The notes under the pieces: generated by a model
What the model was told of the DNA's origin: nothing
The model's database searches: none
What the model saw: the letters and a program-made list of their open reading frames with translations, nothing else
Position numbers and translations under genes: made by a program
In this document: positions 1 to 64,000 of the stretch, piece after piece
Position numbering within the stretch: position 1 is the stretch's first letter
How the letters are laid out: every line of letters starts with the position of its first letter
Assembly: GCA_963699175.1 (NCBI GenBank)
Contig: OY969418.1
Location: 7,325,352 to 7,389,351, forward strand
Direction: 5' to 3'
Length of the DNA stretch: 64,000 nt
Source: an uncultured Acidobacteriota bacterium
GTDB lineage: Bacteria; Acidobacteriota; Blastocatellia; RBC074

Positions 1-303
1 TTATTGTCACTTATTTTCGCTCCCATGATACTCGCAGTTGCGCTCACCACTTGCTCGCTCTGTGCTCTTTCTGCTTTTTGTAGTTGAATCGCTTGCCGTG
101 TTCGTGTACAGTGCGAAATGAAAAAGGCCACATAGGCTTCTGGTTTGCGTCATTTGCCTAGTGACCTTGTTTCGGAAAGCGAGGTGAAAGTCATGAGAAG
201 ATGACTGCGCCCCTCGAAAGGGCGAGGGGGCGGCGAAAGCCGCCCCCAGACACTACGCTTCTTTAGTTTTATAGCATAACCCCTAGCCTTTTGAAAGGTA
301 ATT

Positions 304-801
304 ATGGAAAACAGTGATAACCACCAAGATGTCATAGATCACGGCCCCTATCTCGCCAGCCTGGAGGAAAAGCTTGCCAATGTTGAAGCTGACCGGCTTG
401 CGTTAGAAGCTAGGGAGGCTGCATTAAGAAGGTCAATAGCATCAATCAGGGAGTTAGTTGCACTAGAGTCTGGGGCGGTTACGTTCGCTCCTTCGGATGA
501 CGTAATCATTCCCAAGCGCCATTTCAAGGGGCTACCCCTAATAGATGCGATTGAGAAATATATAAGGATGAATAAAACGGGCCGTACTGCCCGACAGGTA
601 GCCGATGCGTTAAGGCAAGGCGGAGTGGATTCAAAATCTAAATTCTTTGTAGCGAATGTCCGCACCGCACTAAAGCGCCAAGGGTCATCGCATGGAATTG
701 TTCGCCGTGGGAATACATATTGGCTTGCTGAATGGCCGAATACACCTAAAGAGCAAGAGGCGGACAAGCACGAAGAAGGAGGGGCAGAGGACGAGGCTTA
801 A
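304..801 (+). CDS. hypothetical protein (coiled-coil N-terminal region, basic C-terminal region)
   Basis: ORF track 165 aa. No catalytic motif recognised. Lies immediately upstream of the tRNA-like gene and IS1. Confidence 0.4.
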   Translation: MENSDNHQDVIDHGPYLASLEEKLANVEADRLALEAREAALRRSIASIRELVALESGAVTFAPSDDVIIPKRHFKGLPLIDAIEKYIRMNKTGRTARQVADALRQGGVDSKSKFFVANVRTALKRQGSSHGIVRRGNTYWLAEWPNTPKEQEADKHEEGGAEDEA

Positions 802-951
802 AGTAACTTAAATAAATTGAGCCTGCCGTAGCAGCGGCAGGCTCATCTCCCAGTTAGTCAGACTAGGAGAGGTTTAAAACCTAAAGTGACTTTAGCAGCC
901 AATTCCAAAAAAATCAAGATTTCCTTGTATGGTATCCCGGATATTAACTTA

Positions 952-1041
952 GGCGCGTTGGTCGAGCGGTCGAAGGCGACCCCCTGGCAGGGGGGAGAGG
1001 CCTAGTCAGCCTCCACGTGGGTTCGAATCCCTCACGCGCCT
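952..1041 (+). tRNA. class II (long variable arm) tRNA-like gene, isotype uncertain
   Basis: 7-bp acceptor stem GGCGCGT/ACGCGCC. D-loop GAGCGGTCGAA almost identical to bacterial tRNA-Ser. T-loop GGGTTCGAATCCC. Variable-arm stem GAGGC/GCCTC. Anticodon loop reads CTGGCAG (apparent anticodon GGC). A:G mismatch at the base of the anticodon stem and a U:U in the T-stem. T-run follows. Confidence 0.6.
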
Positions 1042-1171
1042 CTTTTAGCCTCCCTTGTCACTCTCCCTAAATAGGCTTCGTGCGCTCTCATTGCCTCGTT
1101 TTTACTTGACTTTGCATAGGCGCTCAAGCATAATGTCACCTGTGTTGCTATTGAATATCTGAGGTGATTAT

Positions 1172-2119
1172 ATGAACTGCCCACACTGCGAAAGCGACCA
1201 GACAAAGCGATTCGGCAAAGACCGCAAAGGCAATCAGCGTTTCCGTTGCCTAGCTTGTGGCAAGACCTTTCAGCCCGAACGCGACAAGCCGCTTGGTGAG
1301 ATGACGCTGGCGTTGGATAAGGCAGAAGCCGTGTTGCGCCTCTTGGTCGAAGGTTGCAGCATCCGCACGACTGAGCGCATCACTGGCGTTCACAAAAATA
1401 CAATCTTCAGTTTGCTTGAAACGGTTGGCGAGAAGTGCGCGATTCTGTTGGCTGAGAAGATTCAGAACGTGCGCGTGTCTCAAGTTCAATGCGATGAAAT
1501 TTGGGGCTTTGTCGAGATGAAGGAAAAGACCAAAAAGAATAAGCCTAACGCCAACGATACGGCGGGCGATGCTTGGTGCTATATCGCAATCGAGCGCACT
1601 AGCAAGCTGATTCTCGCTTGGCACTTGGGCAAGCGCACAATGCAAGACACGGTGCAATTCACAGAGAATCTAGCGCACGCCACCACTGGCAACTTTCAAA
1701 TCAACTGTGATGGTTTCCCCTGCTACAAAGAAGCGATTGAATTCAGCTTTGGCGCAGATGTGGACTTCGCGCAGATCGTCAAGATTTTCGGTTTGCCCGA
1801 AGGTGACGAGCGCCGCTACTCGCTGCCGGTAGTGACAGGCGTTAAGAAGGTGGTAGTGTCGGGCAGTCCTGATTTAGAGACTGCAACCACGAGCCACGTT
1901 GAAAGGCAAAACTTGACCGTCAGAATGCAGATGCGGAGAATGACTAGATTGACCAACGCCTTCAGCAAGAAATTTATCAATCTGCGGTATGCCTACGCGC
2001 TGCACTTTTTCCACTACAACTTTATCCGTGTGCATTCGTCGTTGCGCTGTACACCCGCGATGGAAGCGAAGCTGAGCAATCACATTTGGACGTGGAAAGA
2101 ACTGATAGGTTCGTTGTAA
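1172..2119 (+). mobile_element. IS1-family transposase (single fused InsAB-like ORF, 315 aa)
   Basis: N-terminal Zn-finger CPHC...CLAC. QCDEIWGFV matches the IS1 InsB DEMWS/GYV motif. C-terminal SHVERQNLTVRMQMRRMTRLTNAFSKK...HFFHYNFIRVH matches the IS1 InsB ERHNLxLRQ...LxRKTLxFSKS...HYN region. Confidence 0.8.
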
Positions 2120-2178
2120 TATTGATTCATCTCAAACAAGAAACCTCAATTAGTAACTAGCCCAACATAGGAGGATTT

Positions 2179-2319
2179 ATGGCAAAAAGCGGAGTAACAT
2201 CTAAGAGGGTAGCCAAGGCAGCGGCAGGATTATTGCGCAGCAAGAAGACTCCCAAGAAAGTCAAAGCTGTAGCAGCCTCTGCGCTGCGGCAAGCCAAGAG
2301 ACGAACAAAGAAGAAATAG
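2179..2319 (+). CDS. small lysine-rich hypothetical protein (46 aa)
   Basis: Not in ORF track (under 60 aa). ATG at 2179 preceded by strong SD TAGGAGGATTT. Translates MAKSGVTSKRVAKAAAGLLRSKKTPKKVKAVAASALRQAKRRTKKK. Confidence 0.35.
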   Translation: MAKSGVTSKRVAKAAAGLLRSKKTPKKVKAVAASALRQAKRRTKKK

Positions 2320-2322
2320 CTA

Positions 2323-2589
2323 TTATTTCTTTGCCGTCTTCAACGTTTTGATTGAGGCGATAGAGCACACTGGAATGGAAAGGCTACCGCAGCCTTGATG
2401 AATAGCTGCGCCTTCAGGGTGGGAAAGGTTAGCCATAAGCAGAATGGCTTCTTTCGTCTTGCGGACAAGCCAGCCAACGGAGTGGCAGACAATCGGTGTT
2501 GGCGCGTCTATTTCGTCAACCGGTTGCCAATCTATATTTCTGCCAGAGTCCAACCATTCCACTAAAACTAAATCGAAAGGCTGTTTCAT
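2323..2589 (-). CDS. hypothetical protein (88 aa)
   Basis: ORF track. AGGAAT SD-like sequence before ATG. Starts 18 nt downstream of the preceding minus-strand gene in the same frame (two-gene operon). Confidence 0.4.
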   Translation of the reverse strand: MKQPFDLVLVEWLDSGRNIDWQPVDEIDAPTPIVCHSVGWLVRKTKEAILLMANLSHPEGAAIHQGCGSLSIPVCSIASIKTLKTAKK

Positions 2590-2607
2590 ATTCCTAGCAA
2601 CACAACT

Positions 2608-3027
2608 TTAGCCCACTACCTTCTTTTCTACCTCCTTCGCACCATGCTTATCCTTGTGATCTTTGAATGCTGCCGCAAACTTCTCAATCGTCTTTTTGGC
2701 ATCACTCGCACGGTACGGTTCGCTCTGTTGGCCTATCGAGTATTTGCATTGAACAATGACAACCGAACTTGACTCGCTAAATGTCGGGTGTTTCCCAAAG
2801 TACAGTGTAAGGTCGGCAATCTCGACTGTTTTCGCCGATACCCTTGCTTGGTCAGCAGGCGCGAGGCCTTCAACGGCAATTCCCACAAATTCATCTGTTG
2901 GCATGACGAGTTGAAGCGACTTGCGTGCTGCCCAAGCCTCATGAAACTCGTGACCATCACGGGAAGCTCTTACTTTGTCAATTCGCGAGCGGTTGTTTTT
3001 CATTCTGAATAATAAATGGCAAAACAA
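2608..3027 (-). CDS. hypothetical protein (139 aa)
   Basis: ORF track. No recognisable motifs. Start may be at a downstream Met. Confidence 0.4.
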   Translation of the reverse strand: MFCHLLFRMKNNRSRIDKVRASRDGHEFHEAWAARKSLQLVMPTDEFVGIAVEGLAPADQARVSAKTVEIADLTLYFGKHPTFSESSSVVIVQCKYSIGQQSEPYRASDAKKTIEKFAAAFKDHKDKHGAKEVEKKVVG

Positions 3028-3139
3028 GAGGCGGTTTGTAATTGCTCAAGCGCCTGCGCCGTCTTCCCGCGTTGTAGTTCCAGCGCCGCGTGAACGGCTG
3101 GCAGCCAGGTCGAGTTGAGCAAGCCATCCTTCCGCGCGT

Positions 3140-4327
3140 CTACAACTCCACCTTTTCCGCGCCCACCAAGTTCGCCAGCCGCATCAACGCTTCCTCCAAT
3201 TTTTTCCGGCGGGCCTTGGTTACTTTAACCGCCGGTTCCCAATACACCTTCCGCACTTCCAAGGTGCCGCGTTCCCGTTGAAACTTGGGATCAATGCGTC
3301 CGACCAATTGATCGCCTTCGAGGATCGGCAGCACGTAATAGCCATATCGCCGCTGCGGTTCTGGTACGAAAGCTTCAAAGCGATAATCGAAACCGAACAA
3401 TCTGGCCACGCGGGCGCGATCTCGGATGACGGGATCAAACGGCGAGAGCAAGCGCATCCGGTCAGGCGCGACGGGCAGTTTGCGCAACCGCGTTCGCCAA
3501 TTGCTGAGTGCAAAGCTGGCGCGCGGCTGCTCGTCATTCATTGTCGCAACTGTCACAGGCACAATTTCTCCGGACTTCGCTGCTTGCTCACACCATTGCC
3601 GCGCTTGCGCGAGCGTGACGGCATGCCAGAAATCAGCGATTTCTTTTGGTGTCGCCAACACTAAGCGCTCGAACGCCGTGCGGCACGCCCATTCGATATG
3701 TTCGGCTTCGGTTGGCGGGGCCAGAGTGGTCACTGCAGGCAAGACACGTTCGGTCAGGTCATACACCTTTTGAAACTTTTCCCGCCGCGCCACCATCAGT
3801 TCGCCCGTGAACCACAGATATTCGAGCGCGGTTTTTTGCGGCTTCCAATCCCACCAGCCAGCGCGCGCGCCCTGGCGGTCATGCTCGAAATCCTGTGAAC
3901 GCAGCGGCCCTTCGCGTGCGATGCGTTCACGCACGTGTGCCACGGTTTTCTCCGGCTGCGCGCCCATCCGCGGCCCCCACCATCTGTCTCGCAGCCTCGT
4001 TTCATAGCGCGCAAACCGCGGCTTCCAATGCGCAAACCAAGCCGTCGGAACCGCCGCCGCGTCGTGCGTCCAATGCTCAAACAGATGCCGGTTTTTTTCG
4101 AGCAGGTAAGTGAAATGTTCGTGACGATAACCGTCGAGCCGGCTGCCCAGCGTGAGATGGTGGGCACGCTCGACATAGTTGATCGAGTCCATTTGCACGA
4201 AGCCCATTTGCTCAATCAATCGGGCCAGCGTCGTGCGTGTGGCTTTGCGCGTGGGGTCAGCCAGTAAGCCCTGCGCGCCCAGAAATAAGCGGCGGGCGGC
4301 TTCAGTTGAAATCACGGGAGCGTTCAT
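3140..4327 (-). CDS. ycaQ: YcaQ/AlkZ-like winged-helix DNA glycosylase family protein (DUF1006-like)
   Basis: 395 aa. Overall resemblance to the YcaQ family (multiple W-rich wHTH segments, conserved C-terminal RYGYYVLP...GRID). ATG lies 2 nt after the hutU stop. Confidence 0.55.
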   Translation of the reverse strand: MNAPVISTEAARRLFLGAQGLLADPTRKATRTTLARLIEQMGFVQMDSINYVERAHHLTLGSRLDGYRHEHFTYLLEKNRHLFEHWTHDAAAVPTAWFAHWKPRFARYETRLRDRWWGPRMGAQPEKTVAHVRERIAREGPLRSQDFEHDRQGARAGWWDWKPQKTALEYLWFTGELMVARREKFQKVYDLTERVLPAVTTLAPPTEAEHIEWACRTAFERLVLATPKEIADFWHAVTLAQARQWCEQAAKSGEIVPVTVATMNDEQPRASFALSNWRTRLRKLPVAPDRMRLLSPFDPVIRDRARVARLFGFDYRFEAFVPEPQRRYGYYVLPILEGDQLVGRIDPKFQRERGTLEVRKVYWEPAVKVTKARRKKLEEALMRLANLVGAEKVEL

Positions 4328-4329
4328 CT

Positions 4330-5988
4330 TTATGTTTCCGCCATTGGCACTTTGACGTTGTGCGCTTGCGCTTCTTCGAGCGCCTGTTCGTACCCGGCGT
4401 CAACGTGCCGAATGATGCCCATGCCCGGATCGGTCGTTAGCACACGCCGCAGCCTTCTGGCCGCTCCCTCTGTGCCATCGGCCACCACGACCATTCCTGC
4501 GTGCAGCGAATAGCCAATGCCCACGCCGCCGCCATTGTGCACCGAGACCCACGAAGCGCCAGCCGCCGTGTTCAGCAAAGCATTCAAAATTGGCCAATCG
4601 CCAATCGCATCCGATCCATCGAGCATCGCTTCGGTTTCGCGGTATGGTGACGCGACCGAGCCGGAATCCAAATGATCGCGCCCGATCACAAGCGGCGCTT
4701 CGACTTCACCTTTCCGCACCAACTCATTCAACGCCTCGCCAAAGGTCGCGCGGTCACCATAACCGAGCCAGCAGACGCGCGCGGGCAATCCTTGAAAATG
4801 CACACGCTCACGCGCCAGCTTCAGCCAGCGTTCCAGAATCGGATCGTCGGGGAACAACTCCTGCGCCAGATCATCAGTCTTGCGAATGTCGTTGGGATTG
4901 CCCGAGAGCGCCACCCAGCGGAACGGCCCGCGCCCTTCGCAAAAGAGCGGGCGAATGTATTCCGGCACAAAGCCGGGAATTTCAAAAGCGTCGTCAACGC
5001 CCCCCTTTTGCGCCTGCGCGCGAATATTGTTGCCGTAATCAAAAGTCACCGCGCCCATTCGTTTCAAATCCAACATCGCCTGCACGTGCTTGGCCATCGC
5101 CGCCAGCGAACGTTTAATGTATTCGTCAGGATTCTCGCGGCGCAGCCGTAAAGCTTCATCCAGCGTCATCCCATTCGGCACATAGCCGTTCAACGCATCG
5201 TGCGCGCTTGTCTGATCGGTCAACACGTCGGGCACAATGCCGCGCCGCACCAACTCCGGCAACACGTCGGCACAATTGCCGACCAAGCCAACCGACAACG
5301 CGCGCCCTTGCCGCTGTGCTTCATTCAACTGCCGCAATGCATCATCCAAGTCATAACTGATCGCATCGCAATAGCCCGTCTGAATGCGTTTCTCGATTCG
5401 TGCCGGATCAACGTCAATGCCCAAAAAACACGCGCCATTCATCGTCGCGGCCAATGGCTGCGCGCCGCCCATCCCGCCCATTCCGCCCGACACGACCAAC
5501 TTGCCGTTGAGCGATCCACCAGCATTGGCGAAATGTTTTGCGCCCACTGCCGCGAATGTTTCAAACGTACCTTGAATGATTCCTTGTGAACCGATGTAGA
5601 TCCACGACCCGGCGGTCATCTGGCCGTACATCGTCAAGCCCAGCCGTTCCAGCCGATGAAACTCCTGCCAATTCGACCACTGGCCGACTAGATTGGAATT
5701 AGCGATCAATACGCGCGGCGCGTCTTCGTGCGTGCGAAAGATGCCGACCGGCTTACCCGATTGCACCAGCAGCGTCTCGTCGTTTTCGAGCGATTGCAGC
5801 GAACGCACGATGGCGTCAAAGGCTTGCCAGTTGCGCGCCGCTTTGCCCGTGCCGCCGTAGACGACCAACTCATCGGGCCGCTCGGCAACTTCCGGGTCGA
5901 GGTTGTTCATCAACATTCTGAGCGCGGCTTCCTGCACCCAGCCTTTACAACTGATTTGGGTTCCGCGTGGCGCTTTGATGGTTCGCAT
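4330..5988 (-). CDS. hutU: urocanate hydratase
   Basis: 552 aa. [13 protein letters not shown]-binding motif. Typical urocanase N-terminus [10 protein letters not shown]. Confidence 0.95.
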
Positions 5989-6111
5989 AATTCAGCTTGG
6001 TTTTAATGCCAAAACGTCAAGGACGCCAGCAGGAATCAAGAAAACACAATTCGTCTGACGCATCTCGGATTACTGGACGTTGAGGTTAATTTACCGTTCT
6101 TGGCGTTTCAA

Positions 6112-7608
6112 TCATATAGTCCCCAACGTTGACACCAACGGCACGAGCGCTTCGATATAGCCCGACAATTGTACATCCTGCTCAATCGCCGGGACACGCT
6201 CGCGCACTTTGGCATAAACCTCCTGCAACTTCGGCCCCGGTTTGAGCGGCTTCAAAAACTCCAAGCCCTGCGCCGCGCAGAGCAACTCAATCGCCAACAC
6301 CGTCTCGACGTGCCGCACGATCTGCGCGAATTTGAGCGCCGCCGTCATCCCCATTGAAACGTGATCTTCTTTGTTCGCCGAAGTCGGCAGCGTGAAAACT
6401 GAGGCCGGATGCGCCAACACGTTGTTTTCGGCAATCAACGCTGCCGCCGTCACCTGCGCAATCATCAAGCCGGAATTCGTCCCCGGATTTGGTGACAGAA
6501 ACGCTGGCAAGCCCGACAGATCAGGATTGACCAGCCGTTCGACGCGCCGTTCGGAGATTGTCGCCAGATCGGCAATCGCCACCGCCGCGTAATCGAGCGC
6601 GAGCGAAACCGGCTCGCCGTGAAAATTGCCGCCCGACAAAACTTCGCCCGCTTCAGCAAAGACGAGTGGGTTGTCGGTCGCGCTGTTGACCTCGATCTCG
6701 ATGATCTGCTTGGTGTGCGCCAGCGCACCGCGCACCGCGCCGTGCACCTGCGGCATGCAGCGCAAGGCGTAAGCATCTTGCACACGTGGGTCACTTGCCC
6801 GATCGCGGTGCGATTCCCGAATCTCGCTGCCCGCGATCAATTCGCGCAAGCGCCGCGCGCTCGCTTGTTGACCAGCGTGCGGGCGCACGGCGTGAATCTT
6901 TTCGTCAAACGCGACGGGCGTCCCGCGCAAGGCTTCGAGCGTCAGCGCGCCAATCACATCCGCCGCCGCCGCTAATTTCTCCGCCGTCAGCAATGCCAAT
7001 CCGCCCACTGCCGTCATCCCTTGCGTGCCGTTGAGCAAAGCCAAGCCCTCTTTTGCTTCCAACTGCAACGGCGTGATGCCAGCGCGCCGCAACGCCTCAC
7101 CGCCCGGCAAACGTTCGCCTTGATAAAACGCCTCACCCTCGCCAATCGTCACCAGCGCCAGATGCGCCAGCGGCGCCAGATCACCCGACGCGCCCACCGA
7201 CCCGCGCGACGGAATTACCGGATGCACACTCGCGTTCAACAGCGCCAGCAAAGTTTCGATCACCACCGCACGGCAACCCGAAAAACCCTTCGCCAACACA
7301 TTCGCCCGGTGCAATAGCATCGCGCGCACGACTGACTCGGGCAGGGCTTCGCCCACGCCGCACGCGTGCGAGCGCACTAGATTGAGCTGCAAGGTGCGCA
7401 ACTCCTCCGGCGCGATGACCATCTCCGACAATTTACCGAAGCCGGTGTTGATGCCATAGACGACTTCGCCGCGCTCGACGAGCTGTTCGACAAAGCGGCG
7501 GGCTTGTCCGACGCGGGCGAGGGCTGCGGTTGCTAGCATCGCTTGTTCGCCAGCGGCGATTGCGGCGGTTTGGGCGAGGGTGAGTGAATTGCCGTCGAGT
7601 TCGATCAT
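6112..7608 (-). CDS. hutH: histidine ammonia-lyase
   Basis: 498 aa. ASG triad in GSVGASGDLAPLAHLA (MIO cofactor motif). Confidence 0.95.
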   Translation of the reverse strand: MIELDGNSLTLAQTAAIAAGEQAMLATAALARVGQARRFVEQLVERGEVVYGINTGFGKLSEMVIAPEELRTLQLNLVRSHACGVGEALPESVVRAMLLHRANVLAKGFSGCRAVVIETLLALLNASVHPVIPSRGSVGASGDLAPLAHLALVTIGEGEAFYQGERLPGGEALRRAGITPLQLEAKEGLALLNGTQGMTAVGGLALLTAEKLAAAADVIGALTLEALRGTPVAFDEKIHAVRPHAGQQASARRLRELIAGSEIRESHRDRASDPRVQDAYALRCMPQVHGAVRGALAHTKQIIEIEVNSATDNPLVFAEAGEVLSGGNFHGEPVSLALDYAAVAIADLATISERRVERLVNPDLSGLPAFLSPNPGTNSGLMIAQVTAAALIAENNVLAHPASVFTLPTSANKEDHVSMGMTAALKFAQIVRHVETVLAIELLCAAQGLEFLKPLKPGPKLQEVYAKVRERVPAIEQDVQLSGYIEALVPLVSTLGTI

Positions 7609-7675
7609 TGCTGCGCTTCAAGGCGGTAGATTGGGAGCATCAACGCTGGTAAACAGAATTAGCTGTTGAATTGCC

Positions 7676-7999
7676 TTACGCCGCACGTTTTGTGCCAATC
7701 ATCAATTGCATGCCGAGCGCATCCAGCAATGCCGCTACGTTCGCCAGCTTGGGATTAGCGCGGGCGGACAAAGCGCGTACAAGGCTCTGCCGGTCTAATT
7801 GTGTTTTCGCCGCCAAGTCATCCAAACCGTAAGCCTCGGCCACGTCGCGCAGCGCCAGCACGAAAGCGGCTTGATCGCCTTCCGCCAACACCGCGTTCAA
7901 ATAGCCAGCGGCTTCTTGCGGGTTGCGCAGCGAGGCTAGCAGGTAATCGCGATAGCTCACCGTCAAACTGTTCCGCTTGTCTTTCTTTTTACTCATCAC
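7676..7999 (-). CDS. addiction-module antidote protein (HigA-like antitoxin)
   Basis: 107 aa. Family-typical LNAVLAEGD...LALRDVAEAYG. Overlaps the upstream toxin gene by 11 nt. Confidence 0.75.
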   Translation of the reverse strand: MMSKKKDKRNSLTVSYRDYLLASLRNPQEAAGYLNAVLAEGDQAAFVLALRDVAEAYGLDDLAAKTQLDRQSLVRALSARANPKLANVAALLDALGMQLMIGTKRAA

Positions 8000-8339
8000 G
8001 CATCACCTTCTTTTGCTTTTGATATTCCTGCCAGTAAGACTTGGCGCGTTTGATGTCCGCTGCTTGCGTGCGTTTATCGCCGCCGCAGAGCAGCACTATG
8101 ATGCGCACGCCATCCTGCCCAAAGTAAACGCGATAGCCGGGGCCATAGTCAATCCGCAACTCCGACACGCCCTCACCAACCGCTTTGGCATCGCCCGGAT
8201 TGCCTGCGCGCACACGCGCCAAGCGCGCGTTAATGCGAAAGCGGGCCTCAGCATCTCTGAGCGCCTTCAACCACACCATGAAAGGAGCCGTGCCGTCTGG
8301 TTTGACGTAAGCCTCAATCTGTTTGATTTCAATCATCGT
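7989..8339 (-). CDS. addiction-module killer protein (RelE/HigB-like toxin)
   Basis: Start taken at the internal Met (MIEIKQIEAYV...), by codon arithmetic from the ORF track. C-terminal YRVYFGQDGVRIIVLLCGGDKRTQ is typical of the toxin family. Toxin-first order is as in HigBA. Confidence 0.75.
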   Translation of the reverse strand, partial: TMIEIKQIEAYVKPDGTAPFMVWLKALRDAEARFRINARLARVRAGNPGDAKAVGEGVSELRIDYGPGYRVYFGQDGVRIIVLLCGGDKRTQAADIKRAKSYWQEYQKQKKVMRDE

Positions 8340-8376
8340 GGCCTCTGGTTTCCAGGCAATGATAGAACGGCAAGTA

Positions 8377-10161
8377 CTAGGGAGTCTTTGCATCTAGCGC
8401 AACACGGAAACCAATATCGGAGTCACCTTTGTTGGATGGGAACCCAATACGAGTGGCGGAGCGGCAGTGGATAGATTTGGCACTCCACGCACCGCCACGC
8501 AGCACTATGTAGAGCACTAAGCTATTTGACTCTCCGCCGCTCGGCCAAGTTGAGCCATCGGTTGGCGCACCTTTATAGTTCTCATGCCAACCATCCTGGC
8601 ACCATTCCCACACATTGCCGTGCAGATCGTAAAGTCTGAAGCGATTCGGCAGTTTCTTTCCGACCGGATGCGTATTTTTTTCAGCGTTGTCAGCGAACCA
8701 AGCTATTGCATTAAGGTCGTCTGCATAATCGCCCGCACGGCAGGCATACTCCCATTCGGCCTCGCTGGGCAGACGATACGCCTTGCCGGTGTGCTGGCTG
8801 AGTCGCCTGCAAAACCTCGTGGCGTCCTCCCATGAGACCTGTTCGACCGGGCGATTGAGATCGCCTTTGAATTGGGACGGATTGTTGTCCATCACCGCTT
8901 GCCATAGCGCTTGCGTCACTTCGTGTTGGCCAATGTAAAAGTCAGAGAGAGTGACGGGGTGCTGGGGGTATTCGGCAATGTTGCCCTGTCCGTCGGGCGA
9001 ACCCATCTTGAACAAACCACCCGTCACACGGATCATTGTCAGATTGGCGCCATTGATCGGTTCGGTGAACTCCGGTCCGGTCGCGGGTCGCAGTTGCCCT
9101 TTTTCAGGCAACTCTCGTTCTTTAACCGGCTTTTGCCACAACCAATAGCCAATTCCCATCACCGCTTGTAACCCGACGAACACTAACGCCAGCAGCCACG
9201 ACCAGCGCGGTGCAGGACTGACGGCCTGTGCATTCATCGCAATCAGGCGCTTGTGGTACGGGGCAGCAGTATCAACAATGGGTGTGGATATTTCAGTCAT
9301 TGGTGTCAGGCAGAACGTCTGCGGCGAGGATTGCAGCTTGGTCACTGGCGGCGGCGCAATGTCAAGCTTAGGATACGTCAATGCAGCGCGTAACTCAGCA
9401 GCAGTGCGATAGCGCACCACTGCGTCCTTCTGCAACGATCTGGCGACGATCTCCTGCAACCATACAGGTACAGTGATTGGCAGAGGCTCCTGCTCTTCGT
9501 CGCGGATCGCGCCCATCAATTCGACCAGATCATGGCCTAAGAAGGGCAATTGTCCGCTCAGCAATTGGTACAATAGCACACCGACCGACCACAGATCAGT
9601 TTGTTCGTTCCGCTTACGCTGAAACGCTTCGGGAGCCATATAGACCGGTGTCCCAGCCATCACCACGCTATAACTATTAGATCTGAGCATCCGCGAAATG
9701 CCGAAATCGGCAATGCGTGGCGTCTCGCCCTGCAACAGGATGTTGGCCGGTTTCAGATCGCGGTGGATGATCTTGCGCGTGTGCAGGTATTCCAGCCCAG
9801 CCAGAATGCCGCGCGCCATCTCTACCGCGGCCTCGACCGAAGGCGCGCGTCCGCCGTGCCGTTTCAGCCACTCTTCCAGCGAACCATCGGGTGCGTACTC
9901 GCTGGCGATCACGACGTGCTCCCCGTACACACTGGCTTCAATAATCGGCAGCACGTTGGTGTGGCCGCTCGCGGCAATCCAGATGTCTGCTTCCTGCCGG
10001 ATGGCATCAAGGTCCAGGTCGTCGTCGAGCGGAATCTTTAGTGCGACCTCGCGGGCGGCCAGTGCCGTAATGTTCTGTGCCAACCAGACCTCGCCGAACG
10101 CGCCTTTGCCGAGTTTGCGGATGAGTTGATATGGGCCAATGCGGTCGTTGGCTTTAGGCAT
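8377..10161 (-). CDS. Ser/Thr protein kinase - TM - formylglycine-generating-enzyme (FGE/SUMF1) domain fusion
   Basis: N-terminal kinase: GKGAFGEV, HRDLKPANIL, DFG. One hydrophobic TM segment (WSWLLALVFVGLQAVMGIGYWLW). C-terminal FGE-sulfatase domain: YRLPSEAEWEYACRAG, NVWEWCQDGW, LRGGAWS. Confidence 0.85.
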   Translation of the reverse strand: MPKANDRIGPYQLIRKLGKGAFGEVWLAQNITALAAREVALKIPLDDDLDLDAIRQEADIWIAASGHTNVLPIIEASVYGEHVVIASEYAPDGSLEEWLKRHGGRAPSVEAAVEMARGILAGLEYLHTRKIIHRDLKPANILLQGETPRIADFGISRMLRSNSYSVVMAGTPVYMAPEAFQRKRNEQTDLWSVGVLLYQLLSGQLPFLGHDLVELMGAIRDEEQEPLPITVPVWLQEIVARSLQKDAVVRYRTAAELRAALTYPKLDIAPPPVTKLQSSPQTFCLTPMTEISTPIVDTAAPYHKRLIAMNAQAVSPAPRWSWLLALVFVGLQAVMGIGYWLWQKPVKERELPEKGQLRPATGPEFTEPINGANLTMIRVTGGLFKMGSPDGQGNIAEYPQHPVTLSDFYIGQHEVTQALWQAVMDNNPSQFKGDLNRPVEQVSWEDATRFCRRLSQHTGKAYRLPSEAEWEYACRAGDYADDLNAIAWFADNAEKNTHPVGKKLPNRFRLYDLHGNVWEWCQDGWHENYKGAPTDGSTWPSGGESNSLVLYIVLRGGAWSAKSIHCRSATRIGFPSNKGDSDIGFRVALDAKTP

Positions 10162-10220
10162 GGGGGAATCTCGCTTTTGCTTATCAGGGCACCAGCCTGA
10201 AATAGAAACGGGACAGTCTG

Positions 10221-10463
10221 TTATTGTGCTCGCAGAATGCTTCGGGCGCGTATCTTCGCCAGTCTCATCAAATGTTCCAGCAGGAGATAATCTTTTAGCT
10301 CCGCTGCTTCCTCGCTGGTTATCCCGACTGTCTTTTCACGCTTGATCAAATCGGCAACTCTTGCTTTTGTTTCCAGTGAGGCCTGGAAGACAGCTACCCT
10401 TTCGGTGGTCGTATCCGCTGCGATGAAATCAATGATCTCTTCGTAGGCTTTGCGTGTTTCCAT
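10221..10463 (-). CDS. hypothetical small protein (80 aa), co-transcribed downstream of uvrB
   Basis: ORF track. 19-nt gap after the uvrB stop. No motif recognised. Confidence 0.4.
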   Translation of the reverse strand: METRKAYEEIIDFIAADTTTERVAVFQASLETKARVADLIKREKTVGITSEEAAELKDYLLLEHLMRLAKIRARSILRAQ

Positions 10464-10481
10464 CGGCCTTACCTCAGACAG

Positions 10482-12470
10482 CTATGCTACCTCAAGCTCC
10501 CTCTCCCGCAAATACTTGATCTTATCCCTTAACTCCGCCGCCTTTTCAAACTCAAACCGCTGCGCCGCCGCGCGCATCTCGTATTCAAGCTGCACCATCG
10601 TCTCCTTCAATTTCGCCGGGCTGTAATCGTCATAGGCATCTAAATTCAAAGGCACTTTGAAGTAATCAGCTTCGTAGGCCGTGACCAGTGTGGCTTCGAT
10701 AGGTTTGATGATGGATTGCGGGGTGATGCCGTGCGCTTGGTTGTAGCCGATTTGTTTGGTGCGGCGGCGTTCTGTTTCGTCAAGCGCGCGGCGCATGGAA
10801 TCAGTCATCTTGTCAGCGTAAAGAATCGCTTTGCCGTTGGCGTTGCGCGCAGCGCGTCCGATGGTCTGGATGAGCGAGGAGGTGCTGCGCAGGAAGCCTT
10901 CTTTGTCGGCGTCGAGGATGGCGACGAGGGAGACTTCGGGCAAGTCCAAACCTTCGCGCAACAGGTTGATGCCGACCAGCACGTCGAATTCGCCTTTGCG
11001 CAGGTCGCGCAGGATTTTGATGCGTTCGAGCGTTTCGATCTCGCTGTGCATATAGCGGACTTTGATGCCGAGGTCGCCGTAATAATCGGCCAGGTCTTCG
11101 GACATCTTCTTGGTCAGCGTAGTGACCAGCACGCGCTCTTTGCGTTCGGCACGCACGCGAACTTCTTCGAGCAGGTCGTCAATCTGGCCGCGCACGGGGC
11201 GCACGTCTACTTCGGGATCAATCAAGCCGGTGGGGCGGATGATCTGTTCGATGAACTCGCCCTGCGTCTGTTGCAATTCGTAAGGGCCGGGCGTGGCCGA
11301 GACGTAGATGCGTTGAGTGGCGCGCTGATCCCACTCTTCAAACTTCAACGGGCGATTGTCCAGCGCCGAGGGCAAACGAAAGCCGAAGTCCACAAGCGTC
11401 TGTTTGCGCGAGCGGTCGCCGTTGTACATGCCGCGAATTTGCGGGATGGATTGGTGGCTCTCGTCAATCACGATGATGGTGTCGGAGGGCAGATAATCGT
11501 AGAGCGTTGGCGGCGGTTCGCCAGGATTGCGGCCTGTGAGATGGCGCGAATAGTTTTCAACGCCGTGGCAGAAGCCCATCTCGTTGAACATTTCGAGGTC
11601 GTACATCACACGCTGGTGCAGGCGTTGAGCTTCGATCAGCTTGTTCTGTTCGATCAGTTGCGGCTCCCACCATTCGAGTTCTTCCTTGATCGTTTTGACA
11701 GCGCGTTTGACCGTCGGGCGCGTGGTGACGTAGTGCGTTCGGGGATAGATCGGCACGCGGCTGGGAAGTTTCTGGATAACTTCACCAAGCAGCGGGTCAA
11801 TCAGCGAGATCGAATCAAGCTCGTCACCCCAGAGTTCGAGACGGATGGCGCGGTCTTGATAGCTTGGATAGATTTCGATCACGTCGCCGCGCACGCGGAA
11901 AGTGCCGCGCCCAAACTCGATGTCGTTACGTTCGTATAACAACTCGACCAGCTTCTTGACGATCTCGTCGCGCTTGATGTGCATGCCTGGCTCGACGAAC
12001 AAGGTCATGCCGAAGTAGGCGTTGGGGTCGCCGATGCCGTAGATGGCCGAGACTGAGGCGACGATGATCACGTCGCGGCGTTCAAACAAAGAGCGCGTAG
12101 CAGACAAACGCAGCCGGTCAATCTCTTCATTCACCGTAGCTTCTTTTTCGATGTAGGTGTCGGACGCGGGCACGTAGGCTTCGGGCTGATAGTAGTCGTA
12201 GTAGCTGACAAAATACTCGACGGCGTTTTCGGGGAAGAAGCTTTTGAATTCTTGGTAGAGCTGCGCGGCCAACGTCTTGTTGTGTGCCATCACGAGCGTG
12301 GGGCGTTGGACGCGGGCGATAACTTGGGCGACGGTGAAGGTCTTGCCGCTGCCCGTGATGCCGAGCAGGACTTGATGTTTCTCGCCGTTGTTCAAGCCGT
12401 TGACGAGCTGTTCGATGGCGGCGGGTTGATCGCCCTGTGGTTGGTAGTCGGAGACGAGTTTGAAGTTCAT
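10482..12470 (-). CDS. uvrB: excinuclease ABC subunit B
   Basis: 662 aa. Walker A GITGSGKT, helicase motifs, C-terminal UvrB/UvrC interaction helix. Confidence 0.97.
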
Positions 12471-12685
12471 AGTAAGACTCTACGGTTGAAACTTTCGTTG
12501 AGTTGCAAGGGAGCGATTATAGAGAGCGACAGAGAGGTGGGCAAAAGGCGCGAGGATGTAGAAGTGCGGTACGGGGAGCGGTAGCGACCCGGTTCCCCGC
12601 ATTGGAAATAGCTGGAGTAACCAGGTCGCCACCGCTCCCTGTACCGCACCGGCGGCGTTTTTCGTATACACAATTGCAAGCTGAC

Positions 12686-13414
12686 TTAGCCGCGCAAATC
12701 TACGATCCACGCGCTCGACAAACGCTCTTCAAGCGCAACTCGCGAGAGATTGAGCCAACCGCGTACGTTGTCGAGGATCTGGGAATCAGAGGTCACGGCC
12801 AGCTTGTCTGAAGCGCGTAATTCTTTGTCGGGATTCATCACGACTTCGACTTGCCAGGGCCAGTGATGAGCGAGGGCCATTTCACGCAGGCGTTGCGCCA
12901 ATCGCCCGCTGTTCGAGACTGGTTGATCGAAGAGCCAAGTCGCGGCGGCAGGTTGCGCGGCTAAGAGTGTTTCGCTGAGCAGTTGGATGGCCTGTTCCGT
13001 TTCAACAACCGTGCGGTAGGAGCCGTGGACGCTCGACATATCTCGCAGACAGCCGTCGCGGCAATTGAGCAATACGCCGTCCGAGAGCGCGGCTTCCAGC
13101 GTAACGATGAGATTGAATCCGTCGAGCAGCAATTGCTGTCCTGCTATTGCAGCCAGTGGCAGGCAACTTTGTTGACGGCGCTCACGTTGCTGATCAGAAC
13201 AAGCAGCGCGGGCGACGGCCAGTCGCTGGCGCTCTTTGAGTTTGTGATGATCGCCCACCAATTTTAACGACGCCGTGGGCGCGTACCCTTTGGTGAGCAG
13301 CCACGACAGATCAGCGACGGCTTGTCGCAATGCGGCGTGTTGCGTAGCCGCGAATAGCTTTTGATCTGCTGGGTGTGCGCCGCGATGGCGAAGCTGGCCC
13401 TCGCTCATGTTCAC
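12686..13414 (-). CDS. hypothetical protein, possibly DUF434/NYN-like nuclease fold
   Basis: 242 aa. LLLDGFNLI resembles the NYN-domain core. Confidence 0.35.
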   Translation of the reverse strand: MNMSEGQLRHRGAHPADQKLFAATQHAALRQAVADLSWLLTKGYAPTASLKLVGDHHKLKERQRLAVARAACSDQQRERRQQSCLPLAAIAGQQLLLDGFNLIVTLEAALSDGVLLNCRDGCLRDMSSVHGSYRTVVETEQAIQLLSETLLAAQPAAATWLFDQPVSNSGRLAQRLREMALAHHWPWQVEVVMNPDKELRASDKLAVTSDSQILDNVRGWLNLSRVALEERLSSAWIVDLRG

Positions 13415-13435
13415 CAGTTTCTTGCAGAGCCCGCC

Positions 13436-15643
13436 TTACTTCAACTCTAGCAGCCAAACATTGCCGAATGTTTCTCCATACTCGTACACGATCTGATTAC
13501 CACTAGGCGACCAGGCTGGGTAACGCACGTAGCTGTTCGGCGTGGTGTAATGGGTAAGCTGCTTTTGCGCTTTGCTGCGGCGCGCTACCCACCAGATATT
13601 CCAAAGGCCGTCGCGCAGCCCGGCAAAAACGATCTTGTCACCGTCAGGCGACCAACTGCCCGGCCAGCTTTGACCGCGGTCGAAAGTCAATTGTTCGAGC
13701 GCGCCGCCGTCACGCGGAATGACGGCGATGTGGCAATCTTCGCCGCGTTTCATTTCGACAGCCAACATTCGGCTGTCGGGTGCCCAACAGGCAAAGCCCA
13801 ACAGTTCCCGATCAAAGGTCAATTGTTTGGGCGGCCCGCCAGCGAGCGCGATTGTCCAGACGTTGAGTGCGCCGCTGGCGCGGGAGTTGAATGCGACACT
13901 TTGGCCATCGGGTGAGAGCCGTCCCATCCGCACTTCGGTGTTGTAAGCGCCCAGCGTAGTCTGCTGTCCACTCGACACGTCTACCTTGAGCAGCCGCGTG
14001 CCAGCGTTGTTCCTGGAAACAAGCAATGCTTGTTGGCTTTGTGGCAACCAGCCCAGCAACGCCGCCGGTTCTGCGGTCAACTGGCGCGGTTGGTTGCCCT
14101 GTGCGTCTATCAACCAGACTTCGCCATCGGCTCCCATGCGCCAGACGTTGAAGGCGATGGATTTTCCATCGGGCGAAAAGACGTGATTGTTTTTGCGGTA
14201 GCTGGTGTCCTGCGTCAGCAGCTTCGGTTCGCCCTGCGCAGTTGAAGACACCGGGTCGAGCGATACTGAGCCGATATTGTCGGTGAGGGTCAGCGAACTA
14301 TACGCGAGCTGTTTCCCATTCGCCGCGATGGTCAAATGGCGCGCTAAGGCCGGGCCAGTATTGGCGATTTCGCTGGGTTTTCCCACGGCTGAGCCTGTGT
14401 TGGCATCCAGGCGCAAACGCCACAACCGGAAATTGCCGGAAGCCATGCTGAAAAATAGATATTGTCCGTCGGGCGAATGGACCGGATCGTAGATGATGCC
14501 TGCACTTTTCCACACACAGCGCAGGTCTTGACCTTGCGGCGTAACCGACCAGATTTCTGATAATCCGAGGTCGTAAGTGACAAACACTATGCGGCGACCA
14601 TTGGGCGCCCAGGTAGGCGCGCCGTGCCCACCGGGAGGAGTGCCGATCGTGGTGATTTGTTTTGGCGCGCCACCGCGTGCGGAAACGATCCACAGAGTCG
14701 AAGGCGGCATCGCAGCAAACGCCGCTTGATTGATGTCAGAGGGCGTGTCGGATTGAAAAGCAATCCATTCACCGTCGGGTGACCAGACGGGGTGCGCGCC
14801 GAATTCGGTCAATTGACGGGTGACGCCGCCCAGCGCCGGGATGAGCCAGATACCGCGCCGGTTGCGCGAGTGGTAAGCGATCAACTTGCCATCGGGCGAC
14901 CACTTGGGTTGCAGATTCTGCGCTCCGTCCGCGGTGAGCTGAAGCTCTTTGCTGCCGGGCGCGAGTGGGCGCGCAAACAATTCGAAATTTCCCTGGCGCA
15001 GCGAACTATAGACAATCACACTGCCATCGGGAGAAAAGGCGGGGAAGAGGTCAAGCCCAGGTGTAGTGGTGAGCTGCGTAGTTCGCAGCACGCCTGCTTG
15101 CTCGGCAGCGCGGGGCTGTTTCCACAGCAGAAAGATAACCAGCAAGAGCAAGAGTCCAATGCTGAGTGGTTGTAAATAACGAGACACGCTCCAATGCCGA
15201 GGCGCAGCAAGTGGGAATATTGCGCTGCGCTGATGAGTGGACACAGTGGATTCAACCCAGGATGACCCATTCAAATTCTTTTGACCCGCATCCACCATTT
15301 GCACCTCGGCAATAAACCGGTACCCACGCGTCGGCACAGTTTCAATGTAGCGGGCCTCTTTGGGATCATCGCCAAGCAGCTTGCGCAGATGCGCAACCAC
15401 GCGGGTCAGCGCATTCGGCGTGACAAAGGTCTCGCCCCAAACCGCCTCCAGCAATTCATTCTTTTCTACCATCCGCTCTCGATGCCGGAGCAGAAAGACC
15501 AGCACCTCGAAGGCCTTCGGTTCGAGCGGCAGCGGCTGGCCCGCCTTCCAGACTTTGAAGGTTTGCGGCTCAACCAGCACATCATCGAATTGATAATAAA
15601 AGGGTTTTTCGTCCATCACCGAAACATCAGCAAAACGTGCCAA
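13436..15643 (-). CDS. CadC/OmpR-like winged-helix DNA-binding domain - TM - TolB-like (PD40) beta-propeller protein
   Basis: N-terminal wHTH (EPKAFEVLVFLLRHRERMVEKNELLEAVWGETFVTPNALTRVVAHLRKLL...GYRF). One TM (LLLLLVIFLLW). Multiple PD40/TolB repeats (SPDG...AF). Alternative start at Met10 (15616). Confidence 0.8.
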   Translation of the reverse strand: MARFADVSVMDEKPFYYQFDDVLVEPQTFKVWKAGQPLPLEPKAFEVLVFLLRHRERMVEKNELLEAVWGETFVTPNALTRVVAHLRKLLGDDPKEARYIETVPTRGYRFIAEVQMVDAGQKNLNGSSWVESTVSTHQRSAIFPLAAPRHWSVSRYLQPLSIGLLLLLVIFLLWKQPRAAEQAGVLRTTQLTTTPGLDLFPAFSPDGSVIVYSSLRQGNFELFARPLAPGSKELQLTADGAQNLQPKWSPDGKLIAYHSRNRRGIWLIPALGGVTRQLTEFGAHPVWSPDGEWIAFQSDTPSDINQAAFAAMPPSTLWIVSARGGAPKQITTIGTPPGGHGAPTWAPNGRRIVFVTYDLGLSEIWSVTPQGQDLRCVWKSAGIIYDPVHSPDGQYLFFSMASGNFRLWRLRLDANTGSAVGKPSEIANTGPALARHLTIAANGKQLAYSSLTLTDNIGSVSLDPVSSTAQGEPKLLTQDTSYRKNNHVFSPDGKSIAFNVWRMGADGEVWLIDAQGNQPRQLTAEPAALLGWLPQSQQALLVSRNNAGTRLLKVDVSSGQQTTLGAYNTEVRMGRLSPDGQSVAFNSRASGALNVWTIALAGGPPKQLTFDRELLGFACWAPDSRMLAVEMKRGEDCHIAVIPRDGGALEQLTFDRGQSWPGSWSPDGDKIVFAGLRDGLWNIWWVARRSKAQKQLTHYTTPNSYVRYPAWSPSGNQIVYEYGETFGNVWLLELK

Positions 15644-15723
15644 AACATCAGCGTCTCGTCACGACCTCATAGTACCACCAAAGGCAGAATCCTCGCGGCA
15701 ATTACGCCGGAGGATGATTCCCA

Positions 15724-16617
15724 ATGCATTCAATACAAGCGAGCAAGCTTTCCAAATTTGTGGTCTGCGCAACGCTCTGCTTCCTGTGCGGAAGCCTGCG
15801 AACAATGGCGGCTTCGACGGTGAACTTTAAGCTGCTGCGCGGCTATTTGATTGTCATTCCAGTTATGGTCAACGGCGCAGGGCCTTATGAATTTCTGGTG
15901 GACACAGGCACCAATACGACATTGCTCGGCTCGGAGTTCGCCCGGCAATTGCGGCTGCGCCCGCTAGATCGTATCGAACTAGTCACAGTCGCCGGTTCGC
16001 AGCTTCTGGTACGGTCACAGGTAGCGAGCCTGACCGTAGGCGCGCAAACCGTGACTCCACTGGAAGTGCTCTGGAGCGAATTGCGCGAATTGCGCGCCAT
16101 CGAGCCGAAGATTTGCGGTGTACTGGGCCAGAACTTTCTCGCGCAATTCAACTACCTGATTGATTACCGCAAACAGCGGCTGGAATTTGAAGACGTGGAT
16201 GAATTGGAAACGCGCCTGTGCGGCGAACCACTAACGCTTGAATGGCATGAGGGCCAAGCACTCCTCTCTGTCCCGGGGAAGAAAAAGCATTGGCGCTTTG
16301 TACCGGATACGGGCGTGGCGGGGTTGTTGCTGTTTACACCTTCGGGCAGTGGCTTTGAATTCGATTGGGAACCGGGCGCGCCGGAAACCGGGCAGGCGCG
16401 CACTGATCTCGGTAGTCGCTTGGTACAACAGCGCCGCTTGCGCAGCTTCCCACTCAGCCGCACTACTCTTTACGATTTACCCGTGATGTTAATGAAGACA
16501 GCGCCAGGTGGCGCGGAGCGGAGCGAAGATGGGCTGTTGCCTACGAGCCTGTTTGAGCGCATCTATTTCAATCATCGGAAGAGCTATCTGATTTTGAATC
16601 CGAAAAATGTCGGCTGA
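15724..16617 (+). CDS. secreted retropepsin-like aspartic peptidase
   Basis: Signal peptide. LVDTGTNTTLL (DTG active-site motif of clan AA). Confidence 0.65.
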   Translation: MHSIQASKLSKFVVCATLCFLCGSLRTMAASTVNFKLLRGYLIVIPVMVNGAGPYEFLVDTGTNTTLLGSEFARQLRLRPLDRIELVTVAGSQLLVRSQVASLTVGAQTVTPLEVLWSELRELRAIEPKICGVLGQNFLAQFNYLIDYRKQRLEFEDVDELETRLCGEPLTLEWHEGQALLSVPGKKKHWRFVPDTGVAGLLLFTPSGSGFEFDWEPGAPETGQARTDLGSRLVQQRRLRSFPLSRTTLYDLPVMLMKTAPGGAERSEDGLLPTSLFERIYFNHRKSYLILNPKNVG

Positions 16618-16849
16618 GTTCAAGGGGGTTTGGGAGCGTGCGCGTCAGTCGTCTAGCCAAATGCAGCATTATTATTTATTGCCAGCAATGCTGAGAGAAT
16701 GGCGGTTTGAGCTTGGCGAAACGGACAAAGCCGCTGATAATCTGCGGCGCGCGTTACAGTGTCAGTGTTCCGAGCCGGAACGCGGAGTTCTCGCAGCGGA
16801 AGCTCTCAGTAGTCACCGAACAGCAGTACCCCAAAATTCGGAGGACAAC

Positions 16850-17272
16850 ATGACAAACATCAACGTGGGACGTGTCCTGCTAGGTGGTTTGGTAGCAGGC
16901 GTAGTGTTGAATATCGGCGAAGCTATTTTGAATGGCGTGCTGTTGGCCGAGGCTGCGAAAGCTGACCTTGACCGGCTCCATCTGCCCGATCCAGGTGGCA
17001 CCTTCATCGTGCGCGCCGTCACGATCACTTTTTTGTTGGGTATCGTGCTCGTTTATCTGTACGCCGCGATCAGACCGCGCTTCGGCCCCGGTGTGAAGAC
17101 GGCGATTTGCGCAGGCTTGATCGCTTGGTTCTTCGTTTATCTGTACGCCGGATACATCCAGGAAGCACTGGGACTGGTTTCGTCAAAGCCGTTTATGATC
17201 GGGCTGATCTGGGGTCTCATCGAATACCCTATCGGCGCGATAGTCGGCGCGTGGGTGTACAAGGAAGCCTAG
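16850..17272 (+). CDS. small integral membrane protein (about 140 aa, 4 predicted TM)
   Basis: Internal ATG at 16850 with SD GGAGGACAAC. The upstream part of the ORF-track ORF overlaps the protease gene and looks non-coding. Confidence 0.45.
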   Translation: MTNINVGRVLLGGLVAGVVLNIGEAILNGVLLAEAAKADLDRLHLPDPGGTFIVRAVTITFLLGIVLVYLYAAIRPRFGPGVKTAICAGLIAWFFVYLYAGYIQEALGLVSSKPFMIGLIWGLIEYPIGAIVGAWVYKEA

Positions 17273-17413
17273 ATGTGTTGCGTGATTAACTGAGAGGATG
17301 CGGCAATCTCAAATTTCAAATTTGAGATTGCCGCGCCTTCCTCCTACTTTCGCAGACTGGCGCGTGATTCGAATATCGAACTGACAACTGCAAAATCTTA
17401 AAGAGGGAAGATA

Positions 17414-18169
17414 ATGAAAACCTTTTCGTTGTTTATCGCATTACTTATTTTTTGTGGCATGACAGGCCCTGCCGTCGCGCAAACTGGTGACCTGCAAGTC
17501 AAGACGCCCAAACAGCCGCCACAATTCGATCTCGACACCTATCAGTTTGCTATGCTGAAGAGAGGGCCGAAGTGGACGCCGGAGAGCACACCTGAAACAC
17601 AGCAGATTCAAGCCGGGCACATGGCCAACATCCAAAAGATGGCGCGGTTGGGCAAGCTGATGGCTGCCGGGCCGATGGAGGGCCATGGCGATTTGCGTGG
17701 GCTGTTTATTTTCAAGGCTGCTTCAATCGAAGAAGCGAAGGCGTTGGCAGCAGAAGACCCGGCGATCAAGGCGGGCCGCTTGACGATTGAGTTTCTGACG
17801 TGGATGGCTCCGAGAGGCATCGGCACGAAGTTGCAAGCGGATTATCAAAAAGACCCGAACACCAAAAACACCATGACCAAATACTATCTGGCGCTGCTCG
17901 GCAAGGGAGAGAAAAATGCTGCCGGGGCGCAGGAGAGCCAGCAATTGATGCTTGAACATTTGTGGAACATACGCAGGCAGCTCGATGCGAAAACCTTTGT
18001 GACCGCCGGGCCGTTTGTCAGTAACGGCGACCTGCGCGGCCTCTTCGTGATCGCCGCCACTTCGCTCGAAGAGGCCAACGCGATTGCCGGGGCCGACCCA
18101 CTGGTCAAAGCGGGCCAGCTTACGGTTGCCTTGCATCAGTGGTGGGTGGCGAAAGAGATCTGGCCGTAA
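17414..18169 (+). CDS. secreted protein with two tandem YciI-like (Dabb-fold) domains
   Basis: Signal peptide ending AVAQ. Two internally repeated segments (GDLRGLFIFKAASIEEAKALAAEDPAIKAGRL and GDLRGLFVIAATSLEEANAIAGADPLVKAGQL). Confidence 0.7.
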   Translation: MKTFSLFIALLIFCGMTGPAVAQTGDLQVKTPKQPPQFDLDTYQFAMLKRGPKWTPESTPETQQIQAGHMANIQKMARLGKLMAAGPMEGHGDLRGLFIFKAASIEEAKALAAEDPAIKAGRLTIEFLTWMAPRGIGTKLQADYQKDPNTKNTMTKYYLALLGKGEKNAAGAQESQQLMLEHLWNIRRQLDAKTFVTAGPFVSNGDLRGLFVIAATSLEEANAIAGADPLVKAGQLTVALHQWWVAKEIWP

Positions 18170-18198
18170 ACTTTTCGCCAGACGTATTGCAAAAAGAC

Positions 18199-18235
18199 GA
18201 GGAAGCTGGAACACTCCGGCTTCCTCATTTTTTTG
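18199..18235 (+). terminator. rho-independent terminator
   Basis: GAGGAAGCTGG-aacact-CCGGCTTCCTC followed by T7. Lies just after the YciI-like gene. Confidence 0.6.
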
Positions 18236-18260
18236 GCTAGCTTCGTTTCCAGGATGAACT

Positions 18261-19031
18261 ATGGCAGCACAATTTGATCTTCGCGGAAAAGTGGCTTTGG
18301 TGACCGGCGCCAGCTCCGGCATTGGCCGTGCGGCAGTGCTGGCGCTGGCGCGCAACGGCGCGGCGGTGGTGATCAACTACTACAACAACGGACGCGGCGC
18401 GGCGGAAGTCGTCAACGAAGTCCAGGCCATGCGGCGCAATGCGTGGTTGGCCAAAGCCGACGTGACCCAGCGCGGACAAGTCAACAGGATGATCGAAGAG
18501 GCGATACAAAACTTCGGGCGGCTCGACGTTCTGGTCAACAACGCGGGCAGCGTGATCAAGCTGGCGCGCACTGAAGAGATCACCGACGAACTATGGCAGG
18601 CCGCGATTGATGTCAACTTGAAAGGCGCTTTTCTGTGCGCACAGGCTGCCCTGCCTTATTTCAAAAAACAGCAGAAGGGCCGCATCATCAACGTCTCAGA
18701 TGCGCTGACCGGCAATGGCAACACGCTGGGCCAGCCTTACGGGTTGCTGCCTTATGAAGTCGCCAAAGCGGGCGTCAATGCGCTGACGCGCAGCTTGGCG
18801 CGCGAACTCGGCCCGTATCAAGTCACCGTCAACGCCGTCGCGCCCGGTTTGATCTTCACGCCTTTTCACGACAAATTCTCACGCCCGGAACGGCTGCAAC
18901 AAATCATCGAATCCACGCCGCTGCGCCGCGCAGGCAATCCCGAAGAGGTCGCTGAGTTGATCGCTTTCCTGGCTTCGGATGACGCCAGCTTTATCACTGG
19001 CGAAATCTTTGGCATTGATGGCGGTAGGTGA
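18261..19031 (+). CDS. SDR-family oxidoreductase
   Basis: [10 protein letters not shown] Rossmann motif. NAG. YxxxK (YEVAKAG). Confidence 0.9.
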
Positions 19032-19034
19032 GAT

Positions 19035-19132
19035 GTACCGTAGACTGTCAGTCTGCGGAAGACTCAGTTTTTTACCCACTGGAACCGAAGGGCACGACAC
19101 CAAGTCTTCCGCAGACTGACAGTCTACGGTAC
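19035..19132. repeat. 29-bp perfect inverted repeat with nested palindromes between convergent genes
   Basis: GTACCGTAGACTGTCAGTCTGCGGAAGAC ... GTCTTCCGCAGACTGACAGTCTACGGTAC. Each arm itself contains the palindrome TAGACTG-t-CAGTCTA. T6 in the spacer. Confidence 0.7.
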
Positions 19133-19166
19133 CGCGCGCGTGCCCCTCAATTTGAGGTGATTGGTC

Positions 19167-20513
19167 TTATTTGAAATTGACTTTGACTGTGTTGGCTGCT
19201 CGCTGATCAACCACCAGATTGAAATCTACGTCACCACGACCCGCCAGATTGCGCGGCAACTCCACGTTGACCTGATCCAGCCCGGCGAAGTCGTTTTGTG
19301 CTCCTGCATAACTTACCGGCAGCGAGGTATTCACGCTCACGCTGTTCAAACTGCTGCGCCCGCGTATTCCTGTGCCAAACAAGATCAAGAACGTTCTGTC
19401 ATTGGCCTCGCCGAACTCGATGGGATTGGCGACATAGCGATTCAAGCTGTTATCAAAACGTGCGACCGGTGTAGTAATCAAACTCCCGTCGGGTTTGACG
19501 CGCAAGGTATTTGCTGCCGGGAAGCCGCTGCCATTTGCTGCGAACGTGAACAAGCCGGGCGCAACAGCGGCAATGTTGAGTGCGCCGGTTGCTACTATGC
19601 CGCTCGTGTTGCTGACCGTGATGGTTGCCGGGCCAGTGCTTGTGCCTGTCGGAATCAGCAGATTGAGCTGTCCTGGCGAGACAAAAAAGAGTGGTGCGAG
19701 CCGCTCCGTCCCTGCGCTGTCACGCACCTTGACTGAAACGCCACCGAGCGTAGTTGGCAAAGGGAGAGTGACGGCGACAGATGTGCCGGTAGCAAGATTG
19801 CTGCCGAAGGCCGCGCCGATTGCCTCACTCGCCAAATCACCAGCGGCAAAGCTGGCGGCAGAGACAGTCGTCAACGCGCCCGGCACTGTTACTACCGCGC
19901 GAAGCATGAAATTGACCAGCGAGTTGTCGCCGGTCACGCGAATATCTCCGTTGTAGCTCGCGCCGTTGTCGGTCGAAGCGAAGCCGCGATTCTGTACCGG
20001 CTGGTTCGTATCGAACCAGAAGAAGGGCACGTTGTTGGTATTGGGTTGTTGGAAACCGACGAAGAAGTCACCAGCGTTGATGGTCGGGCCGTTTTGGATA
20101 GTGAACTCTACGTATTCACCGGCAGTGCTGGCTTGCGGGACTGTGACGGTTTGATTGACGAGCAGCGTTGGGTTGTTGACTGTTCCCGCCGTGCTCGGCG
20201 TGCGCGCAAAGGCGAGCAGGCGAATCTGTCGTCCCACCGGGCTTTGTGGCGTGACGTTGCGGAAGAAGATGCGGATGGCCTTCAGCGTGGCCGGATAGCG
20301 CGAGGGCGTGAGCCGGTTGACGATGATCAAATTTGGAATCAAGCCGACGGGCGAGCCTTCGGTCGTGCCATCATCCGTTTTGAGTTCTTCGTCGGTGGTT
20401 TGTTGTGGCGCAATGAAGGTTTGAGCCAGGCCGATCTGTGGTGAAGCACTAAGCCATAACCAGCCGGACAAGGTCAGCAGACAAATCGTTGAAATGAGCA
20501 GTCGCATTACCAT
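19167..20513 (-). CDS. secreted protein with Solibacter-type C-terminal domain (TIGR03437-like)
   Basis: Signal peptide. C-terminal FAANGSG...[19 protein letters not shown]...VKVNFK pattern, also present in the 43473..45281 gene. Confidence 0.6.
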   Translation of the reverse strand: MVMRLLISTICLLTLSGWLWLSASPQIGLAQTFIAPQQTTDEELKTDDGTTEGSPVGLIPNLIIVNRLTPSRYPATLKAIRIFFRNVTPQSPVGRQIRLLAFARTPSTAGTVNNPTLLVNQTVTVPQASTAGEYVEFTIQNGPTINAGDFFVGFQQPNTNNVPFFWFDTNQPVQNRGFASTDNGASYNGDIRVTGDNSLVNFMLRAVVTVPGALTTVSAASFAAGDLASEAIGAAFGSNLATGTSVAVTLPLPTTLGGVSVKVRDSAGTERLAPLFFVSPGQLNLLIPTGTSTGPATITVSNTSGIVATGALNIAAVAPGLFTFAANGSGFPAANTLRVKPDGSLITTPVARFDNSLNRYVANPIEFGEANDRTFLILFGTGIRGRSSLNSVSVNTSLPVSYAGAQNDFAGLDQVNVELPRNLAGRGDVDFNLVVDQRAANTVKVNFK

Positions 20514-20656
20514 CCTCCTGTTGAAGCGTGTGGGTTGAAAAGCTTCAAGCCCTCGGCACCGCGGGTGAGTTTACCGCAAGTGATGAGTTTGCGCCGAAGG
20601 ATTTTTGAGGATGGTGCTGTCCGACAAGCTGGTTAGAGCTTGCTTGTCGGACATTG

Positions 20657-21937
20657 TTAGCGCGCTTGAGCAAGCAGCTTTTTGATATGAACACTGCCGC
20701 TGAACGATTCGGCTTTGACTTGCGCGCCGCCTTTGCCCACGACACCTTGAATGGGGCCGCGTGAGCTGAGCCGGCCGGAGGTGATTTGGAGCGGGAATTC
20801 GGTGTTGATCGAGCCGCTGAAGGATTGCGCAGTCAAATTAAATTCGCTGTCAGCGGGAAGCACGACGATCACGTCGCCGCTGAAGCTGTTGAATTCGTAG
20901 CGCCCGTCGGCGTAGAGCTTGCCCTGATACTGCACGCCGCTGCTCAAGCTTTTGAGCCGCAGGTCATGTGAGTCAACGTCACGCAGCATAATCGAACCGC
21001 TGACGGTCTCGGCTTCGACGCGGCCTTTGGCGTTGAGGATTTCGATGTTGGCGCTGGTCGAGTTGGCGCGCACGCCTTCATCCGCTTTGCGCACGATGAC
21101 GTTGCCGCTGAGCGAACTGGCGATGACGCGACCGCGCACGTCCTCGACCGTGACATTGTCGCTGTGCGCGTGTGCTTCGACATCACCACCGACGCCCGTG
21201 ATGTTGATCCAGCCGCTGGTCGCGTTGGCGACGGCGCGTCCGCCGATGCGCTCCATTTTGATCGAGCCGCTGGTGCAGATGACTGTGGCGTCGTCGCGGG
21301 TCTGGCTGACGCGGATGTTGCCGCTGGTACTGCGCGCATTGAGCCGCGAGCCGACATCGCTGACGGTCACGTTGCCGCTGGTCGAGCCGATTGAGAGGCC
21401 GCCGCCGATGCGTTCGGCGCGCGCGTTGCCGCTGGTGCTGGATAAATTTGCATCACCGCTGACCTCGGTGGCGGAGACATTGCCGCTGGTTGAATGTGCG
21501 ATGGCGCGCGCTATGGGACCAGTGATGGCCACTTCGCCGCTGGTCGAATTGATCGAATTGAGCACGGCGGAGCGGGGAACTTTCAGATCGTAGTTGACCG
21601 AAGTGCTGTTTGATCTGCCGCGCGGGTAGACGGTGGTGATCTCCAAACGGTCAGGGCGGCTGGTGACGCGAATCTCGACCTGCTGCCAATCTTCTTCGCG
21701 GTCGCGGCGCGTCTGCTTGACGGCATCCACCTGCACTCGATTCTGGTTCCACGAGGTCACGCGGATGTAGCCGCTTGAATTGGTCACACTGATCGTGCCG
21801 TCAGGGTTCAACTCGAAGGTCTGATGAAACTCGCGCTCAAAGTTTTGCGCGTGCGTCGTAACGGCCAACGCCGCGCTGACAACAATTCCCAGCAAAGCAA
21901 CCACCAACCAATTGTTCAAACGTTTCGACATTTTCAT
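20657..21937 (-). CDS. DUF4097-family putative adhesin (beta-helical TSGN repeats)
   Basis: Signal/TM N-terminus. Many (S/T)SG(N/D)(V/I) repeat units. Positioned downstream of an anti-sigma factor. Confidence 0.75.
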   Translation of the reverse strand: MKMSKRLNNWLVVALLGIVVSAALAVTTHAQNFEREFHQTFELNPDGTISVTNSSGYIRVTSWNQNRVQVDAVKQTRRDREEDWQQVEIRVTSRPDRLEITTVYPRGRSNSTSVNYDLKVPRSAVLNSINSTSGEVAITGPIARAIAHSTSGNVSATEVSGDANLSSTSGNARAERIGGGLSIGSTSGNVTVSDVGSRLNARSTSGNIRVSQTRDDATVICTSGSIKMERIGGRAVANATSGWINITGVGGDVEAHAHSDNVTVEDVRGRVIASSLSGNVIVRKADEGVRANSTSANIEILNAKGRVEAETVSGSIMLRDVDSHDLRLKSLSSGVQYQGKLYADGRYEFNSFSGDVIVVLPADSEFNLTAQSFSGSINTEFPLQITSGRLSSRGPIQGVVGKGGAQVKAESFSGSVHIKKLLAQAR

Positions 21938-21948
21938 TTCACTCTATA

Positions 21949-22776
21949 CTATTGCCCAGCCTGTTCGGCAATCTCCTGCATCAATTCGAGCTTTTTCGCG
22001 TAGGCCGCTAGCAGGAACTGGCCGCCCGCCGCATCGCTCGGACGTTCGCGCAGGGCGCGGCGACTCTCGGCGATAGACTTATCAATCAGGGCCAAGCTGC
22101 TCTCGTATTGATTGAGCAAACCCGGCGCGAACTTGTCGCGGTTGCGCGCGATGACACGGTCGAGCAACTTGATCGCGCTCTGATACTCACGTTCGGCGCG
22201 TGCGATGTGAGTTTGGATCAACTGCGTTTCGCTGACCTCCGGTTGCGGTTTGGGTTGCACGCGCGGTTCGTTTCTCACTTGCGCAGTACGCGGCACGACG
22301 GCAGTAGTCGGCGATGGTAACGGCGCTGGCGGATTGACTGTGGGCGCTGGTGTCGGTAGGAGTACGACAGCGACCTCCTTACTGTCAGGCGCGTGGTGTT
22401 TGAGATAGAAAGTCGTCACGGCCACCGACACAATAATCAACGCCGCCGCGAAGGCCGCTTGCCGCAAGAGTGCCGGTGATAGCAAGCCGCTGAGCAGCCC
22501 GTTCAACCAGCCGGTCTTTTCTACTGTCGCTGCTTCAGCCGTGCGCGGTTCGACTTGAATGCGCGTGCGCACAGCCTCCCAAAGCTCCGGCGTAGGTTCG
22601 AGCGCAGTCTGTTCATAATATTGCGCGAAGATTTCCTGCTCGTGTGCGAGCGTCTCGCGCGCTTGTGTGCAAGCGGGGCAAGCGGCGAGATGCGCGCGCA
22701 GCTCAGCCGCGCGGTTCTCGCTCAATTCGCCGTAGAGGAAATCTTCCAGTTCAGTTTGATAACGTTCGCAGTTCAT
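21949..22776 (-). CDS. anti-sigma factor (zf-HC2 putative zinc-finger N-domain, one TM)
   Basis: Start at MNCERYQTELEDFLYGEL...HLAACPACTQ (H-x3-C-x2-C). TM segment (AAFAAALIIVSVAVTTFYL). Upstream ORF-track residues are encoded by the 10-mer repeat. Confidence 0.7.
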   Translation of the reverse strand: MNCERYQTELEDFLYGELSENRAAELRAHLAACPACTQARETLAHEQEIFAQYYEQTALEPTPELWEAVRTRIQVEPRTAEAATVEKTGWLNGLLSGLLSPALLRQAAFAAALIIVSVAVTTFYLKHHAPDSKEVAVVLLPTPAPTVNPPAPLPSPTTAVVPRTAQVRNEPRVQPKPQPEVSETQLIQTHIARAEREYQSAIKLLDRVIARNRDKFAPGLLNQYESSLALIDKSIAESRRALRERPSDAAGGQFLLAAYAKKLELMQEIAEQAGQ

Positions 22777-22785
22777 AACTTCCAG

Positions 22786-22822
22786 CTCCATCTGGCTCCA
22801 TCTGGCTCCATCTGGCTCCATC
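22786..22822. repeat. tandem 10-bp repeat (GCTCCATCTG x ~3.7) in the sigma/anti-sigma intergenic spacer
   Basis: CCATCTGGCTCCATCTGGCTCCATCTGGCTCCATC read directly. Confidence 0.7.
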
Positions 22823-22826
22823 AACC

Positions 22827-23441
22827 TTAGCAAGCCTGTGTGTCCAGGTACGGCGCAATCCGCTTTCTGATCTCCAGTCGCGCCCGATGCAGATCGGTTT
22901 TGAGCTTCCCGATGGAATGACCCGTGATCGCGCTGATCTCTTCGTAGCTCTTTTCGTGAAAAATCTTGAGACTGAAAACGACGCGTTTGTCTTCATCCAA
23001 ATCAGCCAGCGCACGGCTGATTTTGACGGTCAATTCCCGATCCAGCATAGCCCCCTCCGGCAACACATCCAGCGCGGGTAGTTGGAGCGTCTCCGGCGCG
23101 TCCAGGTCAACTTTTCTTTCCGCTTTGATCTTTTGGCGGATTGCTTCGCGGACGACATTGCGGGCGATGCCGAAGAGCCAGGTCGAGAGGCGCGCTTCGT
23201 CTTGCAAGCCGGGCAGATTGCGATAGGCGCGGACGAAAGTCTCCTGCGCCAGTTCCTCGGCCTGTTCGTGGTTCTGCACCTGGTTGTTGATGAAGCTGAG
23301 GACAGGCCGCCCGTAACGGTTGAAGATTAGATGGAACGCATCTTCATCGCCGTGTTTCGCGCGCGTAACCACGCCGGGCGCGATCTCGGTAAAGGCCATT
23401 GTCCCTCGCTTCTCACTGGCAATTGCCAAACTACTCATCAC
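22827..23441 (-). CDS. ECF (RpoE-like) sigma-70 factor
   Basis: Region 2 ([12 protein letters not shown]...[12 protein letters not shown]) and region 4 ([22 protein letters not shown]). Start may be Met15 (23399). Confidence 0.9.
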
Positions 23442-23550
23442 TTTTCAGCACCGCCCAATCGATTGTGTTGCGTGCTGTATGTGTCGTATACACCAAAATG
23501 GTTTCAATGCGATACCAAGATTTTTTGCCTTTAAGAGTCTATTCATGTTT

Positions 23551-23670
23551 AGCCACAGAGTCACGGAGACACAGAGTTTTGCGCTTGATCTGGTAGAACG
23601 GGCGACTAACTTTTGCGCTTTCGTCTAGTTCATTCCTTTATTTCTCTCTGTGTCTCCGTGACTCTGTGGC
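23551..23670. repeat. 26-bp perfect inverted repeat in divergent promoter region
   Basis: AGCCACAGAGTCACGGAGACACAGAG ... CTCTGTGTCTCCGTGACTCTGTGGCT, with a roughly 68-nt spacer. Confidence 0.7.
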
Positions 23671-23744
23671 TGACCTTCCCGAGTGTAAATAGACCCTGCG
23701 GATTTTTTGTCTTTAAGAGGGGATGTGATATAAAGCCGCTTGCT

Positions 23745-24710
23745 ATGCAGAACCGACGCTTTTTGATTACCGGCGGGGCGGGATTTATCGGCAGCCATTT
23801 GGTTGATCGTCTCTTGGCGCTCAATCCGGCGCGGCTGGTCGTGATTGATAACTTCGACGATTTTTATAACCCGCAATTCAAACGCGCCAACATCGCCACG
23901 CACCTGAACCACCCACGCTATCGCCTGATCGAAGCCGACATCGTCAATTACAATGCGCTCAAACAAGTCTTTGCCGAAGAAGTCTTCGACACGATTATTC
24001 ATCTGGCGGCGAAAGCCGGTGTGCGCCCTTCGGTCGCCGATCCGCGCGGCTATAACGAGGTCAACGTCACCGGCACATTGAATCTGCTCGAACTGGCGCA
24101 ACGCAACAACGTCAAAAAATTCATCTTTGGCTCGTCGAGTTCGGTCTACGGCGCGAAGGCTGTGCCGCCTTTCCGCGAAGACGACCCGCTGTGGCCCATC
24201 TCGCCATACGCGGCGACCAAAGCCAGCGGCGAATTACTGGCGCACACTTACAGCCATCTCTACGGCATGCAGATCGTGTGTTTGCGGTTCTTTACTGTCT
24301 ACGGCTCACGCCAGCGCCCCGATTTGGCAATTCACAAATTCGCGCGCTTGATCGCTAGCCAGAAGCCGCTGCCGGTGTATGGTGACGGCAAGAGCGAGCG
24401 CGATTTTACTTATATTGACGACATCCTCAGTGGCGTACTGGCCGCGCTTAACTACGACGCGACGCCGTTCGAGATCATCAACCTCGGCGAATCGCAGACC
24501 GTGACCGTCAAACGTATGATCGAATTGTTGGAACAGGCGCTCGGCCAGCAAGCCGTCATCGAGTATCAACCGCCTCAACCCGGCGACGTACCGCGCACGC
24601 ACGCCGACGTGAGCAAGGCCAAAAAACTGCTCGGCTACCAACCAACTACTCCGATTGAGGTTGGCATCAGACGCTTCGCCGAATGGTTTAAGCGCGGTAC
24701 AAAATTCTGA
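23745..24710 (+). CDS. NAD-dependent epimerase/dehydratase (UDP-glucuronate 4-epimerase-like)
   Basis: Start at [28 protein letters not shown] (YxxxK). The 44 upstream ORF-track residues span the inverted repeat and are unlikely to be coding. Confidence 0.85.
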
Positions 24711-25309
24711 AACCCTATTTGCAATTGAAGCGGAAACGGTCGGTTACTGTACCGCACCAAGGTTGCCTGTTCCAATTTAGATAGCTTGCGCTACGCTGGT
24801 GAGGCCAAAGCCCGGCCACTTTATCAAAAATACCATTGACCGGCTTGCGTCCGGCACACTAGAATTCGCCCGTATCAGCAGATCTACTCATAAAAAGATA
24901 GAACGTCGCGGTTGGCGAGCCGCTATTTGCCAAAGATTTGTTGATGCCCGTGCGTAGCCAAGCTTGGCACTGTTAGCTGTCATCTAGCCCCGGCCAGAAC
25001 CGGCTTTGTTTCGCGGTGCTGATAAGCGCTACGCCTCCTTCACAAGATTCGTCCGATTAGCCGATACCCGGCAGGCGCATCGCAGTAGGAACTCGTAGAG
25101 CAGAGAGGGTACGCCGAGGTATCGCCCCGAAATCATCCTTTCTTATCGGTCTTCTCAAAGACCCCGTTGAGAGCCACTCTGTTGTTGCCCCGCAATCATC
25201 GTGAGGTTTGAAATGATTGTGCGGAATCGAGCCGCGCCCCATCCGCAGTGGCGCGCACTCGCCGCCAGCAAGCACGTGTAGCGCATTTGCAACCAAATGG
25301 GAGTCCAAG

Positions 25310-28300
25310 ATGAAGAACTCGCGTCAAGCCGCTCAGTGGAGCGTCCGTAACAAATTTCAGCAACTTTTCCGCCGCTTCAAGCAGCGCCCGCTGCAATGGG
25401 GTGTTTGGGGAGCGCTCGTGTTGGTCGGCGCCGCGTGGCTGGGCAACGCCGCGTGGCAACACGTCGCAGCGCAGCAGGTGCAATTCAACATCAACACGGT
25501 GGTCGGCAGCAGCACCACTTCTGGCCTGGTCGCCGATCTGAAGAACGCGCGTGGCGTGGCGGCGGCCAGCGCCACAGTCTTTTACATTGCGGACACAGGC
25601 AATCACGTGGTGCGGCGCGTGGATACTACGACCAACAGTGTCACGGTTGTGGCCGGTCAAGTCGGCTTGGCGGCCACTGATCCACTTCTTGCCAACGGAG
25701 ACGGTGGCGCGGCGACCAGCGCACGCTTGCGCGAGCCGTATGATGTGGCGGTGGATGTTTCCGGCGATCTCTACATTTCCGACACGGGCACTCACAAAAT
25801 TCGCAAAGTGACATTGGGCAGCCAGCCCGGCAATCCTATTATCTCGACGATTGCAGGCAACGGTAATCCCGGCCTCGATACGGCGATTGCTGGCGCTAGC
25901 TTCAGCGACCCACGCGGCCTGACCTACAGTTCCGCTGGCAGTGGCACACTCTACGTCGCTGACTCGGCCAATCATCGAGTCGTTGCGCTCACGGGGCTGG
26001 CCACTCCAACACCTATTTTACAGCTCATCGCGGGCAACGGCTCTCCGGGTAGTGATGGCGACACCGGCCCTGCGGCGGTGGCTTTTCTCAATGGCCCGCG
26101 TGGCGTAGCCATAGACGCTACCAACCGCGTTTTTATTGCCGACACTGGCAACAATAAAGTCCGCGTCGTTACCACCATCAGCGGGAATTCTACGATTGAT
26201 ACTTACGCGGGCACGGGCACGCCGGGTTTCGACCAGGACGGCAACATGGCCAACACGAGTCAACTCAATGCGCCTTATGACGTAGTGGTGGACGGGGCCA
26301 ACGTTTATATCAGCGATAACGCCAATAATCGTATCCGCAGAGTTGATGGCGCAGGCTTCATCTCGACCGTCGCGGGGCGCAATGGGAGTGGTTTCAGCGG
26401 CGACGGCACGCCAGCGACGAATTTCACGCTCAGTTTTCCGAGCGGCATGGTCTTCGTCAGCAACAGCGTGGTCTTTATGGATACGGGCAACCGGCGGCTG
26501 CGGCGTGTGGCAGGGACATCGCTCACCACAATCGTGAGCGATGGCTCCGGCGGCTTTGCCGGTGAAAACGTAGCGGCGACACAAGCGCGGCTCGATGGCC
26601 CGTCGGCTATCACTGTGGATACGCAGGGCAACTGGTACATCGCCGACACCAACAACCAAGTCATCCGCAAGGTCAACGCCAGTGATGGCAAGATCAACAC
26701 GATTGCCGGTATGCCTGGCGTGGCTTCAACTGATCCGGTCGCTGCCAACGGTGACGGTGGCCAGGCGAACATGGCCACGTTCAAATCTCCGTCAGGTGTG
26801 GCGGTTGACGCAACCGGGAACATCTTCGTGGCCGATACTGGCAACAAGCGTATCCGCCGGATTGATCGCAACACCAACATTATTACTACGGTGATGGGCG
26901 TAGTTGGCAATGCGCTCATTGGCTTTGCGGGCATTCCAGCCTTGCTCGAGCCAATTGGTGTGGTGGTGGACAGTCAGAATAACCTTTACGTGTCGGATGC
27001 CTCACAGCACATCGTTATTGCGCAGAGCGGAGCCGTAACTCCAACCAAAGTCTTCATCGCAGGCAAGGCCAATATGCCCGGCGCCAGTGGTGATGGTGGC
27101 AATGCGGAGAACGCTCGGCTCAATCGTCCCACGGGCATTGCGCTAGCCGGCGGCATCCTCTACGTCGCCGACACCAACAATCATCGCATTCGCAAGATCG
27201 AAAACATCAACGGCATCTTCCAGATTTCCAGCCTCGTGCCGAAGAGTGCGGGCACCATTCAAATCGTCCCGCGTCCGGGTTTTGAAGGTGACGGCGGCAA
27301 CGCCGATTTCGCAAAGCTCAATTCGCCCACTGGCGTGGCCGTGGACAGCGCGGGCGCTCTTTATATCTCGGATCGCGGCAACAATCGCATCCGCCGCGTT
27401 GCTCCCGGCACTGACCCTTTGTCAGGTAATCCAGCGAATATCATCACTACCGTTATCGGCAACGGCGAAGTCGGCTTCAGCGGTGACGGCGGCCCGGCAA
27501 TAGCGGCAGCTTTGGGCTTGCCGCTTAATATTGGCGTGACCAGCACGGGCGAGATTTTGGTGGCCGATACCGGTAACAACCGCATTCGCCGGGCCGTGCA
27601 ACCGCCAAACGTCAAACCGACTTTGACCCACCCTGGCAACAAAAACACGACTGAGGGACAGGCGCTCGGTTTCACCTTGCAGGGCAGCGACTCGAACGCA
27701 GGGCAAACGCTGACTTATGCAATGAACTTTACCCCGGCACTCTCGCCATCAACTCCGGCGGAGAAAGTGCCCACACTCAATGCCGCAACGGGCGCATTCT
27801 CGTGGACGCCGGCGGCTGATGTGGCGAGCAGCGGTACGCCCTCGGTGCAATTCCAATTCACCTTTACTGTCACTGACAACGGCAGTCCGACGCTGACGAG
27901 CGATCCGGTGACGATCACCATCACGGTCAACAACACCAATGGCGCGCCGATCGTAAATGCCGGCACGATTCCGACCACGCTCGAAGCGACTGCGGCCAAC
28001 GGCGCGCAATTGCAGCTCAACGGCACGGCCACCGATCCCGATGGCGATACGCCGCTGGCCATCATCTGGACTGACACGCGTCCGGGCCAGTCAGCGGTGC
28101 AGATTGCCAACCAATTAAGCCCGACCGTCACGCTCGCGCTCGGTCAACATTCGCTTGTGCTGACTGCCAGCGACGGCAAGGGCGGCACGGCCAGCACGCC
28201 TGCCAAAGCGCTCACGGTGCAAGACACGACCGCGCCCGTCTTTTCAAACTTGCCGAGCAACATCAACGATACGATCACGTCGGGCAATAGCAAAGTGGTC

Positions 28301-30703
28301 AACTTCACGCTGCCGACCGCGACCGACGCAGTCTCCGGGCCGCGTCAAGTCACGGCCTCGCCGCCCTCCGGCTCGACCTTCCCGGTCGGCGCGACCACTG
28401 TGACCTTTTCGGCCAGTGACACCGCAGGCAACACGCGCACGGCGACGATTACGGTCACGATCACCTGCGTCGGCACTGGCTGCACAGGTGGCGGGCCTAA
28501 CCCGAACGCGATGGCTTTCACCATCTCAGCCTTCGCCGGCAACGGCAACTTCGGCGTAAGCGGCGACAACGGCACGGCGAACGCGGCAACTTTGAAAGAG
28601 CCGCGCGGCATAGCGATGGATGGCGCGAATAACGTCTACATCGCCGACCAGGAAGCGCACACCATCCGCCGCGTCAATGCGCAGGGCATCATCAGCCTCT
28701 TCGCGGGCAACGGCCAGAAAGGCTTCTCGGGCGACAGCGGCGCGGCGGCAAACGCGCGCTTCAACAATCCGACCGGTCTCGTCGTAGATGTGACGCGCAA
28801 CCTGCTCTACGTCGCCGACACCTGGAATCACCGCATCCGCCGGATTGATCTGGCCAACAACACGATCACGACGCTGGCCGGGAATGGCACGGCTGGCTTG
28901 GGCAGCGATGGCGCGGCAGGCAGCACGCCACTCAACTATCCGTCCGCCGTCGCGGTGGATGGCGCGGGTGTCGTCTACGTCGCCGACACCGGCAACAATC
29001 GCGTCGTCAAGATCAGCAGCAACACGCTCACAACCGTCGCGGGCAATGGCCAAGTCGGCAGCAGCGGCGACGGCGGCGCGCCCTTGCAAGCCAAGCTCAA
29101 TCATCCAACTGGCGTAGCCGTGACGACTGATGGCGCGACAATCTTCGTAGTGGATCGCGGTAACAATCGCGTGCGTAAGATTACTGCCAGCGCCATCACC
29201 AACTTTGCGGGCAATGGCACTGCTGCGAGCAGCGGTGACAACGGCCAGGCAACTGCCGCCAGTTTGAACGCGCCGACCGACGTAGCGGTGGATGGCTCCG
29301 GCAACGTCTTCATCACCGATACGGACGGCGAGCGCATCCGCAAGGTCAGCGCGAGCGACAACGTCATTATGACCATCGCGGGCAACGGCACGGCAGGCAA
29401 CGGCGGCGACGATGGCCCGGCGACCAGCGCCACGCTCAACACGCCGACGGCGCTCGTGCGCAACAGTTCGACCGGTGTGATCTTCTTCTGCGACACCGGC
29501 AATCTGCGCGTGCGCCGCTTGCTGCCAGTCGGGCCGACCAATCACACGCCGGTGCCCGATCAAGTGGCGAACATCCAGTTGACCAAGTCGCAGCAACTCA
29601 ATATCGGGCTATCGGCGACTGATTCTGATGGTGATCCGGTCACGTTCACGCTCGTGCCTGCGCTCTCCTTTGTCACGGTCACGAATGCGAACCCTGCCGC
29701 ACGCACGGCGACGCTCTTCATCAATCCGGCGGGCGGCAACGCGGGCGTCTACACCGTACGTGTGCAAGCCGCTGACAACAAAGGCGGCACTGGCCAGACG
29801 CCCGAATTCACCATTACCGTCACTGACCCGAGCGGCCCGACCAACAATCCGCCCACTGCAGTGATGAACATCTTGCCCTCGGTCATAACTGCTCCGAACG
29901 GCCAACAAACCGCTACTGTCAATCTCAACGGCACCAGTTCATCTGACCCGGACGGTGATCCGCTCACCTACGCCTGGTTTGATGGCGCAGCGGCGATTGC
30001 GACTGGGGCAACGGCGACCGTGCAGCTTGGGCCAGGCCCGCATGCAATCAAGCTGGTCGTGACTGACAGCAAGAATGCGACCGGCGCCAGCCCGACGCAA
30101 AACATCACAGTGCAGCTTGCCCAGGCTGGCAATAATCCTCCGACGGCGGTAATCAAGAATCTGCAAGCTTCGTATACGGCCACGAATGGTGCAAACGTAG
30201 TGGTCACGCTTGACGGTTCGGATTCGATGGATCCCGATGGCGATCCACTGTCCTTCAAGTGGTTCGATAACGGCACGGAGATAGCTAACGGTGTAACCCC
30301 GGCTGTCACGTTGGCGCTCGGCCAACACAGCATCAAGGTCCTTGTGAGTGATGATAAGGGCGCGAGTGCTGAGAGTGCATCGCAGACGGTCACAGTTACA
30401 GCTTCGCAGGGCGGGTCTGAACTGGACATCACCACCGTCTCGCCTGATTCCGGCAGGCGTGGTCAAACACTTACAATCACCGTGAATGGTCAAGGCTTCG
30501 TCCAGGGGTGTTCGGTCAGAATTTTCAAGGGCGGACTCCCAAGCCAGGTTGGCATCACGACCACGACTACCTTTATTTCGAGCACGCAACTGTCGGTGAA
30601 GGTGGTCATTTCGGAGCAAGCACAGGTAGGCGCGCGCATCGTCAGTGTCACCAATCCCGGTGGAGCAATGGTGCAGGCGAACGCTTTCTCGGTTTTGCAG
30701 TAG
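25310..30703 (+). CDS. giant (about 1800 aa) cell-surface protein with NHL repeats, HYR, PKD/Ig-like and IPT/TIG domains
   Basis: Start at MKNSRQ with GGGAG SD. N-terminal TM. More than 20 NHL-type repeats (YIADTGNHRIRKI-like). HYR-like segment (TTAPVFSNLP...ATITVTI). DPDGDPL PKD-like units. C-terminal IPT (ITTVSPDSGRRGQTLTITVNGQGF). Confidence 0.85.
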   Translation: MKNSRQAAQWSVRNKFQQLFRRFKQRPLQWGVWGALVLVGAAWLGNAAWQHVAAQQVQFNINTVVGSSTTSGLVADLKNARGVAAASATVFYIADTGNHVVRRVDTTTNSVTVVAGQVGLAATDPLLANGDGGAATSARLREPYDVAVDVSGDLYISDTGTHKIRKVTLGSQPGNPIISTIAGNGNPGLDTAIAGASFSDPRGLTYSSAGSGTLYVADSANHRVVALTGLATPTPILQLIAGNGSPGSDGDTGPAAVAFLNGPRGVAIDATNRVFIADTGNNKVRVVTTISGNSTIDTYAGTGTPGFDQDGNMANTSQLNAPYDVVVDGANVYISDNANNRIRRVDGAGFISTVAGRNGSGFSGDGTPATNFTLSFPSGMVFVSNSVVFMDTGNRRLRRVAGTSLTTIVSDGSGGFAGENVAATQARLDGPSAITVDTQGNWYIADTNNQVIRKVNASDGKINTIAGMPGVASTDPVAANGDGGQANMATFKSPSGVAVDATGNIFVADTGNKRIRRIDRNTNIITTVMGVVGNALIGFAGIPALLEPIGVVVDSQNNLYVSDASQHIVIAQSGAVTPTKVFIAGKANMPGASGDGGNAENARLNRPTGIALAGGILYVADTNNHRIRKIENINGIFQISSLVPKSAGTIQIVPRPGFEGDGGNADFAKLNSPTGVAVDSAGALYISDRGNNRIRRVAPGTDPLSGNPANIITTVIGNGEVGFSGDGGPAIAAALGLPLNIGVTSTGEILVADTGNNRIRRAVQPPNVKPTLTHPGNKNTTEGQALGFTLQGSDSNAGQTLTYAMNFTPALSPSTPAEKVPTLNAATGAFSWTPAADVASSGTPSVQFQFTFTVTDNGSPTLTSDPVTITITVNNTNGAPIVNAGTIPTTLEATAANGAQLQLNGTATDPDGDTPLAIIWTDTRPGQSAVQIANQLSPTVTLALGQHSLVLTASDGKGGTASTPAKALTVQDTTAPVFSNLPSNINDTITSGNSKVVNFTLPTATDAVSGPRQVTASPPSGSTFPVGATTVTFSASDTAGNTRTATITVTITCVGTGCTGGGPNPNAMAFTISAFAGNGNFGVSGDNGTANAATLKEPRGIAMDGANNVYIADQEAHTIRRVNAQGIISLFAGNGQKGFSGDSGAAANARFNNPTGLVVDVTRNLLYVADTWNHRIRRIDLANNTITTLAGNGTAGLGSDGAAGSTPLNYPSAVAVDGAGVVYVADTGNNRVVKISSNTLTTVAGNGQVGSSGDGGAPLQAKLNHPTGVAVTTDGATIFVVDRGNNRVRKITASAITNFAGNGTAASSGDNGQATAASLNAPTDVAVDGSGNVFITDTDGERIRKVSASDNVIMTIAGNGTAGNGGDDGPATSATLNTPTALVRNSSTGVIFFCDTGNLRVRRLLPVGPTNHTPVPDQVANIQLTKSQQLNIGLSATDSDGDPVTFTLVPALSFVTVTNANPAARTATLFINPAGGNAGVYTVRVQAADNKGGTGQTPEFTITVTDPSGPTNNPPTAVMNILPSVITAPNGQQTATVNLNGTSSSDPDGDPLTYAWFDGAAAIATGATATVQLGPGPHAIKLVVTDSKNATGASPTQNITVQLAQAGNNPPTAVIKNLQASYTATNGANVVVTLDGSDSMDPDGDPLSFKWFDNGTEIANGVTPAVTLALGQHSIKVLVSDDKGASAESASQTVTVTASQGGSELDITTVSPDSGRRGQTLTITVNGQGFVQGCSVRIFKGGLPSQVGITTTTTFISSTQLSVKVVISEQAQVGARIVSVTNPGGAMVQANAFSVLQ

Positions 30704-30733
30704 GCTGAATCGAAGCAGTCAAGCGTGGACATT

Positions 30734-30833
30734 CGCCCGAACGCAGGCCTCTCGCGTGCCAGGAGTCGGAGAGTTGCACTTGCCGGTCAACTCGTTCCGC
30801 TCTCAAGCACGCGGGAGGCCTGCGTTCGGGCGA
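30734..30833. repeat. about 25-bp near-perfect inverted repeat just downstream of the giant gene
   Basis: CGCCCGAACGCAGGCCTCTCGCGTGC ... GCACGCGGGAGGCCTGCGTTCGGGCG (one bulge). Confidence 0.5.
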
Positions 30834-31089
30834 CTCCACGGTGTAAATTTACGCGCACCTTTCAAACATACAAGACTCAGCCTGTGTGCCTGTGATACTT
30901 CATCACACTGCAACGCCAGCCCAGAATGTTGGATGCCCTCTGCGAGAAAGCTGCGCGTTGTATCACTGGTAGTACTCGCCCCCCCCGCTGACAGGTGCGG
31001 TAAGCTGTCGGCCACAACGCGACCAATCCCCGAAGACACAAGCGCAACCAAACAAATCGTCTCGCCGGCCCCGCGACTACAATTGGCCT

Positions 31090-31431
31090 ATGGTAGCAGG
31101 CGTCAGGCTCCCTCACTGGCTCGCCCAGGCGCGCCACATCCTTGACCGGGATTTTCGCGACCGTCTCACCACCACGCAGATCGCGCGAGTGGTGGGCGTG
31201 CACCCGGTCTATCTGGCACAAGTTTTCCGGCAGAATTTCGGCGTCGGCGTGATTGAATATCTGGCGCAACAGCGCGTGGCCTTTGCCAGCCGCGAATTGC
31301 GCGAGACGGCGGCTTCGATTGCCGAGATTGCGTCAGCCGCAGGCTTTTACGATCAAGGGCATTTCGCACGCACATTCAAACGCCTGACTGGCTTGACGCC
31401 CAGCGAATATCGTCGCCGTAACGGCGGCTGA
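31090..31431 (+). pseudogene. AraC-family HTH domain only (N-terminal sensor domain absent); probable gene remnant
   Basis: 113 aa ORF containing only the two AraC HTH units (TTTQIARVVGVHPVYLAQVF...ETAASIAEIASAAGFYDQGHFARTFKRLTGLTPSEYR). No in-frame upstream domain. Confidence 0.45.
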
Positions 31432-31496
31432 AGGAATTGAGCGAGTTACTTCGGTCCCACACACTACACACTTCAGGCTGTGAGATTGCCCAAGCA

Positions 31497-32225
31497 CTAG
31501 CGTGATTCGGTGCTGAGCGGTATCACAGCCTGCTTTTTTTTCTCCTCTGCGCTGTAGCGTGCGCGCGCGCCAAAGTAGAAATGTTTGAAGTACCCGTACA
31601 TTGACCAGCAGGACGAGATCACAACCAGCCACAACATTCCGCGCCCCAAGCCGTACAAGATCATCTGCAAATCGCGGAACCTGAATGCGCCGTGTCCGCT
31701 CAAGTGATTCAGCGCCACGCTCATCTCCGGCACCGTCCAAAACGCGAAGACTGGGAAGGCTCTAGTGGTGGTCGGCGGCCCGCCTTTGACCGAGGAGAAG
31801 ATCAGCAACGCCACGGTGACGACTTGCGAAAACATCTTGATCTTGCCCGCCTTGGACGCTGGAATGATCAAACCTTCGGTCGCAGCCACTGAGCGCAAGC
31901 CCGTCACAGCAAACTCGCGTCCCACGATAATCACCACCGCCCATGCTGGCGCGAGCTGATTTTCAACCAGCGAGATGAAGGCCGACGAGATCAACAGCTT
32001 GTCCGCAATCGGATCGAGCAAGGTGCCGAAGCGCGAGACCTGCCCGCGCCGCCGCGCCAGCCAGCCGTCGAGCGCATCCGTACAGGCCGCAAATAGAAAT
32101 AACGCCACACCCGCGATGTGTTGTGGCAAGCCAACGTAGTCTTCGGAAAAGCGCGTCAGTAGCACCACCACCAACAACGGCACGATAAAAATACGTAGAA
32201 GTGTGAGCAGGTTCGGGAGGTTCAT
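31497..32225 (-). CDS. pgsA: CDP-alcohol phosphatidyltransferase (PgsA-like) with extra C-terminal TM extension
   Basis: Start at MNLPNLLTLLRIFIVP. DALDGWLARR...GTLLDPIADK motif (D-G-x2-A-R-x8-G-x3-D-x3-D). Confidence 0.8.
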   Translation of the reverse strand: MNLPNLLTLLRIFIVPLLVVVLLTRFSEDYVGLPQHIAGVALFLFAACTDALDGWLARRRGQVSRFGTLLDPIADKLLISSAFISLVENQLAPAWAVVIIVGREFAVTGLRSVAATEGLIIPASKAGKIKMFSQVVTVALLIFSSVKGGPPTTTRAFPVFAFWTVPEMSVALNHLSGHGAFRFRDLQMILYGLGRGMLWLVVISSCWSMYGYFKHFYFGARARYSAEEKKKQAVIPLSTESR

Positions 32226-32312
32226 GAGCAATTGATAGTTGATGATTGCCAGTTGACAGTTAATTGTTGGGTTTGACCAAACTATCAACTATCAATTGTC
32301 AACTATCAACTA
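32226..32312. repeat. TCAACTATCAA direct/inverted repeat cluster between nadE and pgsA
   Basis: CAATTGATAGTTGA ... TCAACTATCAATTGTCAACTATCAACTA read directly. Confidence 0.5.
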
Positions 32313-34031
32313 CCCTCGGAACTTGTTCGTCAGCGGCATACGCCGGTCACGCCCAAAAGCGCGCGGCGAGATGCGCACGCCGGGCGCGGCCTGACGACGT
32401 TTATATTCGTTGATGTCTACCAGCCGCGCAATGCGGCGCACTGTCGCCTCGTCAAAGCCTGCGGCGATGATCGCGTCTAGACTCAAATCCTCTTCGACGT
32501 AAAGTTCCAGGATCGCGTCGAGCACCTCATACGGGGGCAGGGAATCGCTGTCCTGCTGGTTCTCACGCAATTCGGCAGAGGGCGCACGCGTGATGATGTA
32601 TTCGGGAATAACGGGATTGCCATTGCGTTGATTGAGCCAATTGCACAACTCGTAAACCAACATCTTCGGCACATCTTTGATGACCGCGTAGCCGCCGCAC
32701 ATATCGCCGTAGAGCGTGCAATAACCGACGGCCATCTCGCTCTTGTTGCCGGTCGAGAGCACCAGCGCGCCGAACTTGTTGGAGAGCGCCATCAGGATGT
32801 TGCCACGAATGCGCGCCTGAATGTTCTCTTCGGCCACACCCAGCGGCGTACCGGCGAAAACCGGCGCGAGCATTCCCAGATATTGGTTGAACGTCTCTTC
32901 AATCGGCACGATGTGATAATTGACGCCCAGATTGTTGGCAAGCTGTTCGGCATCGCGCGCGCTTTCATCCGATGAATAGCGCGTCGGCATAAAAACACAG
33001 GTCACATTCTCCGCGCCCAACGCATCCGTCGCCACACACGCGACCAGCGCCGAATCAATCCCGCCCGAGAGACCGATCACCACTGATTTGAAACCGTTCT
33101 TGCACACGTAATCCTGCGTGCCGAGCACCAGTGCGTGATAGACCTCTTCGGCTTTGCCAGGCGGCTCGGCCAATGGTGGCTGAACTTTTTCGGTCTTCTT
33201 CGTAAATAGCTTATCGCGCAAGCTGACTGGCTCACGCTGTTGGACAAACAGCCGATCCTGCCGCGCGCGCGGGTCGTGCAGGCGCTCGTTGAAGACGCAG
33301 TCGGCGTTTATATCCACCACCAGGAAGTCTTCCTCAAACGCCTTGCCACGCGCCATCAAGTTGCCGCGTTCATCTATAACCAAACTCTGCCCATCGAAAA
33401 CCAATTCATCCTGACCGCCGACCAAGTTGACGTAGGCCAGCACCACCGCATTGTCTTCGGCGCGCGTCGCTAGCATCCGTTCGCGCCCACTGCCCTTGCG
33501 CGCGTGGTAAGGCGAAGCCGAGATGTTGATGATGAGCTGCGCCCCAGCCAGCGCCTGCTCCTGCGTCGGCCCGCCCGGATACCAGATGTCTTCGCAGATA
33601 TTCACGCCGAATGGTACGTCGCCGAGTTTGAAGATCGGCGCAGTCTGCCCGGCATCGAAATAACGAAACTCATCAAACACCGCATAGTTGGGCAAGAACT
33701 GTTTGTGATAAACGCCCTTCAACTCGCCATCGCAGATGATGGCCGCCGCGTTGTGAATGTCGGCGGTCTTGTCCACAAAGCCGACAATCGCGACGATGCC
33801 GGTTGAAGCGACAATGATCTCGTCCAGCGCTTTCAGATTGGCTGCGACGAACTGCGGTTTGAGCAGCAGGTCTTCGGGCGGATAGCCGGGCAGAGCGAGT
33901 TCGGGGAAGGCGACGAGATCAGCTCCGGCGGCGCGGGCGCGTTCAATGTGGGAGATGATTTTGACGGTGTTGTCGGTGAAGGCGCCGACGGTGGTATTGA
34001 TTTGTGCGAGGGCGATGCGGATGGTGCTCAT
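32310..34031 (-). CDS. nadE: glutamine-dependent NAD+ synthetase
   Basis: 573 aa. N-terminal CN-hydrolase domain plus C-terminal NAD synthetase domain (SGGIDS PP-loop). Confidence 0.95.
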   Translation of the reverse strand: MSTIRIALAQINTTVGAFTDNTVKIISHIERARAAGADLVAFPELALPGYPPEDLLLKPQFVAANLKALDEIIVASTGIVAIVGFVDKTADIHNAAAIICDGELKGVYHKQFLPNYAVFDEFRYFDAGQTAPIFKLGDVPFGVNICEDIWYPGGPTQEQALAGAQLIINISASPYHARKGSGRERMLATRAEDNAVVLAYVNLVGGQDELVFDGQSLVIDERGNLMARGKAFEEDFLVVDINADCVFNERLHDPRARQDRLFVQQREPVSLRDKLFTKKTEKVQPPLAEPPGKAEEVYHALVLGTQDYVCKNGFKSVVIGLSGGIDSALVACVATDALGAENVTCVFMPTRYSSDESARDAEQLANNLGVNYHIVPIEETFNQYLGMLAPVFAGTPLGVAEENIQARIRGNILMALSNKFGALVLSTGNKSEMAVGYCTLYGDMCGGYAVIKDVPKMLVYELCNWLNQRNGNPVIPEYIITRAPSAELRENQQDSDSLPPYEVLDAILELYVEEDLSLDAIIAAGFDEATVRRIARLVDINEYKRRQAAPGVRISPRAFGRDRRMPLTNKFRG

Positions 34032-34067
34032 ACAGGCCTGGGGTGATTATAGATAAATACCAGCCGC

Positions 34068-34280
34068 TCACGCTACGGCGCGATGGCCCTTGGGTTGTGG
34101 AATAGGGCGGTTCAATTCCTGCGCTGTTTCGATCCACTCTTGGATCACTACTTCGAGGTTTGCCAGCGCCTCTTGTCGCGTTATCCCGTCAGCCATACAG
34201 CCGGGCAATTCCGGCGCTTCGGCAAGGAACGCCTGATCCTCTTCGCTCCAGTAAATGTTGACCTCATAGTTATTCGTCAT
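34068..34280 (-). CDS. hicB: HicB-family antitoxin
   Basis: Start at MTNNYEVNIYWSEEDQAFLAEAPELPGCMADGITRQEAL (UPF0150/HicB N-domain pattern). Overlaps hicA by 11 nt. Confidence 0.75.
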   Translation of the reverse strand: MTNNYEVNIYWSEEDQAFLAEAPELPGCMADGITRQEALANLEVVIQEWIETAQELNRPIPQPKGHRAVA

Positions 34281-34545
34281 CTTTCCCCTCGCTTTCTGCA
34301 TTTGCGAGTTGATAACTCACAATGATATGGCGGACTTGTTTGACTTGGTAGGATTTGGCCTGAGCGCCTTTGGGTTGGAGGTTAAGAATTTCAACGACGT
34401 CGTCACGAGTGAAGATGTGATGATCGCCACGAATTCGTTCGGTAAAGCCGAGGCTTTTCAGCAAGCCGCACAACTCATCGAATGGAATGTTAGCATCCGC
34501 AGTGCCGCGCAGTATTTTCAGCAACAGCTTGTAGCGGCGTCCCAT
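34270..34545 (-). CDS. hicA: HicA-family toxin (mRNA interferase)
   Basis: 91 aa. LKSLGFTERIRGDHHIF...QAKSYQVKQV matches the HicA/YcfA pattern. Confidence 0.8.
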   Translation of the reverse strand: MGRRYKLLLKILRGTADANIPFDELCGLLKSLGFTERIRGDHHIFTRDDVVEILNLQPKGAQAKSYQVKQVRHIIVSYQLANAESEGKDDE

Positions 34546-34560
34546 AAGCTCAGTCTGTAA

Positions 34561-34725
34561 TCAATCGGGCCTTTCGTCGCTCAGCAACATTTGATAGGCG
34601 TCACGAATGTTGTCTTCCAACTCGGCTAGTGTCTCACCCTGACTGAAAACCCCAGGAACCTCTTTCAGCCGTCCTATATACCAGCCATCATCTTGCCAAT
34701 ATTCCAAAGTAAAGTGTCTCACCAT
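34561..34725 (-). CDS. second HicB-like (N-domain only) antitoxin-like protein, 54 aa
   Basis: Internal ATG with perfect SD AGGAGG. MVRHFTLEYWQDDGWYIGRLKEVPGVFSQGETLAELEDNIRDAY matches the HicB/UPF0150 fold pattern. Begins 17 nt after the BMC-P stop. Confidence 0.6.
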   Translation of the reverse strand: MVRHFTLEYWQDDGWYIGRLKEVPGVFSQGETLAELEDNIRDAYQMLLSDERPD

Positions 34726-34742
34726 AACTCCTCCTGCGAGAC

Positions 34743-35012
34743 TCAATCCGTCACTTCGACCGTATCAATAATCCCCACCACCGCCGCATCCACCGGACGA
34801 TCTTTCAACCCTTCGGCCAGGCGCGCGCTGCTGCCCGCCACAACCAGCACCTTTTCGCGAAAGCCCGCGCCGACAGTGTCAACCGCGACCAGATAGCTGC
34901 TCTCATCCTCGCCAGTCAGCGTGATGGGACGCACGAGCAGGAGCTTCTTGCCTTCCAAGCGCGGGTCTTTGCGCGTGGCGACGACATTACCGATGATGCG
35001 ACCGATGATCAT
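34743..35012 (-). CDS. bacterial microcompartment vertex protein (BMC-P; EutN/CcmL/PduN family)
   Basis: Start at MIIGRIIGNVVATRKDPRLEGKKLLLV...VAVDTVGAG...VLVVAGSSAR...VDAAVVGIID, the canonical PF03319 pattern. Confidence 0.9.
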   Translation of the reverse strand: MIIGRIIGNVVATRKDPRLEGKKLLLVRPITLTGEDESSYLVAVDTVGAGFREKVLVVAGSSARLAEGLKDRPVDAAVVGIIDTVEVTD

Positions 35013-35087
35013 AAATTTCGAGTAGACAGTAGACAGTAGAAAGAGGTTCAACCTGTCTACAGCCTCCTGTCTCCTGTCTACGATTTC
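35013..35087. repeat. intercistronic GTAGACAG direct/inverted repeat element between BMC-H and BMC-P
   Basis: GAGTAGACAGTAGACAGTAG ... CTGTCTACAGCCTCCTGTCTCCTGTCTAC, same unit family as at 41527..41612. Confidence 0.6.
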
Positions 35088-35375
35088 TTATTTCTTCCGT
35101 GATTCAACGGCGACCGGCAACGCTTCGTCTACCGAGGCGTGCGGGCGCGGGATGACGTGGACGCTGACGAGTTCGCCCACGCGGCGCGCAGCGGCAGCGC
35201 CTGCGTCGGTGGCGGCTTTCACGGCGGCCACGTCGCCGCGCACGATGGCGGTCACAAAGCCGCCGCCGATCTTTTCATAGCCGACCAGCGTCACATTGGC
35301 CGCTTTGACCATCGCGTCCGAGGCTTCGATCATCGCGACCAAGCCTTTGGTTTCGATCATTCCGAGTGCTTCCAT
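35088..35375 (-). CDS. bacterial microcompartment shell hexamer protein (BMC-H; PduA/EutM/CcmK family)
   Basis: [79 protein letters not shown], canonical PF00936. SD AAAGGAA upstream. Confidence 0.95.
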
Positions 35376-35390
35376 CTTTGGGTGTTCCTT

Positions 35391-35591
35391 TCAATCTGCT
35401 TCGTCTTTTTTGGCTTTGATGATTTCGTATCCCGTAACGACTTTGCGCCCGTCGGGATGCTCCGTCCAAATCCAGCGTATCTCTTCGTCTTCCTGCAAAA
35501 CGATGTTGTCCACCAGCGGCAAGGCAGCGGGCTGCCCCGTTTGTGGCGCAACGGCGATGCGGGTTTTCTCTTCTTTTGGCTCTGGTTTCAT
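35391..35591 (-). CDS. small hypothetical protein (66 aa) inside the BMC operon
   Basis: ORF track. 15-nt gap to BMC-H and 22-nt gap to the aldolase. No motif recognised. Confidence 0.45.
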   Translation of the reverse strand: MKPEPKEEKTRIAVAPQTGQPAALPLVDNIVLQEDEEIRWIWTEHPDGRKVVTGYEIIKAKKDEAD

Positions 35592-35613
35592 GCTCTGTTA
35601 CCTCCTCGGCAAT

Positions 35614-36399
35614 TTAACGGCTCAAGAGCCGGGCCATTTCAGTCAATAGCTGGATCAACTCCTCGCGCGTCAATGATACCGCCCCGTCGTTCAGCCGTCC
35701 CACTGCTCCGACGCCGCTGCCGCAAACCTGTCCGGTGCGTGCTTCAACGGGCATCACGCCGTTGCGTTCGCGAATCTCGAAGAGCTTCGGAATTGCATAA
35801 TCAGGAATCGTATTTTCGTTGCCCAGCGTGCGCGCAATGAAGCTGATCTTGCAGGTGTGTTCGAGCGTTTCCAGCTTGTTGAACGCCTTCTCCAACGTGT
35901 CGGCGTAAGCCACTGCGCCGTGATTCGCCATCAACAGCGCATCGTGATATTGCAGAAACGGCTCAATCGCATCGGTCAATTCGCGCGTCGAAGGTGTCCC
36001 GTAAGCCGCCAGTGGCACACAACCCAGCGTCAACACGACCTCGGACAAGATAGCTTTACTCAGCGACAAGCCCGCTACGGCGAAGCCCGTTGCGTGCGGC
36101 GGATGCGCGTGTACGACGGCGTGAATGTCAGGCCGCTGTTCATAAATCACGCGATGCATCGGCCATTCGGAAGAGACTGTATAGGCAGACGGCTCGAGCG
36201 CATTGCCAGCCAGATCAACTACACACATCATCTCCGGCTTCATCCAACCTTTGCTCACGCCCGACGGCGTCGCGATCAGGCGATTCTCGCCGACGCGCAC
36301 GCTGATATTGCCATCGCCTGCGACTAGCAGTCCACGGTCGTAACAGCGCGTGGCGATCTCGACAATCTCTACTTTGACTTTCTGCTCATCAACCATCAT
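35614..36399 (-). CDS. class II aldolase (FucA/RhaD family) with C-terminal encapsulation-peptide-like extension
   Basis: Start at MMVDEQ. GDGNISVR and VVHAHPPHATGFA metal-binding motifs. About 45-aa C-terminal tail: Gly/Ser-rich linker (GQVCGSGVGAVGRLNDGAVS) plus amphipathic helix LTREELIQLLTEMARLL. Confidence 0.85.
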   Translation of the reverse strand: MMVDEQKVKVEIVEIATRCYDRGLLVAGDGNISVRVGENRLIATPSGVSKGWMKPEMMCVVDLAGNALEPSAYTVSSEWPMHRVIYEQRPDIHAVVHAHPPHATGFAVAGLSLSKAILSEVVLTLGCVPLAAYGTPSTRELTDAIEPFLQYHDALLMANHGAVAYADTLEKAFNKLETLEHTCKISFIARTLGNENTIPDYAIPKLFEIRERNGVMPVEARTGQVCGSGVGAVGRLNDGAVSLTREELIQLLTEMARLLSR

Positions 36400-36415
36400 C
36401 AACCATCTGGCAATC

Positions 36416-37117
36416 TCAAAGCGCCTGACCATTCTCTGCGCTGGCAAACCGAAATAGATCGAGGTGATTGACCGTTACGGCCTCCTCGCTCGGATGCGCC
36501 AGGAAATAAGAAAGGCTTTCCAACGAGACCGACAAGTCAACGTTCTTCACCTTCACGCCCGGCTTTGGGTTGAGCACGATGGGGGCGAAGTTGAGCACGG
36601 CCTTGATGCCCGCTTCGGTCACGCGGTCTAGTACTTGTTGTGCGGCAAAGGCAGGCACGGCAATCAAGACGATCTCAATTGTTTCGCGCTCGATAACTTC
36701 GGGCAGCCGCTCGGTCGAAAGAATCTCCAAGCCGTTGGCCGCGCGCGTCCCGATCTTGCTCGGCTCGTCGTCAAAGAGCGCCACCAGGCGGAAAGCAGCG
36801 CGATTGAAGCCCTGATATTTTGCCAACGCCAAGCCCAGATTGCCGACGCCGACGATGGCGATGCGCCGCTCGACGTTCAAGCCTAGGATCTGTTGCAAGT
36901 GTCGGCGCAGTTCTTTGACGTAATAGCCCACGCCGCGCACGCCGAATTCGCCGAAGTAGGCCAGGTCTTTGCGGATTTGCGCCGAATTCAAATTGAACTG
37001 TTCGGCCAACGTCTGCGACGAAACCGTCTCGATGCCTGCGCTTTCCAATTCGCTCAAACAGCGCAGGTAGACTGAAAGGCGATTGGTGGTGAGTTCCGAA
37101 ATCTTCTCTGTCTTCAT
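36416..37117 (-). CDS. rex: redox-sensing transcriptional repressor Rex
   Basis: Start at MKTEKISELTTNRLSVYLRCL (wHTH). Rossmann IAIVGVGNLGLAL. Overall Rex layout (about 230 aa). Confidence 0.85.
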   Translation of the reverse strand: MKTEKISELTTNRLSVYLRCLSELESAGIETVSSQTLAEQFNLNSAQIRKDLAYFGEFGVRGVGYYVKELRRHLQQILGLNVERRIAIVGVGNLGLALAKYQGFNRAAFRLVALFDDEPSKIGTRAANGLEILSTERLPEVIERETIEIVLIAVPAFAAQQVLDRVTEAGIKAVLNFAPIVLNPKPGVKVKNVDLSVSLESLSYFLAHPSEEAVTVNHLDLFRFASAENGQAL

Positions 37118-37335
37118 CTGGGGATTGCTATGCGGTGCTTCGATCAAATGCTTTAGAGTCTGCTCTATTAAACGAGCAGCAACGATAACGCAGGCTCAAC
37201 AAGACTGTCAACGCGCTGTTCTGACGGCCTTTCTGTGCAAGGCTGAAGTGCAAATTGACAGCTTGTGTAGGCGCTGCGTAAACTCCGAAGGCGGTTGTCC
37301 GTGACATCTTTGACGGACGGCGAACAGGAGCAGCA

Positions 37336-37944
37336 TTGATTGCACAGATCACTGGCAAGCTATTGCACAAACAACCCAACGCGGTCATTGTTGACGTAGG
37401 CGGCGTCGGCTACGAACTGACTGTGCCGCTCTCGACTTTCTACGAGGTGGGCGAAATCGGGGCGGAGGTCTCGCTGCGCGCTTACACCTATGTGCGCGAG
37501 GACGCTCTGCAACTTTTCGGTTTCCGCACCGACTTGGAGAAGCAGTTGTTCCTGCTGCTCACCAGCGTCAGCGGCGTCGGTCCGAAACTGGCGATCACGC
37601 TCTTGTCGGGCATGAGCGCCGACGATTTGATCCGCGCGATTCGGGACAATGATCTGGCGCGGTTGACGGGCATTCCCGGTGTGGGGCGAAAGACAGGAGA
37701 GCGTTTAGTCGTCGAGTTGCGCGACAAGCTGCTGAAACTGACGCTTGCAACGTCCGCCGAACCGCTGCTGCCGGCTTCGGCGTTTGCTAGCTCGGCAATG
37801 AGCGATGATGTAATTTCCGCCTTAGTCAATCTCGGTTATCAGAAATCGGCGGCGGAAAAGGCCGTGGCGAAGGTCTTCAAAGTAAACCCGGATGTGAATT
37901 TTGAGATGGCGTTGAAAATGGCTTTGAGTTCGCTCGCGCGCTAG
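37336..37944 (+). CDS. ruvA: Holliday junction DNA helicase subunit RuvA
   Basis: 202 aa. HhH motifs (LTSVSGVGPKLA, LTGIPGVGRKTGERL). Confidence 0.9.
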   Translation: MIAQITGKLLHKQPNAVIVDVGGVGYELTVPLSTFYEVGEIGAEVSLRAYTYVREDALQLFGFRTDLEKQLFLLLTSVSGVGPKLAITLLSGMSADDLIRAIRDNDLARLTGIPGVGRKTGERLVVELRDKLLKLTLATSAEPLLPASAFASSAMSDDVISALVNLGYQKSAAEKAVAKVFKVNPDVNFEMALKMALSSLAR

Positions 37945-37950
37945 GAGCTT

Positions 37951-39416
37951 GTGGGAGCACGCATGATGTCACCAGGCTACAAATGGAAACCCATCGAAGA
38001 TTTGCCGGAGGATTGGCCAAAACTCGCTTCTAGCGAATTGGCCGGTCTGTTTGCTGTCTGGAAAGAGCAAGCCGTGCAGTTGAAAGACTCGCCTGCCTAT
38101 CGAGAATTTCAGGTGCGCTTGCGTCGTGAATGGGCCATTGAAACTGGCATTATCGAAGGGCTGTACGACATTGATCGCGGGGTCACGCGCACTTTGATCG
38201 AGCGCGGATTGCACGCTAGCCTCATTGCGCACGGCGACGCCAACAAACCGGCGGAAGAGATCATTCCCATGCTCAAAGATCACGAAATGGTGGTCGAAGG
38301 GCTGTTTGATTTCGTTGGCCAGCAACGCCAGCTCTCGACCTCATACATCAAGCAAGTTCACCAAGCTCTAACCACCCATCAGGAGACTGCCAAAGGTATA
38401 GACAGTTTGGGACAGCCCACGCAAATTCCGTTGCTTCGTGGCGATTGGAAAAAGTGGCCTAACAACCCGACACGGCCTGATGGCAAAGTCCACGAGTTTT
38501 GCCCACCTGAACAAGTTGCATCCGAGATGGATCGTCTGATTGAAACGCATCAGCAGCATTTGCAAGCAGGCGTTCCGCCAGAAGTGGAGGCCGCATGGCT
38601 CCATCATCGCTTTACGCAAATTCACCCGTTTCAAGATGGGAATGGACGTGTGGCGCGGGCGCTGGCGTCGCTGATCTTTATTCGTGCTGAGTGGTTTCCT
38701 TTTGTTGTTCACCGTGACGACCGTGCTGATTATATTGATTGCTTGGAAAAAGCGGACGCCAGGGACATGACCTCATTAGTGAAGCTAGTGGGCCAAAGCC
38801 AAAGGAAAGCATTCAATCAGGCTATCAAGCTATCAGATAACGTGTTGTTGCCTGCTGATTCTGTTGAGCAAATTATTTTTGCTGGTGGGCGTTATTTGAA
38901 AGAGAAAGTGGAGAATCAACGGCTACTCGCTGAAGAACTCAAAAGGCTCCACGCTCAATATAAACATGTTGCTGAAACTCTTCAGGCGACTACCAATGAA
39001 CGGTTTGATAAACTTGTCGGCGATTTTGACAACCTCTTGCGTGAGTCTGGCAGCCAGCAGACGATTCGTATAGAAAAATATGGTTATGGATTTGGGCCAA
39101 TGTCCAAAGCGACTTTTGACCATGCAAATGCCAGCATCACAAAGCAATTAGGTTGTGATGCTGATATATGGTCGGATGGCTGGGGCTGTTCCATCCGTAT
39201 AGGAGATAGCATTGGAATGCACTTCGGCTTTTATCGGTTGCTCAACTCAGATTGGCGGATTGCCTGTGGGTTAGCTTACCTGAGAGCAACTAATCCTGAG
39301 CAGTTTTTCCCACTGTGCAGTGAAGCATTTCAATGCTCAACTAGCGAGGATTTGACAACCGTCGTCCCTCGCTTCAAGCAATGGCTTGAGGATGCGCTGA
39401 TCCTCGGCTTTGACTA

Positions 39417-39435
<19 letters not shown>
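37951..39435 (+). CDS. Fic/DOC-family protein (class II-like, with N-terminal inhibitory motif) plus about 250-aa C-terminal domain of unknown function
   Basis: Fic motif [14 protein letters not shown]. Inhibitory (S/T)xxxE(G/N) motif as TGIIEG near residue 70. Markedly AT-richer than flanks. Inserted between ruvA and ruvB. Confidence 0.85.
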
Positions 39436-40471
<1,036 letters not shown>

Positions 40472-40472
<1 letters not shown>

Positions 40473-41530
40473 TGCATATCTCCGCTTTCAATTTTGAGCT
40501 GCCCGACGAATTGATCGCGCAGGAGCCGCTGTCGCAACGTGACCAGTCGCGCATGCTCATCGTTGACCGTCGCACACAAAATTGGCGCGACAGCGCGTTT
40601 GCTGAATTACCGTCATTGCTAGCAGCCGGTGATGTGATGGTGCTCAACAATACGCGCGTTTTTCCGGCGCGCCTGCTGGGCCATCGCGTGCTACCCAATG
40701 GTGAACGCGGCGCGCAGGTTGAAGTGTTATTGGCACGGCTGCTCGACGCCGGCAGCAACGAATGGGAAGTGATTGCGCGACCGGGGCGCGCGTTGAAACT
40801 AGGCGCGCAAATCGAATTTGGTCATGGGCGGTTGCGCGGCGAGGTGACCGGGCTGCTCGAAGACGGCAAACGGCGCGTGCGTTTTACCTGTGAGGGCGAC
40901 TTCAATCAAGTGGTGGACGAGCTTGGCAATACGCCGCTGCCGCCCTACATCAAGCGCGCGCAGAGCGAAGAGCGCCGCTTGCACGAGCCGCGTTACCAGA
41001 CCGTTTACGCCCAGCAACGTGGTTCGATTGCCGCGCCGACCGCCGGGCTGCACTTCACCCCACGTGTGCTGGAAGAGCTAAAAGCGCGTGGCGTGCAGTT
41101 TGCTGAGATTACACATCATGTCGGGTACGCGACATTTCAACCCGTGCGCGTCGAGCAGGTCGAAGAGCATCGCATCGAAGCCGAAAGCTATACGATTGAC
41201 GAAACCGCCGCCCGCACGATCAACATTGCAAAAGCAAGTGGCAAGCGCGTTCTCGTAGTTGGAACTACCGGCACGCGTGCGCTCGAAAGCGCGGCCAACG
41301 CAGACGGCATGGTGCGCGCCGAAAGACGCGCGACGGAACTGTTCATCTATCCTGGTTATCGTTTCAAAGCGGCAGATGCGCTCTTGACCAACTTTCACTT
41401 GCCCCAATCGTCGCTGTTGATGTTGGTCGCGGCCTTTGCCGGATGTGAATTGGTGCTGGCCGCCTATCGCCACGCGGTCGCGCAACGCTATCGGTTTTAT
41501 AGTTATGGCGATTGCATGCTGATCTTTTGA
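40472..41530 (+). CDS. queA: S-adenosylmethionine:tRNA ribosyltransferase-isomerase
   Basis: 352 aa. N-terminus MHISAFNFELPDELIAQEP is typical of QueA. Confidence 0.95.
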
Positions 41531-41612
41531 GTAGACAGTAGGCGGTAAACAGTAGAAAACATCTGCCTACTGTCTGCTATCTACTGTCTACCGTCTACTA
41601 TCTACTGTCTTA
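41527..41612. repeat. GTAGACAGTAG / CTACTGTCTAC repeat cluster (direct and inverted units)
   Basis: GAGTAGACAGTAGGCGGTAAACAGTAGAAAACATCTGCCTACTGTCTGCTATCTACTGTCTACCGTCTACTATCTACTGTCTT. Confidence 0.6.
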
Positions 41613-42112
41613 TGCAGGTCTTCAACTACCATCCAATTTACCGGCAGCCGCTCAAGGGTGCGCTGAGGTCGCTGACGCTGGCCGATTTGAATGAGGTCTG
41701 GCAACTCGACCTGCGCTGTTTTTTGGATGGCGAGGCTTACGAGCGAGAGACCTTCCGTTACCTGCTTTCAAATCCACAGACCATCGCCCGGCAGATTCGG
41801 GCGGAGTTGGGTGAGATGCTTGCCTTTGCTATTGCCGTAGTAGATGAGACAGGCGGTGGCCACCTTACTACGCTTGCCGTCGCGCCCGAATACCGACGCC
41901 GCGGTTTGGCGCGCATGCTGATGCACGAGGTCGAGCGCAGTTTTGTCGCGCGCGGCATCTGTAGCGTCAGGCTTGAAGTCCGTGTGAGCAACCAAACCGC
42001 GCAGCAGCTTTATGAGCAGATTGGCTACGTGGTGATGCAACGGATGAACAAGTATTACTCGAATGGCGATGATGGCTACATGATGATTAAGGTGCTCAAC
42101 GGACTGGACTGA
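41612..42112 (+). CDS. GNAT-family N-acetyltransferase (RimI-like)
   Basis: [20 protein letters not shown] (acetyl-CoA binding motif A). Confidence 0.75.
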
Positions 42113-42415
42113 GACCTTATTTTCTTTATTTTCCGCTGCCGCCGCACCATATCGTGTGGCAAAGATAGTCCTGAGTGGCTTGTCGCAATTTTTCTGCCTG
42201 AACCGGCTAACCCACTGGAACTTAACTGTTTGCCCAACTAATACTCGCCTCCAAGCAGGCCGCTAATCACTTTTTCGGTCATTTTGTTACCCCGCAATAA
42301 TTGACAGCCCAAAAGCTAATCTGTTATAAACCCAGAACTTAGAGTAAGTAATACGGTGGCATTCAGCGGGTAAGGGGCAAAGAGTAATTCAATTCAGTTG
42401 ACGGGAAGAATTGAA

Positions 42416-43453
42416 ATGGCAGCACGCGCAAAGAAAGCCAAATCCAAAGACAAACCGAAGGCTAAGGCTAAACTTGCCAAAGCGACTAGAAAGCCTGCCA
42501 GGGCAGGTTCAGCCAAACTTGCCAAAGCGAAGTCAGCCAAGAAAACTCTATCTGCCAAAACTAAATCACTCTCAAAAAGTAAAGTTGCCAAGCAGCCAGT
42601 CATAAAGCCAGTCATAAAGCCAGTCATAAAGCCAGTCATAAAGAAAGCTGCTGTTACAAAAGCCAAGCCAAGCAAGGTGGTCAGACCCGGCAAACTCAGG
42701 GCAAGCAAAACAAAACTGAGCAAAAAAAAGCTAGCGGTAACTAAAACGACCAGCGTCGGAAACAAGCAAACCCGCACCAAAGGGAATGGGATAAAAAAGG
42801 CTCCGAGGCTTAGCAAGCCAAGCGTTGCCAAAACAACTTCGCGCGCACCGGTGCCTGCGGCCAAGCCACGTAATGCGTCTATGCTCAGACGAATATTGCC
42901 GCCCGCGCCTGCGCCTATACCAAAACCCGAACCACGCAAGACGGCTACGGCTGCCGCGTTACGCGCTTTTGAACAGGCTCTCAGAGTTTTCAATCGCCGG
43001 CAGTTTGAAGAGGCCAAGTCACACTTCGAACATTTGCAGCAACAGTTTCCGCTCGAAGTCGAAATCACCCACCGGGCGCAAATGTACATCCAGGTCTGCA
43101 CGCAGAAATTGGCGCAGGCTCCGGCCCCGGTAGTGCGCAACGTGTCGGCGGACGAGTTGTATGATCGTGGTGTCTATGCGCTCAATCTGGGCGATGTCGC
43201 CCAAGCGCGCAGCTTTTTTGAAAAAGCTTTGCGGATCAATCCAAACGAGCCACACTTCCTCTACTCGCTGGCCGTTACCCACGCGAAGAGCGGGGCACAG
43301 GAAGAGGCGTTGGATTACCTGCGCCGTTCCATCCAGATGCAACCACGTTTCCGCTCGCAGGCTTTCGATGATGTGGATTTTTCCGGCTTGCGCGAGAACC
43401 GGCAATTTCAAGAATTGCTTGGCCTGACTTCGCCATTTGATCTACTGCGTTAA
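42416..43453 (+). CDS. Lys/Ala-rich (histone H1-like) N-terminal region plus C-terminal TPR-repeat protein
   Basis: Start at [18 protein letters not shown]... basic low-complexity region including PVIK x4 (12-bp tandem repeat at 42595..42643). Three to four TPR-like helices at the C-terminus. Confidence 0.6.
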
Positions 43454-43472
43454 GTATAAAAATCCCTGACCG

Positions 43473-45281
43473 CTACTTAATCCTGATTCGCAAAACATTC
43501 GTTAGCTTGCCTTCTACCGCTACAGCAAAATCTACTTGCCCGTAACTCTTCAGCATGTGGGGTAGGCGCACGTTGACTTGATCCAAGCCCGCCAATCCCT
43601 CCACCGCACCGGCAAAAAGCACGGGAACTTCAACGTCGCTGACCTGCGCGCTGACCACTTCAAGCGAGCGGCGATTGCGCAGTCCGGTGCCATACGCGAT
43701 CAGAAAGACCTGTTCCCCTCCGTCGTATAGATCAATTGGAGCGCTGACGAATTGATTACCCTGCCGCACAGCCAATGGTTCATAGACCTGCGTGCCATCT
43801 GCTTTGATGCGCAAGAGAACAGCCGCCGGAACTCCGCTTCCATTGGCATTGGCCGCAAAGAGCGCGGGTGCAACCGGCTCAATCGTCACTGTGCCGCTGG
43901 CGAGCCTGCCAGTCGCATTCGTCACGATCACTGTCGCCGGGCCTGGGGCGACACCGGCGGGCATTAAGTAATTGATCTGTTCCGGCGAAACGAAGAAGAG
44001 CGGGGCGAAGAAATCTTTGTTCGTACGGTCGCGCACCGTTACCGTCGTGCCCGCCAAATTGATAGGCAGCGGCAGCGTGGCTGCTTCCGCGTGTGCGGCC
44101 AGTTCGGTACCGAAGGCGGCAACGATAGAATCGCTTGCTAGCGCCCCGCTGGTGAAACTCGCCGCCGACACACTCGCCAACGCTGCCGCGCCGCCCAGCA
44201 ATTCTTTTACGTTCGCGCGTAGGCTCGGAAACAGCGAATAGAGCGCATCGCCCGGACATTCGGTCGGACTCGGTCCGTCGCGGTGGCCAGAGATGTTGTT
44301 CAACTCCAGGCCCGACGCCGTATGGCGCGACTGGCCCAGCGGGTCAATCGCGCGCTGACTGGATTTCCACGCCAGGATGCGGCGCAAGCTGGTCAAAGCT
44401 TTTTCCGCCGGTGTCACGTCGGTGAACGTGCCGATCATCGAGACGCCCATCGTCCCGGCGTTGACGCTACTGAAATGCGCGCCCAACACGTTATCGCCGC
44501 CTGCACGCCCTTCGTAGATTACGCCGTCCGGGTCAATCAGATAGTTATAGCCGATGTCTGCCCAGCCGTTCGTAAAGATGTGAAAGTTCCAGATGCTGCG
44601 CACCACCGCCGCCCAATCATTATTGGTCGCTGTATTGCCAGTCGCCGTGTGATGCACGATCAGATGCGTCACCGTCGTGTAGCTCAACGCGCCGTGCGTC
44701 GTCACTTGTCCGTCAGGGCAGCCCCACTCGGTGCGCGTGACGACAGAGGGTTTGGGATAATTTGGCAAAGCCTGTTCATTGCTCATGGTTTCTGATTGTT
44801 TGGCGCGGATGCGATCCAGCATCGTGCGCGTTGTTGCGCCAGGGCTGATGAAATGAAAGCGCAAACTTCTAGTCGCAGGCAAGAGGTCTCCCGGCTTAGC
44901 GCCACTCAGGCGAAATTCAATCAAGCGCGTCCGCGCGTCCAGCAAAGCCAGATTGCTGACGAGTATGCCTGCTTCAACTGTCGCGTCTTGATTGAATGGC
45001 AAAACAAACCACTCACTCCAGCCTGCGCCATCAACTGAAGTGCGCAGGCTCAACTGTGATTTAGCCTCAGCTACGCCTGATGAATGCCAAGTTACACCCA
45101 AGGCCAAAAAGGGTTCAGCTTTTTCAAGCGGCACGTCGAGCACGGCGGAGAAACTCGCGCGGCTCGTACTTGAAAAAGTGATTGTGCTGTGCCGAACCTC
45201 CGGCGCTCTGACAGGCTGTTGTGCTAGAATATGCGCCGAAAGCAGCACGAGAGACAGACTGACCCACAGAATTGCTTTCAT
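43473..45281 (-). CDS. N-acetylmuramoyl-L-alanine amidase (Amidase_2/PGRP) domain protein with Solibacter-type C-terminal domain
   Basis: Signal peptide. [11 protein letters not shown]...[16 protein letters not shown]...GHRD...CPGD amidase_2 motifs. C-terminal FAANANGSG...[19 protein letters not shown]...LRIRIK. Confidence 0.8.
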
Positions 45282-45438
45282 ATTTTCCCGCCTGGATTCG
45301 TTTGACGTTGCTGGTTATAGCACAAAGAAAACTGACCACGAAGCTGCTCGCGCCGGTACAGAACCGGAAGTGATAGCGACCGGGTGCGGTGGCGCTTGGA
45401 AGCGTCCGTTGTCAGGCCTACCCGGTCTGGAGGAAGTT

Positions 45439-46464
45439 ATGCGCTACGTCAACAATCCGCCCAATCCCTGGCTCACCACACATCCCGAATGGATCGGCGA
45501 ACCGCCCGAAGCCAAGCTCGAAGTTTTTGAAGAGACGGCCACGCGCACGATCATCAACAAGAACGACAGCCCGGACATTCCCTTCGATTACTCGGTCAAC
45601 TGTTATCGCGGCTGCCCGCACGCTTGCACCTATTGTTTCTCGCGCCCGAAGCACGAGTTTTTAGGCTTTGGCGCGGGCACCGACTTCGAGCGCAAGATCG
45701 TCGCCAAAGTCAACGCGCCGAAACTCCTGCGCGAAGAGCTGATGAAGAAGCGTTGGAAAGGCGACACGCTGGTCTTCTCATTCACGTCCGACCCTTACGT
45801 GCCACTCGAAGCCAACTACAAGCTTACGCGGCAATGTCTGGAAGTCTGTCTGGAGTTTCGCAACCCGGTCGGCCTCATCACCAAATCGGCCTTGATCCGC
45901 CGCGATCTGGAACTCATCAAACAACTCTCGGAAGTCGCCGACGTGATGATTCACTTCACGATTCCGTTTCTGGATCACGATGTCGTGCGCGCGATTGAAC
46001 CCGGCGCGCCTTTCCCCGAAGCGCGCTTCAGTGCGATGAAAGATTTTGCCGACGCGGGTGTGGAAGTCGGCTTGAGCATCTCGCCGATCATTCCCGGCTT
46101 GAACGAACACGCGATTCCCGAGTTGCTGGCGCGAGGGCGTGAATGCGGCGCGCAATCGGCTTTTATCAACTTGCTGCGCTTGCCTGGCAGCGTTGAGCCG
46201 TACTTCTTGGAACGGCTGCAAGCGACGATGCCGCTGCGCTACCAGAAGATTGTCAACCGCATTCAAGAAGTAAAAGGCGGCGTCCTCAATCGTTCTGACT
46301 TCTTCACGAGGATGAAAGGCGAAGGCGAGTTTTGGAAGATGGTGGTGAAGTCATTTGAGATTCACTCGCGGCGGCTGGGCTATAACAATCGGCGTTACGT
46401 GACACGAGTGCGACACGATAGTTTCAGAAGACCGAGCGCGCAGGGGAGTTTGTTTGAGGATTGA
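45439..46464 (+). CDS. radical SAM protein, SplB/COG1533-like (DNA-repair photolyase-like family)
   Basis: ATG at 45439 with SD GGAGGAAG. CxxxCxxC in [14 protein letters not shown]. About 340 aa. Confidence 0.65.
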
Positions 46465-46865
46465 GAATATAAGAGCGAGAGTAGCTATAGAATTCAAGAA
46501 ATTGAGCATCAGCAACATTGAGACAGGGACAGTAGACAGAATTGACAAGCTTTTCCAGGATTGGTCAATGGTGATAGGTCGCTCGCTTGCTTTCATCCTG
46601 CACAATTCTGTCAATCCTGTCCAAATGTTTTGTGGCTTGATTTAGACAGGATTGCTGACTGCGTTCGGTTGGAATACGGCAAGCCTTGAGCTGGCGCGGC
46701 AACGGCCAACCATCGAGAGTTACTTCAGCAAGCGCGAGCCAGAGATTCTCTGGCTCGCGCTCCATTTTGCTCCTTCCGTTTCGCTTCTTTAGCGGCTAGA
46801 CTGCGGCCTGCGGAAATCGGCCATTAAAATATCAAGTCTTGGGCCGTTCACTAGAAGGAATAACG

Positions 46866-48974
46866 ATGAAGGTGCGCCTACTTATTTCACTTGTTCTGGT
46901 TTGTGCGACGCTGTTCCTAGTCGGCGAATCAATCTATTCGAACACGCCACTGCCGCAAGCCAGTCAATCAACAGCGCAGCGCAAAATCGCGCCGTGGGTA
47001 CTGGAGCGCACTGCCGACGGCAAGCAAGCCGAGTTTCTCGTCATCCTCGCTGACAAGGCCGACTTGAGCGGCGCAAAAGAGTTTCAGACCAAGCGTGAGA
47101 AAGGGCGTTTTGTACGCGACGCGCTTTTCGCCAAAGCGCAACAGACGCAAGCGCCGCTGCTCGCCTGGCTGCGTGCGCGCGGCATCGCACATCGTTCGTT
47201 CTACATCGTCAACGCAATCTGGGTCAGAGCCACGCGCGCCACCATGCTTCAGATCGCCGCGCGTGCCGAGGTCGCGCGCATCGAAGGCAATCCGAGAATT
47301 CGCAACCTCGAACCCGTCAAGCCGACTGAAGCAGAACTGCAAGCGGCGCTCAACGCCGTCGCGGCTCCGCAGGCCATCGAGCTGGGCGTGACCTACATTC
47401 GCGCGCCGGAAGTCTGGGCGCAGGGCTTCACTGGTCAAGGCATCGTCATCGGCGGCGCGGACACGGGCGTTAAGTGGGATCATCCGGCGCTCAAGAATCA
47501 TTATCGCGGTTGGAACGGCTCGTCAGCCGATCACAACTACAACTGGCATGACAGTATTCATTCGGGCGGCGGGTTGTGCGGACCGAACTCGCCGACCCCA
47601 TGCGATGACGACGTTTCCTCCCCTAATCATGGCACGCACACGCTCGGTACGGCGGTGGGCGATGACGGCGGCACTAATCAGATCGGCGTCGCACCCGGCG
47701 CAAAATTCATCGCCTGCCGCAATATGGATCGTGGCAATGGCACGCCTGCAACCTACATCGAATGCATGGAGTGGTTTCTCGCGCCTTATCCGGTGGGTGG
47801 CAATACGTCGCAGGGCGATGCGTCCAAGTCGCCCGACATCACAACCAACTCGTGGGGTTGTCCACCTTCAGAGGGCTGCGCGCCCGGTACGCTGCAAACC
47901 GCCATCGAAGCGCAACGCGCCGCCGGCATTATGACCGTAGTCGCAGCGGGCAATAGCGGTTCGGCCTGCTCAACTGTGGTAGACCCGCCCTCACTTTACG
48001 ACGCGGCCTACACCATCGGCGCGATTATTTCGGGCGCTGGGACGATTGCTTCATTCAGCAGTCGCGGCCCGGTGACGATTGACGGCAGCAATCGGCGCAA
48101 GCCCGACATCACTGCGCCCGGCGTAGGCGTGCGTTCTTCGGTGGGCAGCAGTAGCTATACATCTTTAAGCGGCACTTCAATGGCCACGCCACACGTGGCC
48201 GGCGCGATAGCCTTGCTCTGGTCGGCGCACACTGAGTTGCGCCATCAAATCACTGCCACCGAGGACATCCTAAACGAGGCCGCGGTGGATGTTGCCAGCA
48301 CTTTGTGTAGTAGTAGCGGCGTCCCGAACAATGTGTATGGCTTCGGACGATTGGACATCAAAGCCGCAGTGGATTTGGCAGCGGCTTTGGTGCTGAGAAT
48401 TGACAGTGTGACGCCACCAGCAGGGCGAACTTTAGGTGGGCAGCCGATCAAGTTGGCAGGGGCATTCGCCAACTTATTGAGTGTGACGGTGGGTGGAAAC
48501 TCCGCCACCTGGGACTACACTAATGGGCCGAGCGATACAAGCATGATTACTGTCACTACGCCAGCACACGCCGTTGGAGCCGTTGATATAGTTCTGACGC
48601 CAAACTCGGGCAGTCCTTATACCAGGACTGCCGCCTTCGCCTATCTGCCGACCAGCTTCACTGACGACACGCTGGTAGTGGGCGAGACGACGGTCAAAGT
48701 CCAACACCTTCTCGAACTGCGTCAGGCGGTGGACGCTTTGCGCGTAGTCGCCGGATTTGGGCCAGCGACCTGGACTGATCCCACGTTGTCGTCCACGATC
48801 ACTATAATTAAGGCCGTGCATATTACCGAGTTGCGGACAAACTTGGAGAACGTCGCGCTGTCGCTCGGCTACTCCGCTGTAGCATACATTGACCCAATGC
48901 TCAGTGGTGGTTTTGTGATCAAGCAGGTACACATTGAGGAACTACGCCAGCGCATTCGAGCTATCGCTGGCTGA
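46866..48974 (+). CDS. secreted subtilisin-like serine protease (S8) with C-terminal IPT-like plus conserved HIxELR-repeat module
   Basis: Signal peptide. Catalytic D (GADTGV), H (HGTHTLGTAVG), S (GTSMATPHVAGA). Last about 190 aa nearly identical to the metalloprotease C-terminus. Confidence 0.9.
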   Translation: MKVRLLISLVLVCATLFLVGESIYSNTPLPQASQSTAQRKIAPWVLERTADGKQAEFLVILADKADLSGAKEFQTKREKGRFVRDALFAKAQQTQAPLLAWLRARGIAHRSFYIVNAIWVRATRATMLQIAARAEVARIEGNPRIRNLEPVKPTEAELQAALNAVAAPQAIELGVTYIRAPEVWAQGFTGQGIVIGGADTGVKWDHPALKNHYRGWNGSSADHNYNWHDSIHSGGGLCGPNSPTPCDDDVSSPNHGTHTLGTAVGDDGGTNQIGVAPGAKFIACRNMDRGNGTPATYIECMEWFLAPYPVGGNTSQGDASKSPDITTNSWGCPPSEGCAPGTLQTAIEAQRAAGIMTVVAAGNSGSACSTVVDPPSLYDAAYTIGAIISGAGTIASFSSRGPVTIDGSNRRKPDITAPGVGVRSSVGSSSYTSLSGTSMATPHVAGAIALLWSAHTELRHQITATEDILNEAAVDVASTLCSSSGVPNNVYGFGRLDIKAAVDLAAALVLRIDSVTPPAGRTLGGQPIKLAGAFANLLSVTVGGNSATWDYTNGPSDTSMITVTTPAHAVGAVDIVLTPNSGSPYTRTAAFAYLPTSFTDDTLVVGETTVKVQHLLELRQAVDALRVVAGFGPATWTDPTLSSTITIIKAVHITELRTNLENVALSLGYSAVAYIDPMLSGGFVIKQVHIEELRQRIRAIAG

Positions 48975-49048
48975 AAGTCTCTGATCGAGTGAACGTCTCA
49001 GTTCACCGATCAGTTCATCGCTTAAATAGATCGCAAAAAATGCTTTGC

Positions 49049-49145
49049 CAACCACGAAGAGACGAAGGACACGAAGAAAGCTGAAAAGCCTTGTGCCTGC
49101 CTGTTTTCTTCTTTCTATGCTTCGTGCTCTTCGTCTCTTCGTGGT
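49049..49145. repeat. about 26-bp near-perfect inverted repeat between the two protease genes
   Basis: ACCACGAAGAGACGAAGGACACGAAG ... CTTCGTGCTCTTCGTCTCTTCGTGGT. Confidence 0.5.
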
Positions 49146-49200
49146 GGAAAAATTGTGTCAACGAACCCTACTTAGTTACTCTGGTTTCTTTTGATTTTTT

Positions 49201-51807
49201 ATGAGCAAACGTTTCAATCACCCCCGTTACCTTTCATTGCGCAAAACTCTCTTCTGGTTTGTCTGCGCGCTCTTCATCTTCACACTGATCGCAGCCGTAC
49301 TTTCTATTCGGAATACTCAAGCGTCAGCGCAAACCAATGCCCAATCCTCTGACGGGGTATGGAAATTCATAGCAGAATCTTCGATCATCGTCAGAGGTGA
49401 GCGATTGATTATCCCGCAGGTTTATCAGACAGCGCAGGTCAACGAAGCGGCCTTAAGACAACTACTGGATAAAGCCCCACTGGAATTCACGCAGGAAGCC
49501 AAGGACAACAGGATAACGCTCGCGTTGCCTCTGCCTGATGGCCGCTTCTCCACCTTCCGCATTGAAAAATCACCTATTATGGAACCGGGGCTGGCGGTTA
49601 AATTTCCTGAAATCAAAACCTATCGCGGGCAGGGGGTTGACGACCTAACGGCCACGGTTCGTTTTGATTTAACTCCTGCCGGTTTTCACGCGCTGATTCT
49701 GGCGGAACGTGGCTCGATTTTTATTGATCCTTATTCAAAAGGCGATACGGCAAATTACATAATTTATTTCAAAGCCGATTACCGCAATGACGACAAATCA
49801 TTTCAATGTTTCTTTGAAAACCCTGGCCGACCGCCGCGCAGAACTAATCAGCCCGCCGCGCCCAATGTTGTGAATGGCGCGACGCTGCGCACCTATCGTC
49901 TGGCTTTGGCTGCGAACGGCGAATACACCATGACCAAGGGCGGAACAGTTGCGGGAGCGTTGTCAGCGATGACGACGACGATGAATCGCGTAAATGAAGT
50001 TTATGAACGAGAGCTGGCGGTTCGCCTGATACTTGTCGCCAATGAGGACTTGATTATTTACACGAACGCCGCGACCGACCCGTACTCGAACTCGAACGGC
50101 TTCCTAGCCTTGAACCAGAACCAGGCGAATCTGGATGTGGTCATTACCAGCGCGAACTACGACATCGGGCACGTCTTTACGACAGGCAGCGGCGGGGTTG
50201 CCGGCTTGGAAGTGGTTTGTGTGAGCGGAGTAAAAGCCCAAGGCACCACTGGTCTTTCTGATCCGAGCGGCGATGTCTTTGCCATAGATTATGTGGCGCA
50301 CGAGATGGGGCATCAATTTGGCGGCAACCACACGTTTAATGGAACGACCAGCAACTGTGGCGGCGCCAACCGTGAACCTTCTGCCGCTTATGAGCCTGGC
50401 AGCGGTTCAACGATTATGGCTTACGCAGGTATCTGCGGCGCGCAAAACCTGCAATCAAACAGTAACGATTATTTTCACGTGAAGAGCCTGGAAGAGATTG
50501 GCGCCTTCATTGCATCAACTACTTGTGATCAGGAAACCAGCACAGGCAACACTGTGCCAACCGTGAGCGCGGGAGCAACGGTGACCATCCCTAAAGGCAC
50601 TCCCTTTACTTTGACGGCTACCGGTAACGATGCCAATGGCGATGCGATAACTTATTGCTGGGAAGAATATGATTTGGGAGATGCTTCACCACCGGATAAT
50701 GATGCGGATGGGATCGCCAGACCGATCTTCCGCTCGTTTAATCCAACCACAAATCCTTCGCGTACCTTTCCAAAACTTTCCGATCTGTTAAACAACACAT
50801 CAACTATTGGCGAAGTCCTGCCGGCGATCACCCGCACCATGAATTTCCAAGTTACGGTTCGTGACAATCGTGCTGGCGGAGGCGGTATCAATACAGCTAC
50901 GAAGCAAGTTATTGTCAACGCAACTACCGGGCCTTTTTTAGTAACACAACCAAATACGGCAGTAACTTGGGCTGCCGGAAGCCAACAGACAGTTACCTGG
51001 AATGTAGCAGGCACTACTAACGCTCCTGTGAGCGCAGCTAATGTCAAGATTTCATTTTCAACCGATGGCGGCAATACTTTCCCAACAGTGCTGATTGCCA
51101 GTACCCCCAATGACGGGTCAGAGAATATTACTGTCCCTAATACGCCAACCTCTACGGCGCGCATTAAAATAGAGGCGGTCGGTAACATCTTTTTCGACAT
51201 ATCCAATGTCAACTTTACCATCGGCGCTGCCACAACACTGGCAATTAACAGCGTCATCCCGCCCGCCGGGCGTATTTCCGGCGGACAACCAGTCAAGATA
51301 GCTGGCATATTCCCTAACTCATTTACCGTGACAGTGGGCGGCGTCTCCGCCAACTGGGTCTTCTCTAGCGGCATGAGCGAGATTACTGTCACTACCCCGG
51401 CCCACGCCGTCGGGGCTGTTGATATAGTTTTGACGCCAACTGCGGGCAGCCCCTACACCAAGGCCAACGCCTTCGGCTATTTGCCGATCAGCTTCACTGA
51501 CGACACGCTGGTGGTGGGCGAGACGACGGCTAAGGCGCAACACATCCTTGAACTGCGGCAGGCGGTGGACGTTTTGCGCGCGGTCGCGGGACAGGGGGCT
51601 GCGGCTTGGAGTGATTCTACGCTCACCCCCACCAGCACGCTGATCAAGGCGGCGCACATTACCGAGTTGCGGACGAATTTTGAGAGCGTCGTAGCGACGC
51701 TCGGCTATTCTCCCGGAACATATACTGACCCGACGCTCAGTGGTTTGGTGATCAAGCGAGTACACATCGAAGAATTGCGCCAGCGTATTCGGGCCATTGC
51801 GGGCTGA
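49201..51807 (+). CDS. secreted zinc metalloprotease (metzincin, HExxHxxGxxH) with the same C-terminal module as the S8 protease
   Basis: N-terminal TM/signal. VAHEMGHQFGGNHTF. Same C-terminal module as the S8 gene. Confidence 0.75.
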   Translation: MSKRFNHPRYLSLRKTLFWFVCALFIFTLIAAVLSIRNTQASAQTNAQSSDGVWKFIAESSIIVRGERLIIPQVYQTAQVNEAALRQLLDKAPLEFTQEAKDNRITLALPLPDGRFSTFRIEKSPIMEPGLAVKFPEIKTYRGQGVDDLTATVRFDLTPAGFHALILAERGSIFIDPYSKGDTANYIIYFKADYRNDDKSFQCFFENPGRPPRRTNQPAAPNVVNGATLRTYRLALAANGEYTMTKGGTVAGALSAMTTTMNRVNEVYERELAVRLILVANEDLIIYTNAATDPYSNSNGFLALNQNQANLDVVITSANYDIGHVFTTGSGGVAGLEVVCVSGVKAQGTTGLSDPSGDVFAIDYVAHEMGHQFGGNHTFNGTTSNCGGANREPSAAYEPGSGSTIMAYAGICGAQNLQSNSNDYFHVKSLEEIGAFIASTTCDQETSTGNTVPTVSAGATVTIPKGTPFTLTATGNDANGDAITYCWEEYDLGDASPPDNDADGIARPIFRSFNPTTNPSRTFPKLSDLLNNTSTIGEVLPAITRTMNFQVTVRDNRAGGGGINTATKQVIVNATTGPFLVTQPNTAVTWAAGSQQTVTWNVAGTTNAPVSAANVKISFSTDGGNTFPTVLIASTPNDGSENITVPNTPTSTARIKIEAVGNIFFDISNVNFTIGAATTLAINSVIPPAGRISGGQPVKIAGIFPNSFTVTVGGVSANWVFSSGMSEITVTTPAHAVGAVDIVLTPTAGSPYTKANAFGYLPISFTDDTLVVGETTAKAQHILELRQAVDVLRAVAGQGAAAWSDSTLTPTSTLIKAAHITELRTNFESVVATLGYSPGTYTDPTLSGLVIKRVHIEELRQRIRAIAG

Positions 51808-51838
51808 GGTAACGGGTCAGTAAGAGGCTGTTTTTGCC

Positions 51839-53719
51839 ATGCAATTTTTCGATTACTTGGTTTGGTCGCTCGCCCATTTCCTGGTCTGGGCATTGATGCT
51901 ACTGGCAGCCTTTAGTTTGGGCAGTCTAGGAACGTTTTTCATGCGCCCACAGCCTTATCAGTCGTTACTTGAAAGGCTCGTATTTACTGTCGCCTTGGGG
52001 TTGGGTTTATGGGCATCGCTGATCTTCGCACTAGGCTTGGTCGGCGCGATTTATGCCCCGCTGCTCTGGTTGCTGACGGTTATTATCGCGTTCAGGCAAG
52101 TGCTCGCTGTGCTGCCACGGCTTCGGCAGATCAACGTTGAAAACCTGCGCGACTGGTTGCATAAGCTGCGTTCGGCCACTGCTGTGCCAGTGTGGTTGTT
52201 ACTGGTGGTGCTAGGCTACGTGGCGATCCCGCTCAGGCTAACACAGTATCCGCCGATTCAATGGGACGCGGTTGGCAATCATCTCGTGGTGGCGCGCGAG
52301 TATTTGTTGACGCATCGTCTAGCTCTTTATCCAGGTGTGGCGCAGCCCGTGCTGCCAGCGCTCAACCACCTACTTTTCACCTGGGCAATGGCCTTGCTCG
52401 ACGACCTGGTCGCACAATTAATCGAATTCACTTTTTTGATGCTGACGGCGGTCGGTTTGTATCTCTGGGGGAGGCGGGAGAACCGCGAGCTACTGGGACT
52501 GGCCGCCGGGGCGCTGTGGCTGGCCCATCCGCTAGTGTTGCAGCTCGGCGCAAGCGCCTACATTGACGTGGGACTGACTTGCTATGTCTTTCTGGGTTTG
52601 TACGCGCTCCGTGTTTTTGCTGAAAGTCGTGAAGCACAATGGCTCGCGTTGGCCGTCGCTCTGCTCGGAATGGCTGCTGGCTCGAAGATGACGGGGCTGT
52701 TCTTTTTCGGGTTAGGGACGCTCCTCGGCCTGTGGCTGGCTTGGCGTGCGCGCTTAGGTTGGACGGCGCTGGCGAAAGCGTGCGTGATTGGCGGGTTGGT
52801 GGCCGCGCCGTGGTACGGACTGATTGCCTATCACACGGGCAATCCGGTTTGGCCCTTTTTTCCGCAATGGAGTCGCAGTCAATTGATCGGTGGCGAAATG
52901 TCCCAGGCGACCATTAGCGGCTTTATGTCCGGAGTCGGAGGTGAGAAGACTTGGCTCAACTTCCTCAAGCTTCCTTACAATTTGCTGCGGCGGCAGGAGC
53001 TTTTTTTCAAGGACGACAATCGGGGCTACTGGGGAATTATTGCCTTGTGGCCGGTGGCCTTGCTCGCCCTCATCTGGCGGCGTTCTGAATGGTGGCGAGC
53101 CGCAGGCTGGTGGGCTGCTTGGACGCTGGCCTATACCCTATTCTGGTACGCGACGGCGTCGTATTTGCGCTATTTGTTACCCGTCGTTCCGTTAATGGGG
53201 CTGGTTTTGTATGAGTCAATTGATTATGGATTGAACCGCGCAGATCGAGCGGGGACTTGGCGCCGGATGTTCTGGATAGTCATGACATTGGCCATGCTGG
53301 GATTGAGTCTACCTTTGATCGCGCGGAGTGGCAGGGGGCTGGGTCATTTGCCGCCAACCAATGCTGCGGCGCGCCAGTCATATCTCAATCGAGTCGGCTA
53401 TCGCGGTGTGCAATATATAAATGAACACGCCCAGGCGACCGATAAGGTTTTTATCTTGAATGGCAACTATCTGACTTATTACTTAAAGCCGCGCGTAGTC
53501 GGATTCGGTTGGGTGGAGATTGACCCAAACGGCAAGTCTTCAATTCGGTCGGTAGACACCCGTTGGCTGAGGAAAGTGGAAGAAGAGCAGGTGAACTGGA
53601 TCATCTTGCAGCACGAAGGGCTTACTGCATCGCCAGACAGCCCATTCGCCAGCCCCGACGGCCCGCGGTTTGAAAGGGTCTACAGCGATGAGCGGTCTTA
53701 TGTTTATCGTCGAATGTAA
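51839..53719 (+). CDS. polytopic membrane protein, GT-C-fold glycosyltransferase-like (ArnT/PMT-like), putative
   Basis: About 12 predicted TM helices in the first 420 aa, then a soluble C-terminal domain. Periplasmic loop WDAVGNH. 31-nt gap after the metalloprotease gene. Family assignment tentative. Confidence 0.45.
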   Translation: MQFFDYLVWSLAHFLVWALMLLAAFSLGSLGTFFMRPQPYQSLLERLVFTVALGLGLWASLIFALGLVGAIYAPLLWLLTVIIAFRQVLAVLPRLRQINVENLRDWLHKLRSATAVPVWLLLVVLGYVAIPLRLTQYPPIQWDAVGNHLVVAREYLLTHRLALYPGVAQPVLPALNHLLFTWAMALLDDLVAQLIEFTFLMLTAVGLYLWGRRENRELLGLAAGALWLAHPLVLQLGASAYIDVGLTCYVFLGLYALRVFAESREAQWLALAVALLGMAAGSKMTGLFFFGLGTLLGLWLAWRARLGWTALAKACVIGGLVAAPWYGLIAYHTGNPVWPFFPQWSRSQLIGGEMSQATISGFMSGVGGEKTWLNFLKLPYNLLRRQELFFKDDNRGYWGIIALWPVALLALIWRRSEWWRAAGWWAAWTLAYTLFWYATASYLRYLLPVVPLMGLVLYESIDYGLNRADRAGTWRRMFWIVMTLAMLGLSLPLIARSGRGLGHLPPTNAAARQSYLNRVGYRGVQYINEHAQATDKVFILNGNYLTYYLKPRVVGFGWVEIDPNGKSSIRSVDTRWLRKVEEEQVNWIILQHEGLTASPDSPFASPDGPRFERVYSDERSYVYRRM

Positions 53720-53859
53720 GCGTGGGAATGGCCTCGGCAGGGTGGATTTGAAGACTGCTGCGATTGCAAGTTGAAGATTGGTCTTTATAATTTGCAGCCG
53801 GTTGGTTGTGTACATTCACCCATTGATTGCACCATATTGATTGCCGAGGAAGCGACTTC

Positions 53860-55461
53860 ATGCCATCTCCCAACGCGAAAGTGCCGAAAGTTTTTATCAG
53901 CTATAGCCACGATTCGCACGTGCAGCTTGACCGCGTGCTGGCGCTGGCCGACCGGCTGCGCGCAGAAGGGATTGATTGCAACCTTGATCAATATGAATCC
54001 ACGCAGCCGCAACGCTGGCCAAGTTGGATGAACGAACAGTTCCGTGCCGCTGATTTCATCCTGGTTGTCTGTACTGAGATTTATTGCCGTCGCTTCGAGG
54101 GGCGTGAAGAGTCGGGCAAAGGCATGGGCGCGAAATGGGAAGGCGCAATCATTACCAGCGAATTGTACCGGGATGAAACGCTCAATCGGCGCTTCATCCC
54201 AATTATCTTTGCTGCCGAAGATGCCGCACAAGTGCCGGAACAATTGCGGGATTACACGCGCTATCTGGTGACGGACGAGCAGGGCTACGAAGCGCTTTAC
54301 CGACGCCTGACCAAGCAGCCGCGCGTGGTCAAACCGCCGCTCGGACAGGTGCAGACATTCGAGCCGGTCAATAAGCTGAACGCCTTGCCCGACGAGAACC
54401 GGCAACAGGAGTTTCCAGTGATTGAAGCGGAAGTCGCTCACCCATCTTCACATCAGAGTGTCGCCACACTCACTCCATCGCTAGTTACTGAACCTGTTAG
54501 AGCGCCAGTCAAAGAACCGGAGACGCCCTGGCAAGAACAACACGACAAGGTTGAAGTGAAGAACCCAACCCGTCAGCTAGCGCCACTAAGCAGCCGGCGC
54601 AGAAGACTGATCTTAGCAAGCGGCGTATTGGTGATGGGGTTGGCAATCGCAGTAGCTTCCAGCCTGTTGTACAAAAGCAATTCGGTTGTGACTGACAATC
54701 GCAGCCCGACGCCGACAGTTGCCTCACCCAGCCCAGTGGCCAAAGCGACTTTGCGATCATTCACTGCTGATCTCGGCAACGGCGTGAAGCTGGAGATAGT
54801 CGCGTTGCCAGGCGGCACGTTTGAGATGGGGTCGGACAATGGCACGATTGATGAGAAGCCGAAACACAAAGTGACGCTCTCACCCTTTGCCATCGGCAAA
54901 TACGAAGTGACGCAGGCGCAGTGGCAAGCCGTGATGGGCAACAATCCGAGCTACTTCAAAGGCGATAACTTGCCGGTGGAAAGAGTTTCGTGGCTCAATG
55001 TCCAAAAGTTTATTGAGAGGCTCAAGCTCAAGACCGGCAACCAGACTTATTGCTTGCCGACCGAAGCCGAGTGGGAGTACGCGGCGCGCGCCGGTTCGAC
55101 CGGCAAGTACAGCTTCGGCGACGATGCAGCCAAGCTCGGCGAGTATGCTTGGTTTAGGGGAAACTCCGGCGCCAAGACGCATCCCGTTGGGCTAAAGAAG
55201 CCAAACGATTGGGGCTTATATGATATGCAGGGCAATGTATCGGAGTGGTGCCAGGATTGGTACAGCAAGGATTACTACGAGCAAAGTGTGAACAGCACTA
55301 ATCCGCGAGGGCCATCATCAGGCGAGTATCGCGTCCTGCGTGGCGGCCCGTGGTTCATCAACATTGATGATGCGCGCCCCGTCTACCGCGGCTTCTACAA
55401 TCCCGGCGACCGCGACATCAGTGTGGGTTTTCGGGTGGTGGTGGCGCGTTCTCCTTCCTGA
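53860..55461 (+). CDS. TIR-domain - TM - FGE/SUMF1-domain protein (receptor-like architecture)
   Basis: Start ATG 53860 with SD GAGGAAG. N-terminal KVFISYSHDS...FILVVCTE (TIR_2-like). One TM (LILASGVLVMGLAIAVASSLLY). C-terminal FGE domain (YCLPTEAEWEYAARAG, NVSEWCQDWY, LRGGPW). Confidence 0.8.
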   Translation: MPSPNAKVPKVFISYSHDSHVQLDRVLALADRLRAEGIDCNLDQYESTQPQRWPSWMNEQFRAADFILVVCTEIYCRRFEGREESGKGMGAKWEGAIITSELYRDETLNRRFIPIIFAAEDAAQVPEQLRDYTRYLVTDEQGYEALYRRLTKQPRVVKPPLGQVQTFEPVNKLNALPDENRQQEFPVIEAEVAHPSSHQSVATLTPSLVTEPVRAPVKEPETPWQEQHDKVEVKNPTRQLAPLSSRRRRLILASGVLVMGLAIAVASSLLYKSNSVVTDNRSPTPTVASPSPVAKATLRSFTADLGNGVKLEIVALPGGTFEMGSDNGTIDEKPKHKVTLSPFAIGKYEVTQAQWQAVMGNNPSYFKGDNLPVERVSWLNVQKFIERLKLKTGNQTYCLPTEAEWEYAARAGSTGKYSFGDDAAKLGEYAWFRGNSGAKTHPVGLKKPNDWGLYDMQGNVSEWCQDWYSKDYYEQSVNSTNPRGPSSGEYRVLRGGPWFINIDDARPVYRGFYNPGDRDISVGFRVVVARSPS

Positions 55462-55665
55462 TCACTGTTGGGGCGGTGCGCGAAGCGCAGGCGCGTATGC
55501 GCCAGCCCCACTGCGCCGCAGGCGCAGTCGAAGATTTTTCTACCCTGGCGCTGGCAACGCCGCATGCGTGGCCATCTCTGCTAGTTGCGCTAAAAGGAGC
55601 GGCGTGTGGGCAGACTGGGCGAGGTAGTGCCTGGTAGCTTCAAATGAAACAATGAGCCAAAGCGA

Positions 55666-55947
55666 ATGGCGACTATCCAGAAAATCCGGCAGAAAATTAT
55701 TGATCGGGCTTACTACCTCTCCTCGCATGCTGAAGAGGAAATGGCAGCGGATGGATTCGAGCGTGCTGATGTGGAACAGGCGATTTGTAAAGGACGGATC
55801 GAAAAGAGACTGACGCAGGATGAGCGTGGCACGCGCTACCGTATCGAAGGGCCAGCCAAAGATGGTAGGATGATGCAGGCCCTTTGCCGCTTCGGGGCGG
55901 ACAGCGATCTGGTGATCATTACGGTTTACGCTTTAACGGAGAAATGA
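55666..55947 (+). CDS. DUF4258-family protein (toxin-like)
   Basis: 93 aa. Family-like AYYLSSHAEEEMAADGF...ADVEQAI. Stop overlaps the next start (ATGA). Confidence 0.6.
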   Translation: MATIQKIRQKIIDRAYYLSSHAEEEMAADGFERADVEQAICKGRIEKRLTQDERGTRYRIEGPAKDGRMMQALCRFGADSDLVIITVYALTEK

Positions 55948-56171
55948 TGATTTGCGAATTCTGCGGTGGGCAGACTGCTTTACGAAAAGTCAGGAAACAA
56001 CATTGGCTCGGCGGTAAACTCTACCTCGTGGAGAATGTCGAAGCTGCGGTCTGCACTGAGTGCGGCGAGCGTTACTTTCACGCGACGGTGTTGGATCAGA
56101 TAGACGAGATGTTGAAGGCCGAGCATCTGGTTAAAGAGCATCTTTCGGTCGAAGTGGTGAGCTTTGCGTGA
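55944..56171 (+). CDS. YgiT-type zinc-finger protein (MqsA N-domain-like antitoxin)
   Basis: MMICEFCGG...AAVCTECGERYF (CxxC...CxxC). Confidence 0.65.
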   Translation: MMICEFCGGQTALRKVRKQHWLGGKLYLVENVEAAVCTECGERYFHATVLDQIDEMLKAEHLVKEHLSVEVVSFA

Positions 56172-56422
56172 TTATGCCTGAGGATTTCTGCGAATACTGC
56201 GATGCCACGTTGCCCGCCGGGGAAAAACTGGTAACGGTCTACCGCCACCGGCAGGGACAACACTTTATCTTCGAGCGAGTGCCAGCGCAGGTCTGTCCGC
56301 GTTGTGGCGAGCGTTATTATTCGGCAGCCGTAGTGCACGAAATGGATCGCTTGATGCAACAGCCTAGCTCATTAGCCAACCTTGTTTCAGTTCCAGTTAT
56401 TGCCTTGAAACCCGCTGTGTGA
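56168..56422 (+). CDS. second YgiT-type zinc-finger protein
   Basis: CEYCDA...CPRCGERYY. 4-nt overlap with the preceding gene. Confidence 0.65.
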   Translation: MIMPEDFCEYCDATLPAGEKLVTVYRHRQGQHFIFERVPAQVCPRCGERYYSAAVVHEMDRLMQQPSSLANLVSVPVIALKPAV

Positions 56423-56429
56423 AGGTTCT

Positions 56430-57176
56430 ATGAAGAAGCTACCTGTTTTGACGCTAATGCTGCTGTTGCTAGCTTGCCTGCAAGCGCAAGACAAGGTGGC
56501 AGGGCAATCAGCCAGCAAACCCGCCGACAAGCCGATCTACGAAACGCGCGCCAACCACGACCCCGAAGGCACGGGCAAGTTTTACCTGGGCCGCGAGATC
56601 GCGCACGTGATGGGCTACGCGGGCGCAAGCTGGCTGGAACGGCCAGGACGCGTCGAAGAAGAACAGCCCGACAAGGTCGTCGCCGAAATGAAGCTCAAGC
56701 CGACCGATGTAGTAGCTGATGTGGGCGCAGGCACGGGCTACTTTTCATTTCGCATCAGCCGCGTCGTCACACAGGGCAAGGTCTACGCGGTGGACATTCA
56801 GCCCGAAATGCTGAATGTCATTGAGCAGCGCAAACAGAAGCTGAAGGCCGAAAATGTCGTGGGCGTGCGCAGCACTGAAAAAGAAGTAAAGCTACCGGAC
56901 AATTCGGTAGACGTGGTGTTGATGGTAGATGTCTATCACGAGTTCGAGTTCCCCTACGAAATGATGCAGAGCATCAAGCGCGCGTTGAAGCCCGGCGGGC
57001 GCATCGTCCAGATCGAATATCGCGGCGAAGACCCGGACGTGCAGATCAAACGCACGCACAAGATGACTGTCGCTCAGGCGCGCAAGGAGATGGAGTTTGT
57101 TGGACTGGCCTGGAAAGAGACGAAAAGCTTCTTGCCGCAACAGCATTTCCTAGTCTTCGAGAAACCTGCCAAGTAG
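56430..57176 (+). CDS. secreted class I SAM-dependent methyltransferase
   Basis: Signal peptide. Motif I VADVGAGTGYFS. Confidence 0.8.
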   Translation: MKKLPVLTLMLLLLACLQAQDKVAGQSASKPADKPIYETRANHDPEGTGKFYLGREIAHVMGYAGASWLERPGRVEEEQPDKVVAEMKLKPTDVVADVGAGTGYFSFRISRVVTQGKVYAVDIQPEMLNVIEQRKQKLKAENVVGVRSTEKEVKLPDNSVDVVLMVDVYHEFEFPYEMMQSIKRALKPGGRIVQIEYRGEDPDVQIKRTHKMTVAQARKEMEFVGLAWKETKSFLPQQHFLVFEKPAK

Positions 57177-58480
57177 TGCAACTGAATCCCACCCAATCTG
57201 AATCTGCTTTGAGCTACGGCGAATTCGCGCGGCAGCTTTATGCTACGGGCATTCTCTCTGACCCGTGGCTCAATGGCCGCGAGCGGTTTCGCTTGTCCGC
57301 CGTGGTGCTCGCGCCGCAGCAATTGCAGGCACTTTACGTTGCAGCCGAACGTGTCGCGCATATCTATCACGAATTGGCCGAGATTGTTTTGGCTCGGCCT
57401 GAATTGCTGGATGAGTTCTTCGAGCTGACACCTTTTCAAAAGGCAATGTGGCTAGCCAGCGAAGGCCGCTGGCACGGCATCGCGCGTGTTGATCTGTTTG
57501 TTTGCACGGATGGCCGCGTCCGCGCGTGCGAGTTGAATTCCGACACGCCGTCGGGCGAAGCTGAAACCGTGCTGCTCAATCAACTGCTGCACCCTTATTA
57601 TCCGAACACCGCAGACCCGAACACAGCGTTTGCCGAACGCTTCTGGCAAATGCTGCAAGTTTCGCAACAAGCCACTGTCTCCCGCTCTCTTGCTCTCCCG
57701 CTCTCCCACTCACTGCAACGCGCAGCAATCATCTATCCCACGGATATGCCGGAAGATTTAAGCATGATCGCGCTCTATCGGCACTGGCTTGAAGCGCGCG
57801 GTTGCGAGGTCGTGCTCGGTTCTCCGTATAACCTGGGCTTGGATGAGCAGCGGCGCGTGACCGTGTTGGGCAAGCCGGTCGAACTCATCATTCGTCATTA
57901 CAAGACCGATTGGTGGGGCGAGCGCGAATTGATCTGGGAAAATCAGACGCCTTATCCCGATCCTGATCCGTTGGAGCGCGAGTTATTGCTGTTGCTTGAA
58001 GCAGAGAACGAAGGGCGCGTGACGGTGGTCAATCCTTTTGGCGCAGTGGTGACGCAGAACAAGCTGGCGATGGCGTTGATGTGGGAGCGGCAGGAATTGT
58101 TTTCAGCGCAAGCGCGTGAATGGATCATTGAACACATCCCAGAGACGCGCCGCCTGGCGGTGTTGGACGCAGAGCAATTGCCGCGCGAGGAGTGGGTGTT
58201 GAAATCGGATTATGGGTGCGAAGGCGATTCGGTGGTGATTGGCGTGTTTACTAAACTGAGTGATTGGCGTTTGGTCTTGGCCACGACGATTAAGGAGCAT
58301 TGGGTAGCGCAACGCTTCTTTGAAGTCGCACCAGTTGTCGAAGCTGAAAACAAACTGTTGCCGAATTACGGGGTCTATTTGCTAGGCGGGCGCGCAGCCG
58401 GATTATTCACGCGCTTGTCTCAACAGGCGACCGATTACACTTCAGTGACCGCGCCGACGTTTGTTGTGGCGGCTGACTAG
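57176..58480 (+). CDS. glutathionylspermidine-synthase-like ATP-grasp family protein
   Basis: GTG start overlapping the methyltransferase stop. ARVDL...ELNSDTPSG pattern of the GSP_synth pre-ATP-grasp family. Tentative. Confidence 0.55.
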   Translation: MQLNPTQSESALSYGEFARQLYATGILSDPWLNGRERFRLSAVVLAPQQLQALYVAAERVAHIYHELAEIVLARPELLDEFFELTPFQKAMWLASEGRWHGIARVDLFVCTDGRVRACELNSDTPSGEAETVLLNQLLHPYYPNTADPNTAFAERFWQMLQVSQQATVSRSLALPLSHSLQRAAIIYPTDMPEDLSMIALYRHWLEARGCEVVLGSPYNLGLDEQRRVTVLGKPVELIIRHYKTDWWGERELIWENQTPYPDPDPLERELLLLLEAENEGRVTVVNPFGAVVTQNKLAMALMWERQELFSAQAREWIIEHIPETRRLAVLDAEQLPREEWVLKSDYGCEGDSVVIGVFTKLSDWRLVLATTIKEHWVAQRFFEVAPVVEAENKLLPNYGVYLLGGRAAGLFTRLSQQATDYTSVTAPTFVVAAD

Positions 58481-58666
58481 CCTATTTTGACTTAGGGCGC
58501 GCGCCGGTTAAGATAGTGGCCATCTCATCGGTAGAGAAAACTTTACACCACAGTCCCGATGGTCGCCCACTTGGGTCGGGCGCAAAAGTTTAATCGTACC
58601 CCCGATTGATGCCTTAAATTCCCGCATGGCTTCATCATTTTCCGATCATCTTTGGAGTTAAGCAGT

Positions 58667-61600
58667 ATGCAATGGCGAGCGATTTCTAGCAGTGTGTTCT
58701 TGGTCTGTGTGTTGGTGGCCGCGCAATGGATGTGGTTGTCAGGCACTAGCTCTGTGGCTGCTAATCCGCGTGAATTAAAGCTGGTTAGCAAGTACCAAAC
58801 GATCACTGGCACGCTGGAAGGCAACGTTATAGATGCCGCCGGGATAGGCATCCCACAGGCGACGGTAACGGTTACCAACGAAGAGACCGGCAATCCACGC
58901 AGCATGCGGACAAATGACGAAGGTCATTACTCGTTCAGGCTTTTGCCGATGGGCATCTATAAAGTTGAGGCCTCCAAAGAAGGCTTTGTGGCGAGGGCGG
59001 ACGCTAGCAATCTGATTAAGGTCAAGCTCAACGCGGTTGCGTTGAAAGCGCCTCCGATTACTTTGGTACCAGCAGCGGCCACGCCCGCGCCGTTACCAAC
59101 GCCACCGCCTGTGGCTGCTCAGAGTGATGAAGTCACGACGGGGCAACTTGCTAATCAATTCGACGCGACGCGCCGGTCGAATACTGACGAGAGCCAACTG
59201 CTTGGCTTGCCGTTGGCCGATAGCCGCACTTTTGACGTGCTAGCCACGCTGGCCGCAGGCGTAGCACCGCCGCCGCAAGTCAAAGGTGTCGCTGGCCCAG
59301 GCATCGGCGCTGGCATCGGCACGGCAGGACAATTTGCAGTGAACGGTCAGCGCGCGCGCTCCAATAACTTCACTGTAGACGGTTCAGACAACAACGATGA
59401 AGACGTGGGTGTGCGCCGCCAGGGCTTCGCCGCGCTGGTGCCGCAGAGCGTTGAGAGCGTCAAAGAGATTCAGATCGTCACGCACCTGTGGGATGCCGAA
59501 GCCGGGCGCAGCAGCGGCTCGCAGGTCAACGCCGTCTCACGCTCGGGCGCGAACCAGGTGCACGGGACGCTTTACGATTTCTTCAATCACGACGCGCTCA
59601 ACGCGCGCAACTTCTTCGATTACATGTCGGACAAGGCACAGAGCTATGCTTTGACAGCGACAGCGATCAGCCGGTTCCAGAATGGCCAACCAGCCAGCAC
59701 GCGCCTGCTACCTGTTGTAGTGCGCAGCGCAGGGCAAGTTGTTCAGCCCAACCCCTCATTGGACAAAGATCAGTTTCAGCGCAATCAAGGCGGCGGAGTG
59801 ATTGGCTTCCCGTTGCGCAAAGACAAGACTTTCTTCTTCGGTTCTTTTGAACGGCAGGACGTGAAGGCGCGCCAGGAGCAGCATTTCTCTGTGCCGACGG
59901 TGGCGCAGCGCGGGTTCCTGAACTTCGGCGCATCGGGTTATAACATTAGCGGGCAAGACCCGCGCGATTGTTGCTTTCCAACTTCGATTGTAGGCGATGC
60001 GGTCTTCTCGCTCTTTCCTTTCCCGAACAATCCGATTGGGCCGTATGGCGCAAACACTTATACGCAAGTGCTGCCTGCCGATGGTTCGGCCACTATCTTT
60101 TCGGGCAAGGTGGATCACAGCTTCAAGACCTGGGGCCACGATCACATAGTAACGGCGCGTTACAACTTCACGAATGATGAACGCATTGTGCCCTCGGTTG
60201 GTGGCGCGCTTTTTTCAAGCCTGATTCCGCGCGTGGGCACACAGAATCTTTCGCTCTTCCTCAACTCGCAGCTTTCCGACAAGCTGGCGAATCAACTGCG
60301 CGCCAGCTACGGACGCACGCGGTTGCGGTTTGATGAGAAACGGGACGCCTATCTGTCGCCCTCAACCTTCACGCCGAAGGAACCGTTTCTGCTCAATGCC
60401 GGCTTATTGACCAATCAAAGCACACCACCGACTCAACCCGGGCAGCCACCGTTGGCTTATGTGGACTATATTCGTAGCAGCCGCACGGCTGACGAACAAT
60501 TGGGTACGATTGGCCAATTGATTGTTGCGCCCTACAGCCCGTTGGGGCTGGACGTTTACCTCTTCCCCCAAGGGCGTGCTAACAACACCATTCAAACGGC
60601 TGATGCCTTGACGCAATTCAGCGGCGATCACACATTCAAATACGGCTTCGACGTGCGCCGCACGCAGCTCAACAGCTTTCTCAATCGCAACTATCGCCCG
60701 CAAGTCGTCTTTGGCGGCACGCCGGATTTGACCAACTCGCCTTTCGTGCAGGAGTTCGCTTCGCGGATACCGTTTAAGAACCCTAGCCAATTTGGCCCGA
60801 CGCCCGGCTTTTTCAGCGGCACCGATCTGGCCGCGCTCGGCATCCCGACCAGCATCTCGCAAGCCTTGGCGCTCAACACGCCTGATTCAACGATTGGCTT
60901 GCGGTTTTGGCAACTGAACTTTTTCTTCAACGATAACTGGCGCGTGCGGCGCGGACTGACGCTTGACTACGGGTTGCGGTACGAACTCAACACCGTGCCC
61001 AAAGAAGTCAATCAGCGCATCGAAAAAACCTTCGCGCTCGACCAACTGCCCGCGAATGATACGAGCCTGCGCATCGCTGCGCCCTTCACCAATGCGCGAA
61101 CGATCTATGATTCCCAGCGCCTGCTCGGCTCGCTCAACGCTACGCTGGATGCCTACCGCCGCATCCTGGGCGGGCGCGAAAGCATCTACGAGACCGACCG
61201 CAACAACTTTGGCCCGCATTTCAGCCTGGCCTGGGACCCGCTGGCTGGCAGCAAAACGCAGGCGGGCAAAACCGCTGTGCGCGCAGGCTTCGGCGTCTAC
61301 TACGATCTGAATTTGGGTAGCGTCGTGAGCCAGTCGCGCAACGTCTTCCCCACATTCATCCCGTTCAACGTTGACGCGAACACTTTCTTTTACGCCCGCG
61401 ATGCCTTCTCTGTATTCGGCCAGCCGTACGGCATCTTCAATCCGCGCTTTGTACCCGTGGATGTAGTCAGCGGCAATCGTTTCACGCACTACGGCTTGAT
61501 TGCGCCACAACAGTTGAATGCGATTCAGCTTCCGAGCGGTGTATTGCAACAGTTGTTAGGGTTGCTGTTCGATCCGAGCATCGGTGGCGGCCGTCCTTCG

Positions 61601-62656
61601 GGTGGCGGGCTGGCTTTTACCTTGCCTGACCGAAATCTGCGCACGCCCTACACGCTGCAATACAACCTGCAAATCGAGCGCGAGTTGTCCAAAGACTTGC
61701 TCGCCAACCTGGCTTACGTCGGCAGCAGAGGCGTCAAGCTGACGCGCTTTCGCACGCCGAATGGCGGCCCAAATTCGATTCCGATTCCGATTGATCCGTT
61801 AGGCTTGATCTTCGATGAAGCCGTTCCCACGATTCCGGCAATTGCCTTGCCGCCGCTCGGCAATCCGAGTTCGTCGCGCCCGACACGTCCCATTGCCGAA
61901 CTCGGCGCGTTCACGATCTTTGATTCGTCGGCAGCCTCGAACTATCATTCCTTGCAAGCGAGTGTGACCAAACGTTATTCAAGAGGCTATCAGTTCACCG
62001 CCGCCTACACGCTGTCGCACGCGATTGATGATGTGTCGGACGTTTTCGATCTGGCAGGCGCGTTCGTGTTGCCGCAAGCCGACCGTGACTTGCGCGCGGA
62101 ACGTGCCGACGCCAACTTCGACGTGCGCCACCGCTTTGTGTGGAGTGCGGTGTCCAATGTGCCGCTGCTGAATCGTTTCAACAACAAGAAAGGCGCGACG
62201 GGTTTACTGCTGGGCAATTGGCAATTCGCCGCGCTCTCGACTTATCAAACCGGGCAGCCCTTCACAGTCAACACGAGTTATGACATCAACCTGGATGGCA
62301 ACTTGACTGATCGCCTTGACAGCTTGAACGGTTTGCAGATTCTCGACGAGCGACAGCGGCGCTTGGCACTGACAGGCACGGCCGCGAGTTTGCTCGCGCC
62401 GCTCGGAAGAAACGGCAGCGTCGGGCGCAACACCTTTCGCGCGGCAGGCGTGGCCAAGACCGATTTGGCCGTCTTCAAAAATTTCAGGTTCCGCAACGAA
62501 CAATCGCTGCTGTTCCGCGTCGAAGTTTTCAATCTCTGGAATCGCACGCACTTTGCGATTCCCGTGCGCGTGCTGGAAGCGCCTAGCTTCGGTAGCTCCA
62601 CAGACACGCTGTTCAATCCACGGCAAATACAGTTTGCGTTGAAGTATGTGTTTTAA
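58667..62656 (+). CDS. TonB-dependent receptor-like outer-membrane protein with N-terminal CarboxypepD_reg domain
   Basis: ATG 58667 with GGAG SD. Signal peptide. CarboxypepD_reg (TLEGNVIDAAG...ATVTVTNEETG...GHYSF). About 1330 aa. C-terminal ...ALKYVF ends in Phe. Confidence 0.8.
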   Translation: MQWRAISSSVFLVCVLVAAQWMWLSGTSSVAANPRELKLVSKYQTITGTLEGNVIDAAGIGIPQATVTVTNEETGNPRSMRTNDEGHYSFRLLPMGIYKVEASKEGFVARADASNLIKVKLNAVALKAPPITLVPAAATPAPLPTPPPVAAQSDEVTTGQLANQFDATRRSNTDESQLLGLPLADSRTFDVLATLAAGVAPPPQVKGVAGPGIGAGIGTAGQFAVNGQRARSNNFTVDGSDNNDEDVGVRRQGFAALVPQSVESVKEIQIVTHLWDAEAGRSSGSQVNAVSRSGANQVHGTLYDFFNHDALNARNFFDYMSDKAQSYALTATAISRFQNGQPASTRLLPVVVRSAGQVVQPNPSLDKDQFQRNQGGGVIGFPLRKDKTFFFGSFERQDVKARQEQHFSVPTVAQRGFLNFGASGYNISGQDPRDCCFPTSIVGDAVFSLFPFPNNPIGPYGANTYTQVLPADGSATIFSGKVDHSFKTWGHDHIVTARYNFTNDERIVPSVGGALFSSLIPRVGTQNLSLFLNSQLSDKLANQLRASYGRTRLRFDEKRDAYLSPSTFTPKEPFLLNAGLLTNQSTPPTQPGQPPLAYVDYIRSSRTADEQLGTIGQLIVAPYSPLGLDVYLFPQGRANNTIQTADALTQFSGDHTFKYGFDVRRTQLNSFLNRNYRPQVVFGGTPDLTNSPFVQEFASRIPFKNPSQFGPTPGFFSGTDLAALGIPTSISQALALNTPDSTIGLRFWQLNFFFNDNWRVRRGLTLDYGLRYELNTVPKEVNQRIEKTFALDQLPANDTSLRIAAPFTNARTIYDSQRLLGSLNATLDAYRRILGGRESIYETDRNNFGPHFSLAWDPLAGSKTQAGKTAVRAGFGVYYDLNLGSVVSQSRNVFPTFIPFNVDANTFFYARDAFSVFGQPYGIFNPRFVPVDVVSGNRFTHYGLIAPQQLNAIQLPSGVLQQLLGLLFDPSIGGGRPSGGGLAFTLPDRNLRTPYTLQYNLQIERELSKDLLANLAYVGSRGVKLTRFRTPNGGPNSIPIPIDPLGLIFDEAVPTIPAIALPPLGNPSSSRPTRPIAELGAFTIFDSSAASNYHSLQASVTKRYSRGYQFTAAYTLSHAIDDVSDVFDLAGAFVLPQADRDLRAERADANFDVRHRFVWSAVSNVPLLNRFNNKKGATGLLLGNWQFAALSTYQTGQPFTVNTSYDINLDGNLTDRLDSLNGLQILDERQRRLALTGTAASLLAPLGRNGSVGRNTFRAAGVAKTDLAVFKNFRFRNEQSLLFRVEVFNLWNRTHFAIPVRVLEAPSFGSSTDTLFNPRQIQFALKYVF

Positions 62657-62681
62657 GAAATAGAGCGGCATCAAGGCTGAA

Positions 62682-62705
62682 GCCGAACGGCTCGGCGCTT
62701 TTCTG
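62682..62705 (+). terminator. possible rho-independent terminator
   Basis: GCCGAACGGCTCGGC hairpin followed by GCTTTTCT. Confidence 0.35.
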
Positions 62706-62797
62706 GGCGCGGGAATCGAATTGAATTATGCTTGAGGCTGAGTTACAAACATCCCGCAGATAATTTCAAAAAGCAATCAAACAGTCTTCAAACATAA

Positions 62798-64000
<1,203 letters not shown>

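Follow-up and report, generated by a model that had tools for sequence, protein, structure and literature searches.

The locus lies on the minus strand of a 64-kb window (the whole 64,000-nucleotide stretch of DNA that was analyzed), and all five of its called genes, rex, class II aldolase, s66, BMC-H, and BMC-P, are carried on that strand. Family calls were judged against curated Pfam and NCBIfam cut-offs; searches with PF00936, PF03319, PF00596, and the Rex families matched all four, and the scores lie above these cut-offs, confirming the rex, aldolase, BMC-H, and BMC-P calls made in an earlier sequence-only reading. The 233-, 66-, 95-, and 89-aa products are on record as called genes on one public contig of 9,536,885 bp. 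Intergenic gaps of 15 to 22 nt had been described, and these are found for rex/aldolase (16 nt, in line with the proposed tight linkage of rex to the module), aldolase/s66 (22 nt), and s66/BMC-H (15 nt), but not for BMC-H/BMC-P, which are separated by 75 nt containing a hairpin. The BMC locus had also been drawn from position 34068, which is too far: 34068 to 34746 is unrelated to BMC and holds HicB-like, HicA, and HicB-like ORFs, a HicAB-like insert that just 6 of the 80 related loci share. [quoted passage not shown]

The s66 gene (35391 to 35591) encodes a 66-aa protein with the core ...EE.V.W.WTH.PDG...VTGYE.... It is a real gene restricted to some lineages: 11 of the 80 loci carry a homologous ORF in this place. 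It has a GAGGAGG ribosome-binding site and dN/dS values of 0.3 to 0.6. The protein has no Pfam or NCBIfam match, and its database matches comprise only 5 clusters. Its AF2 model consists of a disordered N terminus and a β-hairpin (residues 36 to 59); it contains no Cys and no helix of the encapsulation-peptide (EP) kind and has no similarity to the Cys-rich protein of the ACI-type loci discussed below.

The aldolase and its C-terminal helix

The aldolase gene (35614 to 36399) encodes a class II, FucA-like protein of 261 aa that scores 164 bits against PF00596 (cut-off, 22) and would be the signature and cargo enzyme of the compartment. The ATG at 36399 was taken as the start because it fits the homologues; this start is uncertain, and the public gene call for one relative gives 272 aa. 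The Zn ligands (His97, His99, and His160), Glu78, and the phosphate-site motifs are invariant across homologues, and dN/dS values are 0.05 to 0.15. The closest solved structure is FucA 4c24 (92 bits), and the protein falls below the cut-off in every NCBIfam equivalog.

The C terminus of the aldolase forms an EP-like amphipathic helix, LTREELIQLLTEMARLLSR (35617 to 35673), recognized from conservation, hydrophobic moment, and AF2 modeling and preceded by a variable Gly-rich linker (about 35674 to 35745). In 24 close and 11 distant homologues, a linker that varies in length is followed by the conserved helix, with the pattern ...LTRxELxxLL..., and its LTRxEL motif is common to the distant EP-bearing aldolases. 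Its hydrophobic moment is the highest of the whole protein, and the motif is found only once in the window. The AF2 model, poor overall (mean pLDDT of 55), places a helix at residues 245 to 260 (block-mean pLDDT of about 65 to 85) after a low-confidence linker. From this sequence architecture, the segment is assigned as an encapsulation peptide, a hallmark of the ACI type.

Encapsulated class II (FucA/RhaD-like) aldolases that release lactaldehyde inside the shell are known from PVM or PVM-like and GRM5 BMCs, which serve fucose and rhamnose catabolism, and their chemistry may serve, by analogy, as a working model for the compartment in the window. Those loci, however, encode AldDh, PTAC, further enzymes, and several shell paralogues, and the window aldolase is only a distant relative of FucA that no equivalog captures. 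A PF00596 aldolase adjoining BMC-P genes is also seen in the satellite locus of HO type I (aldolase plus two BMC-P), but this locus lacks BMC-H and is found in Myxobacteria, and among HO aldolases only roughly one in three carries an EP-like extension.

Shell proteins and the intervening spacer

BMC-H (35088 to 35375) is a hexamer-forming shell protein of 95 aa that scores 107.5 bits against PF00936 and 149 bits against the EutM equivalog (cut-off, 133). The DAMVKAANV lysine and the IPRPH motif are readable in its sequence, the closest solved structures are EutM, PduA, and HO-5815, and dN/dS values are 0.03 to 0.09. BMC-P (34743 to 35012), the pentamer (vertex) protein of 89 aa, scores 106.8 bits against PF03319 (dN/dS, 0.04 to 0.14), and the solved structures closest to it are the HO BMC-P 5v74 and CcmL. 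An HMM built from the BMC-P orthologues of related loci gives about 110 to 140 bits for the first BMC-P of full ACI loci and about 50 to 99 bits for the second and third; by these scores, the window protein is assigned as the orthologue of the first BMC-P in the ACI triplet.

PDB 6qn1 contains 60 BMC-P and 180 BMC-H chains, from which we take it that a single hexamer type and a single pentamer type can close an icosahedral shell; a shell of just one H and one P is thus physically feasible. This entry and 6owf/6owg are recombinant shells assembled from GRM2 or beta-carboxysome proteins, whereas the gene complement found in the window is minimal by nature.

The spacer between the two shell genes (35013 to 35087) contains tandem GTAGACAG repeats and their complements, which form a hairpin (arms 35022 to 35039 and 35064 to 35081; inverted repeat I9) with a predicted RNA MFE of -26.8 kcal/mol (z = -2.6). 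Of 61 related loci, 49 have much stronger repeat-hairpins in this spacer (median z of about -5.5), compared with median z values of +0.2 to -1.9 for their other spacers. Similar palindromic repeat elements are present in other intergenic regions of the window, and the hairpin could therefore be a genome-wide repeat element that landed between the shell genes.

Rex and the upstream promoter region

The first gene of the locus, rex (36416 to 37117), encodes a redox-sensing (NADH/NAD+) transcriptional repressor of 233 aa, which exceeds the cut-offs of two NCBIfam Rex equivalogs (258 and 239 bits; cut-offs, 217 and 226) and matches PF06971 and PF02629. Like the repressors of Rex regulons in Gram-positive and other bacteria, it is a full-length equivalog match with the GxGxxG Rossmann motif, and its operon-first position is typical of autoregulated rex. 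A promoter-like site, TTGACA-18-TATCGT (37182 to 37211, minus strand), was found upstream of rex by consensus scan and conservation; of the 72 regions upstream of homologous rex genes, 63 contain TTGACAG and 40 contain CTATCGT, both aligning as one block, and this site is likely the start of a rex-to-BMC-P transcript. Unlike in the known regulons, the conserved Rex operator TTGTGAAnnnnTTCACAA was not found near the locus, including upstream of rex or aldolase.

In 63 of the 70 related loci, some of them with different flanks, aldolase directly follows rex, and this adjacency suggests that Rex may control the BMC genes. It could instead be a bystander whose position reflects inherited synteny (ruvBA-rex...nadE-pgsA are conserved neighbors) and which does not regulate the module, a reading that we regard as somewhat doubtful. 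The missing canonical Rex box is consistent with it, as are the equal synteny of the flanking housekeeping genes, the persistence of the module in the 7 of 70 loci without rex, and the distribution of rex among ACI-type metagenome loci, where, of the 39 with upstream sequence exceeding 1.2 kb, the Pyrinomonadaceae-like L163 is the single one to carry it. Against it, the gap between rex and aldolase, 16 nt in the window, is mostly below 100 nt elsewhere; rex still directly precedes aldolase in L082 to L084, where all other flanks differ, and likewise in Pyrinomonadaceae; and one subclade has a Rex-box-like site (2 to 3 mismatches) immediately 3' of the -10 element. The literature searched contained no report connecting Rex with a BMC operon, and Rex families are missing from the text and the HMM table of the BMC catalogue (PMC8217296).

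Relation to the ACI type and a working model

The sequence-only reading had held that a match to a catalogued BMC type could not be decided. We find that it can: by the sequence evidence, the locus belongs to the ACI type in reduced form rather than to a new microcompartment type, an assignment based on the aldolase with its C-terminal EP, on the succession aldolase→H→P1, and on loci of graded intermediate composition. The catalogue (Sutter, Melnicki, Schulz, Woyke & Kerfeld 2021, Nat Commun 12:3809; PMC8217296) places the ACI type exclusively in Acidobacteria, chiefly of subdivisions 4 and 6. It is defined by a PF00596 aldolase whose C terminus carries an EP, by a typical BMC-H, and by an AldDh located consistently on a satellite locus; its BMC-P triplet genes are almost always adjacent, and its aldolase is most similar to those of the HO and MIC3 types (PMC8217296). 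This organelle, known from soil Acidobacteria, is catalogued but uncharacterized, and no experimental study of any ACI-type compartment was found in the literature searched. The full ACI loci that we recovered read aldolase-H-P1-P2-P3-Cys protein-2-Hacid_dh, the Cys-rich protein being about 80 aa long with an N-terminal targeting helix (EP). The window shares their opening order, starting with the EP-bearing aldolase followed by a typical BMC-H and a BMC-P, and likewise has no AldDh at the main locus. It is a derivative and not a full match: a single BMC-P replaces the triplet, and P2, P3, the Cys-rich EP-bearing protein, and the 2-hydroxyacid dehydrogenase have been lost from the locus. Neither the triplet nor the latter two genes were found in the window or within ±10 kb of 80 related loci. 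Further differences from ACI are rex directly upstream, a hairpin-bearing spacer of 60 to 130 nt between BMC-H and BMC-P, and s66 in some lineages.

The intermediates come from Pyrinomonadaceae, which also belong to the class Blastocatellia. Their loci (L163, L165 [GCA_025054715.1], and L166) share with the window the divergent ruvB and ruvA on the left flank and the identical order rex-aldolase(EP)-BMC-H-BMC-P1, but retain P2, P3, the Cys-rich EP protein, and a PqqD-like gene. With the arrangement ruvBA | rex-aldolase-H-P1-P2-P3-Cys protein, they are intermediate between full ACI and the window form. In L165 and L163, H, P1, P2, and P3 abut (gaps of about 0 to 75 nt) without the long hairpin spacer, and the H/P gap of L165 is 0 nt. 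In Blastocatellia relatives of the window, rex-aldolase-H-P lies between ruvBA and nadE/pgsA, with H and P in 71 of 73 and rex in 63 of 70 species genomes, and the module including rex is also found in different genomic contexts. Its four main genes are all under purifying selection.

The loss of several ACI components might indicate a decaying, functionless remnant, but 71 of the 73 species genomes have intact ORFs, aldolase, BMC-H, and BMC-P are under strong purifying selection (dN/dS, 0.03 to 0.15), and the EP helix is conserved; we strongly disfavor this explanation as very improbable. The same selection on all three genes, the clear loss of accessory shell and cargo genes, the movement of the module as a unit between contexts, and the lack of any other BMC part in 64 kb or within ±10 kb in 80 genomes would agree with a complete minimal organelle, in which AldDh was lost as well and aldolase is the sole cargo, perhaps running, with Rex in control, in the condensing direction, where DHAP would capture a reactive aldehyde. 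We consider this unlikely. ACI AldDh is consistently distal (PMC8217296), which makes its local absence uninformative, and in the full ACI main loci that we recovered, a crude search of the surrounding ±10 kb with two PROSITE patterns for the aldehyde-dehydrogenase active site likewise gave no match.

It is equally improbable, in our judgment, that P2, P3, the Cys-rich protein, and the 2-hydroxyacid dehydrogenase have moved to other loci, so that a normal ACI compartment is encoded in pieces. Split arrangements are catalogued, such as HO type I, with its satellite of two BMC-P and aldolase, and the FRAG types (PMC8217296), and the listed matches to the second BMC-P of L163 (at least 120) all have at least 74% identity, leaving more distant copies outside view. 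These genes, however, occur within ±10 kb in none of the 80 reduced loci, the triplet is almost always contiguous in the catalogue, and the source contig is not among the P2 matches listed, which is weak evidence.

Under the reduced-ACI reading, one transcript would run from the conserved promoter upstream of rex through aldolase, s66, BMC-H, and BMC-P. As family membership suggests, the shell would be a small polyhedron with facets built from BMC-H hexamers and vertices capped by the single BMC-P, and the C-terminal helix would draw the Zn-dependent aldolase into it. By analogy to FucA and PVM, the enzyme would split a ketose-phosphate into DHAP and an aldehyde, the latter thereby being produced in confinement. 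Its consumer would be an EP-bearing AldDh of the ACI kind, predicted to lie at a distal locus, where other ACI genomes encode theirs. Judging from its position, Rex may repress the operon at low NADH/NAD+ and allow its expression when conditions turn reductive or hypoxic; more speculatively, the H/P hairpin plausibly keeps pentamer expression well below that of the hexamer.

We conclude that the window probably contains the main locus of a reduced ACI-type BMC, in the form typical of a large Blastocatellia (Acidobacteriota) clade. The lack of AldDh, pointed out in the sequence-only reading, is to be expected here because the ACI enzyme is normally encoded at a distal locus; what sets this form apart is instead the loss of P2, P3, the Cys-rich EP-bearing protein, and the 2-hydroxyacid dehydrogenase.

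Gene content of the rex-linked shell locus

The BMC locus is a run of five genes on the minus strand, from 37117 to 34743, with intergenic gaps of 16, 22, 15, and 75 nt. It opens with rex (36416 to 37117, minus), whose product matches PF06971, PF02629, and two full-length NCBIfam Rex equivalogs above their cut-offs (NF003993, 257.9 bits with a cut-off of 217; NF003992, 238.6 bits with a cut-off of 226). It continues through a class II aldolase gene (35614 to 36399, minus; PF00596, 164 bits), a 66-amino-acid (aa) ORF here called s66 (35391 to 35591, minus), a BMC-H gene (35088 to 35375, minus; PF00936, 107.5 bits; EutM equivalog above cut-off), and a BMC-P gene (34743 to 35012, minus; PF03319, 106.8 bits). 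The same five genes had been named in the sequence-only reading, and these calls are upheld by HMM families on consecutive minus-strand ORFs, with s66 having no family match. The rex, s66, BMC-H, and BMC-P products (233, 66, 95, and 89 aa, respectively) are called genes on one public contig. BMC-H has the lysine of the DAMVKAANV motif and the IPRPH motif, and its nearest relatives are EutM, PduA, and HO BMC-H. Both shell genes, for which an HMM check had been proposed, pass the Pfam gathering thresholds, with 75 nt between them, so that the locus qualifies as a main locus, defined in the BMC catalogue as at least one PF00936 hexamer gene plus at least one PF03319 pentamer gene (Sutter et al. 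2021, PMC8217296).

A classical metabolosome core (PF00171, PF06130, alcohol dehydrogenase) is not found among the 39 Pfam-scanned ORFs of the window, and the earlier statement that the window lacks aldehyde dehydrogenase (AldDh), phosphotransacylase, alcohol dehydrogenase, and BMC-T genes holds for all 39. [quoted passage not shown] Thirty further large ORFs include hut genes, uvrB, ruvAB, queA, nadE, proteases, and kinases, and the Pfam scan of those 30 gave no match to AldDh, PduL, Fe-ADH, 2-hydroxyacid dehydrogenase, or BMC-T. The segment from 34068 to 34746 (minus) had also been counted as part of the locus, but it holds HicB-like (61 aa), HicA (91 aa), and HicB-like (77 aa) ORFs instead, located between BMC-P and nadE, with the first of them overlapping the BMC-P stop codon. 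Such Hic genes, a toxin-antitoxin-type insert, occupy the BMC-P/nadE junction in only 6 of the 80 related loci described below; others carry transposase genes, DUF4351 genes, or nothing there. Because the inserts differ between loci, the junction is an insertion hot spot.

Several other features of the window were recorded. A 494-aa Fic-domain gene (37951 to 39435, plus) separates ruvA from ruvB; about eight related loci (L019, L022, L030, L048, L049, L073, L076, and L078) have this insertion too, and the rest are without it. Two ORFs combine an FGE-sulfatase (SUMF1-like) domain with another domain in an unusual fusion, SEFIR/TIR in one (53827 to 55461, plus; 544 aa) and a Ser/Thr kinase in the other (8377 to 10161, minus; 594 aa). 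A 1,828-aa ORF (25217 to 30703, plus) contains repeated Gly/Asn/Thr segments of the NHL-repeat type, together with Ig-like stretches judged by eye, and an IS1-like transposase consisting of an InsA zinc ribbon and a DDE_Tnp_IS1 fragment (1172 to 2119, plus) is located near the left end.

Conservation and relation to the ACI type

A genome scan with one genome per species yielded 80 related loci, mostly from MAGs of Blastocatellia, which is a class of Acidobacteriota, or of Acidobacteriota. Their consensus order is GNAT←queA←ruvB←ruvA / rex→aldolase→(small ORF)→BMC-H→BMC-P→(variable insert)→nadE→pgsA. BMC-H and BMC-P are both present in 71 of the 73 loci with enough downstream sequence, and rex is present in 63 of the 70 with enough upstream sequence. 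In a divergent group (L077 and L080 to L084), the aldolase is ~50% identical and the module sits among unrelated genes; because rex stays directly upstream in L082 to L084 despite these surroundings, its link to the module is more than a mere inherited neighborhood. In comparisons with 14 relatives, dN/dS values were 0.05 to 0.15 for the aldolase, 0.03 to 0.09 for BMC-H, 0.04 to 0.14 for BMC-P, and 0.11 to 0.18 for rex, figures that are qualitative only because dS is saturated. The module is maintained by selection and is not a relic. About 16 of the MAGs holding the locus bear Firmicutes names, “uncultured Heliomicrobium sp.” or “Heliobacteriaceae bacterium” (including L005, L006, L012, L014, L015, L018, L023, and L028); their aldolases are ~78 to 84% identical and their synteny is fully that of Blastocatellia, and these labels look wrong.

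The Acidobacteria-specific ACI type of the catalogue comprises 125 loci, all from Acidobacteria, mainly subdivisions 4 and 6. It combines a PF00596 aldolase that ends in an encapsulation peptide (EP) with a 2-hydroxyacid dehydrogenase and with unknown proteins, among them one of ~80 aa that has an EP at its N terminus and conserved cysteines at its C terminus. [quoted passage not shown] 2021, PMC8217296). Among the catalogue tree entries listed, one is from Blastocatellia, a 92-aa BMC-P from an ACI main locus, placed in the “kiwi” subclade (PMC8217296). The window locus has in common with ACI the PF00596 aldolase with an EP-like C terminus and the typical BMC-H (PF00936, 107.5 bits), and the named aldolase homologues (67 to 94% identical) and most of the 80 syntenic loci are likewise acidobacterial. 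In contrast to the ACI triplet, only one BMC-P is found in 64 kb, and only one per locus in the 80 related genomes. The search was sensitive enough for this, since its HMM picks up P2 and P3 of full ACI loci (~50 to 99 bits).

Full ACI loci were recovered by scanning metagenome contigs with distant EP-bearing aldolases, and they are ordered aldolase→BMC-H→P1→P2→P3→Cys-rich small protein→2-hydroxyacid dehydrogenase. At least 27 full ACI loci, as well as Pyrinomonadaceae, have the Cys-rich protein behind the triplet (it reads MTDDELRALVRAAIARH…CNHCGYCKSMGH in the full ACI locus L146), and 26 full ACI loci from metagenomes encode the dehydrogenase (PF00389/PF02826). Two further conserved proteins downstream of the latter, an HhH-GPD glycosylase and a cyclophilin, are neighbors and were rejected as BMC parts. 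The window BMC-P is the orthologue of P1. Neither the window nor the ±10 kb covered in each of the 80 reduced loci contains a homologue of P2, P3, the Cys-rich protein, or the dehydrogenase. The search for the Cys-rich protein gave no match in this set, and that for the dehydrogenase gave no homologue at E < 1e-5 there and no Pfam match among the scanned window ORFs.

When the second BMC-P of L163, a Pyrinomonadaceae-like ACI locus, was used as the query, the 120 listed matches were all at least 74% identical and Pyrinomonadaceae-like, leading to Pyrinomonadaceae, a family of Blastocatellia. Loci of this family are ordered ruvB←ruvA / rex→aldolase→H→P1→P2→P3→Cys-rich protein→PqqD-like, and among the 39 ACI-type loci from metagenomes that extend more than 1.2 kb upstream, rex is found in L163 alone. 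The Pyrinomonadaceae locus is a clean intermediate, having the left flank and rex of the window clade yet keeping the triplet and the Cys-rich protein. The PqqD-like protein after the Cys-rich EP protein (L163, 12380 to 12856; L165 of GCA_025054715.1, 10953 to 11411; 152 to 158 aa) has a Cys-rich C terminus, …CGNICSPANPRTCAPGCTCQGSICV, and since it neighbors the Cys-rich small protein, ACI may be linked to a peptide-maturation function.

Because this intermediate exists, and because P2, P3, the Cys-rich protein, and the dehydrogenase are absent locally, the window locus is a reduced, rex-linked ACI derivative, and full ACI, rex-linked ACI with the triplet, and rex-linked aldolase, BMC-H, and BMC-P form, in that order, a reductive series. 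A match to a catalogued type had been considered undecidable in the sequence-only reading; the aldolase EP, the gene order, and the intermediates now assign the locus to ACI. It is not a new kind of compartment but a previously undescribed variant of a catalogued one, neither the reduced rex-linked form nor the Rex link being described in the catalogue text, its HMM table, or the literature searched. The missing AldDh is expected, since the ACI type keeps this enzyme on a satellite locus. Membership in the PVM, SPU, and HO types was ruled out: AldDh, PTAC, DeoC, and RpiB are all lacking, the locus has a BMC-H, and the host does not belong to the myxobacteria.

Aldolase tail, small ORF, and intergenic elements

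The aldolase has more than 7,000 homologues, the best 120 of which are 67 to 94% identical over the full length; those of the 120 that are named by source are labeled Blastocatellia or Acidobacteria. Their alignment consists of an invariant catalytic core, a length-variable Gly/Pro-rich linker, and a conserved C-terminal helix with the consensus (v)TLTRxELvELLxxsarLl. Within the core, the Zn ligands His97, His99, and His160 are retained, as are Glu78 and the phosphate-site motifs. The hydrophobic moment of the whole protein reaches its maximum in the last 14 residues, and AF2 places a helix at 245 to 260 behind a low-confidence linker, in a model that is poor overall (pLDDT 55). An exhaustive profile search returned several aldolase clusters that are 36 to 48% identical to the window enzyme and have the same architecture and LTRxEL motif, and the distant aldolases sharing linker and C-terminal helix belong to full ACI loci. 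With its variable linker and conserved amphipathic C-terminal helix, as in ACI aldolases, the window enzyme very probably carries an EP. The nearest solved structures are FucA enzymes; no NCBIfam equivalog reaches its cut-off, and all scores fall far below, the best being FucA (114 bits; cut-off 264) and OtnC decarboxylase (123 bits; cut-off 250).

s66 is a real gene, with homologues that keep its core, W.WTH.PDG…VTGYE, at the same position in 11 of the 80 loci. Its constraint is weaker (dN/dS of 0.3 to 0.6), and in its AF2 model a disordered N-terminal half is followed by a beta-hairpin. In most loci, just 15 to 130 nt separate the aldolase from BMC-H, and the small ORFs that other lineages have in this slot are unrelated to s66 and have no Pfam match. 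s66 is an accessory gene; it was also considered as the ACI Cys-rich protein and rejected, having no similarity to it, no Cys, and no N-terminal helix. Three rex-less loci (L016, L022, and L024) have in this slot a different conserved ORF of 77 to 83 aa with no Pfam match, which reads …EEQF.VCLNN.EYPASLELHKIYRVIPDQEAE.DGD…, and the aldolase/BMC-H spacer of L082 contains a 72-aa ORF with the amphipathic end STLDLIADILAS.

The locus shares a promoter upstream of rex, in which TTGACAG is found in 63 and CTATCGT in 40 of 72 homologous upstream regions; k-mer and alignment analysis of these 72 regions recovered the promoter hexamers and nothing else. No Rex operator (TTGTGAAnnnnTTCACAA-like) with three or fewer mismatches occurs near the locus, this being the usual consensus, which may not be the Acidobacterial motif. 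The two matches to the usual consensus (N4 spacing) in the window are at chance level and far from the locus. Across 1.29 Mb of related loci, a Rex-box-like site with two to three mismatches was found in only one subclade, at the 5′ end of rex; the Pyrinomonadaceae loci have no Rex box.

The 75-nt spacer between BMC-H and BMC-P (35013 to 35087) contains a hairpin of GTAGACAG repeats and their complements (MFE of −26.8 kcal/mol, z = −2.6). The same spacer in related loci has far stronger hairpins, down to −94 kcal/mol, made of lineage-specific heptamer-like repeats, and the repeat units across the window and L001 to L084 are GTAGACA, GCAGATT, CAGTGGT, GTTCGCA, and GGACAAG. A z below −2 is found at this spacer in 49 of 61 loci (median of about −5.5), whereas other spacers of the same loci have median z values of +0.2 to −1.9; a z below −3 is reached in 73% of loci here versus 17 to 48% at the other spacers. 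BMC-H and P1 abut in the Pyrinomonadaceae locus L165. Similar repeat-armed intergenic hairpins lie elsewhere in the window (41530 to 41606, 19035 to 19132, 12564 to 12649, and 32246 to 32309), indicating that the element class is genome-wide. No U-tract follows these hairpins, which look like a REP-like element family and were matched to nothing described. Since hairpins are enriched at the H/P junction, it may be speculated that they lower pentamer relative to hexamer expression.

A possible aldolase compartment and its meaning

The five genes would be read as a single transcript from the conserved promoter, and Rex may gate their expression via the NADH/NAD+ ratio. One hexamer type and one pentamer type would then form a small shell, which is physically possible, given the 60 P chains and 180 H chains of PDB entry 6qn1. 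The C-terminal helix would recruit the aldolase into this shell, where, by analogy to FucA and the PVM compartment, the enzyme may release an aldehyde and DHAP, and the AldDh partner would be encoded elsewhere, as in other ACI genomes. [quoted passage not shown] If this were true, no simpler native catabolic microcompartment would be known, and the clade would show, as a natural experiment, that ACI-type shells can do without the BMC-P triplet that is otherwise near-universal among them.

ACI is one of the larger catalogued BMC types (125 loci) and occurs in abundant soil Acidobacteria; the literature searched contained no experimental characterization or substrate of it. The variant described here does not overturn current understanding but refines a known type. 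It provides a defined minimal set of cargo, EP, and shell, ~450 residues in total, which is an obvious first construct for heterologous assembly and aldolase function. In addition, Rex and the redox state provide a testable lead on when ACI organelles are made, and the natural loss of the BMC-P triplet bears on why many BMCs have three pentamer paralogues.

Follow-up and report, generated by a model that had tools for sequence, protein, structure and literature searches.

Encapsulation peptides (EPs) have been defined as helices of 15-20 amino acids, predicted to be amphipathic, that are present on microcompartment-associated homologues of a protein and absent from others (Kinney, 2012; Aussignargues et al., 2015, PMC4594438). 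Among the class II aldolases, a C-terminal EP of about 17 amino acids was found on 21 of the 23 BMC-associated enzymes (Aussignargues et al., 2015, PMC4594438), and for the PduP-type extension it has been demonstrated experimentally that it is enough to target foreign proteins (summarised in PMC4594438). The catalogue of Sutter et al. (2021, PMC8217296) describes an Acidobacteria-specific microcompartment, ACI, which is encountered in Acidobacteria, mainly of subdivisions 4 and 6, and contains "a pfam00596 class II aldolase with a C-terminal EP". According to the catalogue text, the main ACI locus also encodes a BMC-P triplet, a 2-hydroxyacid dehydrogenase (pfam00389/02826), and uncharacterised small proteins, including one of approximately 80 amino acids that has Cys residues and bears an EP; a satellite locus at another place in the genome encodes an EP-bearing aldehyde dehydrogenase (PMC8217296).

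The window analysed here, i.e., the whole stretch of 64,000 nucleotides, contains a locus of this kind on its minus strand (Table 1). Sequence comparison and structure prediction indicate that the last approximately 35 residues of its class II aldolase very probably constitute a C-terminal EP, which would load the aldolase into the shell that is encoded downstream. The presence of an EP on the aldolase of this Acidobacteria family is not new, as it was described in 2021 (Sutter et al., PMC8217296), and C-terminal EPs of aldolases were reviewed in 2015; the preliminary description of this DNA had correctly spotted the cargo-targeting signal from the sequence alone.

The locus resembles ACI in phylum (Acidobacteria) and class, Blastocatellia corresponding to subdivision 4, as well as in gene order, with BMC-H and then BMC-P coming after a pfam00596 class II aldolase that bears a C-terminal EP. 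Moreover, the helix motif LTRxEL..L is common to the window aldolase and the aldolases of Vicinamibacterales. One Vicinamibacterales locus (L085, encoding aldolase P0338) was fetched and displayed the canonical ACI organisation, with a YHS-domain small protein, the aldolase, BMC-H, three BMC-P, and the 2-hydroxyacid dehydrogenase in this order. Unlike canonical ACI, the window and 75 related Blastocatellia loci do not have a BMC-P triplet; exactly one BMC-P per locus was detected in the 75 related loci within 10 kb on either side, using the same tblastn query that finds three in L085. Two BMC-P are present in an intermediate form of the locus. The BMC-P of the window is nearest to the first of the three canonical-ACI BMC-P genes (59% identity, versus 48% and 49% for the other two), and no further BMC-P or BMC-H was found in the window by tblastn. 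A second difference is that the hydroxyacid dehydrogenase and the YHS protein of canonical ACI are missing and a Rex repressor gene is located directly upstream of the aldolase instead; Pfam searches of the locus neighbours and of window ORFs from 200 amino acids upwards revealed no pfam00389/02826 dehydrogenase. The window locus represents the published Acidobacteria-specific ACI microcompartment in reduced form. Pfam scans that covered the locus neighbours and almost every other window ORF of 200 amino acids or more likewise found no aldehyde dehydrogenase (PF00171). [quoted passage not shown]

Table 1. Positions of the features of the aldolase-shell locus in the window, in minus-strand order; residue numbers refer to the 261-residue aldolase.
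Feature	Position	Strand	Remarks
Sigma-70-like promoter match, TTGACA-18-TATCGT, upstream of rex	37182..37211	minus	Consensus scan, 10/12 positions
Rex-type redox-sensing repressor gene	36416..37147	minus	NCBIfam Rex 260 bits (cutoff 126); Pfam Put_DNA-bind_N + CoA_binding
Class II (metal-dependent, FucA-like) aldolase gene	35614..36399	minus	261 aa + stop; Pfam Aldolase_II E=5.7e-48
Aldolase catalytic core, residues 1-226	35722..36399	minus	Closes with conserved E-A-R-x-G-Q-x-C, Cys226 invariant; FucA alignment ends near 204-215
Aldolase variable flexible linker, residues 227-240, GSGVGAVGRLNDGA	35680..35721	minus	AF2 pLDDT <50 for 229-237, without secondary structure
Aldolase putative EP helix block, residues 241-260, VSLTREELIQLLTEMARLLS	35620..35679	minus	Translation checked directly
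Small ORF (orf66), 66 aa, between aldolase and BMC-H	35391..35591	minus	In sub-clade only
BMC-H hexamer shell protein, 95 aa	35088..35375	minus	Pfam BMC E=3.3e-31; NCBIfam EutM-type 148.9 bits (cutoff 133)
BMC-P pentamer (vertex) shell protein, 89 aa from ATG	34743..35012	minus	Pfam EutN_CcmL E=8e-31; translation checked

The mechanical ORF of the aldolase (35614..36447, 277 amino acids) begins at a TTG at 36447 that overlaps rex. The start is probably the ATG at 36399 or 36396, yielding 261 or 260 residues, because the homologues begin at MVDEQK. In minus-strand translation the C-terminus of the ORF reads VEARTGQVCGSGVGAVGRLNDGAVSLTREELIQLLTEMARLLSR, directly followed by the stop. The Pfam Aldolase_II domain covers residues 27-201 in the numbering of the 277-residue ORF, the best solved relative (FucA 4c24, 217 amino acids) aligns from its residues 8-204 with residues 7-204 of the query, and Foldseek matches span only about 204-215 columns out of the 261 of the aldolase. 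On basis of these three boundaries, the C-terminal extension beyond the FucA-type core amounts to approximately 42-44 amino acids, in agreement with the roughly 45 given in the preliminary description. The reference size of about 215 amino acids that it had used for FucA/RhaD-type aldolases was wrong for RhaD, which has approximately 274 amino acids in E. coli. The range 35614-35750, to which it had assigned the extension, comprises the stop codon and the last 44 codons, plus 2 nucleotides beyond whole codons.

The core itself is that of a FucA-type enzyme. An early AF2 run on a shallow alignment of 20 sequences modelled it poorly (mean pLDDT 54), and a rerun with 118 diverse sequences gave a mean pLDDT of 89; with the AF2 model, Foldseek TM-scores normalised to the target were 0.88-0.91 versus FucA, DrdA, and YgbL. 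Residues H97, H99, H160, E78, S76/S77, G30/N31, and T44 are invariant or nearly so in the 118 sequences and line up with the corresponding motifs of FucA, which comprise the three metal-binding His, the catalytic Glu, and the phosphate-binding residues. The fold is shared with FucA of E. coli and S. pneumoniae (1fua, 4c24) and with the 5-deoxyribulose-1-phosphate aldolase of B. thuringiensis (6btd), at 27-32% identity and with conserved His/His/His/Glu metal and catalytic positions. Unlike the window aldolase, these enzymes have 203-217 amino acids without linker or terminal helix, are cytosolic, and are unrelated to shells. The NCBIfam equivalog models were matched below their cutoffs (OxoTetrPhDc 123 bits, cutoff 250; FucA 114 bits, cutoff 264), and by such comparisons the window aldolase is a distinct subfamily of the FucA-type class II aldolases.

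Behind the core, a linker and a terminal helix can be told apart in the 118-sequence alignment, which reaches down to 39% identity with the same architecture throughout; the order of core, linker, and helix is also retained in all 84 related aldolases that were taken from loci. The top-residue frequency is 0.68 in the core, drops to 0.35 in the linker, and is 0.61 in the helix. The linker is the least conserved region (entropy 2.7 bits), is enriched in G, A, P, and D, and varies from 14 to 71 amino acids, with approximately 15 in the window aldolase. The preliminary description had rightly pointed to a flexible linker, the stretch from 227 to about 241 being variable and disordered; the first eight residues that it had counted (EARTGQVC) belong to a conserved motif, of which E219, A220, R221, G223, Q224, and C226 are invariant in 20 close homologues, and C226 also in the wider alignment of 118 sequences. 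The terminal helix block has 16-19 residues with the family consensus (I/V)-x-L-T-R-x-E-L-x-x-L-(I/L)-x-x-(A/S)-x-(R/K)-x-L, in which L248 is kept in all 118 sequences, T244 and L251 in 115 each, L243 in 113, and E247 in 108. Structure prediction of the tail, which had been suggested as a check, yielded disorder at 229-237 and a helix at 245-260, the latter in both AF2 runs, including the 20-sequence run with its poorly predicted core.

The amphipathic nature of the helix holds for part of the originally proposed segment. Both peptide strings quoted in the preliminary description are present in the protein, the helix string having 17 residues rather than 18, and for this full 17-mer the hydrophobic moment is 0.38, which is not above that of shuffled sequences (21% reach it; p ~0.21). 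Amphipathicity was therefore judged from the best window, the conservation pattern, and AF2. The highest hydrophobic moment of any 15-residue window in the protein is 0.71, at 247-261 (ELIQLLTEMARLLSR), and the conserved hydrophobic residues (248, 251/252, 255/256, 259) are spaced i, i+3/4, i+7, i+11, with the conserved charged residues E247, D/E254, and R/K257 between them. Only the C-terminal 15 residues and the conservation pattern of the family show clear amphipathicity.

Enzyme family, terminus, helix length of about 17 amino acids, and a poorly conserved linker are shared with the aldolase EPs of the PVM, PVM-like, and GRM5 microcompartments (PMC4594438), and helices of this type, such as DLVDRVIQEVLRLLQ and DLIELITREVRSAL, form the C-terminus of many of the 150 nearest cluster representatives. 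The linkers of the PVM, PVM-like, and GRM5 EPs span 23-81 amino acids, whereas they are shorter in the window aldolase and its family, and the sequence motif of the helix is specific to the ACI branch. Moreover, PVM, PVM-like, and GRM5 loci hold an aldehyde dehydrogenase and other core enzymes, which the window lacks. A short amphipathic helix on a flexible linker for shell targeting is also known from the N-terminal EPs of PduP, PduD, and EutC and from the C-terminal EP of CcmN. The host proteins of these peptides differ and there is no sequence homology, nor do the Pdu and Eut enzymes carry the peptide at the same terminus; their targeting has been tested, whereas that of the aldolase tail is predicted.

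The association of the tail with shell genes is close to strict. BMC-H and BMC-P are located directly downstream of the tailed aldolase in 75 of the 76 GTDB species loci for which at least 450 nucleotides of downstream DNA were available, including one group at 50% identity with unrelated flanking genes. The exception is a 2.5-kb contig (L079) on which the tailed aldolase is followed by a secreted-looking ORF of 169 amino acids, with no BMC-H within 585 nucleotides downstream. The window BMC-H carries the canonical KAAN and PRPH interface motifs and is 84-98% identical across the related loci. Gene order is shared between the window and its nearest homologues and syntenic loci, at 78-94% identity, and those with meaningful names are Blastocatellia or Acidobacteriota. 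About 15 of the 80 locus records carry the titles Heliomicrobium or Heliobacteriaceae, apparently by mislabelling. With a predicted and amphipathic helix, a variable linker, and linkage to shell genes, the tail thus presents all features by which EPs are recognised at the sequence level, and the proposal of the preliminary description that the aldolase is the cargo of the adjacent shell is supported by the same three observations.

Homologues outside BMC loci that carry the same tail had been named as an observation that would speak against encapsulation. The closest tail-less relatives are three proteins of 216-221 amino acids (P0129, P0390, P0391) that end exactly at the core boundary, at about 45-47% identity to the window aldolase and 60-64% to the Vicinamibacterales ACI aldolases. 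Their genes are flanked by a hexapeptide-repeat gene and by transaldolase and IclR genes, and no BMC genes are present on their contigs of 9.2 kb and 5.0 kb, which makes these proteins a natural negative control for the tail. Among the 150 nearest cluster representatives, 67 have fewer than 25 residues beyond the core, in a count based on the protein sequences.

In the mechanism proposed here, the flexible and fast-evolving linker (227 to about 241) would tether the conserved amphipathic helix of approximately 16-19 residues (about 241-260), and the hydrophobic face of this helix (L248, L251/L252, M255/A256, L259) would dock on the inner face of the shell during assembly. The shell would be built from the BMC-H and BMC-P encoded just downstream, with a small ORF in between, and the helix may in addition help to cluster aldolase molecules, so that the aldolase would end up inside the microcompartment. 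There, it would split a ketose-1-phosphate into dihydroxyacetone phosphate and a reactive aldehyde that the shell would hold in. Likely substrates are L-fuculose-, L-rhamnulose-, or 5-deoxyribulose-1-phosphate, with lactaldehyde or acetaldehyde as the aldehydes.

Clustering could also be the main role of the helix, with aldolase tetramers that self-associate or dock to other cargo, and a condensate that is subsequently enclosed without any direct binding to BMC-H. EPs are known to promote cargo aggregation as well, and FucA-type enzymes are tetramers, which implies that four tails per particle could cross-link; furthermore, the sequence of the helix is unusually well conserved for an EP, as expected for a specific partner. 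Such a partner was not apparent in the window, since a helix profile run against all 903 window ORFs matched solely the aldolase (E=3e-7) and thus revealed no second cargo protein with the same tag, the aldolase being the sole obvious cargo gene in the reduced locus. The strict adjacency is, moreover, to shell genes, and this role for the helix, which overlaps with encapsulation rather than excluding it, is considered unlikely to be the main one. It appears improbable that the tail serves the aldolase itself as a C-terminal arm with a regulatory or catalytic function, comparable to the mobile C-terminal tail with which E. coli FucA closes its active site, or as an extra oligomerisation helix, with an incidental shell linkage. 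The invariant E-A-R-x-G-Q-x-C just ahead of the linker would suit an arm, as would the AF2 confidence of the terminal helix (approximately 90), which could mean that the helix packs on the enzyme instead of hanging free. An unconserved linker of 14-71 residues is ill-suited to an arm that has to reach a fixed site, however, and the tail-less relatives at 45-64% identity retain the whole core and all catalytic residues, the tail accompanying shell genes and being absent in relatives found without them.

Bacterial membrane-targeting sequences, such as those of MinD or FtsA, likewise consist of a C-terminal amphipathic helix behind a flexible linker, and the tail could accordingly be imagined to anchor the aldolase to the cytoplasmic membrane. 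The polar face of the helix is acidic or mixed (E247, E/D253-254, a single R/K257) and not basic, as it typically is in helices that bind membranes, the aldolase is genetically linked to shell proteins, and the literature assigns such tails to encapsulation (PMC8217296, PMC4594438), which together leave very little room for membrane anchoring. Finally, an extension that arose by read-through of a lost stop or by a frame error, and that is untranslated or non-functional, has hardly any likelihood and is refuted by its presence in 84 loci and hundreds of database proteins and by changes in the helix that are synonymous only. Across 78 species, the hydrophobic and the capping residues of the helix stay the same although their codons vary, with synonymous to non-synonymous differences in 78 distinct sequences of 77/0 for L251, 54/0 for L248, and 43/0 for E247.

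The gene would be better annotated as an ACI-type class II aldolase targeted to a microcompartment than as 'L-fuculose-phosphate aldolase'. Acidobacteria, the hosts of this organelle, are abundant in soil. Because its helix motif is short and well conserved and is accompanied by a single hexamer and a single pentamer gene, the Blastocatellia module is attractive as a minimal natural system in which to study or engineer cargo loading.

The reduced organisation of the locus in Blastocatellia (Rex, aldolase, sometimes an ORF of 60-80 amino acids, BMC-H, and one BMC-P) is mildly new, and neither this form nor the link with Rex appears in the text of the 2021 catalogue or the consulted parts of its supplement (PMC8217296); a literature search on Rex in combination with microcompartments returned nothing relevant. 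The rex stop codon precedes the aldolase start by 16-19 nucleotides, both genes being on the same strand, and the aldolase has rex as its direct upstream neighbour in 66-67 of the 75 related species loci, some of them set among unrelated flanking genes. It is tentatively suggested, as a possibility that is rather doubtful at present, that Blastocatellia have pared ACI down to a Rex-linked module with an EP-tagged aldolase, the expression of which is tied to the NADH/NAD+ ratio; if true, few natural microcompartment loci would be smaller. Alternatively, Rex may be just a syntenic neighbour, because no canonical Rex box was found: the operator TTGTGAA-N4-6-TTCACAA does not occur near the locus and is not enriched over shuffled sequences in 66 upstream regions.

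Neither Pfam nor NCBIfam yields a match for orf66, the small ORF that separates the aldolase from BMC-H. In 11 of 80 species loci, this position is taken by homologues of approximately 59-80 amino acids with the motif W-x-W-T-H-x-x-(D/E/N)-G...V-T-G-Y-E. The identification of orf66 with the small Cys-rich or YHS-domain protein of canonical ACI loci was considered and rejected, as there is no similarity. The promoter match upstream of rex weakly suggests that rex, the aldolase, orf66, BMC-H, and BMC-P may be driven as one unit, and no terminator-like site was detected on the minus strand from rex to BMC-P. The only recurring palindrome in the 66 upstream regions is a pair of divergent TTGACA -35 boxes.

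The stretch singled out in the preliminary description lies at the 3' end of an ORF on the minus strand that encodes a class II aldolase (Pfam, E=5.7e-48), the translation of which ends in ...VEARTGQVCGSGVGAVGRLNDGAVSLTREELIQLLTEMARLLSR directly before the stop codon and contains both peptides quoted there. Since every homologue begins with M(V/I)DEQK, translation almost certainly starts at an ATG (36399 or 36396, giving 261 or 260 aa) and not at the TTG of the mechanical ORF; residues are counted here from the ATG at 36399. Among solved structures the closest relative in sequence is FucA of S. pneumoniae (4c24, 217 aa), with an aligned span covering residues 7-204 of the window aldolase, and an AlphaFold2 model built on an alignment of 118 homologues (mean pLDDT 89) superposes on FucA, 5-deoxyribulose-1-phosphate aldolase, and YgbL over ~204-215 columns with target-normalised TM-scores of 0.88-0.91. 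On basis of these extents the protein exceeds a normal FucA-type core by ~42-44 residues, and the C-terminal extension reported earlier is therefore real. As the FucA metal ligands, catalytic Glu, and phosphate-binding residues are all kept in the alignments, the aldolase is probably active. None of the NCBIfam models assigned a substrate at its equivalog cutoff; L-fuculose-1-P or 5-deoxyribulose-1-P is the substrate of the nearest characterised relatives, and by analogy the products are probably DHAP and lactaldehyde or acetaldehyde.

Features of the locus and its surroundings (positions in the window)
Feature	Coordinates	Strand	Remarks
Class II aldolase ORF	35614..36447	minus	mechanical ORF, TTG start overlapping upstream gene
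Rex-type redox-sensing repressor gene	36416-37147	minus	stop 16-19 nt before aldolase start
66-aa ORF between aldolase and BMC-H	35391-35591	minus	matches no family
BMC-H (shell hexamer)	35088-35375	minus	canonical, KAAN and PRPH motifs
BMC-P (shell pentamer)	34743-35012	minus	after BMC-H
Three toxin-antitoxin-like genes (HicB-like, HicA, HicB-like)	34068-34746	minus	between BMC-P and nadE
494-aa Fic-domain gene	37951-39435	plus	between ruvA and ruvB, overlaps ruvB start by 19 nt
C-terminal FGE-sulfatase (formylglycine-generating-enzyme-like) domain fusion	8377-10161	minus	signalling-domain fusion
C-terminal FGE-sulfatase domain fusion	53827-55461	plus	signalling-domain fusion

The tail region divides into a core motif, a linker, and a conserved end block, as seen in an alignment of 20 close homologues and in one of 118 sequences ranging from close to distant (down to 39% identity). 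The core-end motif E-A-R-x-G-Q-x-C does not vary among close relatives, and all 118 sequences have its Cys226. The linker, which comprises 14-71 residues among homologues and is rich in G, A, P, and D, is the least conserved zone (top-residue frequency of 0.35 versus 0.68 for the core); the variable linker described earlier thus exists, but its first eight residues belong to the conserved core-end motif. The end block, (I/V)241-x-L243-T244-R245-x-E247-L248-x-x-L251-(I/L)252-x-(D/E)254-(A/S)255-x-(R/K)257-x-L259, has a top-residue frequency of 0.61, and L248 is found in 118/118 sequences. AlphaFold prediction of the tail, as had been proposed, left residues 229-237 without predicted structure (pLDDT <50), followed by a predicted helix at 245-260 that was also obtained in an earlier AlphaFold2 run with a shallow alignment, in which the core was poorly predicted. 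The near-invariant T244 and E247 fit what we take to be a helix N-capping box (S/T-x-x-E), and the conserved hydrophobic residues of the helix are spaced i, i+3/4, i+7, i+11, with conserved charged residues in between. Among all 15-residue windows of the aldolase the hydrophobic moment peaks at ELIQLLTEMARLLSR (0.71). The full 17-mer originally quoted as an amphipathic helix scored no better than its own shuffles (p about 0.21), so the case for amphipathicity is carried by the C-terminal 15 residues and the family pattern. Codon comparison of the window with 78 distinct species sequences revealed 77 synonymous and 0 non-synonymous differences at L251, 54 and 0 at L248, and 43 and 0 at E247; the tail helix is under selection at the protein level.

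Related loci were collected from one genome per GTDB species, yielding 80 species loci with 49-85% aldolase identity to the window. Their meaningfully named sources are all Blastocatellia or Acidobacteriota MAGs, apart from ~15 titled Heliomicrobium/Heliobacteriaceae; such GenBank titles, despite Blastocatellia-type synteny (L005, L006, L012, L014, L015, L018, L023, L028, L033, L038, L047, L068, and L073), look like taxonomic mislabels. All 84 locus aldolases (the 80 species loci and four from metagenome contigs) have a variable linker and, after it, the LTRxEL..L helix. Of the species loci, 76 extend 450 nt or more beyond the aldolase, and in 75 of them BMC-H and then BMC-P come directly after it; in the exception, L079 (1058-2464, on a 2.5-kb contig), a 169-aa ORF occupies the available 585 nt. 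The L079 protein is the sole tailed aldolase that BMC-H does not follow, and the ORF is secreted-looking, with a signal-peptide-like N-terminus. The order common to the group is ruvBA (divergent), rex, aldolase, BMC-H, BMC-P, nadE, and pgsA, and the window reads, on one strand, rex, aldolase, 66-aa ORF, BMC-H, and BMC-P, followed by three HicA/HicB-like genes and nadE, with ruvA divergent upstream of rex. Because aldolase, BMC-H, and BMC-P stay together amid unrelated neighbours in a sub-group with 50% identity (three members of which also keep rex), the module is a unit and more than inherited synteny.

The tail was also sought on aldolases outside shell loci, as had been suggested. Of the nearest 150 representatives of clusters at 50% identity, 83 extend at least 25 residues past the core, many ending in helices resembling encapsulation peptides (EPs), and 67 extend fewer than 25. 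The closest tail-less clade (P0129, P0390, and P0391; 216-221 aa) ends exactly at the core boundary and shares 45-47% identity with the window aldolase and 60-64% with tailed Vicinamibacterales aldolases. The two contigs of this clade examined (9.2 kb and 5.0 kb) carry no BMC gene. The tail thus accompanies shell genes and is lacking in the relatives found without such genes. The tail-less aldolase genes sit between a hexapeptide-repeat gene and transaldolase and IclR genes, and this four-gene set (hexapeptide-repeat protein, aldolase, transaldolase/FSA, IclR regulator) is conserved in L086 (5826-8139) and L087 (2308-4622); it may represent a cytosolic ancestor of the encapsulated enzyme or a derivative of it, and gives a hint that the substrate is a sugar phosphate.

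The helix, linker, and shell-gene association together agree with the published definition of EPs (PMC4594438) in every sequence-level feature. The observation in the preliminary description is thereby confirmed and its interpretation as an EP supported at the level of sequence. The C-terminal helix, on its flexible tether, would attach to the lumenal face of the BMC-H/BMC-P shell during assembly and may in addition draw aldolase molecules together, by which the enzyme would become enclosed; we consider such a shell-binding EP, perhaps with a clustering role, very probable. That the helix acts solely as cargo-cargo glue overlaps with this reading and is rather unlikely on its own. A catalytic or regulatory arm is far less plausible, a membrane anchor slightly less so still, and an artefact hardly conceivable. 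Compared with a shell-binding EP, each of the four rivals is a poorer match for the variable linker, the acidic polar face, the linkage to shell genes, or the codon pattern.

An EP on this aldolase is a correct rediscovery of a feature already known for the ACI family, a microcompartment type confined to Acidobacteria, chiefly their subdivisions 4 and 6, with a pfam00596 class II aldolase bearing a C-terminal EP and with its aldehyde dehydrogenase on a satellite locus (Sutter et al. 2021, PMC8217296). [quoted passage not shown] 2015, PMC4594438). The canonical organisation, in a Vicinamibacterales-type genome (L085), comprises a YHS-domain small protein, an aldolase bearing the same helix motif, BMC-H, three BMC-P, and a 2-hydroxyacid dehydrogenase; an intermediate form (the P0274 locus) has two BMC-P without the dehydrogenase. 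Compared with L085 (9719-13069), the window locus (34743-37147, minus strand) is a reduced form, shared with 75 related loci from Blastocatellia: each has exactly one BMC-P and lacks the hydroxyacid dehydrogenase and the YHS protein. The BMC-P count was determined by tblastn over 10 kb either side, and since the same query detects all three L085 paralogues, the absence of further copies within this range is real. The surviving BMC-P is nearest to the first of the ACI triplet (59% identity versus 48% and 49%). In the whole 64-kb window no second BMC-H or BMC-P was found, the locus genes and larger ORFs scanned included no aldehyde dehydrogenase or 2-hydroxyacid dehydrogenase, and a helix profile search of 903 window ORFs gave no second carrier of the tail helix. 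Unlike in L085, rex lies directly upstream of the aldolase in 66-67 of the 75 Blastocatellia loci, some with unrelated flanking genes. Rex (PF06971/PF02629) was not found in the portion of the family table of the Sutter et al. 2021 catalogue consulted, and a literature search retrieved no paper linking Rex to microcompartments. No canonical Rex operator was found upstream of the locus, and a regulatory link of rex to the module is a possibility suggested by gene adjacency. The reduced, Rex-adjacent form is a modest lead and the sole part that is possibly new.

The codon of Cys226 (35722-35724, minus strand) lies at the core/linker border, and many more distant tailed aldolases, e.g., P0123, P0128, P0142, P0179, P0184, P0194, P0203, and P0236, have a CxxCxxC cluster at this position, between core and helix. 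This position could be a metal or redox site. A table in the 2015 review (PMC4594438) lists aldolase linkers with 5.5% Cys, on which its passages on aldolase EPs do not comment.

Homologues of the 66-aa ORF (~59-80 aa) occur at the same position in 11/80 species loci and share the motif W-x-W-T-H-x-x-(D/E/N)-G...V-T-G-Y-E; the ORF has no amphipathic helix at either terminus and is not related to the YHS protein, small and Cys-rich, that canonical ACI loci encode. The gap between BMC-P and nadE measures merely 20-60 nt in many related loci and is filled otherwise elsewhere (e.g., Transposase_31 and DUF4351 in L003), and the site appears to be a hot spot for insertions. The Fic-domain gene of the window separates ruvA from ruvB, which lie side by side in many related loci. 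Finally, the FGE-sulfatase domains are fused to a Ser/Thr kinase in one protein and to a TIR/SEFIR domain in the other.

Follow-up and report, generated by a model that had tools for sequence, protein, structure and literature searches.

An old Fic gene with an exchangeable C-terminal domain between ruvA and ruvB of Blastocatellia-like Acidobacteria

Fic AMPylases are a known group of enzymes, while the switch and the targets of the autoinhibited bacterial class II members remain mostly obscure. AMPylating Fic enzymes carry the signature loop HxFx(D/E)GNGRxxR, and in the class I toxins (VbhT/VbhA, FicT/FicA) this signature is combined with inhibition through a glutamate (PMC3667792). Bacterial Fic proteins AMPylate the DNA-topology proteins GyrB and ParE (PMC7479194), and in Coxiella, binding to DNA activates a Fic enzyme (PMC10628234). 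In FICD, class II activity is switched via non-catalytic parts and the oligomeric state, and the enzyme toggles between AMPylation and deAMPylation (PMC6826200). The class II protein SoFic (Shewanella oneidensis SO_4266) has been shown experimentally to be a single-gene defence AMPylase (10.1101/2022.05.11.491447; PMC12249575), and its toxicity is reported to be controlled by the C-terminal domain (PMC12249575). Outside the Fic enzymes, CapRel(SJ46) has a C-terminal domain that keeps its toxin autoinhibited and is itself the direct sensor of a phage protein (PMC9712102).

The Fic gene described here lies between ruvA and ruvB in a 64,000-nucleotide stretch of DNA from an uncultured Acidobacteriota bacterium; this whole stretch is referred to as the window. 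The gene and its surroundings are arranged as follows.

36416..37147, minus strand: rex-like redox repressor gene (Pfam Put_DNA-bind_N and CoA_binding), divergent neighbour and part of the conserved synteny block
37255..37284, plus strand: promoter-like TTGACA-18-TAAACT upstream of ruvA (consensus scan, 10/12 matches)
37336..37944, plus strand: ruvA (RuvA_N, HHH_5 and RuvA_C domains)
37951..39435, plus strand: fic open reading frame, maximal 494 aa from GTG, intact; probable start ATG 37963 (490 aa)
39417..40472, plus strand: ruvB (RuvB_N, E=1e-78; AAA_lid_4; RuvB_C), TTG start
40472..41530, plus strand: queA (Queuosine_synth, E=2e-126), last conserved member of the gene string

The original prediction of a Fic gene between ruvA and ruvB holds for an intact frame. 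It had also placed the start 7 nt after ruvA, which is correct for GTG 37951 and not for the more probable start: a 490-aa database copy and the N-termini of homologues favour ATG 37963 (or 37966), with GGGAG 5 nt upstream of ATG 37963, so that the gap to ruvA is 6-18 nt depending on the start. At the other end the predicted overlap with the TTG start of ruvB is confirmed, the first in-frame start (TTG 39417) and the fic stop (TGA 39433-39435) giving an overlap of 19 nt; an alternative in-frame ruvB start, CTG 39432, lies behind GGAG. In relatives the spacing of the fic stop and the ruvB start varies between an overlap of 19 nt and a gap of 10 nt, and intergenic distances run from a 19-nt overlap to +14 nt, with equally tight packing in nine of them. 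Such tight packing of fic against both neighbours means that the three genes must share a transcript, and it makes translational coupling between them probable. Since fic abuts ruvA and overlaps ruvB, there is also no room for an antitoxin gene, and no separate small one was found beside it.

The site at 37255..37284 is the probable promoter of ruvA-fic-ruvB-queA. Alignment of upstream regions reveals a 'AAATTGACA...CGTA(A/C)ACT' block kept upstream of ruvA in most related loci, and two Fic-less loci, L081 and L082, also keep its TTGACA part. Across the 13 upstream regions aligned, conservation is confined to this -35/-10 block and a second block close to rex; a LexA-type palindrome is not conserved. 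From ruvA to queA the intergenic positions are free of terminator-like sites, the sole one in that stretch falling inside fic at 38650-38671.

Three elements identify the enzyme and its likely mode of inhibition.

38143..38160, plus strand: putative inhibitory motif TGIIEG, matching (S/T)xxxE(G/N), aa 65-70, inside an invariant 11-residue block
38332..38676, plus strand: Fic core domain, PF02661, aa 128-242 (E=1.2e-18, 68.2 bits against a cut-off of 24)
38623..38658, plus strand: catalytic loop, aa 225-236, matching the adenylylation signature HxFx(D/E)GNGRxxR

The Pfam match and the canonical loop uphold the predicted Fic identity, and fold matches of the Fic part to 3CUC, FICD and SoFic all have a probability of 1.00. 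Across 18 homologues the loop residues H, P, F, D, G, N, G, R and R do not vary, and the loop is likewise invariant in 82; the window protein carries the canonical AMP-transfer loop of AMPylating Fic enzymes. An N-terminal inhibitory motif had been proposed as well, and the motif conservation bears this out: T65, G66 and E69 show no variation among 18 sequences, nor do their equivalents among 82, and while T and E stay unchanged in homologues, the motif can end in G, N or K. TGIIEG stands 155 residues before the catalytic histidine, N-terminal to the core. Because an (S/T)xxxE(G/N) motif lies N-terminal in the same chain as the catalytic loop, the window Fic is class II-like as judged by its motifs. 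In the predicted model, pLDDT is below 50 for residues 64-93, at and next to the inhibitory motif, whose glutamate would in a class II Fic face the second arginine of the signature loop. A hairpin is predicted at residues 142-146 and 152-156 (490-aa numbering; pLDDT ~70-75) and is a candidate for the beta-hairpin flap on which AMPylating Fic enzymes dock their targets, N-terminal of the catalytic loop. When the N-terminal 140 aa were searched by themselves against PDB sequences, the sole match was a spurious one to a Dyp-peroxidase, and no solved Fic relative was found. The N-terminal domain evolves at a dN/dS of 0.04-0.11, as low as ruvA and ruvB, which indicates strong purifying selection.

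The protein shares features with several described systems and differs from each of them. It resembles SoFic as a stand-alone Fic with an N-terminal, intramolecular inhibitory glutamate motif and a canonical catalytic loop, and it matches the PADLOC SoFic model (E=7e-19) and the folds 3EQX and 3ZCN. However, it scores only 29.5 bits against the 550-bit cut-off of NCBIfam NF046030, over aa 202-247 only, its C-terminal domain has a different fold with no SoFic match in a search using that domain alone, and its gene is embedded in a core operon, with ruvB overlapping where a small antitoxin gene such as AS1 would follow. By sequence and by fold, the N-terminal 290 aa come closest to BT_2513 (3CUC; profile E=4e-27, TMt 0.75) and FICD/HYPE (E=2e-18), but identity is only 16-21% and neither has the C-terminal alpha/beta domain; FICD has in addition TPRs, a membrane anchor and a known target, BiP. 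With the class I toxins it shares the catalytic signature and the glutamate-based principle, and their DNA-topology targets would fit a ruvAB neighbourhood, whereas their inhibitory helix comes from a separate antitoxin gene and the motif in the window is part of the same chain.

CapRel(SJ46) is comparable in logic, not by homology, as a single polypeptide with a conserved enzymatic toxin domain at its N-terminus, and its C-terminal domain is reportedly highly variable between homologues. CapRel is, however, a RelA/SpoT-like pyrophosphokinase and not a Fic enzyme; the inhibitory element of the window protein is N-terminal, and sensing by its C-terminal domain is a conjecture. A further parallel exists with hot-spot genes of BREX systems and defence islands: members of the Fic family lie between pglX and brxC, and the acidobacterial locus exchanges variants between conserved flanking genes. 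Here, though, the slot belongs to a housekeeping operon with probable translational coupling and holds one gene, with no island.

The C-terminal part of the protein forms one further element.

38836..39432, plus strand: family-specific hypervariable C-terminal domain, aa ~296-494 (AF2 model)

The C-terminal part was expected to lack a recognisable domain, and for some 200 aa this is the case, as profile and structure searches returned no Pfam family and no PDB or BFVD (viral structure) match at E<=1e-3. The AF2 model of the domain (pLDDT 93, pTM 0.86) combines a helix of 62 residues with an antiparallel sheet of six strands that includes a single short helix; the terminal helix is conserved and ends in WRRQL. 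On this model, the C-terminal ~200 aa are predicted to be a family-specific alpha/beta domain with conserved anchoring helices. The domain is present in 673 clusters at 50% identity, and all ten of the longer proteins scanned also carry Fic. Its occurrence alone or on other effectors was considered and rejected, the short matches being gene fragments that begin inside the end of the Fic domain. Within a C-domain type omega is 0.19-0.34, which marks the domain as functional; overall its omega is below 1, with a dN 3-5 times that of the N-domain. The case for a specificity or sensor module is, in our judgement, evenly balanced. We found no paper on a hypervariable Fic C-terminal domain.

The gene has a long history at this position. 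The string rex | ruvA-fic-ruvB-queA is common to 14 independent loci drawn from genomes and metagenomes of Acidobacteria/Blastocatellia, and the 13 besides the window hold intact, full-length Fic homologues of 475-522 aa at the same position, with RuvB proteins 76-85% identical to that of the window. The rex gene lies upstream of ruvA in L002, L004, L005, L007-L009, L081-L084, L102, L103 and L105, and queA follows ruvB in related loci. The Fic proteins of the ruvA-fic-ruvB loci are monophyletic, and their sub-clades match the RuvA and RuvB trees, the host trees being neighbour-joining trees of these two proteins rooted on L083/L084. L081 and L082 keep ruvA-ruvB-queA and have no fic; because both nest inside the Fic-bearing clade, falling outside it in 0/100 bootstraps, secondary loss of fic is suggested in these two loci. 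Around fic, only short repeats at chance level were found in a search for mobile-element ends and target-site duplications, and there is no integrase or tRNA at the junction and no mobility gene in 35-43 kb. We conclude that fic is an old, mostly vertically inherited resident of ruvA-fic-ruvB-queA in Blastocatellia-like Acidobacteria, and we hold this history and the Fic identity with high confidence. No paper linking Fic with ruvA or ruvB was found. Other cargo also occurs at the ruvA-ruvB junction: L001 has a beta-carbonic anhydrase there, and loci that lack Fic have palindromic elements.

The base composition of fic had led to the opposite reading. As the original prediction noted, the gene is AT-richer than its flanks, chiefly in its 3' half: GC drops to 0.44 at 38700-39150 against flanks of 0.55-0.62, and GC3 is 0.51 for fic (-2.2 sd) and 0.44 for its C-terminal part (-3.2 sd), compared with 0.656 +/- 0.067 for the 41 genes of the window. 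The C-terminal domain region is the part of fic with the lowest GC3. GC1 (0.59) and GC2 (0.40) are normal, so the anomaly lies in synonymous sites, and amino-acid composition was rejected as its cause. Low GC3 is common to all ten loci measured, and for this reason we regard low GC as a standing property of the fic gene. The horizontal acquisition that was predicted from composition is therefore not borne out as a recent insertion, given the 14 loci, the congruent trees and the shared low GC3. The prediction had named an ancient resident of native composition as the opposing case; relatives do have the same gene at the same position, but its composition there is as low as in the window.

Horizontal exchange is nevertheless seen in the 3' half of the gene. 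L005 and L009 are 99% identical in RuvA, 96% in RuvB and 78% in the N-terminal part of Fic, and 28% in its C-terminal part; for L001 and L003 the corresponding values are 89%, 89%, 92% and 25%. Nucleotide identity profiles (L005/L009, L003/L002) run at ~90% in the flanks, fall to 30-50% in the 3' half of fic and rise again at ruvB, and dS is saturated in swapped C-domains and 0.4-0.7 in the ruvA/ruvB flanks. Among protein pairs with an N-domain identity of 90-95%, 24% have a C-domain identity below 40%. The window itself fits this pattern: its nearest relative is L104 (RuvA 83%, RuvB 85%), with which its C-domain is only 20% identical, while the more distant L001 and L002 (RuvA 63%) share its C-domain type at 60-61%. 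C-domain type is thus incongruent with host relatedness. There are many deeply diverged C-domain types, exchanged between close relatives by recombination within the locus, and the horizontal exchange is replacement of alleles or cassettes inside a fixed locus.

This swapping suggests a role in conflict or defence and not a recent chance insertion, and the wider family provides some context. Fic lies between PglX and BrxC in L014 and L015 and beside BrxC in L018 (BREX), a type IIG restriction enzyme adjoins the fic gene of L025, some loci have ParE or AbiEii genes as neighbours, and one family member carries an AbiEi_4 fusion. The best PADLOC matches of the window Fic are PDC-S04 and SoFic. 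As raw counts, the immediate neighbours in the 71 loci outside Acidobacteria are mostly ordinary metabolic or unrelated genes, with three loci embedded in BREX and one beside a type IIG enzyme. The family is nearly absent from viral contigs (two matches), which is neutral for defence and leaves it one line of support fewer.

We propose that fic, long embedded in the operon, encodes a class II-like AMPylase that inhibits itself and uses an exchangeable C-terminal module to detect a trigger or target; we think this reading about equally apt to prove right or wrong. The inhibitory glutamate would hold the Fic enzyme inactive until the C-terminal module recognised a trigger or target and relieved or directed its activity, and the released enzyme would then AMPylate a cellular protein. 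The biological role may be an abortive-infection type of defence with CapRel-like logic, in which case the ruvA-ruvB junction would be a fixed, recombination-accessible slot with no RuvAB-specific function implied. Because the presumed recognition module diversifies independently of RuvA and RuvB, and because the family has relatives linked to BREX, restriction and AbiEi, conflict appears the likeliest of the functions considered, and we advance it tentatively. Long residence in a housekeeping operon is atypical for defence genes. Overall C-domain omega is below 1, which gives no sign of positive selection, and the C-domain pattern would also be expected from ancient balanced polymorphism or plain allele exchange with no arms race. 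A more specific version, in which the junction is an "immune receptor" slot, strikes us as rather doubtful: the C-domain of a single-chain Fic abortive-infection protein would sense phage or invader proteins directly, new cassettes would arrive by homologous recombination through the ruvA/ruvB flanks, and expression would be tied to a recombination-repair operon that phages depend on or perturb.

An unlikely alternative to this proposal, and the best of those that remain, is that Fic is a dedicated regulator of recombination or repair in this lineage, made together with RuvA and RuvB and reversibly AMPylating or de-AMPylating RuvB, RuvA or another DNA-transaction protein such as GyrB or ParE, and thereby tuning branch migration or replication restart. 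Strict operon membership with overlapping or abutting frames in 14 loci over long evolutionary time favours such a regulator, as does the conserved promoter upstream of ruvA, and there are precedents in the AMPylation of GyrB and ParE, the DNA-activated Coxiella Fic, for which 8CIL is among the fold matches of the window Fic, and the switching of FICD. A fixed partner should, however, constrain the presumed recognition module, which instead varies freely where RuvA and RuvB are 96-99% identical. In addition, ruvAB is not close by in 71 of the best 80 genomic loci, those from other phyla, fic was apparently lost from L081 and L082 with ruvA-ruvB-queA retained, and the upstream region has no conserved LexA-type palindrome. 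A cyanobacterial homologue, L043, does adjoin ruvB, but this is one case in 71 with convergent genes, and the adjacency was rejected as a functional link.

Improbable, in our view, is that fic is merely carried along, whether selfishly or neutrally, as a toxin-like gene kept since its removal would disturb the coupled ruvB, with a weakly constrained C-terminal half shuffled by the high recombination expected next to core genes. The elevated dN of the C-domain, the tolerance of the junction for other cargo and a ruvB that overlaps or abuts fic, lacking both a spacer and a clear Shine-Dalgarno sequence, are consistent with it. Against this, all 14 fic copies are intact and full length, their catalytic and inhibitory residues are invariant at an omega of 0.04-0.11, the C-domain keeps a confidently predicted common fold at an omega below 0.35, and clean loss is evidently possible, as in L081 and L082. 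Very improbable is a recent horizontal acquisition that landed by chance between ruvA and ruvB and has kept an un-ameliorated donor composition, which would fit a fic GC3 2-3 sd under the window mean, a family scattered over many phyla with unrelated neighbours (which implies mobility over long periods), a close homologue (P0086, 82-83% identical) of the L007/L008 allele at a different locus, and a window allele that groups with L001/L002 and not with L104, but which in its strong form is already refuted by 13 other loci with fic at the same junction, and which is opposed by the congruence of the Fic and host gene trees, by low GC3 in every locus measured, and by junctions of 6-18 nt and -19 nt that have no flanking repeats, integrase or tRNA and leave element ends no room.

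The family amounts to a natural experiment, with a frozen catalytic half (omega ~0.05) joined to a well-defined partner domain in dozens of interchangeable types. Because the catalytic half is frozen and the partner domain interchangeable, the latter is the place to seek the activating signal or target. For genome scans the locus is a caution that a persistent low-GC gene in a core operon can be an ancient resident, with alleles exchanged and not presence. If the defence reading is true, it would add a new sensor domain and a new chromosomal address for immunity, inside ruvAB, in a poorly studied soil phylum; if the slot is immune, the ~670-cluster family of Fic proteins with this C-terminal domain would represent a form of innate immunity built on Fic that is widespread, has gone undescribed and is separate from SoFic.

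The predicted protein encoded between ruvA and ruvB is a member of the Fic superfamily; its loop is of the AMPylation type, and its motif is placed as in class II. Pfam puts the Fic domain at aa 128-242 (E=1.2e-18). The catalytic loop, [12 protein letters not shown], occupies aa 225-236, and TGIIEG lies near the N-terminus, as first described, at aa 65-70. Loop and motif agree with the published signature of adenylylation, HxFx(D/E)GNGRxxR, and with the intramolecular inhibitory arrangement that defines class II (PMC3667792). The gene sits in a compact string.

Genes and promoter-like block around fic
36416-37147, minus strand (divergent), rex-like gene (ORF list and Pfam)
37255-37284, plus strand, -35/-10 block TTGACA-18-TAAACT upstream of ruvA, kept across related loci
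37336-37944, plus strand, ruvA (ORF list and Pfam)
37951-39435, plus strand, fic ORF of 494 codons (ORF list and Pfam Fic domain)
39417-40472, plus strand, ruvB (ORF list and Pfam)
40472-41530, plus strand, queA (ORF list and Pfam)

The position of a Fic reading frame between ruvA and ruvB is thus as originally predicted. The proposed start 7 nt past ruvA, giving 494 aa, is possible at GTG 37951, but this is merely the first possible start codon, and ATG 37963, 5 nt downstream of GGGAG and giving 490 aa, is favoured by the database copy P0001 (490 aa) and by homologue N-termini. The predicted overlap with ruvB holds, as the stop, TGA 39433-39435, lies 19 nt inside ruvB when this is read from TTG 39417, its first in-frame start; ruvB could begin at TTG 39417 or CTG 39432. 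The conserved Fic C-terminus W-R-(R/K)-Q-L is written TGG AGA AGA CAA CTC in the window (39418-39432) and TGG AGR ARR CAA ... in the relatives L001, L007 and L008, and, read in the frame of ruvB, these codons place GGAG just 5' of where ruvB may start; L007 additionally has its fic stop overlapping an ATG (ATGA). Packing is of operon type and equally tight across loci, ranging from a 4-nt overlap to +14 nt between ruvA stop and fic start, and from a 19-nt overlap to +10 nt between fic stop and ruvB start. No terminator-like site was found separating the window genes from ruvA to queA, and there is no partner ORF for fic.

A protein search with the window Fic returned thousands of Fic proteins, the best matches forming a full-length family of ~475-500 aa in Acidobacteria/Blastocatellia and other phyla. 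Eighty genomic loci were fetched and searched with the window RuvA, RuvB, QueA and Rex. The nine closest, L001-L009, whose Fic identity runs from 75% to 45%, each carry ruvA-fic-ruvB, most with rex upstream and queA downstream; the arrangement occurs in none of the remaining 71, whose neighbours are unrelated among themselves. Four further metagenomic loci (L102-L105), looked up individually, have the same gene string, giving 14 ruvA-fic-ruvB loci in total. In NJ trees the Fic proteins associated with ruvAB group in a single clade, whose sub-clades mirror the RuvA and RuvB trees. With the same junction filled in 14 loci and the trees congruent, a recent insertion does not hold.

A RuvA scan also recovered rex-ruvA-ruvB-queA without fic, in L081/L082 and L083/L084, where a spacer of 82-144 nt with palindromic elements separates ruvA from ruvB. 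Bootstrapping places L081/L082 within the Fic-bearing loci in 100/100 replicates (NJ, rooted on L083/L084), and a single old gain of fic followed by loss is the economical history. The strongly palindromic spacers (L081 4613-4694; L082 1409-1539; L083 2796-2939; L084 4115-4257) look like MITE/REP-type insertions or deletion scars, that of L083 having ~25-nt terminal inverted repeats around ~95 nt, which makes the junction look like a hot spot for insertions generally. The whole fic gene can relocate, since P0086, a protein 82-83% identical to the Fic alleles of L007/L008, is encoded at an unrelated locus (L099 3001-4431, between beta-propeller, sulfatase and transporter genes). In L001 alone a beta-class carbonic anhydrase gene (4303-4971; Pro_CA, E=1e-55) lies between ruvA and fic; this record is labelled 'Heliomicrobium', its genes are Acidobacteria-like, and it is probably mis-binned. 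Genes for an EutN/CcmL vertex protein, a BMC shell protein and a class II aldolase adjoin rex in the window (34743-36447, minus strand); these BMC/EutN/aldolase genes are also part of the string in L102-L105, the block adjoining the ruvA operon in L103 and L105.

The AT-richness noted for fic, especially in its 3' half, is evident in both the GC profile, which falls to 0.44 over 38700-39150, and GC3, which is 0.51 for the whole gene (0.55 N-part, 0.44 C-part) against 0.656 +/- 0.067 for 41 window genes. Because GC1 and GC2 are ordinary, the anomaly is real and lies in synonymous sites. In 10/10 ruvA-fic-ruvB loci measured, fic GC3 (0.33-0.56) is well below that of ruvA/ruvB (0.51-0.74); low GC3 is therefore a standing trait of the gene rather than evidence that it arrived recently. 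The earlier observation is confirmed, and its interpretation is supported in part.

The C-terminal ~200 aa of the protein (C-domain) diverge independently of everything around them.

Amino acid identity between loci of relatives (RuvA; RuvB; N-terminal catalytic half of Fic, or N-domain; C-domain)
L005 vs L009: 99%; 96%; 78%; 28%
L001 vs L003: 89%; 89%; 92%; 25%
window vs L104 (nearest relative): 83%; 85%; 81%; 20%
window vs L001/L002: 63%; 80-83%; 85-86%; 60-61%

Nucleotide identity is ~90% in ruvA, declines through fic to 30-50% in its 3' half, and is ~90% again at the start of ruvB. Among 110 family proteins, pairs whose N-domains are 90-95% identical have C-domains of <40% identity in 24% of cases. 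Both the catalytic loop and the inhibitory motif are intact, invariant and strongly constrained, and N-domain omega is 0.04-0.11 (dN/dS, NG86), similar to ruvA and ruvB; C-domain omega is 0.19-0.34 in pairs sharing a type, that is, a diverged C-domain version. In pairs of differing type, dS is saturated in the C-domain and 0.4-0.7 in the flanks, so the types predate the host divergences and were exchanged or kept as polymorphism rather than evolved in place. The C-terminal module is modular and exchangeable.

That this region has no recognisable domain was correctly anticipated: it has no Pfam match, and a confident model of aa 299-494 (pLDDT 93, pTM 0.86), which drew on 82 homologues, gave no Foldseek match at E<=1e-3 against PDB or viral predicted structures. 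The modelled region is built of a 62-residue helix, a six-stranded antiparallel sheet accompanied by one short helix, and a terminal helix of 26 residues. Conservation is strongest in strand 6 (FQ[FC]S) and the final helix (RFxxWLxxxLxxGLxxWRxQL); variation is greatest in strand 1, strand 5, the second helix and surrounding loops. A profile made from 30 diverse C-domains and run against 1.84 billion representatives matched 673 clusters, with the domain C-terminal in every case and a Fic domain present in 10/10 longer matches scanned. One of these ten, P0187 (723 aa), has an extra N-terminal AbiEi_4/DUF6088 region, an abortive-infection antitoxin-like wHTH, ahead of Fic and the C-domain. Short matches were rejected as stand-alone domains, being fragments whose first residues still belong to the end of the Fic domain.

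The enzyme would be an autoinhibited AMP transferase whose C-terminal module recognises a trigger or target. By analogy with FICD, which has de-AMPylase activity (PMC6826200), it might also remove AMP. A role dedicated to RuvAB is less likely than one in conflict, because the module is variable where RuvA and RuvB hardly change, and because ruvAB is missing from the vicinity of most family members in other phyla. The case for a conflict or defence role of the family is circumstantial. Three members are embedded in BREX in proteobacterial genomes (L014 1171-10208, Aquariibacter; L015 1183-10214, a Pseudomonadota MAG; L018 335-5546, Thiodictyon), in the order PglX-Fic-BrxC on a single strand in L014 and L015 and at least Fic-BrxC in L018. 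One family locus adjoins a type IIG restriction enzyme, ParE or AbiEii are neighbours at some, and P0187 carries the AbiEi fusion; most neighbours are ordinary genes, and the family is almost absent from viral contigs. The CapRel C-terminal sensor is reportedly variable and its toxin domain conserved, a logic that the Fic family would resemble. CapRel combines both in one protein (PMC9712102). The best PADLOC matches of the window Fic are PDC-S04 and SoFic, the Shewanella oneidensis class II Fic and a proven single-gene defence AMPylase (10.1101/2022.05.11.491447; PMC12249575).

The window Fic is not of class I, nor is it a SoFic equivalog (29.5 bits vs a cut-off of 550), and its closest solved relatives, BT_2513 (3CUC) and FICD, are 16-21% identical over its N-terminal 290 aa only. 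The enzyme class is ordinary; the architecture, evolutionary behaviour and chromosomal address are unusual, and the Fic plus C-domain architecture, cassette-like diversification and fixed ruvAB address in an Acidobacterial lineage were not found in the literature searched.

Elsewhere in the window, a 91-nt tRNA (952-1042, plus strand), called tRNA-Ala(GGC) by ARAGORN and scoring 41.6 bits in Rfam, has a long variable arm, a Ser/Leu-like D-arm and an anticodon loop, CTGGCAG, one base off tRNA-Ser(GGA). The call may be wrong, or the gene may join an Ala anticodon to a class II (Ser-type) body, which would make it a candidate mistranslating tRNA. The protein encoded at 42398-43453 (plus strand) has a Lys/Ala/Pro-rich N-terminal half, in which [12 protein letters not shown] repeats occur, and then TPR repeats; the DNA here is low in GC (0.45), and A exceeds T very strongly, the skew reaching +0.50. 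At 25217-30703 (plus strand) lies the gene of a probable large surface or secreted protein, 1828 aa long and made up of NHL/teneurin-NHL beta-propeller repeats with HYR, PKD and Big_9 domains.

Follow-up and report, generated by a model that had tools for sequence, protein, structure and literature searches.

The window, the whole 64,000-nucleotide (64-kb) stretch of DNA analyzed here, comes from a soil acidobacterium and hosts two protease genes and a gene for a membrane protein, which follow one another on the plus strand. The first gene (46839..48974) is listed as an open reading frame of 711 residues and encodes a secreted, subtilisin-like protease. Its true start is likely the methionine at residue 10, after which comes a stretch resembling a signal peptide. 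The protein is assigned to the peptidase S8 (subtilase) family by a Pfam Peptidase_S8 match at residues 199-503 (143.5 bits, E = 1.1e-41) and by its Asp, His and Ser catalytic motifs (DTG208, HGTH264 and GTSMATP445). The second gene (49201..51807), an open reading frame of 868 residues with an N-terminal signal or anchor stretch, encodes an M12B reprolysin-like metzincin, with a Reprolysin_4 match at residues 228-429 (120.1 bits, E = 1.3e-34) and the zinc motif HEMGHQFGGNH at residue 367, which fits HEXXHXXGXXH. The third gene (51839..53719) lies 31 nt 3' of the metzincin gene (51807 to 51839), as an earlier model-made description of this DNA (the sequence-only reading) had reported. Judged from its sequence, it encodes a putative polytopic membrane protein of the GT-C/PMT_2 type: its Pfam PMT_2 score is above the cut-off (28.2 versus 26.1 bits), and a simple hydropathy scan returned eight hydrophobic segments, three of them overlapping. 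A sequence search of the PDB found no relative of this protein.

When the two whole protease sequences were compared with BLASTP, one strong segment was found, which pairs S8 residues 495-711 with M12 residues 645-868 (63% identity over 228 columns, E = 5e-81). Outside the C-terminal 190 residues or so there is no BLASTP similarity, in agreement with the view that the two enzymes are otherwise unrelated. The similar region starts near nt 48390 in one gene and near nt 51238 in the other, some 10 nt or less from the positions given by the sequence-only reading, and extends to the stop codon of each gene. The two proteins have the same C-terminal sequence, VHIEELRQRIRAIAG. The shared C-terminal module is therefore real, but the two copies are not 'almost the same', as had been proposed. 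On a codon alignment they share 71% of their residues and 75.6% of their nucleotides (77.8% in the tail and 73.0% in the IPT part), so that the earlier estimate of about 80% nucleotide identity was slightly high. The window holds exactly two copies of the cassette and of its tail, and neither tblastn nor a profile HMM, run over the 64 kb in six frames with filters off, returned a third.

Each cassette, on the plus strand like its gene, is composed of an IPT/TIG-like beta-sandwich followed by a helical tail with three repeats. In the S8 gene, the IPT/TIG-like part lies at 48390..48653 (residues ~518-605), where the similarity to copy 2 starts, and the tail at 48654..48971 (residues 606-711; profile HMM E = 6e-47), with repeats at 48657..48770, 48771..48884 and 48885..48971. 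In the metzincin gene, the IPT/TIG domain lies at 51238..51489 (residues ~680-763), with the tblastn match of copy 1 starting at 51238, and the tail at 51490..51804 (residues 764-868; profile HMM E = 4e-46), with repeats at about 51493..51606, 51607..51720 and 51721..51804. The Pfam TIG model (PF01833; gathering score 20.9 bits) is matched above threshold by the metzincin copy (23.9 bits, E = 4.3e-5) and just under it by the S8 copy (18.9 bits), whose IPT part is 60-79% identical to those of relatives. The first half of the cassette is of this known type, but the model covers only the first ~85 residues. The alignment of the two copies extends over the conserved terminal tail and is not confined to the IPT domain.

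The tail measures 106 residues and consists of three tandem repeats of about 38 residues with the pattern [FWY]TD(D/P)xL..G.T.IKA.HI.ELR. When single repeats were searched against the others with tblastn, they turned out to be significantly alike (E = 2e-5 to 5e-4). AlphaFold2 predicted three helices at a 38-residue period (pLDDT 80, pTM 0.75), at tail residues 16-32, 54-70 and 91-105 (17, 17 and 15 residues), and the same three helices were returned by both runs, done with 30 and with 113 sequences. The Pfam TIG matches and this model agree with the earlier description of an IPT/TIG-like domain followed by three H-x-x-E-L-R helices. In the 113 sequences, which are only 35-77% identical to the query, the three arginines are invariant, and H, E and L hardly vary in any of the H-x-x-E-L-R motifs. 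The tail is an independent, conserved domain. Its 38-residue repeat periodicity suggests that the chain might form a bundle in which the three repeats are related by pseudo-threefold symmetry. The roles of the conserved His, Glu and Arg could be purely structural, which would count against the docking function proposed below.

We searched for known relatives of the tail, which the sequence-only reading had considered to be of unknown function, and it indeed matches no known sorting domain or other domain model. In Pfam there was no match at E ≤ 0.1, and at E ≤ 10 the only match, in one of 23 tails, was a weak one to the unrelated polyketide synthase (PKS) 'Docking' model. NCBIfam and PHROGs returned no match, a profile search of the PDB gave only a chance-level best hit (E = 0.51), and a Foldseek search of the PDB with the tail model gave a best E of 2.3. 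Against BFVD, Foldseek returned uncharacterised phage proteins only (best A0A8S5VH47, TM 0.68, E = 0.57), which are uninformative on function. A phage or plasmid origin of the tail was rejected after tblastn came back empty in 50,697 phage and 72,556 plasmid records. Our search of the literature on the tail motif and on acidobacterial C-terminal domains found nothing relevant.

We compared silent-site divergence (dS) in the catalytic part and in the cassette. Between the S8 catalytic part and its orthologs dS is 0.81-1.06, and between the cassettes of those same genes it is 1.4-2.0, while between the two cassettes of the window it is 0.78. At silent sites the S8 cassette is therefore closer to that of its M12 neighbor than to those of the S8 orthologs, which means that cassette exchange between genes occurred, as had been claimed. 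The same claim called the exchange recent and the copies near-identical, and in this it went too far: a 'recent gene conversion' does not fit a dS of 0.78 and a DNA divergence of 24%, and the 71% protein identity of the pair is the family average, ranking only 186th among 666 cassette pairs from different genes and genomes (mean 69%).

An exhaustive profile search identified 7,097 cluster representatives of the tail family at E ≤ 1e-3, and 5,127 at E ≤ 1e-10, with clusters defined at 50% identity. The tail thus is a very large domain family that has neither a model in Pfam, NCBIfam or PHROGs nor a solved structure. Short matches from the word-indexed protein search that looked like stand-alone small tail proteins were discarded, since they are pieces of longer genes whose contigs are short or contain frameshifts. 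The Pfam domains of 66 full-length carriers include TIG (33), PPC (9), BACON (7), RHS (6), S8 (5) and reprolysin (5), together with Kelch, BNR, laminin-G and more, and TIG is the commonest domain directly before the tail (33 of the 66). A crude test detected a signal- or anchor-like N-terminus in 63 of the 108 carriers that start with a methionine. There are several tail paralogs per genome, and some carriers hold two tails. The cassette and its tail are very probably a non-catalytic extracellular accessory module.

The position of the tail within its carriers bears on whether it could be a signal for secretion or sorting. Among the best matches, it ends within five residues of the C-terminus in 126 of 141 carriers (89%). 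A folded C-terminal signal for passage across the outer membrane or attachment to it, with a logic like that of the C-terminal domain of the type IX secretion system (T9SS), and perhaps removed after export, would account for this position, for the very diverse carriers with Sec-type N-termini and for the several paralogs per genome. However, in the other 15 carriers (about 11%) the tail is N-terminal or internal, as in tail-Flg_new_2-Amidase_2 and IPT-tail-PKD-TTR architectures and in all nine fiber-downstream genes described below, so that it works away from a free C-terminus. Moreover, the final residues differ across the family (IAG, AIE, AIW, SLP), no conserved transporter or sortase gene adjoins the tail loci, Por_Secre_tail (TIGR04183) and the Pfam T9SS models are unmatched, and the predicted fold is helical, unlike the beta-sandwich of the T9SS domain. 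We consider a signal of this kind improbable. The sequence-only reading had also allowed for a sorting tag, which in its sortase-type form is not supported. Sortase and exosortase signals (LPXTG, PEP-CTERM, GlyGly-CTERM and similar ones) consist of a short motif with a membrane-spanning helix behind it at the C-terminus and a cluster of basic residues. Both proteins end instead in an amphipathic helix, HIEELRQRIRAIAG, with no hydrophobic or membrane-spanning segment, and neither of them matches PEP-CTERM or any other NCBIfam sorting model at E ≤ 0.1.

It is also conceivable that the tail needs no external partner and acts as a module for folding, stability or self-association, for example as an intramolecular chaperone or an oligomerization domain. 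The H/E/L/R pattern that recurs on every helix might give rise to a network of salt bridges or metal sites within the tail, and the carriers with two tails would be in keeping with self-association. This is nevertheless quite unlikely, as the domains to which the tail is joined are unrelated and, in other organisms, fold in its absence, and the fiber-gene neighborhood reported below would be left unexplained.

The gene downstream of the metzincin offered a further possibility, also raised from the sequence, that the GT-C/PMT_2-type enzyme glycosylates the tail, which would serve as its tag. The short intergenic distance, the failure to find a convincing terminator between the two genes and the Pfam PMT_2 score above threshold all speak for it. 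However, we found no homolog of the GT-C protein within 6-8 kb of any of 35 tail loci or of 80 loci identified through the fiber gene (0 of 115 related loci), which indicates that the adjacency is peculiar to the genome of the window and speaks, on synteny, against a partnership of the GT-C protein with the tail. The genes that neighbor the S8 and M12 relatives also differ, and structure prediction gives the tail a helical fold, unlike a disordered stretch rich in Ser and Thr. There is hardly any chance left for a glycosylation tag.

About half of the tail loci of related genomes share a different neighbor. Of the 35 loci, all found via the tail alone, 18 have a gene for one conserved secreted protein after the last cassette gene and in the same orientation. 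In the 15 of these loci where both gene ends could be called, the two genes are separated by 60-194 nt (13 loci) or overlap by 4 nt (two loci). The neighbor protein matches fibers of Bdellovibrio (Bd2133, PDB 8ond, E = 3.8e-8; 8oml, E = 4e-3). Bd2133 and Bd1334 are mosaic adhesive trimer (MAT) fibers with solved structures (PMC10769870). Like them, the neighbor protein is secreted and has a beta-helix repeat region with the motif G-x-V-G-I-G-T, but neither its FlgD-Ig-like N-terminus nor the 175 residues of its C-terminal domain match those structures. The match spans the repeat region only, and a trimeric state of the neighbor protein is putative.

The association was also detectable in the reverse direction, starting from 80 metagenome loci found only via the C-terminal domain of the fiber. 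These loci contain 50 tails, all of them on the strand of the fiber gene, and 40 of the 50 lie in a gene directly adjoining it (25 upstream and 15 downstream). Overall, 39 of the 80 loci are tail-positive; about half have no adjoining tail gene, and many of the contigs of this half are too short to judge. The nine fiber-downstream genes that we read encode a signal peptide or membrane anchor and a fibronectin type III (fn3)-type stretch, and then the tail, which in eight of them precedes a large body similar to glyoxal/galactose oxidases, multicopper oxidases or RHS proteins. In one fiber-adjoining protein of 278 residues, a membrane anchor and an fn3-like stretch precede the tail, and there is nothing else.

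Not all loci of the family show this arrangement. In the 64-kb window we found no fiber gene (tblastn E ≤ 1; HMM E ≤ 0.01), and there was none at two loci of distant tail-family members; the link with the fiber may therefore be limited to a Blastocatellia subfamily, or may reflect co-regulation instead of contact. Fusions of the tail with the C-terminal domain of the fiber were also absent (0 of 141 carriers).

Taken with the anatomy of the tail, this gene neighborhood points to a function in attachment or docking, which is our best guess and one that we hold with slightly less than even confidence. The two-part cassette is mobile, and in our proposal the IPT/TIG beta-sandwich would be a spacer and the tail a handle that fixes secreted enzymes, and in the relatives also toxins and oxidases, to an extracellular structure. 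The best candidate for this structure would be a trimeric fiber of the Bdellovibrio MAT type, because its gene lies directly beside tail genes in the Blastocatellia relatives. That such a fiber is the binding partner is a tentative suggestion, drawn from the gene neighborhood, and it may well be wrong.

The handle might instead hold on to a glycopolymer of the cell envelope or matrix. Triple SLH and CWB2 modules form a pseudo-threefold unit that keeps exoenzymes, and also WapA, an Rhs toxin, attached to the cell surface. The proteins that bear them share the layout of the tail carriers, in which three tandem repeats lie at one end of a secreted hydrolase, after an Ig-like spacer; in WapA the repeats come before the RHS repeats. 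Some tails likewise lie in the N-terminal region of RHS-type proteins or ahead of a peptidoglycan amidase. Under this hypothesis, the tail would be a non-covalent anchor, and the fiber neighborhood would reflect a common surface location rather than direct contact. Yet SLH (PF00395), CW_binding_2, PG_binding and LysM are unmatched even at E ≤ 10, and no similar fold was found in the PDB. The tail repeats are also shorter (about 38 residues, with one helix each), their hosts are diderm Acidobacteriota, and the strict pairing with a directly adjoining fiber gene on the same strand is left unexplained. We therefore regard a glycopolymer anchor as unlikely.

If the tail does dock on the fiber, two known systems may indicate how. 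PAAR, which sits on the VgrG spike of type VI secretion (T6SS), has three repeats within one chain. It is fused at either terminus to cargo of very many kinds, RHS proteins among them, and is encoded beside the gene of a trimeric beta-helical spike; the tail is encoded beside a gene that resembles those of solved trimeric fibers. In the same way as PAAR caps VgrG, the three-repeat monomer could occupy the threefold axis of the fiber trimer. However, the two share no sequence similarity (no PAAR model is matched at E ≤ 10), PAAR has a beta-structure, unlike the tail with its predicted helices, and the tail carriers have Sec signal peptides and so are not T6SS cargo; for the tail, trimer capping is a hypothesis. 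Alternatively, the tail could dock as dockerin does on cohesin in the cellulosome. Dockerin, too, is a small terminal module of repeated loop-helix units found on many different secreted enzymes, and the tail could attach enzymes to a scaffold protein encoded nearby. Dockerin, though, binds calcium through two repeats of about 22 residues each, the tail does not match Dockerin_1 (PF00404) at E ≤ 10, and its candidate partner is a trimeric fiber and not a cohesin array. The most specific form of the docking proposal, in which the tail, as a pseudo-threefold adaptor, would mount many different secreted enzymes and toxins, namely proteases, oxidases and RHS proteins, on trimeric MAT-like surface fibers to give 'enzyme-armed fibers' of soil Acidobacteriota, is doubtful at this stage.

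Acidobacteriota are among the most abundant bacteria in soil, and the hydrolases that they secrete are important for the turnover of carbon and nitrogen. Defining the tail family would annotate thousands of proteins that are now labelled hypothetical. If enzymes do dock on the fibers, this would represent a new route for the surface display of enzymes in diderm bacteria, and the tail with its partner would provide a compact 106-residue tag for protein engineering. Enzyme-armed fibers, if real, would be a display system similar in logic to cellulosomes and PAAR-tipped spikes, built from unrelated parts.

The S8 subtilase (46839..48974, + strand, 711 residues; Pfam Peptidase_S8, E 1e-41) and the M12 reprolysin-like metzincin (49201..51807, + strand, 868 residues; Pfam Reprolysin_4, E 1e-34, with the motif HEMGHQFGGNH) align through one strong segment, confined to their C-termini (228 columns, 63% identity, E 5e-81, BLASTP). 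The shared DNA begins at about nt 48390 in the S8 gene and nt 51238 in the metzincin gene, covers both the IPT/TIG part and the terminal repeats, and extends as far as the stop codon of each gene, and the two proteins share the final residues VHIEELRQRIRAIAG. The common C-terminal module proposed by the sequence-only reading is thus real. Codon alignment of this cassette of about 190 residues returned 71% protein and 75.6% DNA identity; the earlier figure of about 80% nucleotide identity was thus a little high, and to call the copies almost the same sequence overstated the match. Neither tblastn nor an HMM run over all six reading frames with its filters switched off detected a third copy in the window. 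Just 5' of the S8 gene lies a strong terminator-like hairpin (46731..46761, + strand), whose 14-bp stem includes 10 G-C pairs and leads into a T-run; it indicates that a new transcription unit begins with the S8 gene.

To place the window pair within its family, we compared 37 cassettes, from the window and from 35 related genome loci, in 666 pairs. At the protein level the pair is ordinary, since it ranks only 186th of 666 and the mean identity is 69%; the emphasis on near-identity was therefore overstated. At silent sites it stands out, with a dS of 0.78 (rank 12 of 666, median 2.14). The catalytic part of the S8 protease shows dS of 0.81-1.06 and 84% protein identity to its orthologues in three related loci (L001, L013 and L017), while its cassette shows dS of 1.4-2.0 and 68-74% identity to the cassettes of the same orthologues. 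At silent sites, the S8 cassette is hence nearer to that of the adjacent metzincin than to those of its own orthologues, as measured by the Nei-Gojobori method on only about 190 codons that share the codon usage of one genome. An adjacent pair in another locus, L003, displays the matching pattern (dS 0.41). This pattern is what one expects if a cassette was replaced, or underwent gene conversion, inside one lineage, and because the S8 cassette has a lower dS to its neighbour than to its orthologues' cassettes, exchange is supported; the recency once attached to it does not fit a DNA divergence of 24%.

The anatomy of the module had been described correctly, as an IPT domain followed by a helical segment of three repeats. 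The IPT/TIG beta-sandwich occupies the first 85 or so residues, and scores over the Pfam threshold in the M12 copy (23.9 bits) and slightly under it in the S8 copy (18.9 bits). The final 106 residues, hereafter the tail, comprise a unit of about 38 residues that occurs three times in tandem. The three units are significantly similar to each other (E 2e-5 to 5e-4) and follow the consensus [FWY]-T-D-(D/P)-x-L-x-x-G-x-T-x-I-K-A-x-H-I-x-E-L-R. Among 113 homologues merely 35-77% identical to the query, the arginine of every E-L-R is invariant, and the histidine, glutamate, leucine and initial F/W/Y-T-D of each repeat are more than 90% conserved. AlphaFold2, run twice independently on 30 and on 113 sequences, returned the same model (mean pLDDT 80, pTM 0.75), in which helices of 17, 17 and 15 residues (tail positions 16-32, 54-70 and 91-105) are connected by extended loops of about 20 residues. 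Because the helices are equal and their period is fixed at 38 residues, the model suggests a single-chain bundle that would pack with pseudo-threefold symmetry. A self-contained stability or oligomerisation domain is one rival reading of the tail.

The tail is absent from every library that we searched. It matched nothing in Pfam or NCBIfam at E<=0.1, and 23 diverse tails returned only scattered chance hits against Pfam (E<=10) and PHROGs (E<=1), with no SLH, dockerin, CWB2, PAAR or sorting domain among them. The glycopolymer anchors SLH and CWB2 provide another rival model for the tail, and no well-known sorting domain emerged from these scans. The best match among all PDB sequences had an E of 0.51 by profile search, and Foldseek of the tail model gave a best E of 2.3 against PDB and only uncharacterised phage proteins in BFVD (best TM 0.68). 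With tblastn, phage and plasmid collections returned nothing.

When 1.84 billion cluster representatives were searched exhaustively with an HMMER profile, 7,097 proteins of the tail family came up at E<=1e-3, of which 5,127 also passed E<=1e-10 and 510 passed E<=1e-30. Among the 141 proteins newly returned within the 150 best hits, the tail lies five residues or fewer from the C-terminus in 126 (89%) and is N-terminal or internal in 15; six proteins carry it twice. The length of the carriers spans about 100 to 3,000 residues. In 66 full-length ones, no Pfam model covers the tail itself, and the accompanying domains are TIG (33), PPC (9), BACON (7), RHS repeats (6), S8 (5), reprolysin (5), as well as Kelch, BNR/sortilin, laminin-G, CarboxypepD_reg and others. 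Layouts with the tail away from the C-terminus are, for example, IPT-tail-PKD-TTR, tail-Flg_new_2-Amidase_2 and M10-Big_9-tail-PKD. Of the 108 carriers that begin with Met, 63 were classed by a crude test as having a signal- or anchor-like N-terminus. Given the diversity of the carriers, the position of the tail and these N-termini, the tail is an accessory domain that many extracellular proteins have in common and that usually follows an Ig-like spacer. The two copies in the window form one pair within this large domain family, whose members are exchanged between genes.

According to named sources, the close subfamily (ending ...EELRQRIRxIAG) is almost entirely from Acidobacteriota, mainly from the class Blastocatellia and the family Pyrinomonadaceae; Vicinamibacteria and Thermoanaerobaculia contribute a few members, and Rokubacteria a single distant one. 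Single genome bins hold several copies. The short, seemingly "stand-alone" tail proteins, which were all that a word-indexed protein search yielded, are artefacts of broken gene calls: in two long ENA contigs (L036 and L037), the genes around distant tail-bearing genes are fragmented into numerous small pieces, and frameshifts in the long-read assemblies are the probable cause. Amidase_2 occurs in one distant tail-bearing protein (P0202), and the window encodes a secreted Amidase_2 protein (N-acetylmuramoyl-L-alanine amidase; 43473..45281, - strand, 602 residues) with a long C-terminal extension lacking any Pfam match. An extracellular protein of 1,828 residues (25217..30703, + strand) with teneurin-type NHL repeats, HYR, cadherin-like and PKD domains bears no tail.

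We clustered all ORFs of the 35 loci found through the tail and identified one family in 18 of them, directly 3' of the last cassette gene and on the same strand, which never carries the cassette itself. In the 15 loci with both gene ends called, 13 pairs are separated by 60-194 nt and the remaining two overlap by 4 nt; often two or three cassette genes in a row precede this neighbour. The product is secreted and 530-730 residues long. It has an N-terminus that is FlgD-Ig-like in some members and QWTTPDANQNINN... in others, a variable number of G-N-V-G-I-G-T-x-x-P-x-x-K-L-D-V repeats, and a very conserved C-terminal domain of 175 residues (NIAAKYQDVAEWV...HRPGTIIGKALEPL...LSLQ) for which we found no family match. 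The repeat region matches the solved structures of Bdellovibrio Bd2133 (8ond, E 3.8e-8) and 8oml, which are trimeric "mosaic adhesive trimer" (MAT) fibres displayed on the cell surface (PMC10769870). Examples adjoining tail-bearing genes are L016:6436-8028, L014:2982-5183, L011:6407-8182 and L110:1092-3254. The window has no such fibre gene, nor do two loci of distant tail-family members.

In the reverse test, we searched metagenome contigs with the C-terminal domain of the fibre only and kept the best 80 loci. These contain 50 tails, all on the strand of the fibre gene, 25 of them in the gene directly upstream and 15 directly downstream; an adjacent tail gene is present in 39 of the 80 loci, even though many of the contigs are short. 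Tail genes lie directly 3' of the fibre gene in L058, L086, L087, L104-L107 and L110. All nine downstream genes that we read encode the tail close to the N-terminus: a signal peptide or membrane anchor comes first, then an fn3-type stretch (Pfam fn3 in both cases scored), then the tail. In eight the tail precedes a glyoxal/galactose-oxidase-like, multicopper-oxidase-like or RHS-like body; one has nothing beyond a membrane anchor, an fn3-like segment and the tail. Whichever the gene order, the tail-coding end faces the fibre gene.

Judged by its anatomy and gene neighbourhood, the tail is very probably a non-catalytic, extracellular module; it is usually terminal and can function at the N-terminal as well as the C-terminal end. 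This speaks for a binding module over an obligate C-terminal secretion or sortase-type signal; a folded secretion signal is a further rival.

Glycosylation offers another reading. The sequence-only reading had named a glycosylation tag as one possibility, beside sorting and anchoring, and had pointed to the polytopic GT-C-type membrane protein encoded 31 nt after the metzincin stop (51839..53719, + strand; Pfam PMT_2, 28.2 against a threshold of 26.1 bits), with no convincing terminator between the two genes. By tblastn at 1e-5, homologues of this protein are found in none of the 35 tail loci and none of the 80 fibre loci, and the S8 orthologues and an M12 relative have other genes downstream. 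Glycosylation of the tail by this putative enzyme thus finds no comparative support in their adjacency. Further along the + strand, an unusual fusion protein of 544 residues (53827..55461) joins N-terminal TIR_2/SEFIR domains (E 3e-13 and 4e-15), through a central hydrophobic segment, to a C-terminal domain of the FGE-sulfatase type (E 2.5e-49), and might act in signalling or defence. Two small overlapping ORFs on the same strand (55666..55947 and 55884..56171, 93 and 95 residues), the latter with paired CxxC motifs, look like a putative toxin-antitoxin pair.

Because the pairing with fibre-like genes is tight, two-way and on the same strand, the trimeric-type fibres are the best candidate partner of the tail. 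Three equivalent repeats in one chain would suit a seat on the threefold axis of a fibre. PAAR caps VgrG on such an axis, and by its anatomy the tail may likewise cap a trimer with three repeats in a single chain. The other obvious model is docking in the manner of dockerin on cohesin. We group the tail with the known accessory or docking modules found at the ends of secreted proteins, and its association with MAT-like fibre genes is the most useful new lead.
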